Under the pieces are notes generated by a model. The model ran no database searches and was not told where the DNA came from. It worked only from the letters and a program-made list of their open reading frames with translations. Made by a program: the position numbers and the translations under genes. Positions 1 through 61,854 of a DNA stretch of 61,854 nucleotides are shown here, one piece after another (within the stretch, counting starts at the first letter, position 1; every line of letters begins with the position of its first letter). Where the stretch lies: assembly GCA_949118805.1 (NCBI GenBank), contig CASAUJ010000003.1, positions 1-61,854 of the forward strand. Reading direction: 5' to 3'. The DNA comes from an uncultured Clostridia bacterium. GTDB taxonomy: Bacteria; Bacillota; Clostridia; TANB77; CAG-508.

Positions 1-50
1 TGACCCTTCGGGTATGAACCGAATGCTCTAGCCAACTGAGCTACTTCGCC
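1..50 (-). tRNA. tRNA with CAT anticodon (Met/initiator or Ile2 type), 5' part only, truncated by window edge
   Basis: Reverse complement reads GGCGAAGTAGCTCAGTTGGCTAGAGCATTCGGTTCATACCGAAGGGTCA. It has a D-arm (AGCTCAGTTGGCTAGAGC) and an anticodon stem-loop TTCGG/TTCATAC/CCGAA with CAT at positions 34-36. Confidence 0.8.
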
Positions 51-131
51 ATATTAAATAACGTTATTATTATAAAGGTAGTTTTTCCATTTGTCAAGAT
101 AAAAATACAAGAAAATAAAATTTCTCGTATT

Positions 132-482
132 TTATCTTCCTTCTCTTGTCATTTCTCCCTCTTTAGAAACCGTCTCTCCTGCTTTTACTCCTAAAACTTT
201 TCCTTCCTGCTCCTTTTCCTTCATGTCTGCTTGAAATTTTTCTTTCTCAATCTTTCCTTGAGTTTTTCCACCTGTTGTTGGTTTCATTATGTCCTTCTCC
301 ACTTTTTCTAATATTTTAGCTAATTCTTTCGTTACCTCTGGTGGTGCCTCTCTACTTGCTAAAATCTCCTTTATTACCTCTTCTGTTGAAGTCCCTTCCT
401 CTCTTGAAGGACTTATGAATTCTCTTCCAATATCTTTCAAGGTTGCTTTTACATTTCCTTCTATTATCTCTTCTTTTTCCAT
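132..482 (-). CDS. hypothetical Lys/Glu-rich small protein
   Basis: 116-aa ORF from the ORF track. No family recognised. Confidence 0.4.
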   Translation of the reverse strand: MEKEEIIEGNVKATLKDIGREFISPSREEGTSTEEVIKEILASREAPPEVTKELAKILEKVEKDIMKPTTGGKTQGKIEKEKFQADMKEKEQEGKVLGVKAGETVSKEGEMTREGR

Positions 483-582
483 AATTCACCTCAATAAAAA
501 ATTCTATTTTTATAGTACATTCTTATTATAACACAAAAGAACCTGAAAAATCAAGTTCTTTTCCTTTTTCTTCCTCTCGTTT

Positions 583-1647
583 TTAATGAGAAATTCTTTT
601 TTTAAATTCTAATTCTCCCATTTCTGCTGTTGGTACATACCCTGCCTTTGCCTGAATGACATCTGGAATTCGATTTACTACTGAAGCACAAGTTAATTCA
701 ACGGTAGCTGGACGATTAATGATCAATGTTGTATTTGGTTCTCCTATGATTGTCCATTCATTTTTGTCAAAGTCCTCTTTTGCATATACCTTTCCAATAC
801 ACTCACTTTCAATTGTAATTCCTTCTTCCGTTTCTGTCGTTACTACTGCACTCATTCCTGTTGCCATTCCTGCTTTTACTGTCATTCCTAAAGTAGATGA
901 CGCAATATCTTCTGTATGAGTTTGTGGTACTGTTTTTTGGGTTTGACTCTTTACCGTTAATCCTAACTTATCACATAACCATCCATTTACATTCCACATA
1001 TAAGAAGGTAAATATTCTCCTTTTTCAATCAAACTTTGTCTTTCTTCTGCTGAAATTTGATCCACTGATGCAACTTGTTGATCAAATTCCTCTAAAGTTA
1101 ACCCTGCTCCATGTGCTTTTGCAAGTGCTATTCCATAATCTTCTACATTGTAGCTAGAACTTCCTTTTATTTTTTGTATGGTCTGTGTTGATCCAGCCAT
1201 GCTAGAAATTAATTGTCCCCAATAAATATCTTGATAACCACTTCCTGTTATCGTACAATTGGTTTGTTTTGCCATTTCATCTAATTTTTTGGTGATATTC
1301 GGATTCGAATTCATTGGATAAAATGCCTCTTCGCAAGTTGTAATCGCGTTGACTCCTAATTTTGCACATAACATTAAGGCGTCTTCTACATCAGAAATTA
1401 AACTCATCGTTGTTACAATTGCTATATCTGGTTTTGTTTCTCTCATCATATTTTCAGCTTCTTGTAAAGATACTACTTTTACCCCTTTATTTTCTGTCCC
1501 CATTATTTCTCCTATGTCTTTTCCAATCACATCTGGATTTACATCAATTGCCCCTACTATTTCTCCTCCTTTTTCATATACATAACGCATGGTATAAACG
1601 CTCATTTTACCTGTCCCATATTGAACTACTTTGATTTTTTCACTCAT
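583..1647 (-). CDS. NAD(P)-dependent amine dehydrogenase / 2,4-diaminopentanoate dehydrogenase-like (DapB-fold) protein
   Basis: 354 aa. N-terminal Rossmann motif KVVQYGTGKM. Length and layout resemble the DapB-like amine dehydrogenase family. Assignment is from memory of the family only. Confidence 0.5.
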   Translation of the reverse strand: MSEKIKVVQYGTGKMSVYTMRYVYEKGGEIVGAIDVNPDVIGKDIGEIMGTENKGVKVVSLQEAENMMRETKPDIAIVTTMSLISDVEDALMLCAKLGVNAITTCEEAFYPMNSNPNITKKLDEMAKQTNCTITGSGYQDIYWGQLISSMAGSTQTIQKIKGSSSYNVEDYGIALAKAHGAGLTLEEFDQQVASVDQISAEERQSLIEKGEYLPSYMWNVNGWLCDKLGLTVKSQTQKTVPQTHTEDIASSTLGMTVKAGMATGMSAVVTTETEEGITIESECIGKVYAKEDFDKNEWTIIGEPNTTLIINRPATVELTCASVVNRIPDVIQAKAGYVPTAEMGELEFKKRISH

Positions 1648-1736
1648 AAAAAATCACTCCTTCCTTCTTTTTTAATTATGTACTATTTTTTAGTCTTTAT
1701 GCAAGTTTGTGAAAAGCTTTTTTGCTTTCCTACAAA

Positions 1737-2447
1737 TTAATAACAAAATAAATTGCTTTCTAAAATGATACTTAAAATATTGGCACACCTTTTGGATGCG
1801 AACTTCAAATTTTCATCAAAAGTAGAAGCATTTTCTCCATTTGGTGTATCCGAAATACTTCTAATTACAATAAATGGAATATGATCTAAATAACATACCT
1901 GTCCAATTGCTGCACATTCCATGTCTACTACATCGGCATTAAATTTTCCACAAATTTTGTCTTTCATCCAAGAATCGGTACAAAAAATATCTCCTGTTGC
2001 AACTACCCCTAATTTTATTTGATAACTTCTCTCTGGTGCTGACTTAATTATTTTTTCAATTCCTTCCACTAAATTTTCATCACAATAAATGGCTTCTCCT
2101 ACTCCTGTAATATACCCTTTCCTATGTCCAAATGCCGTAATATCAAAATCATGTTGCACCACTTTTTTTCCAATTAAAACATCTCCTATCTTTAATGCTG
2201 GATTAATCGCCCCTCCTGCTCCGAGATTGATTACACCTTGTAATTCAAAATTTTGAATCATGATTTGTGTGGTTCTTGCAGCATTTACTTTTCCAATTCC
2301 ACTTTTTACTAAAATACAATCTTTTCCTTGAATTTTTCCTTTTAAAAATCTTAGATCATAAATAGATTGTATTTCCACTTCTGTCATAATTTTCTCAATG
2401 GCTTCTTTTTCTTCCTCCATGGCAACAATAATCCCTATTTTCTTCAT
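1737..2447 (-). CDS. mtnN: 5'-methylthioadenosine/S-adenosylhomocysteine nucleosidase
   Basis: 236 aa. MKKIGIIVAMEEE start, GIGKVNAA, DMECAAI and SISDTP motifs typical of Pfs/MtnN. Confidence 0.85.
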   Translation of the reverse strand: MKKIGIIVAMEEEKEAIEKIMTEVEIQSIYDLRFLKGKIQGKDCILVKSGIGKVNAARTTQIMIQNFELQGVINLGAGGAINPALKIGDVLIGKKVVQHDFDITAFGHRKGYITGVGEAIYCDENLVEGIEKIIKSAPERSYQIKLGVVATGDIFCTDSWMKDKICGKFNADVVDMECAAIGQVCYLDHIPFIVIRSISDTPNGENASTFDENLKFASKRCANILSIILESNLFCY

Positions 2448-2593
2448 AGGCTCCTCACCCTTTCTTCTTCTAAATTATATACTAAAATAAAAATATTTCA
2501 ATAGGTCTTGTCACTTTTCTCTTTTTAGTGTAATATAATAGTGTTAATTGAAAGAAATGCAAAAAAATAAGAGAAAGGAGTTTTTATATTTTT

Positions 2594-2750
2594 AGCGCCT
2601 GAACACTTCTTTAAAGTGTTGACGAGGTCTAGAGTCATCGAAATTTTCGGCGGATGCTCTAGTGGCTTTAGCTTAAGGTCATAATATTAATCGAAAAAGC
2701 AATAGTAATATTGTAACAAAAATTAATATCATTAAGCTTATATTGCATCC
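2594..2750 (+). ncRNA. glmS ribozyme (GlcN6P-responsive), 5' leader of glmS
   Basis: AGCGCCTGAAC...GTTGACGAGG...CATCGAAATTTTCGGCGGATGCTCTAG...CTTAAGG matches the conserved glmS ribozyme core directly upstream of glmS. The 3' boundary is approximate. Confidence 0.85.
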
Positions 2751-2787
2751 TTTCAATTCCCAATTTATTTTTTAGGAGGATTTAAAA

Positions 2788-4626
2788 ATGTGTGGAATTG
2801 TAGGTTATATAGGAAACCAAAAAGCAAGCCCAATCTTAATTAATGGGCTAATTCGATTGGAATACAGAGGCTATGATTCAGCTGGTATTTCAACCATTGA
2901 AAAAAATAGTCTTTCTATTATGAAAGACAAAGGAAGAGTAAAAAATTTATATCAATTAGAAGGAATTGATTCTTTGACTGGTACAGTTGGTATTGCACAT
3001 ACCAGATGGGCAACTCATGGGAAACCATCACAGGAAAATGCTCATCCTCATATGGACAATAGCAAAACTTTTAGTGTTGTTCATAATGGAATTATTGAAA
3101 ATTATCATGAATTAAGAAAATTCTTAATTGATCATGGTTACACTTTCTATTCTCAAACAGATACGGAAATAATTCCTAATTTAGTACATTATTATTATTC
3201 TAAAGATACGGTTTCAGATGATTTGAAATTTCTACGTGCTTTTCAACATGCTTGTTCTGATTTTAAAGGAAGCTATGGAATTGAAATTATTTGTAAAGAT
3301 TATCCTGATCAAATGATTGTTACTAGAAAAGATAGCCCACTTGTCATTGGAAAAGGAGAAGAAGAAAATTATGTTTCTTCTGATATCCCAGCTATTCTTT
3401 CTTTTACTCGAAATTTTTACTTGCTAAATGATTTTGAATATGCTGTTTTAAGCAGAAATGCTATCTCCTTTTATGATCAAGAATTACAATCTATTGCAAA
3501 AGAAGTCAAACATATTGAATGGAATGCTTCTAGTGCTGAAAAAGATGGCTATGAAGATTTCATGTTAAAAGAAATCTATGAACAACCAACTGCTATCCGT
3601 GAAACCATTGGTGCAAAATTTAGTGAATCTTCTCATTGTGTATTTGATGAATTACCTTTTACCAAAGAATATTTAGCAACTTTAAATAGAATTTACATTA
3701 TTGCTTGTGGTACTGCTATGCATGCTGGTTTAGCAGGAAAGAATACTTTTGAAAAACTTTGTAAAATCTCAACTGAAGTGGATGTTGCTTCTGAATTTCG
3801 TTATCGAAATCCATTAGTTGATGAAAAAACATTATGTATTTTTATCTCTCAATCTGGAGAAACTGCTGATACAATTGCTGCCTTAAAACTATGTAAAGAA
3901 AAAGGAGCCAAAACACTTGCTATTAGCAATGTAATTGGAAGTTCGATTACAAGAGAAGCTGATTATTCTATTTATACTCATGCTGGGCCAGAAATAGCTG
4001 TTGCTTCTACTAAGGCTTATACTTCGCAAGTCATGTTAATTACCATATTAGCTATTTATTTTGCTGAAATCTTAGAATGTAATCAAAATGTGATTACTCC
4101 TTTAAAAAAAGAAATTATGGAATTACCAAAAAAAATAGAAGAAACTTTAACACTAGCAAAATCTATTCAAGATTTTTCCAAAAAAATATATCAAGAAAAA
4201 GATATGTTTTTCTTGGGAAGGGGGATTGATGAAACAGTTGCCAAAGAAGCTTCTTTAAAATTAAAAGAAATTTCTTACATCCATTCGGAAAGTTATCCTG
4301 CTGGTGAATTAAAACATGGTCCTATTGCTTTAATTGAAAATGACATGACTGTAATCAGTATTATAACTGAACCTAATTTAGTTGAAAAAATGATTAGCAA
4401 TATTCAAGAAGTGATTACTCGTGGTGCTAAAACCTTAGTCATCACCAATCAAGAAATCGATGCAAATTTATTTGATAGGATGATAAAAATACCAGAAACT
4501 AGTCCTTTTCTATCTCCTATTTTATCCATTATCCCTTTACAATTATTGTCTTATTATATTTCAAAAGAAAAGGGATTAGATGTTGATAAGCCTAGAAATC
4601 TTGCTAAATCCGTAACAGTTGAATAG
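2788..4626 (+). CDS. glmS: glutamine--fructose-6-phosphate aminotransferase (isomerizing)
   Basis: 612 aa. MCGIVGY N-terminal nucleophile, two SIS domains, C-terminal KSVTVE. RBS AGGAGGA lies upstream. Confidence 0.97.
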   Translation: MCGIVGYIGNQKASPILINGLIRLEYRGYDSAGISTIEKNSLSIMKDKGRVKNLYQLEGIDSLTGTVGIAHTRWATHGKPSQENAHPHMDNSKTFSVVHNGIIENYHELRKFLIDHGYTFYSQTDTEIIPNLVHYYYSKDTVSDDLKFLRAFQHACSDFKGSYGIEIICKDYPDQMIVTRKDSPLVIGKGEEENYVSSDIPAILSFTRNFYLLNDFEYAVLSRNAISFYDQELQSIAKEVKHIEWNASSAEKDGYEDFMLKEIYEQPTAIRETIGAKFSESSHCVFDELPFTKEYLATLNRIYIIACGTAMHAGLAGKNTFEKLCKISTEVDVASEFRYRNPLVDEKTLCIFISQSGETADTIAALKLCKEKGAKTLAISNVIGSSITREADYSIYTHAGPEIAVASTKAYTSQVMLITILAIYFAEILECNQNVITPLKKEIMELPKKIEETLTLAKSIQDFSKKIYQEKDMFFLGRGIDETVAKEASLKLKEISYIHSESYPAGELKHGPIALIENDMTVISIITEPNLVEKMISNIQEVITRGAKTLVITNQEIDANLFDRMIKIPETSPFLSPILSIIPLQLLSYYISKEKGLDVDKPRNLAKSVTVE

Positions 4627-4632
4627 AAAGAA

Positions 4633-5256
4633 ATGAATATGATAGATAAAAAAAGAAAAAAAAAGATTACAAAAGAAAATGCTTTAAAAGTAATGAAAAA
4701 ATACTTAAAAAATATTGATACTGGGCGCATGCAACATTCTTTACGTGTTGCACAAACTAGCAAACGACTCGCTCAAAAATGGGGTTGCTCAAAAGAAGAT
4801 GCTATAATTGCTAGTTTATTACATGATATTGGGAAATCTATGTCAAAAAGAGAAATGTTAAATTTATGTGCTAGAAATGAAATCCCTCTTTATGATTTTG
4901 AAATCTTTGAGACAGCAAAAGCCTTACATGCTAAAGTTGGTTCCTTGATTTTTGAAGAAGAATTTTCAGACGATGATAGGGAAAAGTTTCAATCTATTTC
5001 ACATGCTATTTCTTGTCATGTAGCAGGAGATAGTGAACCAATGTCTCTTTTGGATAAAATTGTTTTTATTGCTGATAATGTAGAACCTAATAGAAATAAT
5101 CATTTTCTTGAGCAAATTTTGTCCAATAAAATTAAAACACCAGATGAATGTATCCGACTTCTTATTTACCATAAAACACAAAAAGCAAAGAATAAGAATT
5201 TAGAATTAAACCCTATGTTAAATGCTACTTTAGAAACGTTAGAAGAAGAAAGATAA
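4633..5256 (+). CDS. yqeK: HD-domain phosphohydrolase, YqeK-like bis(5'-nucleosyl)-tetraphosphatase
   Basis: HSLRVAQTSKRLA...ASLLHDIGK HD motif. Size is about 200 aa. Confidence 0.7.
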   Translation: MNMIDKKRKKKITKENALKVMKKYLKNIDTGRMQHSLRVAQTSKRLAQKWGCSKEDAIIASLLHDIGKSMSKREMLNLCARNEIPLYDFEIFETAKALHAKVGSLIFEEEFSDDDREKFQSISHAISCHVAGDSEPMSLLDKIVFIADNVEPNRNNHFLEQILSNKIKTPDECIRLLIYHKTQKAKNKNLELNPMLNATLETLEEER

Positions 5257-5268
5257 TTTTCGTTTTCA

Positions 5269-5305
5269 CAACAAAGAGCTAGACCAATGGTCTAGCTCTT
5301 TGTTG
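5269..5305. terminator. bidirectional stem-loop between convergent yqeK and a 116-aa ORF
   Basis: CAACAAAGAGCTAGACC-AATG-GTCTAGCTCTTTGTTG perfect hairpin. Confidence 0.6.
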
Positions 5306-5642
5306 CAGGACTTATCATGTACAGTTCTACACTTCCATTTTCTATGTTAAATAAATAGAAGTCATCATAATACACTCCATCCATAATGTAAATTGGCTGT
5401 CCTGTACGAATCTCTAATTTCTTTATGGTTTCTTCCAGTTCCTTTGTCGTGTTACATTTTGCAATGGCTTCCTTTTGTTTCTCTTTCAGCGGTTCAATGG
5501 AATACACTTTAAGCCGTCCTGAACAGATGCAAAAGATGGCCTTTTCATGAAAGGAAAATCCTTCATTTATCTTGGCTACCCGAGCCTCGATTTTAAAACC
5601 AGCCTCTTTTGTTTCCTCTATAAGTCTACCTATTTCCTTCAT
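5292..5642 (-). CDS. hypothetical protein (GC-richer orphan)
   Basis: 116-aa ORF, visibly richer in G/C than its neighbours. It contains two in-frame CGG codons (5514-5516, 5580-5582) that are read straight through. Confidence 0.45.
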   Translation of the reverse strand: MKEIGRLIEETKEAGFKIEARVAKINEGFSFHEKAIFCICSGRLKVYSIEPLKEKQKEAIAKCNTTKELEETIKKLEIRTGQPIYIMDGVYYDDFYLFNIENGSVELYMISPATKS

Positions 5643-5739
5643 GTTTACCTATGTTCCTATATGCTAGGAACTCTCCTTTCTATATTTTTACTATTTTAAT
5701 TTTAACATATTTACATAACATTGTCAATTTTGTAGTTTC

Positions 5740-6010
5740 TTACCCAATTAGTAATTTTACAATGATTAAACAAACAACTCCTGGTAATCCTAATAAACCG
5801 AACCATTACACTTGTAATAAAATTTAAACCTATATGAAATCCCCATGTAGCCCCTATTAGGTTGATTAAAAATATAGCAATACCACCTAAAATAGAATTC
5901 ATTACTAACTTGATTATTTTCTTTAGTGGTAAAATAAAAATTCTTCCAAATACAAAAAGAAAGCAAATACATGCTAAATATGTAAGCAAATTTGTATCCA
6001 TTGTCCCCAC
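5740..6010 (-). CDS. bofA: BofA (inhibitor of pro-sigma-K processing); needs a +1 shift at CGG 5798-5800
   Basis: The N-terminal 70 aa match BofA (two TM segments, GGIAIFLINLIG). After GTT-CGG the zero frame gives unrelated sequence. The +1 frame gives the canonical BofA end GLLGLPGVVCLIIVKLLIG with a stop at 5740-5742. Confidence 0.75.
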
Positions 6011-6064
6011 TCCTAACTTCTTTTATTACCATTTGTATGTTAAAAGTTGGACAAATATTACAAG

Positions 6065-6352
6065 CTATCCTACCTCTTCTTCCTCCCATAGTGAAAATCT
6101 TAAATCATTAATCATATCCACTTCTATTCCTTTTGCTTTTGCTATTTTTATTAAATAATTTAATTTTGCTTGATTGGCTTTTATTTGATACACATAATAA
6201 TCTACTAAATCATCTTGTGCATATTCAAAATTATGATTTGCTATTTTCAACTCTTCCCTTGTTTTAATAATACTTCTAATCAATTCTGTTTCTTTCTCTA
6301 TTTCATTTCTTTCGATAATTAATTCTTCTCTTACATAAGATTCATTTTGCAT
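6065..6352 (-). CDS. YaaL-like DUF2508 protein
   Basis: Short coiled protein (ELIRSIIKTREELKIANHNFEYAQDDLVDYYVYQIKANQAKLNYLIK) adjacent to bofA, as in the Bacillus yaaL-bofA arrangement. The start is chosen at the ATG preceded by AAGGGGAAAG. Confidence 0.65.
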   Translation of the reverse strand: MQNESYVREELIIERNEIEKETELIRSIIKTREELKIANHNFEYAQDDLVDYYVYQIKANQAKLNYLIKIAKAKGIEVDMINDLRFSLWEEEEVG

Positions 6353-6516
6353 AAACTTTCCCCTTTTACTTATCTTTTCCTTTATTATATTCATTTCTCT
6401 ACTTTTTATTCATCTTGCTAAAATTTCATCAAATTTCCTCAAACTACTTGTTTTTTTCGCGATTTTGTAGGATAATATATATGTATGATTATAATTTAAA
6501 AGGGGTAAAATCTTAA

Positions 6517-8850
6517 ATGAAATATATCGATAAATTTTTGAAAAAATTAAATACCAATCGAAACACCTTTGCTACCTATATTCTAACTTTACTTACTGCT
6601 TATATTGTGGTAGATCGTGTGGTAGAAATATTACTTATGATTTTTACTGGTGTTTCTTATTCTTATTGGGGGCCTATTCAATATACTTTAGCTTTGGCTT
6701 GTCCTTGTTTTGCCTTTGCTTTTACACCAAAATCAAAATTTTCTAAAAACAAAGGATATAAGGTTAAACTATTTTATGTATTCTTGATTGCTTTTTATGT
6801 AGTGGCTATCTCTATGATTACACAATGGGTTAATATGGGCATCTGGTTATTCTTACTGTCCATCCCAGACTATACAGAATTAATTACTGAATTTTCTAAC
6901 TTAGTTACACCTGCCCTATCATGGCTTGCTCTATATTTCCCACTTGTTACTGTTTATCCTTTCTTTAAATGGGTTTACTTTGGAATTAATGACAATCCAC
7001 TTAAAGTTCGTTCTATTTGGGACTTTCGTGGAATCGATTTATCCGATAAGAGTGAAGGGCATGGTCCTTATACCTGTGAAGTTTATATCTGTACAGATGA
7101 TGACTACAACCGAACTATCATTATGCCAGAAGCTTCTAGGTATCAATCTTTACTAGTTTGTGGAGGATCTGGAACAGGAAAAACTTCTTTGGTTTATGAA
7201 CCTTTAATGGCAAAAGATATTGAAAGAAAATATTTTTTCCATGAAGCTTCTAAAGAATTAGGCTTTACAGCCTTAAAAACTGGAATCGCCACTTTAAATA
7301 AACCTTATAATAATGATTATTTAAATAAAAATTTCAACTTAAATATGTTAACACCAGTATCTGGAAAAGAAAATCTATTTCATACTTATTTAAAGAAAAT
7401 GATTTTAGGTACCATTGGTGGAAAAACAGTTTATCGTGATTTAGGAATCACTTTAATGGCTCCAGATTATGAAGTAATTAGCCATATGATAGATGTTTGT
7501 AAAAATTTCGGTATGGAATATGATGTAATTGATCCATCTGACAATACTTCAATTGGATTAAATCCTTTTACTTATGACGATCCAGCTAAAATTGCTGTTA
7601 TGATCTCTTCGATTCTAAAAACCATGTTTCTTGCTAGTCATAATGACTCTGAAGAAGCTTACAAAGAAGATGTTTCTATTCAAGCAATTGAAAATGTTAC
7701 TATTTTATTAAAAGAGATTTATCCTAAAATGAATGATGGTGCCCTTCCTAATATGGAAGATCTACTAAAATTATTTACCAATTTTGAATTGATTGAAAAA
7801 ATGTGTGAAATTATGGCACATGATGAAGAATTAAAAGAAAAGTATTCTATTCCAATTACTTATTTTAAAAAATATTTTTACAAAGATGCTCCTGGAAAAC
7901 AAGAAATTGAAAAATACATCTATACTGCTGTTAGTCAATTAGATAACTTATTAAGAATTCCAGGAATTAAACCAATTTTATGCAATAGACATCATAATGT
8001 AAATTTCGATCAATTCTTAGAAGAAGGAAAAATAACCTTTATTTGTACAAGACGAGGAGATTTAGGTGCTGCTGGACATAAAGCCTTTGGTTTATTTTAC
8101 TTAATTTCTATGCAAAATGCAGTATTACGAAGACCTGGAAATGAATCCACTCGTATCCCATATTTCTTATACATTGATGAATTTGCTGATTTTGTTTGCC
8201 GAGCAACAGAGCCAATGTTTACTTTATATAGAAAATTCAAAGTTGCTTCAACCATATCGATTCAAAGTTTATCACAATTAGAGCTTCATGGACAAAAAGA
8301 AAATTATAAAAACCTTATTCTATCTAACTGTGCCAATAAAATTTTTACAGGTAATGCAGAATGGGACGAAATTCAATGGTGGTGCAATGAATTTGGTACA
8401 CACAGAGAATGGGTATATAGCAGTAGTATGGATGGATCCAAATTAGAATATGATCCTAAGGTTTCTGGTGTATCTTGGAAATATGTCGCTACCTTAAAAG
8501 AAGGAAAATTACAAGCATTAACATTAGGAAAATGTGCTTATAAAATTAAAGGAGATAAAGGTTTTTTACAAGCAGGTTGTGGAATTTTCGAATTTTTATC
8601 TGCCAAATACAAAGAACCACAAAAAATAAGATCTTATGACTTTGGAAAATATACAAATGGTTCTATTACTACTTCTGTAACAGATCACGATGATTTAACA
8701 AAGAAAAAATTTGATTTAAAGAATATTGATTTTATGGATGATAAAAATGAATTTGATCCCATCCAAACCGATATAACTGATTCTAATTACTTATTTAATA
8801 ATGATGATGCTATTGTTGTAAATTTAAAAAAAGGAAATAAAGATCAATAA
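6517..8850 (+). CDS. membrane-anchored TraG/TraD/VirD4-like (type IV coupling protein-like) P-loop ATPase
   Basis: 777 aa. Several N-terminal TM helices, Walker A CGGSGTGKTS, Walker B FLYIDEFADF. No other conjugation genes are nearby. Confidence 0.65.
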   Translation: MKYIDKFLKKLNTNRNTFATYILTLLTAYIVVDRVVEILLMIFTGVSYSYWGPIQYTLALACPCFAFAFTPKSKFSKNKGYKVKLFYVFLIAFYVVAISMITQWVNMGIWLFLLSIPDYTELITEFSNLVTPALSWLALYFPLVTVYPFFKWVYFGINDNPLKVRSIWDFRGIDLSDKSEGHGPYTCEVYICTDDDYNRTIIMPEASRYQSLLVCGGSGTGKTSLVYEPLMAKDIERKYFFHEASKELGFTALKTGIATLNKPYNNDYLNKNFNLNMLTPVSGKENLFHTYLKKMILGTIGGKTVYRDLGITLMAPDYEVISHMIDVCKNFGMEYDVIDPSDNTSIGLNPFTYDDPAKIAVMISSILKTMFLASHNDSEEAYKEDVSIQAIENVTILLKEIYPKMNDGALPNMEDLLKLFTNFELIEKMCEIMAHDEELKEKYSIPITYFKKYFYKDAPGKQEIEKYIYTAVSQLDNLLRIPGIKPILCNRHHNVNFDQFLEEGKITFICTRRGDLGAAGHKAFGLFYLISMQNAVLRRPGNESTRIPYFLYIDEFADFVCRATEPMFTLYRKFKVASTISIQSLSQLELHGQKENYKNLILSNCANKIFTGNAEWDEIQWWCNEFGTHREWVYSSSMDGSKLEYDPKVSGVSWKYVATLKEGKLQALTLGKCAYKIKGDKGFLQAGCGIFEFLSAKYKEPQKIRSYDFGKYTNGSITTSVTDHDDLTKKKFDLKNIDFMDDKNEFDPIQTDITDSNYLFNNDDAIVVNLKKGNKDQ

Positions 8851-8882
8851 AAAAAGAAGTTTTCAACTTCTTTTTTTATTTC

Positions 8883-9734
8883 TCATATTGGTAATCCTAT
8901 TAATTCAATTATAATTCCTGCCAATACTCCTATTGTATATAATAATCCTACTATTTTTATATTTTGTTTCATTCCTCGATTCATCTTAAATAGTACTGCT
9001 AGTCCAACTCCTGCCCCCACCAGAAGTCCTGAAATCATAGTAGCAACTGATATTACATTTTCTAAATACATTTGTGCTAAAATAACAGAAGAAGCACAAT
9101 TTGGAATTAACCCTATCATTCCCGCTATTACAGGTCCTAAAATAGGTTGATCTCGTAAAAAGCTTTCTATCGTTTCTTTTCCTATCACATCTATTGCTAA
9201 GTTAATTATTATCGTAACCAATAAAATAAAAATAAAAATATTTAAAGTATGTTTTAAAGATGATCTTACAATTCCATGTTCGCAATGACAATGCTCTTTT
9301 TCACATAAATCAATAATTTTCTCTTCTTCTCTCTCCTTTTTTCTCCATCTCATTCCAAAATCAATTATAAAACCAGCTAACATTGCTACCACTAATTTAA
9401 TTCCCAATATTACTAAAATCGTAGTAATTGGTACAGCCTCTGATAAGAAAACTGGTAACATTTCATCTGATGTAGAAAGATAAACAGCAATTAATGTTCC
9501 TAATGTAATAATCCTTGCTGCATACAAATTAGTAGCCGAAACAGAAAAACCACACTGTGGAAAAATTCCCAATATACTACCTATAAAAGGTCCAAACTTT
9601 CCAGACTTTTCTACAATTTCTTTTGTCCTATGTTTTGTTTTATGTTCAATCAATTCCATTATTAAATAAGTAACAAACAAAAAGGGAAGTAATTTTACAC
9701 TATCTATGATTGCATCCCATAATATATCTACCAT
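8883..9734 (-). CDS. ArsP_2-type putative 10-TM metal/metalloid exporter (permease)
   Basis: MVDILWDAIIDSVKLLPFLFVTYLIMELIEHK N-terminus and a polytopic body with a central His/Cys-rich loop (CEKEHCHCEHG). Start set at the ATG with AAAGGAGA RBS; the ORF-track start at 9767 overlaps the -10 box. Confidence 0.6.
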   Translation of the reverse strand: MVDILWDAIIDSVKLLPFLFVTYLIMELIEHKTKHRTKEIVEKSGKFGPFIGSILGIFPQCGFSVSATNLYAARIITLGTLIAVYLSTSDEMLPVFLSEAVPITTILVILGIKLVVAMLAGFIIDFGMRWRKKEREEEKIIDLCEKEHCHCEHGIVRSSLKHTLNIFIFILLVTIIINLAIDVIGKETIESFLRDQPILGPVIAGMIGLIPNCASSVILAQMYLENVISVATMISGLLVGAGVGLAVLFKMNRGMKQNIKIVGLLYTIGVLAGIIIELIGLPI

Positions 9735-9762
9735 ATCTTGTCTCCTTTTCTTTTGTTTCACT

Positions 9763-9791
9763 ATCATATCACATTTTCAAGTAATGTGCAA
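9763..9791 (-). promoter_or_regulatory. putative sigma-A promoter for the permease gene
   Basis: TTGCAC-17 nt-TATGAT on the minus strand. The -35 box lies inside the left arm of the 95-bp palindrome. Confidence 0.4.
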
Positions 9792-9880
9792 TGGGGACGT
9801 TTCTTTTTTCACATTTAATAGAAATTACTAATATTTTTTAGTATTTATTAAATGTGAAAAAAGAAACGTCCCCATTGCAC
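9786..9880. repeat. perfect 35-bp inverted repeat with 25-nt spacer (95-bp palindromic element)
   Basis: 9786-9820 GTGCAATGGGGACGTTTCTTTTTTCACATTTAATA is the exact reverse complement of 9846-9880. The spacer itself contains TACTAA/TTAGTA. Confidence 0.95.
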
Positions 9881-9887
9881 AGAAAAT

Positions 9888-10373
9888 CTATCTTCTTCTA
9901 CAACACCCTTGATTTGTATTATTACAATTATGATTAGTCGTATTAGGAATAACATTAATTCTTGCACTTAATCCATCTGAATTAGTAATTTGATATGTGC
10001 ATCCACTTTGTTCCTGATTTTGGTTACATCCACAATTCGCATTCGGATTTGTTATACTACTTACTGTTATTGCATTACTATCATGATTATTACAATTACA
10101 TAAACCTTCTCTATTGCAACAACTACAACTACTCAATAATCGACAAAGAAATCTGCCAACAATACATGTTATGTATGCAGTAATTAAACTAATTAAAGCA
10201 TATATGATAGCAGCAATTAAAAAGTTTAGATTGTTAATTACAAAAGTGACAATTAAAAAAATAGCAAAAATGATAGCAGCTACCAAAACAGGACATTTTA
10301 AAATCTTCTGTAAAGCAATAGAAATAATAATGACAGCAATTGGTAGTGCAAAAAATATAAGCAAAGTATTCAT
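9888..10373 (-). CDS. membrane protein with Cys/Asn-rich C-terminal tail
   Basis: 161 aa. Three N-terminal TM helices, then CSCCNREGLCNCNN...CGCNQNQEQSGC...CNNTNQGCCRRR. Confidence 0.5.
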   Translation of the reverse strand: MNTLLIFFALPIAVIIISIALQKILKCPVLVAAIIFAIFLIVTFVINNLNFLIAAIIYALISLITAYITCIVGRFLCRLLSSCSCCNREGLCNCNNHDSNAITVSSITNPNANCGCNQNQEQSGCTYQITNSDGLSARINVIPNTTNHNCNNTNQGCCRRR

Positions 10374-10435
10374 TTGTTTTTCTCCTTTTCCTTTTTGCTA
10401 TATTTTATGCAGAATTCCTGTTATGTGTTAATCTT

Positions 10436-11187
10436 TTATTCATTTTCTTCATACTCCACATTTACCAAATAAAGTCCCTGTGGTGGTAATGTCTTTCCTG
10501 CTTTTTCACGATCTTTGGCTATGATTATATTATAAATTTCTTCAGGTTCTATATTTCCTAATCCTACCTCTACTAGTGTTCCAGCTATAATTCTAACCAT
10601 ATTGTATAAAAATCCATTTCCTGTTAACTCAATCCATATTTTATGATTTTCTTTCTCAATTATTTCCGCTTTATAAATGATTCTTACACTACTTTTTGAA
10701 CTAGTTCCACTTGCTTTAAATGCTTTAAAATCATGTTCTCCCTCAAAATATTGAATGGCTTGTTTCATTCTATTTACATCTAATTTTATTGGAATATGGG
10801 TTTCCAAATTTCGATAAATAGCACTTCCTATCTTCTCATTATTAATGACATATCGATAAGTTTTTCTTTTACAAGATAAACGACTATGAAATCTCTCCTC
10901 TACTTCTTCTGCTGATTTAATCAAAATAGATTTTTTTAAATTACTATTAATTGCAATGGGAAATTTCTCAATTGGAATATTTGAGTTGGTTTTAAAATTT
11001 GCAACTTGTCCGAAGAGCATGAACACCACTATCTGTTCTTCCAGATGCCATCAATTCTATTTTTTCTCCTGTTATTTGTTCAATCGCTTTTTCGATGGTT
11101 CCTTGTATATTTAATTTATTAGGTTGCTTTTGCCACCCGATTAAACTCTTTCCCATCATATTCAATGGTTAGTTTTATATTTCTCAT
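10436..11187 (-). CDS. truA: tRNA pseudouridine(38-40) synthase TruA; needs two +1 shifts at CGG (11137-11139 and 11010-11012)
   Basis: Three consecutive frames give MRNIKLTIEYDGKEFN | GWQKQPNKLNIQGTIEKAIEQITGEKIELMASGRTDSGVHAL | GQVANFKT...(197-aa ORF). The GWQ and GRTDxGVHAxGQV TruA motifs are restored only by skipping the C of each CGG. Confidence 0.85.
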
Positions 11188-11309
11188 ACTTCTTCTTTTC
11201 CTTCTTCATATTTTTGTACTTAGTATAACATATAATAAAAAAAATGTATAGAATCCTTCTTTTTCTAAAAAAGAAAAGCTAGATATAGCATCTAGCTTTC
11301 TCCTCCATG

Positions 11310-11537
11310 CTATGAAGGACTGCTCCAAAATTCTGCTGCAAATTTTCCAACATTAAAGTTGGCATTCTTGTAGTACAGGAAATTCCTTCTTATCTCCACT
11401 TTCACTCCTTTTTCTTCTAAGACTTTTTTCAGATCTTGAATCATTTCTGGATCATTTGTCATTACATGAAGCCAATTCCATTCTTCATCTTCTCTTTCCC
11501 GCTTAGCAGCCTGCTCTTTCTCCTTGAAAGTTCCCAT
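11310..11537 (-). CDS. hypothetical small protein (GC-richer orphan)
   Basis: 75-aa ORF with a GGAGG RBS and a GC-rich hairpin downstream. In-frame CGG at 11499-11501 is read through. Confidence 0.45.
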   Translation of the reverse strand: MGTFKEKEQAAKREREDEEWNWLHVMTNDPEMIQDLKKVLEEKGVKVEIRRNFLYYKNANFNVGKFAAEFWSSPS

Positions 11538-11676
11538 AGCTTAAACCTCCTTTTTGCATGAATCTACAAAATTGTTTCTTATTTATTTTAATATACACAG
11601 AAGCAATTTACAACTATATTCAAATGATAAAGGGAAGACAAAATTCGTCCTCCCCTTTCCATGTTTACTTTACTGA

Positions 11677-11958
11677 CTATCTCCAGGCTTCTCTTACTTT
11701 TTGTGCAATTTTGCTATTGGGATAAATTGCTGTCACCTTTCTTCCCTCCACTGTTGCTTCTTCTGATCCATACATCTCCAAGCTTGTCTTAACCTGTTGT
11801 ATACAATACTTCAGGGCGGGTTCTTTCACGATTACCTCTAATGTAACAATTCTCCCTTTACTTGGCTCACACAATTTTACAGACTTCAACGCATCCTTTT
11901 TCTGCGCTTCAAAGTAATCTTCAATGCATTTCGTTGTCTTTTTACAGAATAATCCCAT
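11677..11958 (-). CDS. hypothetical small protein (GC-richer orphan)
   Basis: 93-aa ORF with an AGGAGGA RBS and a hairpin downstream. Confidence 0.45.
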   Translation of the reverse strand: MGLFCKKTTKCIEDYFEAQKKDALKSVKLCEPSKGRIVTLEVIVKEPALKYCIQQVKTSLEMYGSEEATVEGRKVTAIYPNSKIAQKVREAWR

Positions 11959-12075
11959 TATGTCCTCCTATGTATCATGGATTTTCTAAAAGTTTCTATC
12001 CTATATTTTAACATATTTTCTGTAAAATTTCAAATATACTAGATTCAACAAAAAAAGTTGCTAAGTTGCAACTTT

Positions 12076-13008
12076 TTATTCCTCTTCTTTTAGTTCCGAT
12101 TCTTCCTTCTTTTTTGTATCCTCTTTTATCTTTTTCAATTGATCTTTTCTTTCTTTTTTCTCAACAGTAAATCTTTTTGTCACAATATTACTAATTAATA
12201 TTTTCTTCAAAACGTCTTCTCTTACATCAGCAATTAAAGTACCATCTTTGGCTACTGATATTTTTCCCGTTTCTTCTGATACTACTACTACAATACTATC
12301 TGATTCTTTTGATATTCCAATTGCCGCTCTATGTCTTGTCCCTAACTCTTTCGCAATATCTTTATCATCTGCAAGTGGTAATACACACGCTGCTGCTGCT
12401 ATCTTATTACCAGCAATTACAACTGCACCATCATGCAAAGGTGTTTTTGGTTCAAAAATATTCACTAACAATTGTGGAGATACCTCTGCTTCCATTGGAA
12501 TTCCAGTGGCTATAATATCTTGTATTTTAATATCTCTTTCTAATACAATCAAAGCCCCTGTTTTTGCTTTTGAAAGTTCTGTTGCTGCAATGACTACTTT
12601 GTAAATATCTTCCTTTGTTTTGGTTGATACATCTTTATCAATTCCAAAAAAACGTGTCAACTTATTGGTTCCTAATTGCTCTAATCCTCTTCTTAACTCT
12701 GGCTGAAAAATAACAATAATAGCAATGACTCCTAAATTCATAATGCCTGTTAAAATCCAATTTAAAATTTTCAAATTAAATAATCCACTTGCCCAAGTTG
12801 CTATAATCAAAAGCACAATTCCTTTGATTAACTGCCAAGCTCTTGATCCTTTAACCACTTTAAAAAAGCAATACAATAAAAATATTACAATTGCCAGATC
12901 TAATATAAGAGTAATTAATTCAAATGGATTCCCTTGTAGAGATTTTATATAAGATACAATATTGTCTTTATAAAAATTTTCCCAATTCATTCCTAAATTT
13001 ATTACCAT
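12076..13008 (-). CDS. cdaA: diadenylate cyclase CdaA (DisA_N domain) with Lys/Glu-rich C-terminal tail
   Basis: Three N-terminal TM helices plus GALIVLERD...TPLHDGAVVI...GTRHRAAIGISE DAC motifs. Confidence 0.85.
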   Translation of the reverse strand: MVINLGMNWENFYKDNIVSYIKSLQGNPFELITLILDLAIVIFLLYCFFKVVKGSRAWQLIKGIVLLIIATWASGLFNLKILNWILTGIMNLGVIAIIVIFQPELRRGLEQLGTNKLTRFFGIDKDVSTKTKEDIYKVVIAATELSKAKTGALIVLERDIKIQDIIATGIPMEAEVSPQLLVNIFEPKTPLHDGAVVIAGNKIAAAACVLPLADDKDIAKELGTRHRAAIGISKESDSIVVVVSEETGKISVAKDGTLIADVREDVLKKILISNIVTKRFTVEKKERKDQLKKIKEDTKKKEESELKEEE

Positions 13009-13020
13009 CCAATTCTCCTT

Positions 13021-13149
13021 TTATCCCATTAATGCATATACAAGTGTTATTCCTGTTCCTGCTAACATTAAAAGCACTAAGATTCCTGCCATAATTTTAG
13101 CAAATAATTTTCCTTTGTCATAACTTGATTTATTTTCTTTCTTTTTCAT
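13021..13149 (-). CDS. possible 42-aa small membrane protein upstream of cdaA
   Basis: MKKKENKSSYDKGKLFAKIMAGILVLLMLAGTGITLVYALMG. It is below the ORF-track size cut-off and was found by hand translation. Confidence 0.3.
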   Translation of the reverse strand: MKKKENKSSYDKGKLFAKIMAGILVLLMLAGTGITLVYALMG

Positions 13150-13233
13150 TTTATTTCATCCTTCTTTCTTTTTCTTTCTCCTTTTATTATAACATATTCT
13201 TTTGAATTTTCAATTCTTTTCAATTTTTATTTT

Positions 13234-14557
13234 CTATTTCCTTACTTCTAATATAACCGCTTCCTTTTGTACTGGGCTTTTTGAAATTTTAATTATTTCT
13301 TTTATTTTTTCTCTTGCCTCTTTCAATTTTTCCTCATGATTTGCATGAATATACGCTAAAATTTCTTTTTTTTGTACTTTTTCTGCCACCTTTTTATGAA
13401 ATACAATTCCTACTGCTAGATCGATTTTATCTTCTTTCTTTTCTCTTCCAGCCCCCAACATCCCCACTAATTTTCCAACTTCTTTACTATTGATTTCTTG
13501 TATATAACCTTCTTCTTCACAAAAGACTGGTTCTCTATACTTTGCCTTTGGTAATTTTTCTAAATCCTCTATGGCGGTTATATCGCCTCCTTGTTGCTTT
13601 ACTAATTGTAAAAATTTCTCATATGCTTTTCCATTTTTTATTTGTGTTAATAAATTATTTCTATTTTCTTCTAAATTTTCTCCTTTACCAGCTAATTTTA
13701 TCATATAACTTCCAAGTTCTATTACGACTTGTTTTAAATCTTCTGGCATTTCTCCTTTTAAAAACTTAACAGCTTCCTTTACCTCTAAAGAATTTCCGAC
13801 CGCATATCCTAATGGTTCATTCATATTGGTCAAAACACAAATCGTTTCTCGATTGGCTAACTTTCCTATTTGTATCATAGTATTGGATAATTTTCTCGCC
13901 TCTGTCAAATTTTGCATAAAAGCACCTTTTCCTACTGTCACATCTAAAACTATTTTTTGTGCACCACTTGCAATCTTTTTACTCATGATACTAGAAGCAA
14001 TTAATGGAATACTCTCTACACAAGCTATACTATCACGCAAAGCATATAATTTTTTATCCGCTGGCGCTAAATTCAAAGTTTGAGAAATCAAACTAATTCC
14101 AATTTCTTCTACATTTTTTATAAACTCCTTTATTCCTATTTCTGTTCGATAACCTGGAATTGCCTCCAATTTATCTATGGTTCCCCCTGTAAATCCTAAT
14201 CCTCTACCTGACATTTTAGCTACTGGTATTCCGAAAAGAACTTACTAATGGCAACAAAATCAAAGAAACCTTGTCCCCTACGCCTCCTGTCGAGTGTTTA
14301 TCCACAATAATTCCTTTTAGTGTGGATAAATCTAAAATTTCTCCTGAATGTGCCATGGCTAATGTTAAATCGGTTGTTTCCTGATCTGAAATTCCATTTA
14401 AAAATATTGCCATAATAAATGCTGCCGCTTGATAATCTTGTATCTTTCCCTTTGTATATTCCATGATAAAATATTCAATTTCTTCTTTGCTTAATTCTTG
14501 TTTCCTTTTCTTTTTCTCTATGATCTCTATTCCATTCATGTTTATAATCCTTCCCAA
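13234..14557 (-). CDS. pdp: pyrimidine-nucleoside phosphorylase; needs a +1 shift at CGG 14231-14233
   Basis: The 113-aa N-terminal ORF (…HSTGGVGDKVSLILLPLVSSF) and the 326-aa ORF (MSGRGLGFTGGTIDKLE…) join as ...LVSSF|GIPVAKMSGRGLG when the C of TTT-CGG-A is skipped. Confidence 0.85.
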
Positions 14558-14561
14558 AACC

Positions 14562-15197
14562 TTATTTTATCTCGATAAAATTTTTGGTAAAACTTTTTCT
14601 ATGAATTGGACACAGTCCATATTCACGAATCGCTGAAATATGCTTTGCTGTTCCATATCCTTTATGAGTTATAAAACCATATTGTGGATAAATTTCATCC
14701 CATTGCCTCATTATTCTATCTCTTGTTACTTTTGCTATGATAGATGCTGCAGCAATATTATAACATTTGGCATCTCCTTTAATCATAGACTCATAAGGAA
14801 TTCCTTTGGTATCTATATGCGTTAAAGCATCTACTACAATCAGATCTGGTTTTACTTCTAATCCTTCTACTACTTTGCTAACTCCCTGTTTCGTAGCATT
14901 TAAAATATTGATTTCATCAATTACATCTTGTCCTATAATAGCAACTGAATAACTAATCGCCTCTTCTAAAATTAAATCATATAATTTTTCTCTCTTCTTC
15001 TCTGTTACTTTTTTAGAATCATTCACTCCTTCTATCATCGAACCTTGTGGCATAATTACTCCTGCCACTACAACGGGACCTGCTAAGGGGCCTCTTCCTG
15101 CTTCATCAATTCCCGCTATTTTTTCAAACCCTTTTTGATACCAATCTTTTTCTATTTCTTTTAATTTTGTTAATCTTTCTATTTCTTTTTCCTTCAT
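14562..15197 (-). CDS. rnhB: ribonuclease HII
   Basis: GIDEAGRGPLAGPVV...DSKK...KGD...ASIIAK motifs. 211 aa. Confidence 0.9.
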   Translation of the reverse strand: MKEKEIERLTKLKEIEKDWYQKGFEKIAGIDEAGRGPLAGPVVVAGVIMPQGSMIEGVNDSKKVTEKKREKLYDLILEEAISYSVAIIGQDVIDEINILNATKQGVSKVVEGLEVKPDLIVVDALTHIDTKGIPYESMIKGDAKCYNIAAASIIAKVTRDRIMRQWDEIYPQYGFITHKGYGTAKHISAIREYGLCPIHRKSFTKNFIEIK

Positions 15198-15217
15198 TTT
15201 GATTTTCCTTTCAATGT

Positions 15218-15715
15218 CTATTCTTGTATATTATCTATTTCTTTTAAAGAATATTTTCCCTCATATCCTTTGGTATTATAAACTTCCACTGCTAAATTTG
15301 TTTCATCAAATTGAATTAGATATTTCTCATTTTCTTCTATTTCTATTTTGTTCAATCCCCATTTTTCTTGTGTAGCTGGGGTTAGCCAATAACATGTTGT
15401 GCTATCTTCAATCGCAAATTCTGTTGGAATTGTTTCTGCCTTTTCTAATTGTGCCCCTGTCTCACTCTCATATATTTCTTGTCGAACCTCTATCTTTTTC
15501 TCTTCATTAGGATTAATTCCCATTTTAAAAGTCGCTTCTTCTACATATGATTTTGCCTTTGCTTGAATCAATAACATATTCGTTTTTAGTTCTTCTAATT
15601 TAGCCTTTCTTATCACATTTCCTCCACTTGAAATTGCAATCCCTGCTAAAATGATCAATACTACTACTGTTATTGTTAATGTAATTAAAGTAATTCCTTT
15701 ATTTTTATTTTCCAT
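15218..15715 (-). CDS. pilin/pseudopilin-like protein (prepilin-type hydrophobic N-terminus, no Glu+5)
   Basis: MENKNKGITLITLTITVVVLIILAGIAI N-terminus. Start set at the internal ATG with a GAAAGGA RBS. Confidence 0.6.
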   Translation of the reverse strand: MENKNKGITLITLTITVVVLIILAGIAISSGGNVIRKAKLEELKTNMLLIQAKAKSYVEEATFKMGINPNEEKKIEVRQEIYESETGAQLEKAETIPTEFAIEDSTTCYWLTPATQEKWGLNKIEIEENEKYLIQFDETNLAVEVYNTKGYEGKYSLKEIDNIQE

Positions 15716-15876
15716 ATAAAGATCCTTTCTTCTTTTATTTCTTACATTATATATTTTTATCTTAATATTTTCAATACAAAGGCAAATTTTTTTCACACAA
15801 ATTTCACAAACCTATTGTATTATATCAGCATAATAGGTTATTATATTAATAGTTATTTATTAGGAGGTTTTACAAA

Positions 15877-17130
15877 ATGGAAGAAAAAGAAGAAAAAAAT
15901 CAAAATTTTAAAACAGTCCAAAACCCTAATACATATAAGACCATGTATCAAAATAATATGACTACAAAAAAAGTAGGTTTTGGAAAAACGATTTTATTAC
16001 CATTTTTTAGCGGTGTTGTAGGATCTGCTCTTGTATTAGGCACTTGTTTTGGGATTCCATCCATTCGCTCTCAATTATTCAAAACAAATACTTCTACTGG
16101 AACTACTACAAACATTCAAAATACAGGTTATGTCACACAAACTTCACTTTCTAATTATTCTGACACTTCTGTATATGCAGCCAATAAAATTCTACCATCC
16201 ATTGTAGGAATTACAGTAGAATATAATGTAAACAATTCTTTTCTATCGGTGTTTAATAGGCAACCACAAACTAGTACCGCAGAGGCAACTGGTTCTGGTA
16301 TTATTATTAGTGAGGATGGTTATATTTTAACGAACAATCATATTGTGGCTACCTCTTCTTCAGATTCTTATTATGAAGTATCAGAAGCTACTAAAGTGAC
16401 TGTTACTTTATTCAATGATGAAACAGAATATGAAGCAAAAATTATAGGAACTGATGAACAAACTGATCTAGCGGTTATTAAAATCGAAAAAACAGGGCTT
16501 TCAAAAGCAGAATTTGCTGATTCTGATAATATTAAAGTAGGGGAATTTGCAATGGCTGTTGGAAATCCTTTAGGTATGCAAAGTAGTATTACTTGTGGTG
16601 TTATCAGTGCTATAAACCGAGAAGTTACAGATTCAGATGGAAAGAAATTTACTTTAATTCAAACCGATGCGGCAATCAATTCTGGTAATAGTGGTGGTGC
16701 TTTAGTAAACGGAGAAGGAAAAGTAATTGGTATTAATACTTTAAAACTTTCTGGAACAGGAATTGAAGGAATGGGATTTGCCATTCCAATTAACTCTACT
16801 ACTGATATTACTTCTCAATTAATTCAATATAGTAAGGTAAAAAGACCTTATGTTGGAATTTCTGGAATGGATTTAACAGAAAACTTAGCAAAAGCCAATA
16901 ATTTAGTCGTTGGTATTTATATTAAATCAATTGATGATTTCTCTGCTGCGGAGAAAGCTGGCTTAAAAGTAGGAGATGTCATTATCGAAGCAGATGGTAA
17001 AAAAGTAACAAAAATGGATGAATTAAATGCCATCAAAAACGCTCATCAAATTGGAGAAGAAATGAAAATCAAAGTAAACCGTAATGGACAAGAAAAAGAA
17101 TTAACGATTGTTTTAGGTGAACAGCCTTAA
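15877..17130 (+). CDS. HtrA/DegP-like trypsin-family serine protease with PDZ domain
   Basis: TNNHIV, DLAVIKI and GNSGGALV catalytic-triad motifs plus a C-terminal PDZ. One N-terminal TM segment. Confidence 0.85.
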   Translation: MEEKEEKNQNFKTVQNPNTYKTMYQNNMTTKKVGFGKTILLPFFSGVVGSALVLGTCFGIPSIRSQLFKTNTSTGTTTNIQNTGYVTQTSLSNYSDTSVYAANKILPSIVGITVEYNVNNSFLSVFNRQPQTSTAEATGSGIIISEDGYILTNNHIVATSSSDSYYEVSEATKVTVTLFNDETEYEAKIIGTDEQTDLAVIKIEKTGLSKAEFADSDNIKVGEFAMAVGNPLGMQSSITCGVISAINREVTDSDGKKFTLIQTDAAINSGNSGGALVNGEGKVIGINTLKLSGTGIEGMGFAIPINSTTDITSQLIQYSKVKRPYVGISGMDLTENLAKANNLVVGIYIKSIDDFSAAEKAGLKVGDVIIEADGKKVTKMDELNAIKNAHQIGEEMKIKVNRNGQEKELTIVLGEQP

Positions 17131-17140
17131 AAAACGGGAA

Positions 17141-17176
17141 AACCCTAGTTGCAGTACACTGCTAACTAGGGTTTTT
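17141..17176. terminator. bidirectional terminator hairpin
   Basis: AACCCTAGTTGCAG-TACA-CTGCTAACTAGGGTT followed by TTTT. Confidence 0.6.
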
Positions 17177-17180
17177 GGGC

Positions 17181-17465
17181 TTAGAATTCCATTTCTTTCA
17201 GTAAGAACGGCACCTGTATTTCAATGTATTCGCTCTCGTTGACAACCCAACCTACGCTACTCAATTCCTGTAACAGGCCGAAGTCCACTTTTTCACCAGG
17301 AAATTCTTCTTTCCTCATTATGACGGCTCTGTCTTTCAGCTGTTCGAACATGAAATCAATTGCGTTCTCGAAGATTTCTCGCTGTCTGCAGACCTCATGG
17401 CTTTCTGCCTCATTCTCATCTTCGCCTTCTCCAACTGCAATCACGCCATTGTACTTTAAAGACAC
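17181..17465 (-). CDS. hypothetical protein (GC-richer; probably the 3' part of a decayed longer gene)
   Basis: 94-aa ORF starting at GTG. The same frame is open upstream without a start codon. An ATG-initiated ORF further upstream is offset across a T7 run (~17530). Confidence 0.35.
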   Translation of the reverse strand: MSLKYNGVIAVGEGEDENEAESHEVCRQREIFENAIDFMFEQLKDRAVIMRKEEFPGEKVDFGLLQELSSVGWVVNESEYIEIQVPFLLKEMEF

Positions 17466-17809
17466 TCGCCAGTATTCCCGAAGGATTTTCTTCTTTTCAC
17501 GATCTGGCGTCCTTAAAATGAAGATACGCTCCTAAAAAAACTCACCTTAGCCATTTTTTTCCCTCGTCCACTACTATTCTTCATGGACTCTCCTTTTTTA
17601 TTTGCTTAGCTATTGGCTATGCATATCTATATTATAGCACATTTTACATAATTCTTCAATCCTTAATAAATTATTCACTTTTCGTTCACACAATGGACAA
17701 ACTCTGCTGTTAAAATACAATCATAGTCAGTGAGAGATTACTGACTCTAAATTAAAAACATCCCCTTTTATTTTCAAAAAAAGAAAGAGAATTTCCTCTC
17801 TTTCTTTTT

Positions 17810-18667
17810 TTATAGAATTACCAAATCCATTTCACTTGTAAAATTTTCATTTCCATAAGCATAGATAAGATACAAAGTATCTTTTGTTATATAAAATACT
17901 TTTGAATTTTCTACTTCATATCTTTTGCTTGTGATGTCTCGACTATATATGTTATATCCTATATTTTTTAAATCTTCTACTTTTTTTTGTTCCTTTTGAA
18001 TTTTATTTCTGATTTTTTGCTGTACTTCAAATGGTTCCATATTTTCTATTCTTAATACTTCTTCTAGACTAATTTCTTTGTTATTTCTTAAATCATAATT
18101 AAAAGTTTCGATAATAACTCTTTGTGCATTTGCTCCTTCTTTTAATTGGGAACGAATCATTAAAGATAAAATATCATTTTGTACATTTGCTACATATTCC
18201 ACATTGTAAATTATATTTTTATTTTGTGTTTGTATCACTTGGTTTAGTTTTTGGATAAAAGTTTCGATTTCTTGATTATATTCTTCTATTTTGGGATGAT
18301 CTATATTAATATATGGAATTTGTACTTCTATGTCATAATCATTTTCTTTTTTCTCTTTTCTTTCTATTTTGGTATATACAAGTGATTTATCGTTTTCTTT
18401 TTTCTTATTATCATGTCCTTCTCTATTTTCAATTTGATTCGTAAAGATATGTTCAAACTCTAATTCTAAATTTTCTATTTGTTCTTCTGTTTTATTTCCT
18501 AATTTTGTTTCTGTTTCAAAACCGAGTAATCTTCCAATCTCTATTCTAGCATAAAATTGAACATAGAAAGCAACAATAATAGCAATTACACAGGTTATTA
18601 CAATTGCACTATAAATCGTAATTTGTTTTTTGCTTAAAGCTTTTTCTTCTGGCAAAATTACTTTCAT
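17810..18667 (-). CDS. membrane-anchored hypothetical protein
   Basis: 285 aa with one N-terminal TM and a Lys/Glu/Asn-rich ectodomain. Family not recognised. Confidence 0.5.
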   Translation of the reverse strand: MKVILPEEKALSKKQITIYSAIVITCVIAIIVAFYVQFYARIEIGRLLGFETETKLGNKTEEQIENLELEFEHIFTNQIENREGHDNKKKENDKSLVYTKIERKEKKENDYDIEVQIPYINIDHPKIEEYNQEIETFIQKLNQVIQTQNKNIIYNVEYVANVQNDILSLMIRSQLKEGANAQRVIIETFNYDLRNNKEISLEEVLRIENMEPFEVQQKIRNKIQKEQKKVEDLKNIGYNIYSRDITSKRYEVENSKVFYITKDTLYLIYAYGNENFTSEMDLVIL

Positions 18668-18945
18668 TCCAATTCCTCTTTCTCATTTTTTTCAAATTAT
18701 ACCATGTTTTCTTTTTTTTGCCAAGAGAGAATGCTTATTTCAATAAGTTTCTATAAATGACATCCTCCTATTTAGGAACTTCTTCTCCTTCCATCTTTTC
18801 TATCTTAAAATCCCCTTTCCTCCCTTTTATTTTTTTCTTATTTTTACAGAATCTCTTATTTCCCTTCCAGAAAAATCTCTTTTATTTTTGTTTCAGAAAA
18901 TAAATAAATTATTCTTCCAATCTTTATCAAATTTAATTGAAATCA

Positions 18946-18974
18946 TTGACTATTTCCTAGTTTTGCGATATGAT
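18946..18974 (+). promoter_or_regulatory. putative sigma-A promoter of the clpC-like gene
   Basis: TTGACT-17 nt-TATGAT, about 45 nt upstream of the start. Confidence 0.5.
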
Positions 18975-19016
18975 ATTATAGATTAAATTTAAATAGAAAT
19001 GAGGAATTAAAAACGT

Positions 19017-21380
19017 ATGTTATGTTCAGAATGTAATGAAAATCCAGCCATACTTTTTTATAAAAAAATAGAAAATGGAAAAGAATCCATGGAAGGCTAT
19101 TGTTATGATTGTGCCAAGAAAAAAGGAATCAATCCGAATGAAGTACTAGCCAAACAAAATGATGTATTATCTCATGATAAAGTAAACTTATCTGATATGA
19201 CAAAACAATTTGAATCTATTTTTAAAGATTTAGCAGAAAATATCAATTTAGAAGATATCGAAAATATAGAAGGTGCTATTACTTTTGAAAATCCTGATCC
19301 AAATGGAGATGAAGATTCACCTAAAATAGCAGGTGCCGCCATTCCACTTGGTTCTATCTTTTCCAATATGTTTCATGCACAAAATACTAAAAATAAAGAA
19401 GAGCAAGAAGAAACCACAAATAGTAGAAAAAAGGTAAAAGTAGAAAAAAAGAAGAACACCAAACAAAATAAAAAGAAAAAATTTCTTGATGTATATGGTA
19501 CAAATCTAACTTATAAAGCCAAAAACAATGAAATAGATATAGTTGTTGGCAGAGACAAAGAAATTCAAAGAATTGTTCAAATTTTAAATCGTCGTTCTAA
19601 AAATAATCCCTGTCTAATTGGAGAACCAGGTGTTGGTAAAACTGCTATTGCACAAGGTTTAGCGATTAAAATTGCCAACCAAAACGTACCTGCTAAACTT
19701 TTAAATAAAGAAGTTTATTTACTTGATATGACAGCTGTTATTGCTGGTACTCAATTTAGAGGACAATTTGAATCAAGAATGAAAGGGATTATTGATGAAT
19801 GTAAAGAATATGGAAATATCATCTTAGTTATCGATGAAATTCACAATATCATTGGTGCAGGAGATGGAGAACATTCTATGAATGCAGCTAATATTTTAAA
19901 ACCAGCTTTATCAAATGGAGAAATTCAATTAATTGGTACCACCACTTTAAAAGAATACAGAAAATATATTGAAAAAGATTCTGCTTTAGAAAGAAGATTT
20001 CAACAAGTATTAGTGGAAGAACCTAATATTGATGATTCCATTGGAATTTTAGAAGGCATCAAAAAATATTATGAAGAATACCATAAAGTAAAAATCTCTT
20101 CTGATGTTATTCGCCAAGTTGTTGTCATGTCTGAAAAATACATTCACGATCGATTCTTACCAGATAAAGCCATTGATATTTTAGATGAAGCTTGCTCTAG
20201 AATTAATCTTGAAAATAAAGATCTTTACAAATTGGAAATGCTAAAACAAGAACTTTCTCAAGTTCAATCAGAAAAAGAAGAAGTAATTGCAGCTGACTCA
20301 ACAGAAGACTATCAAAAAGCGGCTGATCTAAAAACCCGTGAATGTCAGTTAATAGAAGAAATTGATAAATTGAATAGTAAATTAAAATTAAAACAAATTA
20401 CGGTTCAAGATATTGCTAATGTAATTGAAAGTTGGACAAAAATACCCGTGAAAAAAATCACTGAAGCAGAGACACAAAAACTTTTAAATCTAGAAACCAA
20501 TCTTCATAAAAGAATTATTGGACAAGAAGAAGCGGTTAGTAGTGTAGCTAGAGCTATTCGAAGAAATCGTGCTGGTTTACAAAACACAAAAAGACCACCC
20601 TCTTTTATCTTTGTTGGTCCTACTGGTGTTGGAAAAACTGAACTTGCCAAGTCTCTCGCCTTTGAAATGTTTGGAAGTGAAGATTCTATTATCCGAATTG
20701 ATATGTCTGAATATATGGAAAGTCATTCTACTTCTAAATTGATTGGAGCTCCTCCTGGTTATGTTGGCTATGATGATGCGGGACAATTAACAGATAAAGT
20801 AAAAAGAAAACCTTATTCTATTATTTTATTAGATGAAATAGAAAAAGCACATCCTGATGTATTTAATATCTTGCTTCAAGTATTAGATGATGGCAAATTA
20901 ACAGATAGTCAAGGAAACTCTGTTAGCTTTTCAAATACCATTATTATCATGACTTCTAATGCAGGTTCTAATTTAAATAATAATGCTATTGGGTTTGGAG
21001 GACAAACCATTAATAAAAATAAAATAATAGATAGTTTAAAAGATATCTTTCGTCCTGAATTCTTAAATCGAATTGATGAAATTGTAGCTTTTGATAGTTT
21101 AACAAAAGAACAACTATTACAAATTGTTGATCTAATGTTAAAAGATACGATCACTGCTTTAAGGGAAAAAGATATTCAAATTGATATTACCAAACCAGCC
21201 AAAGATTTTATTTTAGAAAAAGGAACTGATGTTAAATTTGGCGCAAGACCTCTAAGAAGAGCCATCCAAAAATATCTTGATGACGAACTTTCTGAGATGA
21301 TATTAAGAAGTACCTTAGTCGATGGAAAAATGGTAGTTGTTAATTTAAAAAATAACAAGCTAAACTTTGAAATAAAATAG
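19017..21380 (+). CDS. Clp/Hsp100 class-I AAA+ ATPase (ClpC-like) with N-terminal CxxC...CxxC zinc-ribbon-like segment
   Basis: Two AAA modules ([15 protein letters not shown]; [15 protein letters not shown]). The N-terminus reads [10 protein letters not shown]...[11 protein letters not shown], followed by a Lys-rich linker. Confidence 0.85.
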
Positions 21381-21389
21381 GAGAAAATT

Positions 21390-21983
21390 ATGTTAAAACA
21401 TGTTCCAAATATCTTAACTGTTGTTCGACTTTTGTTTATACCACTCATTGTATTTTACATTTTTACTGGCAATTATATCTTTGCTTTTGTATTTTTCACA
21501 ATATCTGGAATAACAGATATTGCAGATGGTTTTATTGCCCGAAAATTTAATCTTGTTTCCAATTTTGGAAAATTGATGGATCCTTTGGCTGATAAACTAA
21601 CACAAATTGCTACTTTGGCTTCTCTTGTATTTACTGATATGATTCCAGTTTGGATTTTATTAATTGTATTTTTAAAAGAATTCATTATGATTTGTGGTGC
21701 CTCTTTCCTTTATGGAAAGGATGTCGTTGTTTATAGTAAATGGTATGGAAAACTTGCTACTGTATTATTCTATATTGCAATTGTTACTTCCCTTTTATTA
21801 AAACAATTTAATTTGACTCATATTTGGGAATTCTTAGATTTAAGTATTTTCGCTCTGGCTTTAATGGCTACTATTTTTTCTTTGGTTATGTATGTAAGAG
21901 ATTTATATAAAAAAGGCTTTATTGATAAACAAGATTTAAAAAAGGAAGTTACAATTGATCAAAAAGAAAAAAAGAAGAAATAA
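21390..21983 (+). CDS. pgsA: CDP-diacylglycerol--glycerol-3-phosphate 3-phosphatidyltransferase
   Basis: CDP-alcohol phosphatidyltransferase motif DIADGFIARKFNLVSNFGKLMDPLADK. Polytopic protein. Confidence 0.85.
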   Translation: MLKHVPNILTVVRLLFIPLIVFYIFTGNYIFAFVFFTISGITDIADGFIARKFNLVSNFGKLMDPLADKLTQIATLASLVFTDMIPVWILLIVFLKEFIMICGASFLYGKDVVVYSKWYGKLATVLFYIAIVTSLLLKQFNLTHIWEFLDLSIFALALMATIFSLVMYVRDLYKKGFIDKQDLKKEVTIDQKEKKKK

Positions 21984-21990
21984 AAGATGT

Positions 21991-22017
21991 GCCCCTCAGT
22001 TCAAAGAACTGAGGGGC
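21991..22017. terminator. bidirectional terminator hairpin
   Basis: GCCCCTCAGTTC-AAA-GAACTGAGGGGC followed by TTTT. Confidence 0.7.
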
Positions 22018-22265
22018 TTTTCTACAACCTTCTAAAATTTGTCATCTGCAAACTCCTTACCCGACGATACCGACGCCGACGTTGCTACCGCTTTCCGCGA
22101 TCAACTCATCAAAGAACAAATACTTCATTTCATAAAAGTTCTCCTTTCATGTTGTTTGATCTACTTGTACTCTAAACTTTTTGGGATTTTAGTAAAATCC
22201 TGGTGGAGCTCTTATCCTCCGCATATGACTCCTTTCGTGGTTAGTTTGGTTTTCAACCAGTTACT
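22018..22265 (-). other. candidate ~250-nt small transcript with two mini-ORFs and a GC-rich CGTCGG-repeat patch
   Basis: Own promoter (22271-22299) and terminator (21991-22017). Mini-ORF 22189-22224 encodes MRRIRAPPGFY behind an AAAGGAG RBS. Mini-ORF 22057-22128 encodes MKYLFFDELIAESGSNVGVGIVG behind an AAAGGAGA RBS. There are three CGTCGG copies (plus-strand CCGACG at 22061, 22070, 22076). Confidence 0.4.
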
Positions 22266-22270
22266 ATCTT

Positions 22271-22299
22271 AGTATAACATAATAAAGTATCGTTATCAA
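22271..22299 (-). promoter_or_regulatory. putative sigma-A promoter of the small transcript
   Basis: TTGATA-17 nt-TATACT on the minus strand. Confidence 0.5.
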
Positions 22300-22314
22300 T
22301 ACTTTATGTATATT

Positions 22315-22917
22315 TTATTCAAAATCTTCTATTAATTGATTTAGAGCTTGTTTTCCATTTACTTGAATCCCTTTTTTCATATTAATCTTATCGGTTTCTG
22401 GTAAATATTCCGTTGTAATTCCTGTAATTTCTATTTCCTTTTGTGTTCCATCTGATAAAATTTGATAAATTGCCACTTCTCCTTCTTTATCTTTTACCAT
22501 ATAGTGTTCTTCACAATTTCCCTCCCTCTCTTGAAACAAAACAATTTCATTGGGAGAAAAACTTTCTATTTTATAATTAGCATACTTTTCTTGTATTTCT
22601 TCCTGACTTAAATTCACAAAATCTTTTGCTATTATTTCATTTTCACTTTTCGTATGTCCACATTCCAAAAAATAATTTTTCTTTGTTATTGTACAATTAG
22701 GAGATGTTTTTTCTTCTTGTGTATTGGCTCTTATTGTATTTTGGTATTCCATCCCTTCATATTCTTCTGTACACTCATCTAATATCTCTTCTTCTGCTAT
22801 TTTGGTTTCTGATTTTGGTACCTCCACCTTATCTGTTGGCATGTCCAAAACAATTGCTGTTATAATGGCACTAATTACAACCAAAATAGCTATTAATGTT
22901 ATTATTATTTTATTCAT
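22315..22917 (-). CDS. BofC C-terminal-domain-like sporulation protein (membrane anchored)
   Basis: N-terminal TM. The C-terminal EGEVAIYQILSDGTQKEIEITGITTEYLPETDKINMKKGIQVNGKQALNQLIEDFE resembles the BofC_C pattern as I remember it. Confidence 0.5.
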   Translation of the reverse strand: MNKIIITLIAILVVISAIITAIVLDMPTDKVEVPKSETKIAEEEILDECTEEYEGMEYQNTIRANTQEEKTSPNCTITKKNYFLECGHTKSENEIIAKDFVNLSQEEIQEKYANYKIESFSPNEIVLFQEREGNCEEHYMVKDKEGEVAIYQILSDGTQKEIEITGITTEYLPETDKINMKKGIQVNGKQALNQLIEDFE

Positions 22918-23043
22918 AAACTTTGTTCTAACTCCTTTTCTATTTTTTAGTAGTATTTACAAAGCTTTTGAAATTTATACCAATTTTTCTTCTCTCTTTT
23001 TAACAATAAATAGATAGAACGAGAAATAACTCCCTTTTTATTT

Positions 23044-23646
23044 TTAATTTAATATTTTATTTATCCAAATCTTCCCTTTTTTATTAATTCGTAGTGTAAT
23101 TTCTCTGTCCTCATCTGTTCGAAATAATTTATTTCCACTTTTCTTTAATTTTTCCAAAACATTAGAATTAGGATGTCCAAAAGTATTTTTTTCCCCCACT
23201 CCAATTAGTGCTATTTTGGGATTTACTGCATTTAAAAATTTTTCTGTCGATGAAGATTTTGAACCATGATGGACTACTTTTAATATCGTAAATTGTAATA
23301 TATTTGTACCTTTATATTTTTCTAAAATTTCCTTTTCAGCAACTTCCTTAATATCTCCTGTAAATAACATAGAAAAATTTTTATCGTTCAATTTGCATAC
23401 TAAAGATTTGTTATTCATACTATTTTCGTTAATTACTTCCTTTGAATTTGGCCATAATATATCAAAATATAAATTTTTTTCTATTTGGATTCTTTGTCCA
23501 ACTTCCACTACTTGTACTTTCACATTCTTCCCTTTTACTATTTTTAGAAACTCTTGATAATTTGTTGAATCTTCAAATTGCTTTCCTATAATAACACTTT
23601 TTACTTTTATTTCTTGTAATAAATATAGATAGAACTGTACATGATC
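23044..23646 (-). pseudogene. 5'-truncated paralogous copy of the comEC 3' end (metallo-beta-lactamase domain)
   Basis: The open frame begins right after a TGA. DHVQFYLYLLQEIKVKSVIIGKQFEDSTNYQEFLKIV...HHGSKSS...FGHPN...LFRTDEDREI is colinear with ComEC residues from HFDQDHIGG onward. A 39-nt stretch (23554-23592) is identical to 26863-26901. Confidence 0.75.
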
Positions 23647-23714
23647 TCATTCAATGACTTATACCAAATTCAAAATTATGGGCATATAACTATACCCATA
23701 ATTTTAGATAGTAC

Positions 23715-24479
23715 TTAGAATATTAATCCTTTAATTGCTATAGCAATTTCCTTCTTAGTCTGGCATTCACATACCACATTATCTTTACTAACTATCATTG
23801 CCCAATGTTTTCCACCTCCAATTTTGGATAAATCATTGGCAACAATATAATCTGCCTGATTCTTTTCGCGCAATCTTATAGCTACTTTTAACAGTTCCTC
23901 TCTGCTTACACCATCAAGTAACTTAAATCCAATCAATTTCACACTGGAATCTAGTTTCTTAATCATGCCAATTACTTTTGGTGTAAGACTATACATTGTC
24001 ATCAGATGTGGCTCATAGGAAGATATCTTTCCACTGTTGTCTGCAATAACACGTGGATTTTCAAAGATTTCCATAAGCCTTTGTTTTGTTATTGCTTCTA
24101 CAGGAATGCTTTGAAGTGTATCCCAAATCTCATTAACAAGTTCTTCTGCTCTTATAGAATACTTGCCTGCATAATCGCCTACTGCTGCAGAATGAATAAC
24201 GACATCAATTTTATTTTCACTAAAGATTTTCTGCAAAGCATCTATTAAGTCCTGCGTTGTCTCAATTGTGATATATTCTATCTTTGGACTATTCACACGA
24301 GGTTTATGCGACATTTTTGTAGAAACAAAAAAGATTTTTTCAATTTCTTCTGCTTTGTCTTCCAAAAATGTTTCTGCAAACACACAACCAAGTGCACCAG
24401 TTGACATATTAGTAATTTTCATTACTGAGTCAATTCTTTCATTTGTAGGTCCTGAAGTGATAATAATTTTTTTCTTCAT
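23715..24479 (-). CDS. stand-alone phosphopantothenate--cysteine ligase (CoaB/DFP C-domain)-like protein
   Basis: IIITSGPTNERIDSVMKITNMSTGALG...VIHSAAVGDY resembles streptococcal-type CoaB. Confidence 0.55.
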   Translation of the reverse strand: MKKKIIITSGPTNERIDSVMKITNMSTGALGCVFAETFLEDKAEEIEKIFFVSTKMSHKPRVNSPKIEYITIETTQDLIDALQKIFSENKIDVVIHSAAVGDYAGKYSIRAEELVNEIWDTLQSIPVEAITKQRLMEIFENPRVIADNSGKISSYEPHLMTMYSLTPKVIGMIKKLDSSVKLIGFKLLDGVSREELLKVAIRLREKNQADYIVANDLSKIGGGKHWAMIVSKDNVVCECQTKKEIAIAIKGLIF

Positions 24480-24495
24480 GTTATATTCCTCCTTT

Positions 24496-25356
24496 TCATA
24501 AACTACTTACCACTATATTTCTTGGATTATTAATATATCTATCGCTTCTTCCAAACCGACTTAAGATTTCTGAAGCGATAAACTCCCCATAAACATACTG
24601 TGCCCTTTCTTGTGATAAAGATAAAATATGCATCAGATTTTTTTTTGTGTTTATTCTATCTTTTTTCAGCCACTCTTTTTCGTGAATAGAAATAGGACCA
24701 TAAATGTAACTTTGCCCATCACCATAGTCTTCCCCCTTATAGGTACTTACACAATTAAGTATAAATGTATAAATGGAATCATTATGATTATGTGTTACCT
24801 TTGTTTCTTCTTCAAAAACATGAGTATTGGAATTAGAACAAATAGTGAAAATCCCAAAAAGATTTTCATTATATTGGGAACTTCTTGCCACATAATAAGC
24901 AAGATGATAATATTCCATACAATTAAAGATATAAATCTTTTTTCCCTTTATGATAAACTCATGCTTGTGAAGCTCTGCTTTTAAAAATTCCTCTGGCTCC
25001 CTATAAGAAATTTTTCTCGCCATTGGCTCAGCACCAGAAGCATATCCTTTTGGAATTTCATATTTTTCTCCATTTTGAAAAACTACTGTCCTATTGACTC
25101 CATCTTTGTAATAACTTCCAGCAATAATAATTTTGTTAGGCTTTGAAAACTCTTTATAGTTTTCCTCAAATCTGCTGATATATGCCATTTCAGGAAACAA
25201 GGTAATATCAGGTTTCTTGTTTTGTATCATTTGAAATGCTTTCTTAAATTGCTCCCCCATACTATCTGTCTCAATTAAATATTCATCACAACTATTGCAA
25301 TCTAATGTCATATTTAATTGAAACATCAATACTGATAAATAATCATTTACCCGCAT
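24496..25356 (-). CDS. carbon-nitrogen hydrolase (nitrilase superfamily)-like protein
   Basis: DITLFPEMAY (Glu) and IYIFNCMEYYH (Cys) resemble nitrilase-fold catalytic motifs. Start is ATG-CGG behind a GAAAGGAG RBS. A second in-frame CGG lies at 24556-24558. Confidence 0.4.
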   Translation of the reverse strand: MRVNDYLSVLMFQLNMTLDCNSCDEYLIETDSMGEQFKKAFQMIQNKKPDITLFPEMAYISRFEENYKEFSKPNKIIIAGSYYKDGVNRTVVFQNGEKYEIPKGYASGAEPMARKISYREPEEFLKAELHKHEFIIKGKKIYIFNCMEYYHLAYYVARSSQYNENLFGIFTICSNSNTHVFEEETKVTHNHNDSIYTFILNCVSTYKGEDYGDGQSYIYGPISIHEKEWLKKDRINTKKNLMHILSLSQERAQYVYGEFIASEILSRFGRSDRYINNPRNIVVSSL

Positions 25357-25458
25357 AATTTTTACTCCTTTCAATTTGATACTTGAATTATACATCAAAA
25401 AATGATATAATTCAAATGCATATTATTAATATTTATTATAAACGGAGGTTATATCAAT

Positions 25459-26355
25459 ATGAATATTAATTTTGAATACTATAAAACATTTTATTATGTA
25501 ACAATCTATCGGAAGTATCAGTAAAGCAGCTAACTTTCTACATATTTCGCAACCAGCAATAACAAAATCTATTCAAAAATTAGAACAAGAATTAGATATG
25601 ATGCTTCTTTATCGAACACCTAAAGGTGTTTGCTTAACAGAAAACGGAAAAATATTTTTTGAATTTATCAAAAGTGGTGTTGAAAGTTTTATGAATGGCG
25701 AACACAAACTTACTGCACTTAATAATCTAGAAACAGGAAACCTTAGAATTGGTTCAAGCACTACTGTTACTAAATATTATTTACTTCCTTATATAGAAAA
25801 ATTTCATAAGGTTTACCCAAAAATCAATATTTCTATTACAAACCATTTAACCAATACGATGCTATCTTTATTAAAAAAGGGAAGTCTTGATTTTTTAATT
25901 GTTAATCTTCCCATGAAATTTGATAATAGTTTAAATATAATTCCTTGTACCAAACTTCATGATTGCTTTGCTCGGAAATTTAGAATTCAAAAAACAAATT
26001 GCGAAACCAATCTCTTTAAAAGATTTAATAGCAAATTATCCAATTGTTACACAAAAAGAACCTTCTAACACTAGAACATTTTTAAATTCATTGATGAAAG
26101 AACATCATATAGATTTTCACCCTCAATTTGATATTGTAAGTTATAGCTTAGTAAAGGATTTTGGTAAAATTGGAATGGGAATTTCCTATATCACAAAAGA
26201 ATTTACAAAATCAGAATTACAAAGTAATGATTTATACCAAATACCAATTATTGAAAAAATACCAACTAGACATTTGCGGAATAGTAACAACTAAGTCTAC
26301 CATCAATACTCTTGCCGCTCAAAAGTTAATTGATATGATTCTTCATAAGGATTAA
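25459..26355 (+). CDS. LysR-family transcriptional regulator; needs three +1 shifts at CGG (25510, 25973, 26277)
   Basis: MNINFEYYKTFYYVTIY|GSISKAANFLHISQPAITKSIQKLEQELDMMLLYRTPKG...KLHDCFA|GNLEFKKQIAKPISLKDL...IPTRHL|GIVTTKSTINTLAAQKLIDMILHKD. The wHTH and substrate-binding domain are continuous only across four frame segments. Confidence 0.85.
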
Positions 26356-28780
26356 TTTATATGCTTTTGGACTTTGATTTTTCCATTATGATTTACACTA
26401 ATACTTATTTCTCCATTTACATCAGTCCTATAAATCTTACAACCGCAAGTTTTCTAGTCTTTCTAAAACACTTGCGTTTGGGTGTCCAAAAGTATTCTTC
26501 TCTCCCACTCCAATTAGTGCCATTTTAGGTTTTACCTTATTGATAAACTCTTCTATTGACGACGACTTCGAGCCATGATGTGCTACCTTTAATATTGTAG
26601 ATTCTAATACATTTGTGTCTTTATACTTCTCTAGCATGGTTTGTTCTGCAATACTTTCAATATCTCCTGTAAATAGAATAGATAGGCTCTGATACACCAT
26701 TTTGCAAACCAAAGAATTATTATTCATACTATTTTCACTAATTCCACTCTTTGAACTTGGCCATAAAACATCAAAATAGAAATCTTTTTCGATATTTATT
26801 CTCTGACCTGCCTCCACCACATGGACTATTATCTTCTTCTTTTTAACAATTTCTAAAAACTTTTGATAATTTGTTGAATCTTCAAATTGCTTTCCTATAA
26901 TTACATTCTTTACTTTAATTTTTTCCATAATATACAGCAATCCGACCAATGTGGTCTTGATCGAAATGGCTTATTACAATGGCATCAATTGTTCGATATC
27001 CTCTATCCAATAAATAAGGGAGCAAGACTTTTTTCCCCACATCAAATTCTTGATTTTTACTTCCGCCTCCGTCTACTAAAATCGTTCGATTTTGAGGCGT
27101 TACTATAAAAGTACCGTCTCCTTGTCCAACATCTACAAAATGAATTCTTAATTCTTTTGGCATTCCTATAACCATCCAAAATAGAAAAATTAAGAATATT
27201 ACGCTATATTTTCTTTTTCTTTGATGCAGTCGATAACGAAATAATGCAATTAAATTTTTTACTCTTTGATAACTTACTATCCTTTTTTCTTCTTGATAAA
27301 TAAGATATAATTTCCTTATTAAGCCTACTCCTACCAAATAAATTATAATGTGAAATAAATTTGGTGTTGATAAATAAATTTTAGAAAAAGGAATTTGGCT
27401 AAAAAAATTCGCAATGAAATTTAAAAAATCTAACCCAATGGATAATGGAATTTTACAAAAAGGAATAAACAAACTAAAAAAAGTCAATAAAATAATAGGT
27501 CCTATTATAAAACTTGCCCATAAATTTGTAATTAAAAAATAAATTCCGCCTATATTAAAATGATAAATTAAAATTGGAAATATTACGATTTGCACTGATA
27601 AACTAACTGCTATTACTTCTTTTATCTTGCCTAAAAAAAAATTTTTCTTTTTTATTACTTTTAAATTCAATTGTTTCAAAATAATAGGATAAAACAATAA
27701 GATTCCAATCGTTCCTAAATAAGAAAGTTGTAATCCTACCTGTAAAATTAGAAATGGATTATAGATTAAAATACTTAATAAAGAAATTGCCATAGAATTC
27801 CATACATCACTTTTTCGATAAATTAAACTACTACCAATAGTAATTTCTGTCATGATAACAGCTCTTACAATTGAGGGCGAAAAACCTGTCACCAAGGCAT
27901 ACAAAATAAGAATTATCATGGTTATTATCTTTGATTTTCTTTTTCCTACCAACTTTTTTAATAACAATTGAACTCCTATTGTAAGATAACCAATATGTAA
28001 TCCAGAAATTGCTAAAAGATGTGAAATACCTGCGATTTGAAACTTTTCTTTTACTTCTTCTGATAGTTCTGTTGTTTCTCCTAACAGCAATCCTTTTAAA
28101 ATTCCAGCCTTCTCTGGTTGCCATGTTTCCTCTATTTTCTCTTTGATTTTTAAGTTGATTTTATGGGCTATTGATGTCACTACATTTTGTTGTTTCTTAG
28201 CTATTACTTCAAATTGATCTACTTTTAGTTTTCCTATTATTTTTAATGTCTTAAAATATTTTCTTTCATCATATCCACCATAATTAGTAGCTTCTCTTGT
28301 TTTTTTTAATTCCCCCTGTAACTTAACTTTATCTCCATATTGAAGTTCCATTTCTCCTTTTTTAACTTGAATCCATAGATTAAAATGTTTTTCTAATACT
28401 TTTACTTGATAACAATCATAATATTGTTTTTCTAATTTTTGACTTATCACAATTCCTATCATTGAAATTTTCTGTCCCTCTAGATATAAATTTTCTTCCT
28501 TTCTATTTTGAAATAAAATAATTGTATGGGAAAGAATTGAAAATGAAACTAGAATAAAAATAGTTTGGATGTTAAACATTAATTTTAAATATCTACTATA
28601 TCTTTTAAAAGATAATAGCTTAAATTTTTGTTTTCTTTTTGTTTTTAAAACTTTGTTATAAAAATAGTAAGTTGCTCCTATCAAGATATAAAAGAGGACT
28701 ATACTAAATGAAAAGTATAGCCCCCATAATATACCTATTATATAACCTATTAGTGCAACTAAAACTGGTCTTTCTTTCAT
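26352..28780 (-). CDS. comEC: DNA internalization competence protein ComEC/Rec2; needs two +1 shifts at CGG (26942-26944, 26443-26445)
   Basis: Polytopic competence domain, then VDVGQGDGTFI...ISHFDQDHIG|GLLYIMEK...VAHHGSKSS...FGHPNASVLERLENL|GCKIYRTDVNGEISISVNHNGKIKVQKHIN. The stop at 26352-26354 overlaps the lysR stop. Confidence 0.9.
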
Positions 28781-28812
28781 AGTCCTCCTTATTTAATTGC
28801 TTGTTTTAATCC

Positions 28813-30066
28813 TTATATTACTCTTCTTGCCCCTATATAATTGCTTGCTGCATAATTAATTGGTACAATACATACTGTTTTTCCTGTTCTTGGTGAGTGA
28901 ATTACTTGCCCTCCTCCTACATAGATAGCTACGTGTCCACTATAAAGAACTAAATCTCCTGCTACTAAATTATTTCTACTTACTGGTGTCCCTACTCCTG
29001 ATTGCCCTCCTGTTGTACGAGGTAAATTAATACCAAAATTTCTATACACATAAGATGTAAATCCTGAACAGTCAAAACCAGTAGCAGGTGTAGAACCACC
29101 ATAAGTATATTTGGTTCCAATAAATTGTTGTGCATATGCTACTACCTCTGCTCCTCTTCCAGACGCAGGTGCTGTTTGCATTGTTTGTTGTACTATTTGC
29201 GTAGTTTCTTGTTTCTTTGTTTTAGTTGTAGATGCTGTTCTTGGTGTTCCTGCACTTCTTGTTGTTTCTTGTTTTCTAGTAGATAATAAAGAAGATGATA
29301 TATATCCTTCTTTTCCATTTACTTTAACTTGACTCCATCCATTTGCTTCTGCCAAAACATCTACTGCTGTATTAATTGGTAAATTAGCTAAAATTTCTGA
29401 TGTTGTATTAGCTTCTTTTCTTAAATTAATACTAGTAGAATTAACATATAAGGTTTTAATCACTGTTTGTGGTGTTGGTTGTTCTACTATTGGTTCTTCT
29501 TTTTTTATCTTTTCTTTTCGAATCCATCCTTTGGTTATTTTTGTTTCTACACACACCCATCCATTTATTACTTCTATTACATTTACTTCTTCGTCTTTTT
29601 TCACTTCAATTGTATCTGTTGCATTTATTACTGGTACAATTTTTAATGTGGTATCTTCTGCTATTTTTTGTTTTCCTAATTCTATGTCATCCTTTGTTTC
29701 TGTTTGTTCGTCCTCTTTATTTTCTTGTGTTGGTTGTTCTTCCTTTTGTTCTACTTCATTTTTTGTCGTTTCATAATTCGTTTTTATTTCTCCAGATACT
29801 GTCAATAAATCTTCTCTTACATATCCTGTCATTCCTTTTGCTTTTACTTTATACCAATTTCCTGTTTTTTCAATTACTTCTATTGTTTCATCCATAGAAA
29901 GTAATTCTAAAATTTTAGCGTTTTCATCTGCTGTTTCCCTAAGGTTTGCTGTTTCTACACTTATTTTACCTGTGTTAGCAGCTAAACTCATGTTTATAAA
30001 AAACAAACTGATCAATCCTACGGCAGCCATCATTACAATGCTTTTTATATTCATTTTACTTTTCAT
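28813..30066 (-). CDS. secreted cell-wall hydrolase: SH3b repeats + C-terminal NlpC/P60 domain
   Basis: Signal peptide and repeated GYVREDLL / GWIRKEKI / GYISSSLL SH3-like units. C-terminal FDCSGFTSYVY...GHVAIYVG...HS is the NlpC/P60 triad. Confidence 0.85.
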   Translation of the reverse strand: MKSKMNIKSIVMMAAVGLISLFFINMSLAANTGKISVETANLRETADENAKILELLSMDETIEVIEKTGNWYKVKAKGMTGYVREDLLTVSGEIKTNYETTKNEVEQKEEQPTQENKEDEQTETKDDIELGKQKIAEDTTLKIVPVINATDTIEVKKDEEVNVIEVINGWVCVETKITKGWIRKEKIKKEEPIVEQPTPQTVIKTLYVNSTSINLRKEANTTSEILANLPINTAVDVLAEANGWSQVKVNGKEGYISSSLLSTRKQETTRSAGTPRTASTTKTKKQETTQIVQQTMQTAPASGRGAEVVAYAQQFIGTKYTYGGSTPATGFDCSGFTSYVYRNFGINLPRTTGGQSGVGTPVSRNNLVAGDLVLYSGHVAIYVGGGQVIHSPRTGKTVCIVPINYAASNYIGARRVI

Positions 30067-30175
30067 TTTTTCTTGCTCCTCACTTTAAAATATATTTTTT
30101 TAATTTGTCACGCCTCTTTATATTATATCCCTAATAGAAAAATTTGTCAAGTTTTTAAAATTTTTCCAGAATGAG

Positions 30176-30204
30176 TTGACAAATACCCTGATTTATAATA
30201 TAAT
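30176..30204 (+). promoter_or_regulatory. putative sigma-A promoter of rplM-rpsI
   Basis: TTGACA-17 nt-TATAAT consensus boxes, followed by a ~100-nt leader. Confidence 0.55.
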
Positions 30205-30313
30205 ATTTTCGCTTATATAGAAATGATGATAAAACTTCTCCCCGGTAGTTTTAAATTCATTCCTTTATAGATAGAAAAACAAAAAAAAAGAAAAATAGGA
30301 GGGTATTGTTATC

Positions 30314-30751
30314 ATGAATAATACTACATATAGTGCAAAACGTGGCGAAGTTGAAAGTAAATGGTATATCATCGACGCAACTAATAAACCACTTGGTAGA
30401 GTAGCAACAGAAGCTGCTAAATTATTAAGAGGAAAACACAAGCCAACATATACACCTAATATTGATACAGGTGATCATGTTATCGTTTTAAATTGTAAAG
30501 ATGTTATTTTAACAGGAAATAAATTGAATCAAAAGGTTTATAGACATCATTCCGGTTATATTGGAGGAATGAAAGAAGTTCCTGCCAAAGTAATGCTTGA
30601 AAAAAATCCAGAAAAAGCTATGACCTTAGCTATCAAAGGTATGTTACCTCATAACTCTTTAGGAAGAGCACAAGCCAAAAAATTAAGAGTTTATGCTGGA
30701 TCAGAACATGAAAATCAAGCACAAAAACCAGAAGTATGGGAGGTAAAATAA
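30314..30751 (+). CDS. rplM: 50S ribosomal protein L13
   Basis: 145 aa. KWYIIDA...LGRVAT...[11 protein letters not shown]. Confidence 0.97.
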
Positions 30752-30752
30752 G

Positions 30753-31154
30753 ATGGCTAAAAAAGAAAATATTGTTTTTTATGGTACAGGTAGAAGAAAA
30801 AGTTCTGTTTCTAGAGTTCGATTAATAGAAGGTTCTGGAAAAATAACCATTAATGGAAAAGATATTGATGAATTTTTTGGATTAGAAACTTTAAAAGTAA
30901 TCGTTAGACAACCTTTAACTGTTACTAATACTTTAGCAAAATATGATGTAATTGCTACGGTAAAAGGTGGAGGATTTACAGGGCAAGCTGGAGCGATTCG
31001 TCATGGTATTGCAAGAGCTTTAAATGAAGCAAATTCAGAATATAGACCAGCTTTAAAGTCAAGTGGATTTTTAACAAGAGATCCTCGTATGAAAGAAAGA
31101 AAGAAATATGGTCTTAAAAAAGCTCGTAAAGCACCACAATTTTCAAAGAGATAA
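30753..31154 (+). CDS. rpsI: 30S ribosomal protein S9
   Basis: 133 aa. [14 protein letters not shown]...[19 protein letters not shown]...[12 protein letters not shown]. Confidence 0.97.
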
Positions 31155-31333
31155 AAAAGAGCCCATTTGGGCAAGAGGCGGGAAGCCTATATACAAGTGC
31201 AGTAATCGAAATGGATTACTGCTTTTTTATTATCTTTCTAAAAGTCATTAAAAGCTGATAAAAACTACTGCATAATATACACACAATATACCAATTTAAA
31301 AAGAAAGATATATTCTAATACTTAACTTTCTCA

Positions 31334-31783
31334 TTATTTCCAAAAATATTTTCCCTCTTTCTCTCTATAACAATCTAACTTCAAATAATTCTTCTCTTTC
31401 TGATGATAAAATTGATGAATCATCATTTTATCACTTTCTATGATAAGATTTGATTTCATTAGTTCTTCTTTTGAAAACCACTTATATTCAAATTCTGGAT
31501 CTATTATCTCTTGTTCAGTCTCCATCAATAACTCACAGCAATATAATATACTAGTTGAATTTTTATCATGCATAATTTCTGTTGCAGTACCTAATAATTT
31601 TCTAAATTTTAATTGCAAGCCTAATTCTTCATTAATTTCTCTTTCTATGGCTGTATCTATATGTTCACATTCTTCTATTTTCCCACCTGGTAATCCCCAA
31701 AACCCTACAAAATCTCCTCTTTCTCTTTTTATCAGCAATATTTTATCTTGCTTTACAATGATTCCTATTACTACATTAATCAT
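31334..31783 (-). CDS. Nudix hydrolase
   Basis: GGKIEECEHIDTAIEREINEELGL Nudix box. Start set at the internal ATG (MINVVIG) behind AAAGGAAG; the ORF-track extension runs through a terminator hairpin. Confidence 0.7.
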   Translation of the reverse strand: MINVVIGIIVKQDKILLIKRERGDFVGFWGLPGGKIEECEHIDTAIEREINEELGLQLKFRKLLGTATEIMHDKNSTSILYCCELLMETEQEIIDPEFEYKWFSKEELMKSNLIIESDKMMIHQFYHQKEKNYLKLDCYREKEGKYFWK

Positions 31784-31837
31784 TTCTTTTCTTCTTCCTT
31801 TCTTAATTATGGATGTTTCTCCATCAAAAAAGACAAC

Positions 31838-31867
31838 CTCCCGAAAAGTGCAAGCACATTTCGGGAG
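31838..31867 (-). terminator. terminator hairpin of the upstream orphan gene
   Basis: CTCCCGAAA...TTTCGGGAG stem with a T-run on the minus strand. Confidence 0.55.
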
Positions 31868-31875
31868 ATGCATTA

Positions 31876-32310
31876 CTATTTACTGCTCACTAACTTGTAT
31901 TCTGTCCAGTCAATTCTGACTGTTGTACAGGTGTTATAAATAGGTCCAGTTTCTTGGATCATTCCTATACACCGACCAGAAAACATAATTTTCCATGACC
32001 TTTCGAAAAAACCCTTTTCTTCCTTTTGGAAATAGATTAATCTTCTCGGATCCTCTATCTTCCATACCCCATTCTTACATTCCTGCACCGTGAGTTGTAG
32101 TTCGTCCAAAAAGTCTTTGATCTGTTTTTTTTCTTCTTCCATAAAACCAAATACAAAGACTCCTCTTTCTTTTTCTACTTGAATAAACGGGTCTATAAAA
32201 TATAAGCAGTACTTCTTTCCCAGTTCTGATGAAGTTTCATCTTTTACTTCTTCTGTTGGGATCCCAGCAAGTTCCATTGTTGCTTCCTGTGAGTCATACT
32301 CTACAGACAT
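31876..32310 (-). CDS. hypothetical protein (GC-richer orphan)
   Basis: 144-aa ORF. In-frame CGG at 31972-31974 is read through. Confidence 0.45.
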   Translation of the reverse strand: MSVEYDSQEATMELAGIPTEEVKDETSSELGKKYCLYFIDPFIQVEKERGVFVFGFMEEEKKQIKDFLDELQLTVQECKNGVWKIEDPRRLIYFQKEEKGFFERSWKIMFSGRCIGMIQETGPIYNTCTTVRIDWTEYKLVSSK

Positions 32311-32463
32311 AAATTTTTCCTCCTGTCTACTTGTTGCTGTGTTTTTATGCTACTATTATATATCATTTAACATAAAATTTCAACCATTTTCCATTTATTC
32401 TTTCATAACCCCCCATCCAAAAAAAATTTCAGATGGGGGGTTAGGTGATGTTTCTTATTCAAT

Positions 32464-32832
32464 TCAGATAGGCCAGCTAATTATTAAATGGTCTTCTTCT
32501 ACCCTCCCAATGGTAATACCATTAAGCGTAATATACCATTTGTTTTCACCAGCAATATGGAATTCCATATCAGATTTTATTTTTATACTGACACTATCTG
32601 CCTTTATTGAAAACTTAAATCCGATGTTCTTCAATATTCCATCTACCCATTTTGCCTCTTTGCTCTTTTTCTCCTCAAACAGGTCTAAAAAAAAGCATTC
32701 TCCCACTTGTTTTCTTCTTCTGTATATTGATACCCTACTTAGATAATAAACACTTAAAACATCACCTAGCATAAGATTTACTGGAAACTCCTCAAAGTTT
32801 CCGATTGCTGTCTCTGTTGCCATTAAACCCAT
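32464..32832 (-). CDS. hypothetical protein (GC-richer orphan)
   Basis: 122-aa ORF followed by the hairpin AACCCCCCATC...GATGGGGGGTT. Confidence 0.45.
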   Translation of the reverse strand: MGLMATETAIGNFEEFPVNLMLGDVLSVYYLSRVSIYRRRKQVGECFFLDLFEEKKSKEAKWVDGILKNIGFKFSIKADSVSIKIKSDMEFHIAGENKWYITLNGITIGRVEEDHLIISWPI

Positions 32833-32913
32833 TTGTCTACCTCCGTTTTTGCTCTTTCTACTGGTTTCTTACTTTTTATTTTATCATATTTTACATAATA
32901 TTTCAACTTTTGC

Positions 32914-33634
32914 TTATTCAATAATTTCCAATGCCTCACTTGTACCATTTAGTCCTTCTAAATTATAATAGGTATTTGGTATATTCCCAACAATTACATT
33001 TTCCATTAATAAAACTTGATTGGTAATTTCTCTTGCAATACTATCATATGGAGTTACAATATTGACATTACATTTTACTTGTAAATAGACTCGATGTAAA
33101 GTTTGATTAATTCCTTGTGAAGTAAACTCACTCCTTAAATCAGTTTCTACCTCTCCCTCTGATGATATACTTATTTTAATTCCTGGTCCTTTTCCAGCTA
33201 ATAATTTAAATCCTGTAAAACTTCCGAAGAGCAATTTCAATGTTTTCTCTTCCTCTATTATTAATTTCTTCTTGAATTTTATTAGCCACATCAGAAATAA
33301 TTTCATTGATTGGAATTACATTTGATTTTATCATGGTAACATTCCCATCTTTATCCTTCTCTATCTGGAATAATTCATCATAAGTATGTTCTTTCATGAC
33401 CTTTGTAGCTTGATCATTTGAAACAATAGTAGCAATTGATTTAGCCTTATTTTCACATAAAGTATCGAAAATTGGCAAAACAGCATCTAAGACAATTTTT
33501 ACAGTTGCAAAAGCAATTATTAAAATGACTATCATTGTAGTCATTTTTTTTGCCTTTTTATTTTTCATCCTATTTCTAGTTATCCTAATAAATTTCGGCA
33601 TTCGTATACATTTTCTTGAATAAATTTTATCCAT
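32914..33634 (-). CDS. yunB: sporulation protein YunB; needs a +1 shift at CGG 33224-33226
   Basis: ...RGRENIEIAL|GSFTGFKLLAGKGPGIKISISSEGEVETDLRSEFTSQGINQTLHRVYLQV... matches the YunB core only when the two ORFs (33206-33634, 32914-33306) are joined by skipping the C of CTT-CGG-A. The exact start is uncertain. Confidence 0.8.
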
Positions 33635-35174
33635 ACATAATTCCTGTTTTTACATAACGTGGTATAAACAATTTCTCTCCCACATTAATTTTATTAGCAT
33701 CCTCTATTTCATTTATTCTTACAATATCTTCTATCGTACTTCCATGCTTTTTAGCTATTTTCCATAAAGTATCACCTTTTTTTACAACATGTAAAACTAG
33801 ACTATTGTTTTCTGCTTCTCTTTCTCCATTGGTTTGAATCTCATTCATAATATTTATGTTTGTATTTTGATGCATTTCATAATTCATAACTAAATCAATA
33901 TTACTGGTAACAATTCCTCCTTCTTGTACAATAAAATCTTGATTAGCAATCTCTATTTCTAATCTACTATTTATATTTTCTGTCTCTTCCATTCCTTCTA
34001 TTGCATATTCAAATGGAATTTTTGCATTTCGAACTTCGATTGGTAAAGTTTGGCTTGCTAATACAAAATTGATTTCTAAATTTCCTGTATAAACAATTCG
34101 ATTTACTAAATTATCTTGTTTTTCAATAACTGGATTAATATCCACATCTATTATATTTTTATTTTCCATCCCTTCTATTTCTATTTTTTCTCTTATTTGC
34201 TTTATTTCTTTTCTGTTTTGCTTATTAGTAATTGTATTTATCTTCTTTTTATTAAATTCTAATTTTTCACAAGGACTATATAAATCTTGTATCAAATTAA
34301 TTTGTTTTTCTTCATATACAATAGCAGATACTCCTATTTCAAGTTCTATATAAATGGAATGTTCTTCTGTTGCATTTGGCTTTATTATGATATTTTTAAT
34401 GTCATAATCCAAATCGCATACATTTTCTTCTGTCACATTTGGTAAATCTATAAATCCTACTGTTGGTATCTTAGCTTCTACTGAATTTACTCGATTATCT
34501 TCTGTTAAATACATAATCTTTACTTTTGCTTCTGCCTTTGCTAATATTTTATTGTAACTTACCTTTACATCTTTATCTACCATTCCTATATCTACTTTTA
34601 ATATTTCTGCCAAATTATCAATATTATCAATTGAAATATTATCCTTTGTATAAATTTTATTTTCTCCCATCCCTACTAATGAATTCACTCGTAAATCTTC
34701 TTTTAACAATTGAATTCCTTCTGCATTTTGAATATCATTTACAATTTCAACTTCTTCTTTTGCATAAATTTTAATCTCTACTTCTAAGGTAGCCTTTATT
34801 CCTATTTTTCTCCCATTAATTACTTTGCATTCAATGGCTTTTAGTTTGGTTTGAATGACTGCATCCATACCTTCTTTGCTATTTGGAATTTGAATCATTT
34901 CTGAAAAATCCAAATTTGTGTTAATCCCTCTCATTTTGTCTTGTGAATCATCTGCCAAATACATAATAAATGTATTTATATTTCCATCTAATCTTACTTT
35001 TTCATCCAATACTTCTTTTTTATAAATACATACTACACCACTTGTACAAATTGTATTTAAAATATCTGGCTTTGCATCTGGTACTATCATATCTCCTTCT
35101 ACCATAATAATATCTTTTTTCGTAGCAATTAATTTATTTACACATAGATTTTCGTTTACGGTTTCTAATACCAT
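33627..35174 (-). CDS. SPOCS (DUF3794) repeat protein with C-terminal LysM domain
   Basis: 515 aa. The C-terminal HVVKKGDTLWKIAKKHGSTIEDIVRINEIEDANKINVGEKLFIP is a LysM. The body resembles DUF3794 sporulation proteins. Confidence 0.7.
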   Translation of the reverse strand: MVLETVNENLCVNKLIATKKDIIMVEGDMIVPDAKPDILNTICTSGVVCIYKKEVLDEKVRLDGNINTFIMYLADDSQDKMRGINTNLDFSEMIQIPNSKEGMDAVIQTKLKAIECKVINGRKIGIKATLEVEIKIYAKEEVEIVNDIQNAEGIQLLKEDLRVNSLVGMGENKIYTKDNISIDNIDNLAEILKVDIGMVDKDVKVSYNKILAKAEAKVKIMYLTEDNRVNSVEAKIPTVGFIDLPNVTEENVCDLDYDIKNIIIKPNATEEHSIYIELEIGVSAIVYEEKQINLIQDLYSPCEKLEFNKKKINTITNKQNRKEIKQIREKIEIEGMENKNIIDVDINPVIEKQDNLVNRIVYTGNLEINFVLASQTLPIEVRNAKIPFEYAIEGMEETENINSRLEIEIANQDFIVQEGGIVTSNIDLVMNYEMHQNTNINIMNEIQTNGEREAENNSLVLHVVKKGDTLWKIAKKHGSTIEDIVRINEIEDANKINVGEKLFIPRYVKTGIMYG

Positions 35175-35311
35175 GATTTTCCCTCCTTTTTTATTCTTTA
35201 TATCATATATATGGAAGGAAATTAGAATTTATACCTAAAGGATCTTAGAATTTTCTATTAAAAAAAGAATTTAGATTTTTTCTCTAAACTCTTTTTCTAT
35301 TTATTATAAAA

Positions 35312-35608
35312 TTACAATGTTGTCTTTTTCTTTTTGATTTCTACTGCTGGTGGGATTAATGGAGAATAAGAATTTCCGTCAAATACCTCTACCTCCACAG
35401 CTCTTGTTAATACATCTGTATAACTATAAGTAACATTTCTATCATTTTCCTCATATTTTACAACAAAAATATTAGGATATGCTTTTTCTATTGTAGCTTC
35501 TTTCTCAAAGGCTTTACTTCTTCCTAAAGAACCTTTCACGATTATCTTTTGACCTACTTTTTCTATGATGTCTGTTTTCAGATTTGTAATATCTGTACGA
35601 CAAATCAT
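35312..35608 (-). CDS. veg: Veg protein
   Basis: IKTDIIEKVGQKIIVKGSLGRSKAFEKEATIEKAYPNIFVVKYEENDRNVTYSYTDVLTRAVEV is typical Veg. It is adjacent to yabG as in Bacillus. Confidence 0.85.
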   Translation of the reverse strand: MICRTDITNLKTDIIEKVGQKIIVKGSLGRSKAFEKEATIEKAYPNIFVVKYEENDRNVTYSYTDVLTRAVEVEVFDGNSYSPLIPPAVEIKKKKTTL

Positions 35609-35821
35609 GTAATCACCTTCTCCCTTAAGATGGCTTGATTATAGCATTTTTTGCACATATTGTCAAAAAATAAGAAGAAGTGTCAAATCAACATATCCTT
35701 TTAATATCAACAGTTTCATGAATTTATTATTGTAATTTTACATTTACATTACACTTATATTACATTTGTATTAAATTGGGTTATTTTTATTTTTAAGTTA
35801 AATCTTTTTCTCTCAAAAATT

Positions 35822-36682
35822 TTAAGATTTAGAAATCATTTTACCATTTGCACCAATCCCACTTACACCATTTTTTCCATCTCTTAATTCTTCTGCAATA
35901 TCATCTATTGTAATATATTTATAATTTTCAGTAAAAGCTATTTTTTCTGCAATTACCAACGGATCTAAGAAATCAATTAAAATTCTAGCTGGTGAAGAGG
36001 CAAAATTAGCTCCTGCTGAAATAATTGCTTCGAAATAACTTTGACAGGCACCTGCAAAAATAACGAGATGATTATTGGTTTCTTGGTCATATTTCCTAGC
36101 TTCTTTTACTGTTTGAATAAAATATTTAGAATTTCTATAATTATAAATATTGTGATAATCAGTACCTCTTTTTATCATTCCATCATGTCCTGTTATAACA
36201 AGAATATCTGGCTGATAAGCTTTTAACAAAGAATATACCTCTCGTGGTTGTTTGTATTCAGGTATATTTCTAACAATGGCATTAAGTCCTAATTTTTTAT
36301 AATAGTAATAAGATTTTTGACTGTATTTCTTATCTCCATCTAAGTGCAAAATCTTTCCTGTTACAATTCTTTCTTTGCTTCTGTGTTTTGGTATGACGAT
36401 TCCTATCTTATAATCTTCTGGACTTCTTATTTCTTTCGTTTTTGTTATTTTATGATGCATTCTATCCTGTAAATTTCCCATTTTTTCGTTTATTTTTTGC
36501 TTTTCTACTTTTTCTAAATCCTCTATACTACTATCTGCTTCAACTCTATCCACCAATCCTTTTAAGATGGCGATTTTTTCTTTTTTAGTATTGATCACAT
36601 ATTTTACTACAAATAAAATATCTTTCCCATAAGATTTTCTTGCTACAACATCTCCCTTTTTTATCTTACTCATTTTCTCCAC
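35822..36682 (-). CDS. yabG: sporulation-specific protease YabG
   Basis: 286 aa. GDVVARKSYGKDILF...ILHLDGD...DILVITGHDG...FAGACQS pattern. Confidence 0.85.
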   Translation of the reverse strand: MEKMSKIKKGDVVARKSYGKDILFVVKYVINTKKEKIAILKGLVDRVEADSSIEDLEKVEKQKINEKMGNLQDRMHHKITKTKEIRSPEDYKIGIVIPKHRSKERIVTGKILHLDGDKKYSQKSYYYYKKLGLNAIVRNIPEYKQPREVYSLLKAYQPDILVITGHDGMIKRGTDYHNIYNYRNSKYFIQTVKEARKYDQETNNHLVIFAGACQSYFEAIISAGANFASSPARILIDFLDPLVIAEKIAFTENYKYITIDDIAEELRDGKNGVSGIGANGKMISKS

Positions 36683-36788
36683 CTCTATTTTTGTCTCTTA
36701 TATTTTATGTCTTTTTTTGTCAATTGGTGAATGATAAAATAGAAAAAAGGTACACCCCATAACTGGTAATACCTTTCCCCTGACAAAA

Positions 36789-37307
36789 TCATTTCTTTCT
36801 TAAAATCTCCCATTGAATTCTTTCTACTAAAGTTGCTATAAAGAAAGCATTCGTTGGATTTTCTTTAGAATTCCCAAAAAGTCTTTCGAACTCTCTCAGG
36901 TTTCCCTCTAGCCATGCATCATTTATAACCTTTCTTATTGATTTTTCGACCCTAGAAGCATTGCTTTCATATCCTTTTGCCACTTCCTTATATAATTTTT
37001 TCGTTATAGAATCTAGTAATTTCGGATTTGTTACAGCTAAAACAATTGCTGTTTTTAAATACCGATATCCTTTTAACTTTGCTGGTACTCTTAGTTGCAT
37101 TAAATACTTTGTTGCCAAAAACTCTATTCTTTGCGCATTTTCTTCCTCCTTGTTCTGAATGTTTACTTCTGGTTCTAGCATTACTATTAAACCACTCATT
37201 CTCTGTATCATTTCCCTTAATTCTTTTTTTTCTGGAATTTCTTTTGCTGATAAATCATTCATTTTCCGCATGGTTTCTTTTAATTCTTTGAAAATTTCTT
37301 CTGTCAT
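36789..37307 (-). CDS. stand-alone Spo0A C-terminal (DNA-binding) domain protein, no receiver domain
   Basis: LRVPAKLKGYRYLKTAIVLAVTNPKLLDSITKKLYKEVAKGYESNASRVEKSIRKVINDAW parallels the Spo0A_C helix-turn-helix region. In-frame CGG at 37062-37064 is read through. Confidence 0.65.
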   Translation of the reverse strand: MTEEIFKELKETMRKMNDLSAKEIPEKKELREMIQRMSGLIVMLEPEVNIQNKEEENAQRIEFLATKYLMQLRVPAKLKGYRYLKTAIVLAVTNPKLLDSITKKLYKEVAKGYESNASRVEKSIRKVINDAWLEGNLREFERLFGNSKENPTNAFFIATLVERIQWEILRKK

Positions 37308-37484
37308 TTTTTTCCTCTACTTTCTTTTTCAGATTTTTCTGAGTAAATCGATTTTATACTATCCATAACATAAAGTCAAGTATTGATTTTTACTAAGCAA
37401 AGGAGCAATGTCATAACAGACACCTAGTTTTTCTATCGAAAAAGCCCCCGTATAAGGAGCTTCTCTTTTTTATCATTTTCTTTT

Positions 37485-39032
37485 TTAATGTCTAAAATGT
37501 CTCATCTTTGTAAATACCATTGCGATCCCATACGCATTACATTTATCAATTGAATCTTGATCTTTAATGGATCCTCCTGGCTGAATTATTGCTTTAATTC
37601 CAGCCTTATGTGCTTCTTCTACGCAATCTGAAAATGGAAAAAATGCATCAGAAGCCAATACTGCTCCTTCTGTAATCCCTTTTTCAATTAGTTCTTCTCC
37701 ATGTTCGATTGCTTGTTTAGTTGCCCAAATTCGATTTACTTGTCCTGGTCCAATTCCAATGGATTGTTTTTGCTTACCAATCGCTATTCCATTGGATTTT
37801 ACATATTTTACAATTTTCCATGTGAATAATAAATCTTCCATTTGTTCTGCTGTTGGTTTTGTATCTGTTACTACTTCATATTCCTCTAATAATTTAGCAT
37901 CAATTGTTTGTACAATTGCTCCTCCATTTATTTTTTTAATATCATAAGCCGTTTCTTTTTGTTTCATACGAATGGTTGGAAGTTCTAATATCCTTACATT
38001 TTTCTTTTCTCTTAATAGTTCCAAAGCTTGTGGATCAAAAGAAGGTGCTACAATTACTTCTAAAAATATTTCTTTCATTTCTTCTGCCATCTTTACATTT
38101 ACTTCCTCATTTGCTACTACAATTCCTCCGAAGATAGAAGTTTTATCTGCCTTAAATGCTTTTTGCCAAGCCTCATAGATATTGGTACTACTTCCTACTC
38201 CACATGGATTTCCATGTTTACAAGCAACTACCGTTGGCTCTTCAAATTCTTTTAGCAATTCTAATGCTCCATTGGTATCATTGATATTATTAAATGATAA
38301 TTCTTTTCCATTTAATTGTTTTGCTGTCGTTAAAGAACCTTCACATTTTCCAATCTCTTTATATAAAGCTGCTTTTTGATGAGGATTTTCTCCATATCGC
38401 ATATCTTGTACTTTTTCATAAGTCAATGTTAGTTTTTCTGGCAAGTTTTCATCTCCTCGTTGCTCTTTTATGTAATTTGCTATCATAGCATCATAATTTG
38501 CAGTATGTTCAAATACAGCTTGCATTAATCTAAATTTTGTATCTTTTGATACTTCTCCTTTTTCTTCTAGTTCTTTTAATACAGTTTCATAATCCTCTGG
38601 ATTGGTGATTACTGTCACATCTTGATAATTTTTAGCTGCACTACGAAGCATAGTAGGGCCACCTATATCAATGTTTTCTATACATTCTTCTAAACTTACC
38701 CCATCTTTTAAAATCGTTTGTTTAAATGGATATAAATTTACTACAACAAAATCTATCGTATCTATTTTTAATTCTTCTAATTGTCTTCTATGTTCTGTTT
38801 TATCTCTCCTTGCTAAAATTCCTGCATGTACAATTGGATGAAGTGTTTTTACTCTTCCATCTAAACATTCTGGAAATCCTGTTAATTCAGATATTTCCAT
38901 TACTTTTATACCTTCTTCCTTTAGTTTCTGATAAGTTCCTCCTGTGGATACAATTTCTACTCCTTGCTTTTCTAATCTTTTCGCAAATTCTACAATTCCT
39001 GTTTTGTCTGATACACTAATTAATGCTTTCAT
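37485..39032 (-). CDS. purH: bifunctional AICAR transformylase / IMP cyclohydrolase
   Basis: 515 aa. [17 protein letters not shown]...[11 protein letters not shown]...C-terminal KMRHFRH. Confidence 0.97.
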
Positions 39033-39306
39033 AATTTTTCTCCTCTCCTCCTACCTATGTTGGTATTATACTACATTATTTCTTGCAGTTCAAGTAATTT
39101 AAAAGATTCGCCCATTTGTTTTTTCCTTTTTCATTCCATTATTTAGGAAATATTTAAATTTCTCTTGTTTTTATTCTTAAAAAGTGTTATACTAGTATCG
39201 TCTTTTAAGAGACAATGGATGAATTTATTTTTAGACTATTTCCCTTCTTTTTATAGATTGGTTAGTAAAAATTTAATTCAAATCTAAAATAAAGGAGGAT
39301 TTTATA

Positions 39307-39477
39307 ATGGAAAACAATTACGAAGATATTACTCTTACTTGTAAAGATTGTGGTGCTGAATTTGTATTTACTGCTGGAGAACAAGCTTTTTATGCAGAAA
39401 AAGGTTTTGAAAATCAACCAGTTCGCTGTGCTGATTGTAGAAGAGCAAGAAAACAACAAAGAAACAACAATGCTTAA
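39307..39477 (+). CDS. small zinc-ribbon protein
   Basis: MENNYEDITLTCKDCGAEFVFTAGEQAFYAEKGFENQPVRCADCRRARKQQRNNNA with an AAAGGAGGA RBS. Found by hand; the ORF-track minus-strand ORF 39262-39459 is its antisense. Confidence 0.6.
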   Translation: MENNYEDITLTCKDCGAEFVFTAGEQAFYAEKGFENQPVRCADCRRARKQQRNNNA

Positions 39478-39483
39478 TTTTAC

Positions 39484-39521
39484 AAAATGAGGATTTAGGA
39501 ACTATCCTAAATCCTCATTTT
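39484..39521. terminator. bidirectional terminator hairpin
   Basis: AAAATGAGGATTTAGGA-ACTA-TCCTAAATCCTCATTTT. It contains the stop codon of the spoIIID 3' segment. Confidence 0.7.
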
Positions 39522-39663
39522 CTTTTTGGTGACTATATTTTAATTTAGTGGCCAATCCTCCTCTTAAATGTCTTTCTGCTTTATTTTCATCTAAAATAAT
39601 TCTAACTTCTTTTGCTAATCTTGGATTGATTTTCTTAAGTCTTTCTGATACATCTTTATGTAC
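39502..39663 (-). CDS. spoIIID: spoIIID, 3' segment (C-terminal ~53 codons), separated from its 5' segment by the intervening element
   Basis: Hand translation gives VHKDVSERLKKINPRLAKEVRIILDENKAERHLRGGLATKLKYSHQKENEDLG*. This closely parallels B. subtilis SpoIIID ...STVHKDLTERLPEINPDLANEVKEILDYHKSIRHLRGGEATKLKYK. No start codon or RBS of its own. Confidence 0.85.
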   Translation of the reverse strand, partial: VHKDVSERLKKINPRLAKEVRIILDENKAERHLRGGLATKLKYSHQKENEDLG

Positions 39664-39665
39664 TG
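39646..39665. repeat. putative attachment site (left junction) of the spoIIID-intervening element
   Basis: TGATACATCTTTATGTACTG versus TGTAACATCCGTGTGTACTG at 48988-49007: 15 of 20 identical, with shared cores TGTACTG and ACATC. Confidence 0.6.
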
Positions 39666-41236
39666 ACATTACTTTTCGTAACGGTAGAATTTATATCATT
39701 AAAATGAGTAATAACAGTTGGTGTACTTCCTATTTCGTTTAGTAATTTTAATCTTACTTCTACGTTTGAATCACTGTCTACTTCAATTACATCTATAATT
39801 GTTTTTAGCATGGCATTTGTGATTGTTTCGTTATTTAAAATGTCATCTACTGTACAAATTGTTTTTGATAATTCTTTTTCCAATACATCTTTTTCTTTTA
39901 TTTCTGATGTAATTAGTTTTAGTTCTCTTTCTAGTCTTGCTATATCTTCATTTAATGGATTGGTATATTTTTTTAGTTCTTGTATATTGATTACTTCGTT
40001 TTGGAACATCTCCATATATTTTTGCTTTTTAACTATTACTTTTTCTATTTCTTGAAGTATGCTTTCTTCACTTCTTTCGTTACTTTCTCTTAATTTGGTA
40101 ATCTTTTCAAATTCTTTTTCAACTGCTTTCATAAAGTTCTTTTTGTTCGAAATAATACTTTTTAAATATTCTTTTATTGCATTTAAAAGCTCTTCTTCAT
40201 CAATAACAGTAGTATTAGGGCAATGGTTTACACCCATTGAATTTCTTCCACTACATACCCATCTTATATATTCTTTGCCGTCTTCTGTGTATTTTCTTCT
40301 TATTCTTCTAAATGAATATCCACAATGTTTGCAATAGATAAGTGTACTAAATACATATTCCGTTTTTTCTCTTTTATTATTTAGTTTAAATTCGTTTGAC
40401 CTTTGGGCTAGAATATCTTGTGCTCTATTAAATAATTCGTCTGATATAATTCTCATTTCTGGTTTATCTACTATAATCCATTCTTCTTCAGGCAAGTCTT
40501 TTCTTGTTCCTGTTATAAAATCTGTAACTTCACTTTTTTTATTGGTTACTCTTCCTGTATAGATTGGATTTTTAAGCATTCTTACAATAGAAGTTTGTAC
40601 CCATTTTGATTTTGTTTTTTTAGTTCTTATTCCTCTATCATTTAAGTCCCAAGCAATTTTTGTTGTTCCAATTCCTTTATATACATAGCTTTCAAATATT
40701 TCTTTTACTATTTTTGCTTCTTCTTCATTTATTTTTAGTGTATATCTTTCATCTGGTATTTTATCATATCCAAATACAATATTAGGAACTCGCCCTTTTT
40801 TAGCAGTGATGTCCTTTCCAAATTTAACCCTTTTAGACATATTGGCACTTTCTTGTTGTGCCATTGCTCCTAAAATGGTTAATATAAATTCAGAGCCACC
40901 TTCCATTATTTCACCATTGTTTAAGAAATCAACTTCAATCCCATAAGACTTTAGCTCTCTAATACTTTGTAATAAATCTACTGTATTTCTGGCAAAACGG
41001 CTTACATCTTTTACTACTACTTTATCAAATTTCTTTGCTTTAGCATCTTGCATCATTGCCTGAAATTGTTTTCTGTGTTTGATTTGCTTTCCTGATATTC
41101 CTTCGTCTGCATATAGTTTGTACAATTCATAATTATTCTTTTTGGTAAATTCATTAAAAAACTCAATTTGCTTTTCAAATGATTCAACTTGTGATTCTTT
41201 TTCAGTTGATACTCTTGCATATGCTGCAATTTTCAT
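39656..41236 (-). CDS. large serine recombinase (SpoIVCA/phage-integrase type)
   Basis: MKIAAYARVSTEKESQ...YADEGISGKQ resolvase catalytic domain, recombinase domain, Cys-rich zinc ribbon (CKHCGYSF...WVCSG...HC) and coiled-coil. The stop codon lies 1 nt outside the shared att core. Confidence 0.9.
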   Translation of the reverse strand: MKIAAYARVSTEKESQVESFEKQIEFFNEFTKKNNYELYKLYADEGISGKQIKHRKQFQAMMQDAKAKKFDKVVVKDVSRFARNTVDLLQSIRELKSYGIEVDFLNNGEIMEGGSEFILTILGAMAQQESANMSKRVKFGKDITAKKGRVPNIVFGYDKIPDERYTLKINEEEAKIVKEIFESYVYKGIGTTKIAWDLNDRGIRTKKTKSKWVQTSIVRMLKNPIYTGRVTNKKSEVTDFITGTRKDLPEEEWIIVDKPEMRIISDELFNRAQDILAQRSNEFKLNNKREKTEYVFSTLIYCKHCGYSFRRIRRKYTEDGKEYIRWVCSGRNSMGVNHCPNTTVIDEEELLNAIKEYLKSIISNKKNFMKAVEKEFEKITKLRESNERSEESILQEIEKVIVKKQKYMEMFQNEVINIQELKKYTNPLNEDIARLERELKLITSEIKEKDVLEKELSKTICTVDDILNNETITNAMLKTIIDVIEVDSDSNVEVRLKLLNEIGSTPTVITHFNDINSTVTKSNVST

Positions 41237-41351
41237 AACATCACTACTTTCTTTTTATTTTTCTGTATCTTTATTATCGTTCTGTTACATTTTATCATAT
41301 TGATTTTAGAAAAGCAATACATAGTAAAAAATCTACTCATAAAAGTAGATT

Positions 41352-42092
41352 TTAGTTTTTCATTTTATAAACATTATTTTTAATTCCAATCATTTCTATT
41401 GTTTCCAACATATTAGTAATAGCATTTATTAAATCGGAAATTGATAGTTGTTGTAATACTTTTCTAGTTTTAAAGTCCCATACATTATTTTTAATTGTCA
41501 TCCATTGTTCATGAACAAACCTATTTCTTATTTTCTTGGCTTGTATGATAATTTTCTTTTCTTTTTCAACACTTTTTAATAGATTATTCCTATCATAAAT
41601 TTTTAATACTTTTATACATTCCTTTGTATTCTGTGGTTTTGTTTTAATATCTACTTCCAATTTTTCAATAAATGTATTAGTTATCTCTTTCAATACTCCT
41701 TCAAAAAAGGATAATAAACACATTATAATTGTATTAGTACTTATTTGTTCTGTTAAAGGCATCCAATAATTTTTCTCCTCTTCTTCACCAAAATACAATT
41801 CGACTAAATCATTAGCATCCGAATATGTTCCATCATCAAACTTTACTGTTTCAAAATTATCATCTTGCATCCATTCCAATAATTCTTTCATTCTATTGTC
41901 AATACCCTTGATTCTATTATTAACACTTTCTGTAATAAAATATGCATAATCATTTAAAGCATAAAATTGCGTTGAATACTTATCCATTTTTTTGTCAGTA
42001 GTAATTGTTCTAAAAATTCTATATGGATTTTCTCTTTTACTATTAAATCCATCAAATATTATATCTTCTTTACTATATAGTCTTTCCATCAT
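41352..42092 (-). CDS. hypothetical protein with HEPN-like RNxxxH motif (Abi-like)
   Basis: 246 aa. KKIRNRFVHEQW near the C-terminus fits the HEPN Rx4-6H (RNxxxH) signature. The rest is unrecognised. Confidence 0.45.
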   Translation of the reverse strand: MMERLYSKEDIIFDGFNSKRENPYRIFRTITTDKKMDKYSTQFYALNDYAYFITESVNNRIKGIDNRMKELLEWMQDDNFETVKFDDGTYSDANDLVELYFGEEEEKNYWMPLTEQISTNTIIMCLLSFFEGVLKEITNTFIEKLEVDIKTKPQNTKECIKVLKIYDRNNLLKSVEKEKKIIIQAKKIRNRFVHEQWMTIKNNVWDFKTRKVLQQLSISDLINAITNMLETIEMIGIKNNVYKMKN

Positions 42093-42098
42093 AACTCT

Positions 42099-43526
42099 TT
42101 ATATATTCACTTTCCAATATCCATTTTTTTTAGAACCTAATCGTTCTAATATTCCCATATCTTTTAAAACTTTTATATTTCTATAAATTGAATTTCTAGT
42201 TTTATTTAACTCCACTGCAATTTCTTCTTGAGTAATATAATTATCTTTAGAAACCACCTCAATTATATCAATATATACTTTTCTTAATTCTGGATATTTT
42301 TCTTTCACTTTTAATACTACATTTTTTGCTACATTTTCATCATTTAATGCTACGTTTTTTGTATCAATTTTATTTTCTCCTGTTAAGTCAAGTAATTCTT
42401 CATCAGTCTTTCTATAAAATATAACCATAAAGCCATTTTTTCTGATTTCAAACTTTACTTTAACATCTGCTTTTGCACATACTTCTGTAATTCTTCTAAA
42501 ACCAGAACCCCATTTTTCAATATCTTTTGATAAATATAAAGTATTTGCTATTAATGGATTTCTTGGAATAGATCCTTCTCCTTTAATAAAATCTTCTGGT
42601 TTATATCCTTCTGGAAACTCTCCAGGATTAAATATTTCTACTCTATCTTTATAGATTGCTACTTCATTACTTTTCGGATTTTTAAAATCTCTGTGTATAA
42701 GTGAATTTATTATCGCTTCTCTTATTGCTTCTAAAGGTATTTCTGGTATTTCTACTCTTTCCATTCCACCGCTTTTAAAATTAACAGGCCATTTTATATT
42801 TTTTCTAATATATCCTTCTCCTGTTTCTATTAATTCAAAAATATTTCCAAATACTTGATCCATATCTAAAAAAGTTAGTTTTGTTTCTGTCGCAAAAATA
42901 GCCATTTGCATTTCAAGTTTTGCTTCCTTTGCAAACAAGATATATCCTGCATTTAATAGTTCATTATTCTTATTCACTAAAGATAATTTTTTTAATATTT
43001 CTTCTTTGTTTGTATATGGAAATTTGATTCTTTTTGCTTTTCTCCCCTTTTCTATAAACTCTTTTAACAATTCTTCATCAATATCATCTATTGTATAATC
43101 AGATACTTTGCTTTCCCATTTACCTATTTCGTTTTCATCTTTTAATATTATTTTTCTTATTTCTTTCATTGAAAGTTGTCTATCTTCATCTCCAACTCTC
43201 ATATAAGCTCGTCCAAAAGCTAAATAAGGAATATCGTCTCCTTCAAATTCAACTAATATACAGTCTTTGTCATTTAATTTAACTTTATTCACAACTGGAT
43301 ATATTTTAGGTTCTATATTTTCAGATATTGCTTTTGAAACTTCTCTTATTGTTTTACTTGATACATCTTGTCCAATGATTTCTCCATTATCTTTTATTCC
43401 AAAATACAATTTTCCACCTTGATGTTTATTTAATATTGAAACAATAGAAATTATGCCTTCTTTTAATTCTCCTGTTGTTTTCTTAAATTCTATAACTTCA
43501 TTTTCTAAAAAATTTATATTTGCCAT
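42099..43526 (-). CDS. AlbA_2 (Schlafen-like) + HATPase_c_4 + C-terminal wHTH protein ('RecG-like putative DNA-binding' family)
   Basis: ENEVIEFKKTTGELKEGIISIVSILNKHQGGKLYFGIKDNGEIIG (AlbA_2); EAIREAIINSLIHRDF (HATPase_c_4-like); C-terminal ITQEEIAVELNKTRNSIYRNIKVLKDMGILER HTH. Confidence 0.65.
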   Translation of the reverse strand: MANINFLENEVIEFKKTTGELKEGIISIVSILNKHQGGKLYFGIKDNGEIIGQDVSSKTIREVSKAISENIEPKIYPVVNKVKLNDKDCILVEFEGDDIPYLAFGRAYMRVGDEDRQLSMKEIRKIILKDENEIGKWESKVSDYTIDDIDEELLKEFIEKGRKAKRIKFPYTNKEEILKKLSLVNKNNELLNAGYILFAKEAKLEMQMAIFATETKLTFLDMDQVFGNIFELIETGEGYIRKNIKWPVNFKSGGMERVEIPEIPLEAIREAIINSLIHRDFKNPKSNEVAIYKDRVEIFNPGEFPEGYKPEDFIKGEGSIPRNPLIANTLYLSKDIEKWGSGFRRITEVCAKADVKVKFEIRKNGFMVIFYRKTDEELLDLTGENKIDTKNVALNDENVAKNVVLKVKEKYPELRKVYIDIIEVVSKDNYITQEEIAVELNKTRNSIYRNIKVLKDMGILERLGSKKNGYWKVNI

Positions 43527-43607
43527 AAAATTATTCTCCTATATACATTTTTCTTTGCTCAAATTATAGCATAAGTTATTTAAAATTTATAGTGTTTTTG
43601 TAAATTT

Positions 43608-43799
43608 TTACAATTCTAATTCATCTTCTATTTTGCGAGAATTTTGATAAGTATCTGAATTGTTGTAGTCAAATTTTATCTTTTCATCATTCTCAGCTAG
43701 ATTATATGCAAGAACTCCAGCCATAGCTTGTACTATCTGTTCTTCTGTATTAGGATTAATAAATTTAATATTCAAACTCTTTTTCAAAATTCTCACCAA
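43608..43799 (-). CDS. hypothetical small protein
   Basis: 63-aa ORF with a non-ATG start. No family recognised. Confidence 0.3.
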   Translation of the reverse strand: MVRILKKSLNIKFINPNTEEQIVQAMAGVLAYNLAENDEKIKFDYNNSDTYQNSRKIEDELEL

Positions 43800-43928
43800 C
43801 TTTCTTTTAATACTATGTTTTATCTAAAGCTTTTAGTACATTATATGATGAGATTTTGATAGATTCAATTCCGTTTTATTTCCCTTTTTTCTAAATTGTT
43901 AAACTGTATTTTCCAATCTTCACTTTTT

Positions 43929-44349
43929 CTAATCTGAAACAGTAGGAATAAATCTAATTTTAGAATTTTCAACATTAGGCTTACTTATATTTTCAAAACA
44001 AGGAAATACTCCTCCATCTGCTACTTTTATTATTTCAAAACTATCCTTAATATAATTATAAGTATCTTCTATTATATTTGAACATAAATATTTTATATTC
44101 TTTTTGTTTTAATGTTTTATAATATTCTATTAATTTACTATTAGTTATAAATCCATTTAAGCAATCTTTCCATTTTGGATTATGAAAAATTATATCATTT
44201 AGTTCTTTTCTTTTACCCTCTTCTCTATTTAATTTGTCTAAATATATTTTTGGATTGTAGTCAAGTAACACTCCACCTATATCCAATATTATATTTCTTA
44301 TCTTGCACTTACTCTCTTTCTTAATTTTTTTACTAATATAGCTATTCAT
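43929..44349 (-). pseudogene. HAD-superfamily hydrolase remnant, frameshifted
   Basis: IRNIILDIGGVLLDY is HAD motif I. The frame changes near 44085 (A/T-rich run, not a CGG site), continuing as KYLCSNIIEDTYNYIKDSFEIIKVADGGVF... and ending early. Confidence 0.55.
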
Positions 44350-44848
44350 TATCTTTTAATTTATATTCAACATCTAAAATATTTTCTTTTTCATCTACTT
44401 GAATATACATTTTAAAGTTATATTGATCATCAACTAATCCTTTTATGAAGAATCTATTTAAAATCATTATATTAGATAATATCTTTTCCTTTTGTAGCAA
44501 TTCATTGATTTCTATCCATTCTGATGTATTTTCTTCAAATTCTTGTAGTTTTCCCTCATATTCATTTGAAACAAATACATCAAAATCAAATATTCTATTA
44601 GGATATTCAATTATCATATTTCCTTTATATTTTAAGTTCTTAACTTTTAATCCAGTTTCTTCTTTCATTTCTCTAATTGCTGTTTCTTTAGTTTTTTCAC
44701 CTCCTTCAATTTTCCCACCAGGTATATCATAGTATCCAAATTTTCTATTTCCTTCTTTATACTTTGTAACTACTACTTTTTCATCTTTTATCAAATAGCA
44801 TCTTACTGCTTTTCTTATTTGCTTTTCCATATAATACTTATCTCCCAT
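44342..44848 (-). CDS. Nudix hydrolase (MutT-like)
   Basis: GGKIEGGEKTKETAIREMKEETGL Nudix box. It overlaps the HAD remnant start by 8 nt. Confidence 0.8.
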   Translation of the reverse strand: MGDKYYMEKQIRKAVRCYLIKDEKVVVTKYKEGNRKFGYYDIPGGKIEGGEKTKETAIREMKEETGLKVKNLKYKGNMIIEYPNRIFDFDVFVSNEYEGKLQEFEENTSEWIEINELLQKEKILSNIMILNRFFIKGLVDDQYNFKMYIQVDEKENILDVEYKLKDNE

Positions 44849-44887
44849 ATAACTCTCAACTATCGCATTTTATAAGATAATTGAATT

Positions 44888-45511
44888 CTATTTTTCAATT
44901 TCATTTTCATATATATTTTTGTATTGTTCAAACTTAACTTTCGCTCTTAGTAGTCCTGCATCTACTGCTATTTTTAAGTAATGCTCTGATAATTTCAAAT
45001 TTTTTTCTGTTCCAACTCCGTTATAATAAAAATTCGCTCCCAAATCATAAATTGCTGGAAGATGTCCTTGCATTGCACAATTATGTATTAATTCAAATGC
45101 CTTCTTTTCATCTCTTTCAATATTTCCAAATCCAAAATAGTAATAAGCTCCTAAACAAAATTTTGAAAATGCTTGTTTTCTTGGCTCCTGTTCTTCTTCC
45201 TCTATAAGTTCTAATAGCGGTTTATACGCCTCCATATGTATTTGTTTTGCTTTTTCCTTATCCTGTTCTACTCCATCCCCAAAATGATAGCAAGCACCAA
45301 CTCCATAGGCACAACGGGGATCTCCTAGCTCTTTTCCTTTTCCATACCAGTACATTGCTTTTTCAAAACTTTGCTCTGCTCCATTTTCCTGACTATCATA
45401 ACTTCTTCCCAAAATATAGCATGCAAGCTTATCTCCATTTTTAGCTTTCATTTCTAAATCTTCTAAATTAAATATCATTGGCTTTATTATATTATTCACT
45501 TTTAACTTCAC
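44888..45511 (-). CDS. Sel1/TPR-like repeat protein
   Basis: Repeated A.YWY.KGAELG...A.Y.LG.CY..G.GVE.D..KA units. Confidence 0.8.
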   Translation of the reverse strand: MKLKVNNIIKPMIFNLEDLEMKAKNGDKLACYILGRSYDSQENGAEQSFEKAMYWYGKGKELGDPRCAYGVGACYHFGDGVEQDKEKAKQIHMEAYKPLLELIEEEEQEPRKQAFSKFCLGAYYYFGFGNIERDEKKAFELIHNCAMQGHLPAIYDLGANFYYNGVGTEKNLKLSEHYLKIAVDAGLLRAKVKFEQYKNIYENEIEK

Positions 45512-45975
45512 CCAATTTCTTTAATAAAATATATCTTTTTATATTTTCATCTTGAAATATTTTCTCCAGCACTATATTAACTCTCCAATTATCGCCAAAA
45601 TCATATTGAAAGTCCATTTTTTCATTTTCTTTATCTGATACCCATTTCAAATTCACATCTTTAGCATCTTTTAATTCTCTATATCTTTTATCTACTCTTG
45701 GAATCATATTATCATCTTTAAATATACATCCATATTGTCCAAATTTGAAGAAATCATCATTTCTAAAATCTCTAAATGTTTATTATAATATTCTAAATTA
45801 TTTAGTTCATTTACTTCAAATAAATATAAATCACTGCCTTGTATTTCAAAAAGAGTCATTAATGTATAAGCTAACCTTATAACTTTATATCATTCATCAC
45901 TTGAAATCTTCTCCATATTTTGGGTTATGAGTCTTGTAATTCTGTATACATTTGATATATTGTTTTACTTGCCAT
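45492..45975 (-). pseudogene. pRiA4b ORF-3-like protein remnant, multiply disrupted
   Basis: MASKTIYQMYTELQDS*, PKIWRRFQV... and ...DFGDNWRVNIVLEKI (family-typical IWRR and GDxW motifs) lie in different frames with internal stops. Confidence 0.55.
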
Positions 45976-45988
45976 AATATCTCATCTC

Positions 45989-48829
45989 CTATTTTATAAT
46001 TTTTTCTCTTATTGATGAAATTATTTTCTCTTCATCATAAGACTCACCACCTGTTTCAAATCTTAACATGTCTATTCCATTCTTTTTAGCTATATTATCC
46101 TTTATCCTATCTTTTTCTAATTGTTTTGGATTATTTTTATGATATTTAAAACCATCAACTTCTATAAATAATTTTGGCTTATTATCCATTTTATCATATA
46201 TAACAAAATCTACTCTTGCACCATTATTCACATATGATTTCTCTTCATCATTTAAATTGTCTAGATTTTTAAAAATATTTCTAATAACTATTTCTCTTTC
46301 ATATTTATAATCTTTATAGTCTTCCTTTTTTAATTCATTATTCAAAATAGTATCCATTATATTTTCACTTTTGAATCTCGATCTATTAAGCAAATTACTA
46401 TTTAATTTTTCTAACTTTTTTGAATATTCTTTGTACAATAAATCAAATACTGAAACTATTTGACTATCAATAATTTCTGAATCTAATTCATTATATTTAA
46501 TATACTTTAATAATGCCTTTACATCGTTTCCCTCTTCATTAAATAATCTTCTATCTGTCACTATAACAAATTGTTTAATCGCTCTTGAGACTGCAACATT
46601 TATCATACAAGGATCATCTACAAAAGCAATGCCTCTTTTTCCCATGCTACTATTATCCAGTACAGTAGAAAGTATCATTAGCTTTTTCTCTCTTCCTTGG
46701 AATTTGTGAATTGTATCACTCTCTATATCTTCTTCTGTAGCTTTTTGTATATTATTTGCCTGCATTCTATAAGGTGTTGTAATTCCTATTTCGTCATCAC
46801 TGTATTGATTCGTCCTCTCATCTTGTAAAACCTCATCTTTTATAACTTCTAGTTCTCGTTCATTAAATGTACCTTTTTTATTTCTCCTTGTAATCTTTCT
46901 CATATGATTTCCCTCAGCTGTATAATACAATATTAAAGGTTTCTTTACTTGTTTATGCTCTTTAGTAGAAAATGCTATTAATTCATTATTGTAATATCTT
47001 TTATTACAAAATTCTATGATTTTAGGATGACATCTATAATGCTCTTTTAATGTTTCTCTTGGTATTTTATTACAATAGGTTCGTAATATTGCTGATAAAA
47101 TGCTATTTTCAAAATAATCATAACATATATCAACTTCTAAATTAGATATTTTTTCTTTTATCGTTTTATCCACTATTTGTGGTAATTGTTTTTCATCCCC
47201 TACTATTATTGCATTTTTAGCACAAGATAAGGCAAGTGAACCTGCTAATAAATCTACTTGTGAAGATTCATCTATAATTACATAATCAAACATAAAGTTA
47301 TTTGGTATGCAATTTCTTAAAGAATAGGTTGTACTTAATACAATTGGAAATGCTTGTAAAAAATCATCTATATTTTCTTTATAGTTTTGTAAATTAAACT
47401 CATTATTTTTTTCATAGTATTTAATATATAATCTATTTTTGAAAATTTTTTCTGAAATATTTTGATGCTCCCTCTGTAATTGTTCAAATTTATGTATTTT
47501 CAATTCGTTTTTTATGTCTTTATATTCTTTTTCAAGTTTTTCTATTTTTATTTTATAAAATTCTCTTTGCAAACTTAATATGAACTCAATCAAATGCTCG
47601 TCTAATTGCTTAAAATTGATAATTCCATATTTGAATAGTAGTTTAATTTTATATAACCATTTTACTTTTATTTTTCCTTCATATAGTAATTGACTATCTA
47701 ATAAAAATTCCAAAATTCTGTCATCCGTTTTATGATAAAAAGACAATTTTTGTATTTCTTCTATATTCTGTTTTTTATAATATTCTTCAAAATATCTCTG
47801 TTCTAGCTTAAATTGATCTATTTCCTTTTCTAATTTCGCTTTTTTGTTATTTTTCTCTAATAAGTAATCTAAACTATTGTTTACTTCTTGTATACGGTTT
47901 AATAGTTGACTCTCATCTTCTTTTAAATTAAAGTTTTTAACATTTGGTTGTGGAAGATTTTCAAAAAATTTCTCTCTTTTGCTCTTTCTTCCTAAATCCG
48001 CAACTATAAAATCATATCCATCTTTTTTTAATTTATCCTTCACATTTTTTACTGCTTCATTATTATTAGAAACTACTGCTACTGTTTTATTTTGTATAAT
48101 AGTTAAATTAGCAATTATATTCAATATCGTTTGTGTTTTTCCTGTTCCTGGTGGACCTTGTATAATTGATATATTACTTTTAAATATATTTTCCATCGCT
48201 TCTTTTTGGCTCAAATTAAATCTAAATGGATAAATTATATTATACTTTTCTTCTGTTGGTTTCATTAAGCCAATTTTATTAATATAATAATTTAAAATAC
48301 TCTCTTGATTTATATAGTTTAATTTTTCATATTCCCTTTTTAAGAAACTTTCTTGTTTTTCTTCATGTTCGTTTTCTTCCTCCTCTTTACCACTTTTTAC
48401 ATAGTTTGATATTTCTTTAAAATATTCAATTATATTTTTATTCAAATTTTCTATTGTATTAGATTTAAACGATAAATCATTATATCTAAATATTTCTGTT
48501 TCTCCACTTCTATATATAATTTTTGCAAAATCTTCAAACCTAATTACTTTTTCAATATTAAATAAGATTTGATTTTTATAATATATATCTTTTTCTTTTA
48601 AATCTATTACTATCGGTTTTTCTTTTACTATTACATTTATCTTGTTATAAGGATATTCTTGTTTATTTTTATAAAATTTTATGTTTATTTTTCCATCATT
48701 ATCGCATTGTGAAAAATGTTCTATATCTTTTGTTTTATCTTCTCCTTTAAGAATTACTAATATCTTTTCTTCATCCATTATTTTTTCCTTTACTACTTTT
48801 ATGGACTTAATTTTACCATATCTTTCCAT
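45989..48829 (-). CDS. SF1 (Upf1/DNA2-like, AAA_11/AAA_12) helicase fused to C-terminal PD-(D/E)xK (DUF559/Vsr-like) nuclease domain, with unknown ~200-aa N-terminal domain
   Basis: IIQGPPGTGKTQT Walker A, YVIIDESSQV Walker B, TIHKFQGREKK. C-terminal VDFVIYDK...LFIEVDGFKYHKNNPKQLEKDRIKDNIAKKNGIDMLRF. Confidence 0.8.
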   Translation of the reverse strand: MERYGKIKSIKVVKEKIMDEEKILVILKGEDKTKDIEHFSQCDNDGKINIKFYKNKQEYPYNKINVIVKEKPIVIDLKEKDIYYKNQILFNIEKVIRFEDFAKIIYRSGETEIFRYNDLSFKSNTIENLNKNIIEYFKEISNYVKSGKEEEENEHEEKQESFLKREYEKLNYINQESILNYYINKIGLMKPTEEKYNIIYPFRFNLSQKEAMENIFKSNISIIQGPPGTGKTQTILNIIANLTIIQNKTVAVVSNNNEAVKNVKDKLKKDGYDFIVADLGRKSKREKFFENLPQPNVKNFNLKEDESQLLNRIQEVNNSLDYLLEKNNKKAKLEKEIDQFKLEQRYFEEYYKKQNIEEIQKLSFYHKTDDRILEFLLDSQLLYEGKIKVKWLYKIKLLFKYGIINFKQLDEHLIEFILSLQREFYKIKIEKLEKEYKDIKNELKIHKFEQLQREHQNISEKIFKNRLYIKYYEKNNEFNLQNYKENIDDFLQAFPIVLSTTYSLRNCIPNNFMFDYVIIDESSQVDLLAGSLALSCAKNAIIVGDEKQLPQIVDKTIKEKISNLEVDICYDYFENSILSAILRTYCNKIPRETLKEHYRCHPKIIEFCNKRYYNNELIAFSTKEHKQVKKPLILYYTAEGNHMRKITRRNKKGTFNERELEVIKDEVLQDERTNQYSDDEIGITTPYRMQANNIQKATEEDIESDTIHKFQGREKKLMILSTVLDNSSMGKRGIAFVDDPCMINVAVSRAIKQFVIVTDRRLFNEEGNDVKALLKYIKYNELDSEIIDSQIVSVFDLLYKEYSKKLEKLNSNLLNRSRFKSENIMDTILNNELKKEDYKDYKYEREIVIRNIFKNLDNLNDEEKSYVNNGARVDFVIYDKMDNKPKLFIEVDGFKYHKNNPKQLEKDRIKDNIAKKNGIDMLRFETGGESYDEEKIISSIREKIIK

Positions 48830-48987
48830 AAAAATAAAGCATTCTACACATTTAACATGTAAAATGCTTATAATTTTTATTTAATTACCAATCCCAATTT
48901 CACAACAGGATTTTTCGTTGCCAAGAAAACCCCCTTTATTTCAATACTTTCTGGAACGACTTGTCCAAATTCTAAACCGTTCTTTAG

Positions 48988-49007
48988 TGTAACATCCGTG
49001 TGTACTG
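48988..49007. repeat. putative attachment site (right junction) of the spoIIID-intervening element
   Basis: TGTAACATCCGTGTGTACTG, an imperfect direct repeat of 39646-39665. Confidence 0.6.
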
Positions 49008-49116
49008 TTGACTTTGAAATACCAAATTTTGCTGCTGCACCCCTTACCGTATCTTTTGAATCTATTATATATTGTGCTAAATGAATTGCACGTTCTTCAA
49101 TTGATATACATCTCAT
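49001..49116 (-). CDS. spoIIID: spoIIID, 5' segment (N-terminal ~38 codons)
   Basis: MRCISIEERAIHLAQYIIDSKDTVRGAAAKFGISKSTV behind a GGGGG RBS matches the SpoIIID HTH. Beyond ...STVH the ORF-track protein (48877-49131) runs into unrelated element sequence (LKNGLEFGQVV...). Confidence 0.85.
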
Positions 49117-49339
49117 AGAGAAAACCCCCATACGAATACTTTTGTTTAATTGTATTCTTTATTATAAGGGCTTAGAACTTTATCTTTTATTTTCCATTCT
49201 ACTTTTCTTTATTTTCTAGCTTTTCCTTTTATATTTTTTTATTTTGAATTACACAATCCATAATTTTTTCTATATGTTCTCTATTCTTTGGTAATAAATA
49301 ATTTTTATCGCCTATCTATTTCTTAAAAATTGGGTACTT

Positions 49340-49984
49340 TTATACCTCTCTTTTATTATGATAAATGCGATCTAACAATTCATCTGGATACATTCGATCC
49401 AAAAATTCATCGAATACTCCCTTTGGTGGTATTTTTTCACGCCTTCCTTGCTGTCGGTTCCCTGCCATACAAGAAATTACAATGTCAAAAGTCATAAAAA
49501 TCATTAATATTACTGTTACAATTCTTACACTTGTTTTATCAAGAAGTATCTCCATTTTCTGAAAAGCTGGATAAATAACCTTTAAATATGCAATGGCAAT
49601 AATTCCCCAATATACACAGTACAATAAAGAAGTCCTACCATTCAAATTCATAAACATATGAGAATAATCCCATGAAATTGTACCAAAAAATATTTCTTGA
49701 AAAAAAGAGCATAAATACTCTAAAGCACCTCCCATGATCATCCCAGAAAAAAAAGCTTTTTTGGGATCTTGTATCTGTGAAATTAAAATATAATAAGCCA
49801 CTGCACCCATACCATAAATTTGTATAAAGGGACCATAAATTAGCCCTTGCCTTATCTCTAATGTTCTTGTATATACTAATGCATACAACATTTCTGCAAA
49901 GAACCCAAATACACTACCAATTACAAATATCCAAAATATTTTCATCACATAATTTATTATTTTCTTTCCCATATGTTTCCCCAT
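49340..49984 (-). CDS. polytopic membrane protein, putative 'ABC-transporter type IV' (DUF1113/CmpB-like)
   Basis: Six TM helices and the ...FGTISWDYSHMFMNLNGRTSL motif. Confidence 0.55.
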   Translation of the reverse strand: MGKHMGKKIINYVMKIFWIFVIGSVFGFFAEMLYALVYTRTLEIRQGLIYGPFIQIYGMGAVAYYILISQIQDPKKAFFSGMIMGGALEYLCSFFQEIFFGTISWDYSHMFMNLNGRTSLLYCVYWGIIAIAYLKVIYPAFQKMEILLDKTSVRIVTVILMIFMTFDIVISCMAGNRQQGRREKIPPKGVFDEFLDRMYPDELLDRIYHNKREV

Positions 49985-50055
49985 TTATTTTAATTATTCA
50001 CATTATATACCAATTGTGTGGAAAATAAAAGTGTTCCTTTTAAATTAATAAAATC

Positions 50056-50745
50056 TTAATTTGACTCAAAAATAATATCTCTTACCACTTCCCCTGCTAG
50101 AATAAGTCCTGCTACTGATGGAACAAATGATATGCTAGCTGGAACTCCCTGTTTTTTTATTGGTTCTTCTTTTGAATATAATACTTTTAACTGCTTAATA
50201 TCTCTTTTCTTTAGTTCTTTTCTTATCACTTTAGCCAATGGACATACTGATGTATTTTTTATATCTGCTATTTCAAATTTGGTTGGATCTAATTTATTTC
50301 CTGTTCCCATACAAGATAATATTGGAATTTGAAGTTCAGTTGCTTTTTCAATCAACTTTAGTTTAGTTGCTACTGTATCAACACAATCAATTATATAAGA
50401 AAATGAATGGTCCATTATATTTTCTTCTCCCAATGGTAATTCTGTTGTCATATATTCTTCTACTACTGCTTGTGGATTAATTTCCAAAATTCTCTGTTTC
50501 ATTACCTCTATTTTCTTTTTTCCAATCGTTTTAGAAGTTGCATGTATCTGTCGATTTATATTACTTTTCACAATGATATCTTTATCGATCAATACCAAAT
50601 GCCCTACCCCTGCTCTTGTCAAACCTTCTACTACAAAAGAACCAACTCCACCAATTCCATAAATAGCAATTTTGGCTTTTTGTAATTTTTGAACAGCTTC
50701 TTTTCCTATTAATTGCTCTGTTCGACTTGTCCAATCTTCTTCCAT
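50056..50745 (-). CDS. tcdA: tRNA threonylcarbamoyladenosine dehydratase (ThiF/MoeB-family, TcdA-like)
   Basis: KIAIYGIGGVGSFVVEGLTRAGVGHLVLIDKDIIVKSNINRQ Rossmann/ThiF motif. About 230 aa. Confidence 0.8.
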   Translation of the reverse strand: MEEDWTSRTEQLIGKEAVQKLQKAKIAIYGIGGVGSFVVEGLTRAGVGHLVLIDKDIIVKSNINRQIHATSKTIGKKKIEVMKQRILEINPQAVVEEYMTTELPLGEENIMDHSFSYIIDCVDTVATKLKLIEKATELQIPILSCMGTGNKLDPTKFEIADIKNTSVCPLAKVIRKELKKRDIKQLKVLYSKEEPIKKQGVPASISFVPSVAGLILAGEVVRDIIFESN

Positions 50746-50831
50746 TTTTTCTCTTCCTTTCGTTTCCTATTATAGCACATTTTTTGATTCTGTGCTATAA
50801 TGAAATCAAGAATAATGATAGGAGATTTTCT

Positions 50832-52403
50832 ATGTTACGAATTAATCATCTTAAAATTAGAAAAGATTTAACAGAATCTGAAATATTAGACATTGCCATT
50901 CATAAGTATGCCATCCAAAAAGAAGATATTCTTAATTGGCATATCACAAAAAAATCAATTGATGCTAGAAAAAAAGAAGATGTTCATTATAGTTATTCAC
51001 TTGAAATAGAAGTAAAAGAAGAAAATAAGTATCCAAAATTGGAAAAAGTAAAAAAATTAGATCTTCCTTCTCTTCTAGTTAATGCTTCTTTCCCATCTCG
51101 CCCTGTTATTGTAGGGGCTGGTCCTGCTGGACTTTTTGCAGCTCTCACTCTCGTTCAAAATAAAGTAAAACCAATTATAATAGAGCAAGGAGAACCTGTT
51201 GAAGAAAGACAACAAACCGTTTCCACTTTTTTAAAAACAGGGAAACTAAATCCTTCTTCTAATATACAATTTGGAGAAGGTGGCGCTGGCACTTTTTCTG
51301 ATGGAAAATTAACAACTGGTATTCACAGTCCTTTTTGTAAAAAAGTGTTAGAGGAATTTGTTTCTTTCGGTGCACCAAAACAAATCTTATACCTTTCTAA
51401 ACCTCATATTGGAACAGATTATTTAATTCACATCCTTCAAAATATGAGAAATTACATTATCCATCATGGTGGTACTTTTCTTTTTCATACTAAAGTAGTT
51501 GACTTTTCTATTACAAATCAACAACTTCTTAGTGTTCATACGATTAGCAAGGGAGTGGAAAAAGTCATTCCTACAAATCATGCTATTTTAGCAATCGGTC
51601 ATAGTGCAAGAGATACTTTTGAAACCCTCTATCAAAGAGGGTTTGCTATGGAACCTAAAAATTTTTCTATTGGCGTTCGTATTGAGCATTTACAATCTTG
51701 GATTAATAAAGCACAATATGGAACCATTACTAAGTTAAACTTACCACCTGCTGTATATAAATTAGTTTACCATTCTCCTCTTACCAATCGTTCTTGTTAT
51801 ACTTTTTGTATGTGTCCTGGTGGTAATGTCATGGCTTCTTCTAGTGAGCCCAATACCATTGTAACAAATGGTATGAGTCGTTTTGCTAGAAATGGTATGA
51901 ATGCAAATTCTGCTCTTTTAGTAAATATTACTCCAGAAGATTTTGAAACAAATTCCCCTTTAGGAGGCATTTATTTTCAAAAAGCCTTAGAAGAAAAAGC
52001 TTTTACTTTAGGTGGTTCTAACTATTTTGCACCAGTTCAAAGAGTCGAAGATTTTTTAAAAAATCAAAAATCTATGCATATAGGAAAAGTTCAACCTTCC
52101 TATCAACCTGGATTTACTTTCGCTAATTTAAATGATATTTTACCAAATTTTGTTACTACTACCTTAAAAGAAAGTATCCCATTTTTTGATACAAAACTTC
52201 ATGGATTTGCTCATCCTGATAGCATTCTAACTGGACTGGAAACAAGAAGTTCTTCTCCTGTAAAAATCCTTCGAAATGAAAAACTAATAGCCAATATCGA
52301 TGGTGTTTATCCTTGTGGAGAAGGAGCTGGTTATGCAGGTGGTATCATGTCTGCTGCTGTTGATGGGATCAAATGTGCTTATGCTTTACTTGAAAATGCT
52401 TAG
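50832..52403 (+). CDS. FAD-dependent oxidoreductase (COG2509-type)
   Basis: VIVGAGPAGLFAAL dinucleotide motif and GEGAGYAGGIMSAAVDG C-terminal motif. Start set at ATG (MLRINHL) behind GGAGA; the ORF-track N-terminal extension overlaps tcdA. Confidence 0.75.
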   Translation: MLRINHLKIRKDLTESEILDIAIHKYAIQKEDILNWHITKKSIDARKKEDVHYSYSLEIEVKEENKYPKLEKVKKLDLPSLLVNASFPSRPVIVGAGPAGLFAALTLVQNKVKPIIIEQGEPVEERQQTVSTFLKTGKLNPSSNIQFGEGGAGTFSDGKLTTGIHSPFCKKVLEEFVSFGAPKQILYLSKPHIGTDYLIHILQNMRNYIIHHGGTFLFHTKVVDFSITNQQLLSVHTISKGVEKVIPTNHAILAIGHSARDTFETLYQRGFAMEPKNFSIGVRIEHLQSWINKAQYGTITKLNLPPAVYKLVYHSPLTNRSCYTFCMCPGGNVMASSSEPNTIVTNGMSRFARNGMNANSALLVNITPEDFETNSPLGGIYFQKALEEKAFTLGGSNYFAPVQRVEDFLKNQKSMHIGKVQPSYQPGFTFANLNDILPNFVTTTLKESIPFFDTKLHGFAHPDSILTGLETRSSSPVKILRNEKLIANIDGVYPCGEGAGYAGGIMSAAVDGIKCAYALLENA

Positions 52404-53542
52404 TTGCTTTTTAGTTTTTTTATGATTTCACATAAGTTTTCTACTAAAAAATCTATATCTTCTTTGGTATTTTCCTCCCCAAATGTAAACCTTAGGGAAC
52501 TACGTGCTAACTCATCTGATTTTCCAATACTAGATAGAACATGAGATGGAGCTGTTGATCCAGAAGTACATGCAGAACCGCTAGAAGCACAAATTCCTTT
52601 CGCATCTAAATTTAATAGCAATGCTTCTCCATCTACAAATGGAAAAGCAATATTTGCATTTCCAGGTAAACGATTTTCAATTCCTCCATTTAACATAGCT
52701 CCCTCTATTTTTTCTTGTACTTGTTGTATAAAATAGTCTCTTAATTCTGTTAAATGTCTCATATGTTCTTCTAAATTATGATTTGCTAATTCACATGCTT
52801 TTCCTAATCCTATAATACCTGCTACATTTTCTGTTCCTGCTCTTTTATTTTTTTCCTGATGCCCTCCATCCATAAATTTCTCAAATTCGATTCCATTTCT
52901 CACATACAATACCCCAATGCCTTTTGGAGCATATAATTTATGACCAGACAAAGACAAACTATCGATTCCCATTCTTTTTACATCAATTGGCACATTTCCA
53001 CATGCTTGCACAGCATCTGTGTGAAACACAATATTATACATCTTTGCAATTTTAGAAATCATTTCAATTGGTTGGATCGTACCAATTTCATTATTAGCAA
53101 ACATAATGCTTATCAATATGGTATCATTTCGAATGGAATTCCTTAATTCATCTATATCAATTCTACCTTCTTTGTCTACTTTTAAATAAGTGACTTCAAA
53201 TCCTTTTCTTTCTAACATTTGGCAAGTATGCAAAACAGCTGGATGTTCAATTTGTGAAGTGATAATATGTCTTCCTTTTTTTTGATAAGAATAGGCTATT
53301 CCTTTTATGATTGTATTATCACTTTCTGATCCACATCCTGTAAAATAAATTTCATTTGGAGTTGCATTGATTAAATTTGCCACTTTTTTTCTAGCTTCCT
53401 CTATGGCTTTTTTAGAAATTCTCCCTATGCTATATAAAGAAGAAGGATTTCCATAATTTTCTGTAAAATATGGTAGCATTTCTTCTAGTACTTCTTTTTT
53501 TACCCTTGTTGTAGCTGCATTATCAAAATATCTAATTTTCAT
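52400..53542 (-). CDS. cysteine desulfurase (NifS/IscS family)
   Basis: SGHKLYAPKGIG PLP-lysine motif and SSGSACTSG active-site loop. 380 aa. Confidence 0.9.
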   Translation of the reverse strand: MKIRYFDNAATTRVKKEVLEEMLPYFTENYGNPSSLYSIGRISKKAIEEARKKVANLINATPNEIYFTGCGSESDNTIIKGIAYSYQKKGRHIITSQIEHPAVLHTCQMLERKGFEVTYLKVDKEGRIDIDELRNSIRNDTILISIMFANNEIGTIQPIEMISKIAKMYNIVFHTDAVQACGNVPIDVKRMGIDSLSLSGHKLYAPKGIGVLYVRNGIEFEKFMDGGHQEKNKRAGTENVAGIIGLGKACELANHNLEEHMRHLTELRDYFIQQVQEKIEGAMLNGGIENRLPGNANIAFPFVDGEALLLNLDAKGICASSGSACTSGSTAPSHVLSSIGKSDELARSSLRFTFGEENTKEDIDFLVENLCEIIKKLKSN

Positions 53543-53606
53543 TGTTATTCTTCCTTTCCGATCTTTTATTTTATTATATTCAAGGGCACTAATTATATTT
53601 ACATTT

Positions 53607-54464
53607 TTATGGTAATATCTTTTGAATTTTATCTAAATTTTGTATAACTGCTTGGTAACCAAAGTGATAACATTTATCTAGTTTTTCTATATCAAGAAGC
53701 CCCGTTTTGTCTGTTGCAATTGTTAAAAGGAAATCACTTTGTTCTATACTTTCCTCTGAAATTTTGTTTCCCATAATATCAATTGTTCTCATTGTAATAT
53801 CCATTATATTACTATTTTCATCTACATCATCTGCTTTAAAATTAATAGCAATCACTCGATCCGCTCCTTGCTTTTTCACCTCTAAAACAGGAATATTGTC
53901 CAATATTCCTCCATCTAAAAACTTATGTTGTTTAAATTCACAGGGACAAAATATGGCTGGAAAACTACTACTTGCTCTTACTGCCTTTCCGATTGAAATA
54001 TCGGTAATATATTGGGATTTATCTTCGATTCCTTCTGGTATTTGATTGGTAAAAATATATTCTTTAGAAAGCTTTACATCTACTGTGGGAATTACTAATG
54101 GCATCTTTGTAATATCACTAATCTTTTGAATTCCCTTTTTGATTGCTACATGATTATATGCCTTCTCTAAACTTTCTCCAGTTTTTAAACCTGCAATTCC
54201 TATTTTCTTATTTATCATAAAATTACTAATTCCTGATATTACTGGTAATGAACTCATTTCTACAATGTCTTTGGCATATCGTTTAAATAAAACATAAATA
54301 TAATAAGGAGAATATCCCATTGCATACAAAGAAGCCACTAAACTCCCTGAACTAGTTCCTCCTATTACATCAATTGGAACTTTGTGATCTTCCATGGCTT
54401 TTAAAGCTCCCGCATGTGCAATTCCTCTAATTCCTCCCCCAGATAGTGCTACTCCTAATTTCAA
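53607..54464 (-). CDS. patatin-like phospholipase
   Basis: GVALSGGGIRGIAHAG oxyanion motif, GTSSGS nucleophile elbow, DGG. Start set at the TTG behind GAAGGTG, downstream of a terminator hairpin. Confidence 0.8.
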   Translation of the reverse strand: MKLGVALSGGGIRGIAHAGALKAMEDHKVPIDVIGGTSSGSLVASLYAMGYSPYYIYVLFKRYAKDIVEMSSLPVISGISNFMINKKIGIAGLKTGESLEKAYNHVAIKKGIQKISDITKMPLVIPTVDVKLSKEYIFTNQIPEGIEDKSQYITDISIGKAVRASSSFPAIFCPCEFKQHKFLDGGILDNIPVLEVKKQGADRVIAINFKADDVDENSNIMDITMRTIDIMGNKISEESIEQSDFLLTIATDKTGLLDIEKLDKCYHFGYQAVIQNLDKIQKILP

Positions 54465-54595
54465 ATAAACACCTTCTTTTCTCTTTTCTACTTTTATAGT
54501 ATTTACCAATTTTATGAAATTAAACCAAAAAAGTGAGGTTTTTATTTTCTTGCTTCTCAATTCCAAGAAAATCAAAACCTCATTTTTCTTCTTAT

Positions 54596-56329
54596 TTATT
54601 TTTTATCTGTATAATAAAATTCTCCAAAAGCATAGGTTACTTGATAATATTTTCCTATAAAGGATGGTTCTGTTGAATCTTTAAATTCATAAATAGGGGC
54701 CACGACTTCTTGCCCTTTTTCGTTGATTGCTCCCCATTTTCCATCTTTTTTTACAGCTGCAAATCCATATCGATTTAATTCATAAGCTTTTTCATATTGA
54801 TAATCTACTATTATATTCCCTGCTTTATCCACAAATCCATATTTTCCATTCTTTTTATCCACAAATAATGTATGATCTTTATAGATTTCTGTATTTTTCT
54901 GCTCTTTTCCTTCTAAATCAAAATATCTAGTTTCTAATTCGTTTGATACTTTGATATAAAAATCTTCTACTTGTACTATGGCATTTTCCATTTGACATAT
55001 TTTTTCCATTGTTTTTGCATAGATTTCTACCGTTTTATTTTCTGTTAATACGGCTTGTATTAAGTCTGTATTTTGGATTTTTTGTAAAGAATCATGATTC
55101 ATTTCTACTCGGATATTCCCCTTATCATCTATGATTCCCAATTTTCCATTTTCATCACTTACGATAAAATAATGATCATATAAATACTCTATATAGTTAT
55201 ATTTTTCTTCAATTAGTTGCTTTCCATCTTTTTGAATCACTCCATATTTTGTTCCATTTTCATTATTAATTCTTATTTTATAGTTTTCATTACTAGTATT
55301 TAATATAGCTATATTAGAATTTACATTTGCTTGTGTTCCATTCTTATTATAGACTGTCACCCCTTGATGGTTTTTCGCATATAAATAATTCCCTGTAATA
55401 TCAATTTCATCATATTGTATTGGTATGATTACTTTTCCTTCTAAGTTAGCAACTCCATATTTTTTACTTTTTTCCAATACCATAACTTGATTGGTTCCAT
55501 CGTAATGAATGGATTGATATTCATTTTTTATGACCGTTTCTTCATTTTTAGTCACTCCATATTGTCCATTTTTAGCACCAATCAAATAGATATTATCTGT
55601 ATCTTTAATTTCTTTTACTCTTTCAATCTCATTATATTCTATTTTTAATATTTCTTTGCCCTTATAATTTAAATACCCATAACGATATCCTTCTGATGTT
55701 TTTAATAATACAATATATCCTGCATAACGATAACTCTTTTCACTTGTATAATATTCATCTACTTGAATCTCATCATATTGACTTTCTACTAATACATTTC
55801 CTTTTATATTAATCACACCATATTTTTCATTTTGTTTGACCAATAGTTCTCCTTCTTTATAAGGTAAACTATCAATCTGTTCATATATGGCTTTGGTAAT
55901 TTCTTTTCCTTCTAAATTAAGTAATCCATATTTACCGTCCTTCTCATATTTTAAAACACTTTTTTCAAAAATGAGATCACTTGAAATATTTTTAAGTTGA
56001 ATTGGTTGTACCTTATTGTACTTGATTAAGATTTCTTCTCCTTTTTCATTGAATACTTTGGTTTGTTCTCCTTGATAACATATGAAAACAGGTTTTTCAG
56101 GATTGGGTATTTCTACTTTTTGATAATTAGAATTTACAATAGTATTTCCTTTTTCGTCAATTACTCCAAAGGTTTCTCCTTGTTTTACTACAAAATAATG
56201 ATATTCGTTAATTTCTTCTATCGCATAGTCTTTTCCTTTTTCAAGTATGAAGTAATAACTCCCCCCTCCAATTACTAATAATAATATTATTACTAGAATC
56301 ACTGTTATGATTATCTTTCTTTTTTTCAT
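54596..56329 (-). CDS. membrane-anchored WG-repeat (KWG) protein
   Basis: N-terminal TM plus about 10 repeats of the type ...KYGVIN.KG..I....Y..I.... Confidence 0.7.
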   Translation of the reverse strand: MKKRKIIITVILVIILLLVIGGGSYYFILEKGKDYAIEEINEYHYFVVKQGETFGVIDEKGNTIVNSNYQKVEIPNPEKPVFICYQGEQTKVFNEKGEEILIKYNKVQPIQLKNISSDLIFEKSVLKYEKDGKYGLLNLEGKEITKAIYEQIDSLPYKEGELLVKQNEKYGVINIKGNVLVESQYDEIQVDEYYTSEKSYRYAGYIVLLKTSEGYRYGYLNYKGKEILKIEYNEIERVKEIKDTDNIYLIGAKNGQYGVTKNEETVIKNEYQSIHYDGTNQVMVLEKSKKYGVANLEGKVIIPIQYDEIDITGNYLYAKNHQGVTVYNKNGTQANVNSNIAILNTSNENYKIRINNENGTKYGVIQKDGKQLIEEKYNYIEYLYDHYFIVSDENGKLGIIDDKGNIRVEMNHDSLQKIQNTDLIQAVLTENKTVEIYAKTMEKICQMENAIVQVEDFYIKVSNELETRYFDLEGKEQKNTEIYKDHTLFVDKKNGKYGFVDKAGNIIVDYQYEKAYELNRYGFAAVKKDGKWGAINEKGQEVVAPIYEFKDSTEPSFIGKYYQVTYAFGEFYYTDKK

Positions 56330-57642
56330 TTCTCTTCTTCCTTTTCTTCTATATTGTTCTTACATGCCTTTACTTTTAAAATTCTTTTGTCTTCGTATAA
56401 TTCTATTTTGTAAGTAACAGTTTCTGTATCAATTACTGGTTTCTCATCTTCTTCTGGAATTCTTCCTAATTTTTCTTGAAGAAATCCTGAAAGAGTATCA
56501 TAATCTCCTTCTGGAATTTTTGCATTTAGTATTTTGTTAATGTCATTTACAGTCATACTTCCACTTAATAAATAGGTATTGGAATCAATTTGCTCATACT
56601 CTTTTTCTTCTTTGTCATATTCATCATATATATCTCCTACTAGTTCTTCTAATATGTCTTCCATTGTAATTAGTCCTGCTGTTCCTCCATATTCATCTAC
56701 AATAATAGCCAATTGTTTTTTATTTTTCTGTAATTCTTTGAAAACTTCGTTAATCAATCGATTTTGTGATACAAAATAGGCATCTTTCATCACATTTTTA
56801 ACTTTAAAATTCTTTTTATTCATATTTTTTAAAACGTCTTTTACATATAGAATTCCTTTGATTTCATCGATTGTTTCATCATAAACTGGAATTCTACTAT
56901 AACGATATTCTTCTTGGGAAAGTTCTTGCAATAATTCCTCATTACTAATATTTAGATCTACTGCAAAAATGTCTTTTCTATGTCTCATAATTTCAGAAAC
57001 AGTAATATCATTAAATTCAAATACATTGTTGATCAATTCTTTTTCTTCTTCTTGTATGGTTCCTTTTTCTTCTCCTTGATCAATTAACATTTTTATTTCT
57101 TCTTCTGTTACCGTTTCTTCCTCATTTTCTCCTACCCCAAATAACTTTGATACAGCATTTGTTACCCATGTTAAAAATTTAACAAATGGTGCTGTAATAA
57201 CAGATATTGCTCGAATAATTCCAATCGTAGCAAAAGATATTTTTTCATAATTCTTCATTGCAAATCTTTTTGGAACTAATTCTCCAAATACTAAAGTAAA
57301 GAAGGAAAGGATAATAGTAATAATAATAATTGCTACATTTTTCCAAATACTAAGATTAATAAATGGCATGATTTGAAATAAAATTGGGGCTAATTTTTCA
57401 GCAAATGCATCTGATGCAAAGGCACTTGATAAAAATCCTGCTAAAGTAATTCCGATCTGAATGGTTGCTAAAAATTTACTTGGTGTTTTAATCATTTTTT
57501 CAATTTGTTTTGCTTTTCTATCTCCCTCTTTTGCTTGTTTTTCTATTTTTGCATCATTTAAAGATATAAATGCAATTTCTGCTGCTGCAAAAAAAGCATT
57601 TAATGCAATTAATAAAACTAACATCATTATTTGTGTCATCAT
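56326..57642 (-). CDS. CNNM/HlyC-CorC family transporter (DUF21 + CBS pair + CorC_HlyC)
   Basis: LNAFFAAAEIAFISL DUF21 start, CBS region (SRIPVYDETIDEIKGILYVKD), EELVGDIYDEYD. Confidence 0.85.
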   Translation of the reverse strand: MMTQIMMLVLLIALNAFFAAAEIAFISLNDAKIEKQAKEGDRKAKQIEKMIKTPSKFLATIQIGITLAGFLSSAFASDAFAEKLAPILFQIMPFINLSIWKNVAIIIITIILSFFTLVFGELVPKRFAMKNYEKISFATIGIIRAISVITAPFVKFLTWVTNAVSKLFGVGENEEETVTEEEIKMLIDQGEEKGTIQEEEKELINNVFEFNDITVSEIMRHRKDIFAVDLNISNEELLQELSQEEYRYSRIPVYDETIDEIKGILYVKDVLKNMNKKNFKVKNVMKDAYFVSQNRLINEVFKELQKNKKQLAIIVDEYGGTAGLITMEDILEELVGDIYDEYDKEEKEYEQIDSNTYLLSGSMTVNDINKILNAKIPEGDYDTLSGFLQEKLGRIPEEDEKPVIDTETVTYKIELYEDKRILKVKACKNNIEEKEEEK

Positions 57643-57821
57643 TTATTTTTTCTCCCTAATTTTTTCTTTTCGTATTTATTATATCCGTTTTTTCTTTTTT
57701 TTTCAATAAATTTTCATTGTTTTTTTGTAAGTAGCTTTTTTCTTTTTGATTTCATTTTAAAAGTTTATCCTATTTTCTCTAAAATGGGATAAACTTTTCT
57801 AAAAATAATAAATGTTACAAT

Positions 57822-59105
57822 TTATTTTCCTGTAATTGGCAATGTTTTTCTAGTAAATGCAATTTGTTTTTCAGGTTCGATTTCTCCTCCTTTGCTGCTT
57901 CTTCCCTCTTCTTCATATTTATCACACACTGTTATTTCACGATTTTCATATAAACTAAGTTGGAAAGCAATTAAGTCTTCTTCCTCCATATAATGTTGAT
58001 AAGGCTTTTTTTCGTATAAATAATATTTTCCTGGTATAAAGTGATTCCTTTCAATTTTTCCCTCTTGATTGGTTTTTAAATCAGAATAAACGACTTGTTT
58101 GTTTTCATCTAATATCTCAAATTCTATATTTTCCAATCTTTCTTTCGTATTTTCCACTTGTTTTATAATCGTTAATTTTGTGCTATTCTCTGGAAAGAAA
58201 TCATTTTCTTCTCCTTTTCCTTCCTCACAACTTATCGTTGTAATTGCGTAAATTTCATTCTCTGCTTGGGGTGATACTCCATAAAAAACTGGTTTTGTTT
58301 GTACTTGTCCTGTGGCTATTATTTTCAATTCTCCTGATCTCACCATGTTTCTAATTGGAATTAATATCTTAAATTCTTCTGTTCCTCCAAATTGATTTTT
58401 CTCTTGATTTTGTGGATCTGTTATTTTTATGCCTTCTCTATTAGTATCATTTTTTCCTTCTACCTTTATCGTATAATTTTCGATATTGGTATTAGCTGTT
58501 ACATAAAATATTTTTGACACATATTGTTTATCCATTTCATCTTGTTTCCAATAATATTCTTTTTCTCTGATTTCCATAGTAGAAGATTGTTTTACTTCTT
58601 GAGAATTATTTGCCTTTTCAATAATTAATTTCATTGCTCTTAGGGTTCTTTCCCCTGCTTCTCCAATGGCCTCAAAATCGTTTAGATCTCTTCCTTGTAG
58701 ATAACAAAAAATTGCTTGTTCTGTTGCTATAAAGGCTTCCAGTTTATTGTTTACCCCTAATTCATCAATGGATTTGTATGGATATCCATTGATGATTCTT
58801 CTCCATAATCCAACTTCTTTTATGCTTTCTTTTATGGTTACACTATGGTTTATGAATTCTCCTTCCTGCTTTAATTGATTTATCCCATAAACTGGATATT
58901 GCACGCCATCTTGTGTAGATTGTATATAATTGCTTTTTATTACTTCTCCTTTATACTTTAACAATTCTCCACAACTTCCTATTGTATATAAGTTTACAGA
59001 TGCTGTCTGCATCGCATATACTGCATTTATAAATCCTAATCCATTCATGATTAAAATAGTCATTATGATAAAAATCTTTTTTATTTTTCTTTTTTTATTT
59101 TTCAA
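57822..59105 (-). CDS. surface protein with SpaA/Cna-B-type domain and C-terminal LPITG motif
   Basis: Signal peptide; KLTIIKQVENTKERLENIEFEILDENKQVVYSDLKTNQEGKIERNHFIPGKYYLYEKK is a Cna-B/SpaA-like fold. It ends ...TLPITGK* with no hydrophobic tail after the motif. Confidence 0.6.
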   Translation of the reverse strand: MKNKKRKIKKIFIIMTILIMNGLGFINAVYAMQTASVNLYTIGSCGELLKYKGEVIKSNYIQSTQDGVQYPVYGINQLKQEGEFINHSVTIKESIKEVGLWRRIINGYPYKSIDELGVNNKLEAFIATEQAIFCYLQGRDLNDFEAIGEAGERTLRAMKLIIEKANNSQEVKQSSTMEIREKEYYWKQDEMDKQYVSKIFYVTANTNIENYTIKVEGKNDTNREGIKITDPQNQEKNQFGGTEEFKILIPIRNMVRSGELKIIATGQVQTKPVFYGVSPQAENEIYAITTISCEEGKGEENDFFPENSTKLTIIKQVENTKERLENIEFEILDENKQVVYSDLKTNQEGKIERNHFIPGKYYLYEKKPYQHYMEEEDLIAFQLSLYENREITVCDKYEEEGRSSKGGEIEPEKQIAFTRKTLPITGK

Positions 59106-59123
59106 ATTTTTTTCTTCCTTTCT

Positions 59124-61854: not shown

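What the first reader, a model, noticed from the sequence alone, without database searches (positions are those of the whole stretch)
39502..49116. spoIIID is split by a ~9.3 kb serine-recombinase element (skin-like intervening element in a mother-cell regulator)
Seen: the 5' 38 codons of spoIIID (49001-49116, MRCISIEERAIHLAQYIIDSKDTVRGAAAKFGISKSTV) and the 3' 53 codons (39502-39663, VHKDVSERLKKINPRLAKEVRIILDENKAERHLRGGLATKLKY...) lie 9.3 kb apart in the same orientation. The two junctions share an imperfect 20-bp direct repeat (39646-39665 / 48988-49007; cores TGTACTG and ACATC) that encodes the duplicated ...TVH.DV... codons. Joining them gives a 90-codon ORF colinear with B. subtilis SpoIIID (93 aa). 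A 526-aa large serine recombinase gene abuts the left junction. Its stop codon sits 1 nt outside the shared core, so excision would alter or fix its 3' end. Established: sigK (skin), spsM (SPbeta), spoVFB, spoVR and gerE are known to be interrupted by elements that are excised in the mother cell by such recombinases. To my knowledge spoIIID is not among the characterised cases. Because SpoIIID acts upstream of sigma-K, excision timing would have to be earlier (sigma-E stage). That makes the regulation interesting.
Basis: partly seen in the sequence, partly recalled or inferred. Interest (0 to 1): 0.85.

Follow-up and report, generated by a model that had tools for sequence, protein, structure and literature searches.

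The report
Mobile element splitting sporulation gene spoIIID
A 9.3-kb non-viral mobile element carrying its own serine recombinase sits inside spoIIID, a regulator gene of spore formation, and relatives occupy the same codon in well over a hundred uncultured gut Clostridia, so these bacteria probably must cut the element out to finish making a spore.

Summary
spoIIID (minus strand) is split at codons 38/39 by a 9,342-bp element (39659-49000). It is flanked by the 7-bp core CAGTACA. A 526-aa large serine recombinase (LSR) has its last codons in the attachment site and takes its stop codon from host DNA. Eight metagenome contigs 98-99.8% identical to the flanks carry the uninterrupted gene, which fixes the junctions.

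This is one member of a large family. 78 of 80 species-representative genomes and 75 of 76 metagenome contigs carrying a close relative of the recombinase have it at this site. So do three LSRs that are only 42-46% identical.

The elements (4.7 to over 11 kb) have no phage genes and variable cargo. Three modules are conserved:
- the LSR, behind a housekeeping-type promoter;
- a 59-63-aa acidic ORF, the candidate directionality factor, whose promoter copies the host spoIIID promoter;
- an in-frame tail fused to the SpoIIID N-terminal half (dN/dS 0.24).

Both spoIIID halves stay intact (dN/dS 0.10).

Excision in the mother cell is inferred, not shown. One uncharacterised spoIIID interruption, in Ruminiclostridium cellulolyticum, was noted in 2022. 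I rate this a new variant of a known kind.

The parts
49149..49178 (-). Host spoIIID promoter, mother-cell (sigma-E) type: GTTCTAA-N15-AATACAAT
   Evidence: Conserved in the same position upstream of spoIIID across 27 species. 19 of 27 match the strict pattern. It is one of only 2 matches to the pattern in the window, against 0.07 expected by chance.
49001..49116 (-). spoIIID 5' segment (codons 1-38/39: the helix-turn-helix up to the middle of the recognition helix). An alternative upstream ATG lies at 49131.
   Evidence: 100% identical to the N-terminal part of the intact proteins P0001/P0002.
49001..49007 (-). attL core CAGTACA. The inferred crossover dinucleotide CA is at 49002-49001.
   Evidence: Alignment with empty sites. 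GTACA is present in attL and attR of 24 of 25 loci; the L075 attL reads GTCCA. The dyad axis of the reconstructed attP falls between C and A.
48877..49000 (-). Element left end: attP right arm (CACGGATGTTACACTAAAGAACGGT) followed by a conserved in-frame tail fused to the SpoIIID N-half (..TDVTLKNGLEFGQVVPESIEIKGVFLATKNPVVKLGLVIK*).
   Evidence: A tail of 42 or 49-50 aa is kept open in 25/27 loci, and its indels are in frame. dN/dS is 0.24 at dS 0.73. The fusion frame is the best of six frames, with no stops. No Pfam match.
48837..48869 (-). Terminator-like hairpin after the chimeric ORF
   Evidence: Equivalent hairpins plus T-runs occur in most loci.
45989..48829 (-). Cargo: 946-aa superfamily-1 helicase (AAA_11/AAA_12) with a C-terminal DUF2726 nuclease-like domain; similar to PADLOC MkoA/MkoC.
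44056..45859 (-). Cargo: small ORFs (51 aa; 71-aa PRiA4_ORF3 fragment), a 207-aa Sel1-repeat protein, a 168-aa NUDIX hydrolase (PADLOC PDC-S07) and a 97-aa ORF.
43840..43868 (-). Housekeeping-type promoter-like site TTGAAT-17-TATAAT just upstream of the small-ORF promoter. Present only in the subgroup of elements that includes this one.
   Evidence: Function untested.
43810..43839 (-). Conserved mother-cell-type promoter of the small ORF: GTACTAA-N15-CATAGTAT
   Evidence: 55/64 loci match the strict pattern at a fixed 13-14 nt from the ORF, and the 9 misses are near-matches that differ by a base or by spacing. It has the same layout as the spoIIID promoter. The pattern is found only at these two kinds of place in the window and loci. 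The -10 box resembles the canonical mother-cell -10 boxes CATATTAT/CATATAAT (PMC3789822).
43608..43799 (-). Conserved small acidic ORF (63 aa from TTG 43799; more likely 59 aa from TTG 43787 behind GGTGAG). Candidate recombination directionality factor.
   Evidence: Present in 65/81 loci. Only 4 of the loci that have more than 2 kb of upstream sequence lack it. It lies on the recombinase strand in all loci but one (L023), 156 bp to 5 kb upstream, whatever the cargo. 1115 homologues, with no Pfam, PHROG or PDB match. AF2 model is two helices at low confidence.
42099..43526 (-). Cargo: 475-aa Schlafen/AlbA_2 + HATPase_c_4 + winged-helix protein
   Evidence: Also present in L035, L043 and L021.
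41352..42092 (-). Cargo: 246-aa ORF of unknown family
   Evidence: no match.
41277..41317 (-). Recombinase promoter, housekeeping type with extended -10 (TTGCTT 41317-41312; TG 41297-41296; TAAAAT 41294-41289), followed by the conserved leader GTAACAGAACGA, which resembles an att half-site.
   Evidence: Conserved in nearly all of the 70 distinct upstream sequences aligned. Coordinates.
39656..41236 (-). Large serine recombinase, 526 aa. Catalytic motif YARVST (Ser10). The last 9 codons are the attP left arm, and the stop codon TAA is host DNA.
   Evidence: Pfam Resolvase, Recombinase and Zn_ribbon_recom. PHROG 95 integrase, E=6.6e-119. Nearest solved full-length relative is SprA/YokA, E=2.6e-13. 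dN/dS 0.06.
39659..39665 (-). attR core CAGTACA. The inferred crossover CA is at 39660-39659.
39502..39663 (-). spoIIID 3' segment (codons 38-90 plus stop)
   Evidence: The terminator-like hairpin 39484-39521 follows.
39659..49000 (-). The whole intervening element, 9,342 bp (one copy of the core counted)
   Evidence: Precisely absent from L001-L008.

Best explanation
The window holds a compact, non-phage integrative element. A dedicated large serine recombinase (LSR) inserted it into the recognition-helix codons (Val38-His39) of spoIIID, the first mother-cell transcription factor made under sigma-E.

Shown:
- The insertion is precise, and it recurs at the same dinucleotide in very many species.
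- The LSR gene overlaps attP, so its 3' end depends on what lies beyond the site.
- Both spoIIID halves and the LSR are under strong purifying selection.
- Strains of the same species exist with and without the element.

Inferred, by analogy with skin/SpoIVCA-Skr, SPbeta/SprA-SprB, C. difficile CD1231-CD1234 and gin/GirC-GirX:
1. The LSR is made constitutively from its housekeeping-type promoter.
2. After asymmetric division, sigma-E RNA polymerase in the mother cell fires two promoters of the same design: the spoIIID promoter and the promoter of the conserved 59-63-aa acidic ORF.
3. That small protein acts as the recombination directionality factor and lets the LSR recombine attL with attR at the central CA.
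4. The 9.3-kb circle leaves and an intact spoIIID is restored. SpoIIID then accumulates and the cascade towards sigma-K proceeds.
5. The forespore chromosome keeps the element, so it is inherited through the spore.

Because the host cannot complete sporulation without excision, selection preserves the recombination module. The variable cargo, some of it resembling anti-phage defence proteins, rides along.
For: Precise insertion and empty sites:
- L001-L008 are 98-99.8% identical to the window flanks.
- A second species shows the same polymorphism: L212 (empty) against L036 (filled), 98.6-99.6% identical.

Site specificity:
- 77/80 genome loci have the spoIIID 3' half abutting the recombinase, including one in a divergent spoIIID (L021). 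Counting L032, where spoIIID is interrupted but an attP-type junction follows the recombinase, 78/80 are at this site.
- 75/76 metagenome contigs show the same junction.
- 116/120 closest recombinase clusters have C-terminal tails that are the +1 reading of spoIIID or stop at its CAT AAA.
- Three LSRs at 42-46% identity use the same site.

Functional constraint:
- The joined spoIIID ORF is intact in 25/25 loci, and 77/78 C-halves have normal length.
- dN/dS is 0.10 for spoIIID, while the recombinases of the same loci have diverged to dS 0.65 with dN/dS 0.06. This indicates long coexistence without decay of the split gene.

attP:
- About 52 bp, with 60% dyad symmetry centred on a non-palindromic CA.

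Candidate directionality factor:
- Conserved beside varying cargo.
- Its promoter matches the spoIIID promoter layout. The pattern occurs only at these two places in the window, against 0.07 expected by chance.

Recombinase promoter:
- Conserved housekeeping type.

Host:
- The window carries other sporulation genes (yabG).

No phage genes were found.
Against: - No direct evidence of excision in sporulating cells. The hosts are uncultured and their ability to sporulate is unknown.
- The only attP-type junctions found (L089, L090) are not closed circles. They could be tandem arrays like the one seen in L032. Scans for attP in JGI metagenomes and IMG/VR found none.
- The small ORF has no detectable similarity to any known directionality factor, and its AF2 model has low confidence.
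- The promoter assignment rests on consensus resemblance and conservation, not on mapped transcripts. The pattern was derived from the two sites it matches.
- In this element's subgroup a housekeeping-type promoter also lies upstream of the small ORF. That could allow excision outside sporulation.
- A second spoIIID copy elsewhere in the genome cannot be excluded.
Confidence: 0.6

Rival explanations
1. It is an ordinary site-specific integrative element that uses the highly conserved spoIIID helix-turn-helix codons only as a reliable landing site. Excision is stochastic, stress-induced or tied to horizontal transfer, not programmed in the mother cell. Carriage then works as a reversible ON/OFF switch for sporulation at the population level, in the manner of phase variation or bet hedging.
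For: - Presence/absence polymorphism within at least three species.
- Recombinase synonymous divergence is about half that of the host gene and only weakly correlated with it (rho 0.28). This implies horizontal spread.
- A housekeeping-type promoter lies upstream of the small ORF in this subgroup.
- The recombinase has a constitutive-type promoter.
Against: - The small-ORF promoter is conserved family-wide and mirrors the spoIIID promoter, not a housekeeping one.
- All characterised elements in mother-cell genes excise developmentally (PMC4191935, PMC5025042, PMC5595907).
- A switch that blocks sporulation in most carriers would be costly for gut anaerobes that rely on spores for transmission. 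Yet the element is found in at least 147 species representatives.
Confidence: 0.2
2. The integrated state is itself functional. The element rewrites spoIIID into a conserved chimeric gene (SpoIIID helix-turn-helix plus a 37-45-aa element-encoded tail) expressed from the spoIIID promoter. This chimeric protein is the key product, acting as an altered regulator or as the true excision cofactor. The separate small ORF then has another role.
For: - The tail is kept open with in-frame indels in 25/27 loci. dN/dS is 0.24-0.26, and the fusion frame is the best of the six frames.
- In the circular form the tail has no start codon of its own, so selection on it implies translation as a fusion (inference).
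- The attP right arm preserves the recognition-helix codons VHKDVT.
Against: - The tail has no known domain, and the AF2 model is uninformative.
- It covers only 31-38 codons, and the sequences are related, so the dN/dS estimate is noisy.
- A SpoIIID-box-like TTGGACAAGT in the left end is not more frequent than chance.
- In every characterised system the directionality factor is a separate small ORF.
Confidence: 0.1
3. It is a dead-end insertion. The element has inactivated spoIIID in lineages that no longer sporulate, and the halves are relics.
For: - The hosts are uncultured gut bacteria with small genomes, and sporulation loss is common in such lineages (general knowledge).
- One locus (L048) shows a decayed element with a truncated recombinase.
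- Several housekeeping ORFs in the window look truncated.
Against: - 25/25 joined ORFs are intact and 77/78 C-halves have normal length. dN/dS is 0.10 in both halves, over a period in which the recombinases diverged to dS 0.65.
- The recombinase, the small ORF and the att sites are all conserved.
- yabG is intact nearby.
Confidence: 0.07

Closest known systems
gin element in gerE of Bacillus cereus ATCC 10987 (GirC recombinase + GirX directionality factor; Abe et al. 2017, PMC5595907)
   Same: - Small, non-prophage element interrupting the short coding region of a mother-cell transcription factor gene.
- A large serine recombinase of about 58 kDa plus a small protein of about 6.5 kDa with no conserved motif.
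- A short common core, with the crossover at the centre of an inverted-repeat attachment site.
- Variable accessory genes.
   Different: - The target is spoIIID (sigma-E stage), not gerE (sigma-K stage).
- Here the recombinase appears constitutive, with a housekeeping-type promoter. girC is sporulation-induced.
- The recombinase ORF overlaps attP and borrows a host stop codon.
- A conserved in-frame tail is fused to the host gene's 5' half.
- Homology to GirC or GirX was not tested, and excision has not been demonstrated.
skin elements in sigK (B. subtilis SpoIVCA/Skr; C. difficile CD1231/CD1234; PMC5025042, PMC6957869)
   Same: - An intervening element in a mother-cell regulatory gene, excised by a large serine recombinase with a small directionality factor under mother-cell control.
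- In C. difficile the recombinase is constitutive and the factor is developmentally controlled. That is the layout inferred here.
   Different: - skin elements are defective prophages, 48 kb in B. subtilis.
- In B. subtilis, control of skin excision involves sigma-E together with SpoIIID (PMC6957869). I recall similar SpoIIID dependence for C. difficile CD1234 but did not check it here.
- The target gene and the recombinase lineage differ.
64.7-kb 'skin-like' element in spoIIID of Ruminiclostridium cellulolyticum H10 (Ccel_3110/Ccel_3179; recombinase Ccel_3111; Galperin et al. 2022, bioRxiv 10.1101/2022.02.25.481979, Table S3)
   Same: - The same interrupted gene.
- The 5' fragment is 42 codons, so the split lies in the same region of the gene.
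- A serine recombinase of 511 aa lies next to a junction.
   Different: - It is seven times larger and was described as skin-like.
- Its recombinase lies beside the 5' fragment on the opposite strand. Here it lies at the 3' junction, co-directional and overlapping the site.
- It was only noted in passing and not characterised.
SPbeta prophage in spsM (SprA/SprB; PMC4191935; cryo-EM entries 9dxh, 9dxd)
   Same: - SprA is the nearest full-length solved relative of the recombinase (E=2.6e-13).
- I recall that the recombinase is constitutive (not checked here). The directionality factor has a mother-cell promoter and, in addition, a second stress-inducible promoter (PMC4191935, PMC6957869). This subgroup shows a possible parallel dual-promoter arrangement.
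   Different: - SPbeta is an active 134-kb phage.
- Its target is a late polysaccharide gene, not a regulator.
yin element in yabG of Clostridium botulinum (PMC10747680)
   Same: A clostridial intervening element in a sporulation gene, with a recombinase, a putative small directionality factor and a putative mother-cell promoter.
   Different: - It is prophage-like and unique to one strain.
- Its control is at the sigma-K stage.
- The family described here spans well over a hundred species.

Membership tests
Sporulation-gene intervening element (skin / vfbin / vrin / SPbeta / gin class) | Interrupts a mother-cell-expressed sporulation gene so that precise excision restores one ORF | tested here: met
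   The joined ORF is SpoIIID (PF12116, E=1.8e-37). It is identical to the intact alleles P0001/P0002 found at the syntenic empty site.
Sporulation-gene intervening element (skin / vfbin / vrin / SPbeta / gin class) | Carries its own site-specific recombinase next to an attachment site | tested here: met
   A 526-aa LSR whose 3' end is the attP left arm.
Sporulation-gene intervening element (skin / vfbin / vrin / SPbeta / gin class) | A small directionality factor expressed from a mother-cell promoter | tested here: inconclusive
   A conserved 59-63-aa ORF has a promoter like that of spoIIID. It has no homology to known factors and there is no expression or activity data.
Sporulation-gene intervening element (skin / vfbin / vrin / SPbeta / gin class) | Excision occurs in the mother cell during sporulation, and the element is retained in the spore genome | not testable with these tools
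   Only indirect support: both halves are under purifying selection, precise empty alleles exist, and two ambiguous attP-type junctions were found.
Large serine recombinase (phage-integrase type) | N-terminal resolvase catalytic domain with the serine nucleophile, followed by recombinase and zinc-ribbon domains with a coiled-coil insert | tested here: met
   PF00239 (E=1.1e-34), PF07508 and PF13408. The motif YARVST carries Ser10, read directly from the sequence. The protein aligns to SprA over residues 12-493.
Large serine recombinase (phage-integrase type) | attP of about 50 bp with imperfect dyad symmetry around a non-palindromic central dinucleotide shared with attB | tested here: met
   The reconstructed attP of 25 elements gives its best axis between C and A of GTACA, with 60% complementarity over +/-26 nt against 37% or less elsewhere. 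GTACA is shared by attL and attR in 24 of 25 loci; the L075 attL reads GTCCA.
SpoIIID family (Pfam PF12116) | Full-length match above the curated threshold | tested here: met
   127.8 bits against a cut-off of 27. 63% identity to B. subtilis SpoIIID.
Defective prophage (skin-like in the strict sense) | Phage structural, lysis or replication genes | tested here: not met
   PHROGs gives only an integrase and helicase-type hits. Pfam and PADLOC show helicase, Schlafen, NUDIX and Sel1 proteins. There is no close relative in IMG/VR. The minimal elements of 4.7 kb have no room for phage genes.
gin element (GirC/GirX) | Homology of the recombinase and small factor to GirC and GirX | not tested
The resemblance is in organisation only (PMC5595907).

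The most novel reading that the evidence does not exclude
Integration does not simply break spoIIID. It rewrites it. The element's left end supplies a conserved, selected 37-45-aa tail that is translated only as a fusion to the SpoIIID helix-turn-helix, from the host's own sigma-E promoter.

The element would thus borrow both the promoter and the N-terminal coding region of the gene it interrupts. The product would be a mother-cell-specific chimeric protein that either triggers or assists excision, or transiently substitutes an altered regulator. This trigger gene would be destroyed by the very excision it causes.

The whole arrangement would belong to an old, diverse clade of serine recombinases dedicated to one codon of spoIIID.
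Probability: 0.25. Interest if true: 0.85.

Novelty: new variant of a known kind. Interest (0 to 1): 0.66.

Why it matters
SpoIIID sits at the top of the mother-cell cascade, immediately below sigma-E. Every characterised intervening element acts later, and B. subtilis skin excision itself involves SpoIIID. An element inside spoIIID therefore needs a different control logic. It also inserts a DNA-rearrangement checkpoint between sigma-E activation and the whole SpoIIID/sigma-K programme.

The family found here appears to be very common. It occurs in at least 147 species-representative genomes, in several thousand recombinase protein clusters, and in recombinases down to 42% identity. Its hosts are uncultured gut Clostridia of humans, mice, rabbits, chickens and ruminants.

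Three consequences follow:
1. Genome-based predictions of sporulation ability will wrongly score these organisms as lacking spoIIID.
2. The elements are compact carriers of variable cargo, some of it resembling anti-phage defence genes, and are stabilised by the host's need to sporulate.
3. The recombinases form a natural set of highly site-specific integrases with defined attB and attP sites.

Tried and rejected
- **attP scans.** I scanned for the excised-circle junction with a degenerate 39-nt attP pattern in JGI metagenome contigs and IMG/VR. Both gave 0 hits.
- **Ambiguous attP junctions.** Two ENA contigs (L089, L090) do carry a recombinase-end-to-left-end junction. They have no terminal overlap, their tail carries a 2-nt deletion, and L032 shows that tandem arrays exist. 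I therefore do not count them as proof of circles.
- **Same-sample test.** I looked for filled and empty alleles in the same sample. The window's recombinase is not on record. The only filled contig of this species (L211) comes from a different run than the empty ones.
- **Structure prediction.** The small ORF modelled at pLDDT 60 and the chimeric ORF at pLDDT 55. Both are too poor for fold searches.
- **Known families for the small ORF and the tail.** Pfam, PHROGs, PADLOC and PDB all gave nothing.
- **Distant small ORF.** A profile comparison of the small ORF with the 46-aa ORF upstream of a distant recombinase (L224) was not significant.
- **Rfam.** No element-related RNA in four related loci or in the window.
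- **SpoIIID-binding box.** The box-like sequence in the left end is not enriched (6 matches against 3.2 expected).
- **Sigma-70-type scan.** It gave fewer hits than shuffled sequence (58 against 71). Single hits mean little, so only cross-species conservation was used.
- **Cargo of other elements.** One weak AbiQ hit and otherwise no matches.


Full report
**1. The observation**

On the minus strand an ORF starts at 49116 and encodes MRCISIEERAIHLAQYIIDSKDTVRGAAAKFGISKSTVH. It then runs into unrelated sequence. A second stretch at 39663-39502 encodes VHKDVSERLKKINPRLAKEVRIILDENKAERHLRGGLATKLKYSHQKENEDLG*.

Joined, the 90 codons match Pfam SpoIIID at E=1.8e-37. They are 63% identical to B. subtilis SpoIIID. 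tblastn finds no other spoIIID in the window.

A protein search returned proteins 100% identical to the joined product (P0001, P0002). Their contigs L001-L008 are 98-99.8% identical in DNA to both flanks of the window. They have the same gene order (CmpB-like, spoIIID, zinc-finger ORF, purH) and lack the intervening DNA.

Aligning the empty site with both junctions gives three sequences:
- attB: ..TCAAAGTCAA CAGTACA TAAAGATGTATCAG..
- attL: ..CAA CAGTACA CACGGATGTTACAC..
- attR: ..AATGT CAGTACA TAAAGATG..

The insert is 9,342 bp (39659-49000). The common core is CAGTACA, at 49007-49001 and 39665-39659.

**2. The recombinase and its overlap with the site**

ORF 39656-41236 (526 aa) contains Resolvase, Recombinase and zinc-ribbon domains. 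It carries the motif YARVST. It matches PHROG 95 'integrase'. Among solved structures its nearest full-length relative is SprA of SPbeta.

Its last codons (..ACC GTT ACG AAA AGT AAT GTC AGT ACA) are the left arm of the attachment site. The stop codon TAA (39658-39656) is host sequence, from the CAT AAA of spoIIID. In an excised circle the ORF would read on for 20 more codons. This is read directly from the attL sequence.

**3. It is a family, and the site is fixed**

The recombinase has more than 7,800 homologues at E<1e-30, and the best 120 clusters are 91-97% identical. Their C-terminal tails fall into three groups:
- 32 stop right after ..T.
- 84 continue QR.. or QG.., which is the +1 reading of host CAC AAR GAY.
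- 4 do something else.

In one-genome-per-species data, 147 genomes encode a close relative. All are uncultured gut Clostridia MAGs from human, mouse, rabbit, chicken, sheep, deer and marmot. Of the best 80 loci:
- 77 have the spoIIID 3' half starting inside the recombinase's last codons. One of them is in a divergent spoIIID (L021).
- L032 is a tandem arrangement.
- L048 is a decayed element.
- L070 ends at the contig edge.

A pattern scan of metagenome contigs for the left arm gave 76 contigs with the recombinase. 75 of them continue into spoIIID.

In the library clustered at 50% identity, 18 of 58 full-length representatives at 34-51% identity end in ..T. One has the QRC tail. One reads in frame into the SpoIIID C-half. 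All three distant recombinases whose DNA I could read use the same codon:
- L220, 46% identical, deposited as an unverified 'Bacteriophage sp.';
- P0373, 45% identical;
- P0392, 42% identical.

Rare exceptions (L201, L222) join the right end to other DNA.

**4. Attachment sites**

In 25 loci with both ends, GTACA is shared by attL and attR in 24; in L075 the attL reads GTCCA. The shared core ranges from 5 to 21 bp because the attP right arm imitates spoIIID (GTACACAAAGATGTAAC).

The reconstructed attP reads ACCGTT-N7-GTAACATC-AGTA|CA|CAAA-GATGTAAC-N7-AACGGT. Its best dyad axis lies between C and A of GTACA, with 60% complementarity against 37% or less at any other axis. I therefore place the crossover at CA (39660-39659 and 49002-49001). 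This is an inference from symmetry, not a mapped cleavage.

**5. What the elements carry**

Element sizes seen within the fetched flanks run from 4,658 to 11,210 bp. The cargo differs between loci.

In the window it comprises:
- a 946-aa SF1 helicase with DUF2726, similar to MkoA/MkoC;
- a Sel1-repeat protein;
- a NUDIX hydrolase;
- a Schlafen/AlbA_2-HATPase-wHTH protein;
- ORFs of unknown family.

Elsewhere there is a ToxN/AbiQ-like ORF, a reverse-transcriptase fragment and many unknowns.

There are no phage genes, and IMG/VR holds no close relative.

Three things are constant.

(a) *The recombinase and its promoter.* The promoter is TTGCTT-17-TGnTAAAAT, a housekeeping type with an extended -10, conserved in nearly all of the 70 distinct upstream sequences aligned.

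(b) *A small acidic ORF.* In the window it is 43608-43799, and the start is probably TTG 43787, giving 59 aa. It is present in 65/81 loci. Only four of the loci that have more than 2 kb of sequence upstream of the recombinase lack it: L019, L021, L048 and L083. It lies on the recombinase strand in all loci but one (L023), 156 bp to 5 kb upstream. It has 1,115 homologues and no known family.

(c) *The left end.* It continues the SpoIIID reading frame for 41-49 codons (..VHKDVTLKNGxxxGQVIPESIEIKGVFLAEKNPVVKLGLVIK*) and then a terminator hairpin follows.

**6. Promoters**

Upstream of the small ORF the sequence contexts fall into several unrelated groups. From about -35 onward they converge on GT(A/T)(A/C)TA(A/T)-N15-(A/C)ATA(G/C)(T/A)AT.

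The host spoIIID promoter, aligned across 27 species, is GTTCTAA-N15-AATACAAT. That is the same layout.

The joint pattern occurs twice in the 61.8-kb window, exactly at these two places. Chance expectation is 0.07, but the pattern was derived from these sites. In the fetched loci the matches fall at the positions upstream of the small ORF or of spoIIID. 55/64 small-ORF copies match strictly, at a fixed distance of 13-14 nt.

The -10 resembles the canonical mother-cell boxes CATATTAT/CATATAAT, and in most of the small-ORF promoters the -35 carries the 'ATA' typical of sigma-E (PMC3789822).

spoIIID is sigma-E-dependent in B. subtilis and C. difficile (PMC517825; PMC3789822). So I infer that the small ORF is switched on together with spoIIID.

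In this element's subgroup a TTGAAT-17-TATAAT site lies just upstream as well.

**7. Selection**

All 25 joined spoIIID ORFs are intact, and 77 of 78 C-halves have normal length. Pairwise dN/dS values are:

| Region | dN/dS | dS |
|---|---|---|
| spoIIID, whole | 0.10 | about 1.1 |
| spoIIID N half | 0.13 | |
| spoIIID C half | 0.09 | |
| Recombinase, same loci | 0.06 | 0.65 |

Recombinase divergence correlates only weakly with host divergence (rho 0.28). The elements are therefore old residents with some horizontal movement, and the split gene has not decayed in that time. This argues against a dead-end insertion.

The tail has dN/dS 0.24-0.26 at dS 0.73. It has no stops in the fusion frame, and its indels are in-frame multiples of three. 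The other frames give 0.37-1.65. In the circular form the tail has no start codon, so selection on it implies translation as a SpoIIID-N fusion.

**8. Polymorphism and excision evidence**

Filled and empty alleles coexist within at least three species:
- the window's species;
- the L036 species (L212, 98.6-99.6% identical flanks);
- the L043 species.

The absence is base-precise. This fits either naive sites or precise excision.

Two contigs (L089, L090) carry a junction of the attP type. L032 shows that such junctions also occur in tandem arrays. Pattern scans found no further attP. Excision in nature is therefore plausible but not shown.

**9. Host**

The window has about 29% G+C. It encodes yabG and a stand-alone Spo0A C-terminal-domain ORF next to purH. 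One distant carrier locus has spoIID and a spoIIQ-like gene beside the split spoIIID. The hosts thus have sporulation genes. Whether they actually sporulate is unknown.

**10. Literature**

Full-text searches found no characterised spoIIID rearrangement.

Galperin et al. 2022 state that a skin-like element interrupts spoIIID of Ruminiclostridium cellulolyticum. Their Table S3 gives a 64.7-kb element, with the recombinase Ccel_3111 beside the 5' fragment on the opposite strand. That is a different architecture from the one here.

The closest organisational parallel is the non-phage gin element in gerE, with GirC and the 6.5-kDa GirX.

**11. Verdict**

The best explanation, at about 0.6, is a developmentally excised intervening element whose directionality factor is co-regulated with spoIIID by sigma-E.

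It is a new variant of a known kind for four reasons:
- a new and very widespread element family;
- a target upstream of all characterised cases;
- a recombinase ORF that overlaps attP and ends in host DNA;
- a conserved chimeric SpoIIID-tail ORF of unknown role.

Noticed in passing
window 36789-37307 (-): A 172-aa ORF matches only the C-terminal DNA-binding domain of Spo0A (TIGR02875 positions 117-257, E=1.3e-28, below the curated cut-off). No receiver domain lies upstream, because purH ends at 37485. It is either a stand-alone Spo0A-C paralogue or a truncated gene.
   Followed up: no
window 35822-36682 (-): Sporulation peptidase YabG (TIGR02855, 270.2 bits against a cut-off of 270.4). It is evidence that the host carries further sporulation genes.
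   Followed up: no
window 23044-23523, 26437-26949, 26915-28780 (-); also 10436-11029 and 13234-14214: ComEC appears in pieces, with two separate C-terminal fragments. The TruA ORF lacks about 60 N-terminal residues and the pyrimidine-nucleoside phosphorylase ORF lacks about 108. These may be frameshifts, pseudogenes or assembly errors.
   Followed up: no
window 2583-2738 (+): A glmS ribozyme lies upstream of glmS (Rfam RF00234, 86.5 bits). This is ordinary.
   Followed up: yes
L027, L031, L036 (recombinase 3' region); L035, L030, L036, L014, L077 (tail ORF): The same GC-rich palindromic hairpin of about 21-24 nt (for example GTAGGGGCGAGCATTGCTCGTCCG or GGGGCGATTAGTAATCGCCCC) is inserted in frame at one of two places. 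One is about 55 nt left of the crossover, inside the recombinase gene. The other is about 45 nt right of it, inside the tail ORF. Both proteins thereby gain the peptide VGASIARP or GAISNRP. It is absent from the window's element, and its role is unknown.
   Followed up: partly
window 41277-41288 (-), and the same position in nearly all loci: The recombinase leader GTAACAGAACGA, directly after the -10 box, resembles the right half-site of attB (GATGTAtCAGAAaGA). The attP right arm has the same two motifs 5 bp further apart (GATGTAACA[CTAAA]GAACGG). It could be an autoregulatory binding site. This is speculative.
   Followed up: no
window 43840-43868 (-): A near-consensus housekeeping promoter-like site (TTGAAT-17-TATAAT) abuts the mother-cell-type promoter of the small ORF. 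It occurs only in the subgroup WIN, L010, L013, L016, L022, L024, L032, L051 and L066. It recalls the dual promoters of sprB in SPbeta.
   Followed up: partly
window 39667-39669 (-): An ATG unique to this element (AAT GTC instead of AAC ATC in the left arm) creates a 55-aa ORF for the SpoIIID C-half (MSVHKDV..). It is not conserved in the family.
   Followed up: yes
window 48959-48968 (-): TTGGACAAGT in the element's left end matches 8 of 10 positions of the high-affinity SpoIIID site TAGGACAAGC (consensus cited in PMC11180830). It is partly conserved in the family, but such matches are not enriched in the window (6 against 3.2 expected).
   Followed up: partly
L048 (CANAUI010000033.1): A decayed member. 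The recombinase is truncated at residue 509 and no attR lies within the contig. The small ORF is missing, the tail is frameshifted, and a transposase-like ORF sits inside. In that genome spoIIID may be permanently broken.
   Followed up: partly
L032 (CANRSN010000021.1) 11500-11800: The recombinase is followed by an attP-type junction and a second, decayed left end. This indicates a tandem array of elements inside spoIIID.
   Followed up: partly
L220 = GenBank MT838016.1: A 6.4-kb record deposited as 'UNVERIFIED: Bacteriophage sp.' is a bacterial chromosomal fragment. It carries a 46%-identical recombinase inserted in spoIIID of a higher-G+C host.
   Followed up: yes
L009, L012, L025-L029, L031, L036, L043 etc., about 60-220 nt upstream of the small ORF: A conserved non-coding block of about 150 nt (..ATAGTACATTGAAAATTGAATAGCAAGTTACAAGCACAGATAATGAAACTTTCGTCTGGCTAACGTGATGTAAAGGGGCGATTC..AATGAGGGCAAATCTCATATGGGTAT..) is shared by many elements but not by the window's. 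It has no Rfam match.
   Followed up: partly
L224 1170-1384: In a carrier of a 42%-identical recombinase, a 46-aa ORF lies 116 nt upstream of the recombinase. It is preceded by TTGCATA-15-CATAGTCA and a strong ribosome-binding site. This is the same arrangement as the small ORF, but the sequence similarity is not significant.
   Followed up: partly
window 6517-8850 (+): A 777-aa ORF has a weak match to a VirD4-like conjugal coupling protein (CD1115 family, E=2e-7, far below the cut-off). It may be a remnant of another mobile element.
   Followed up: no
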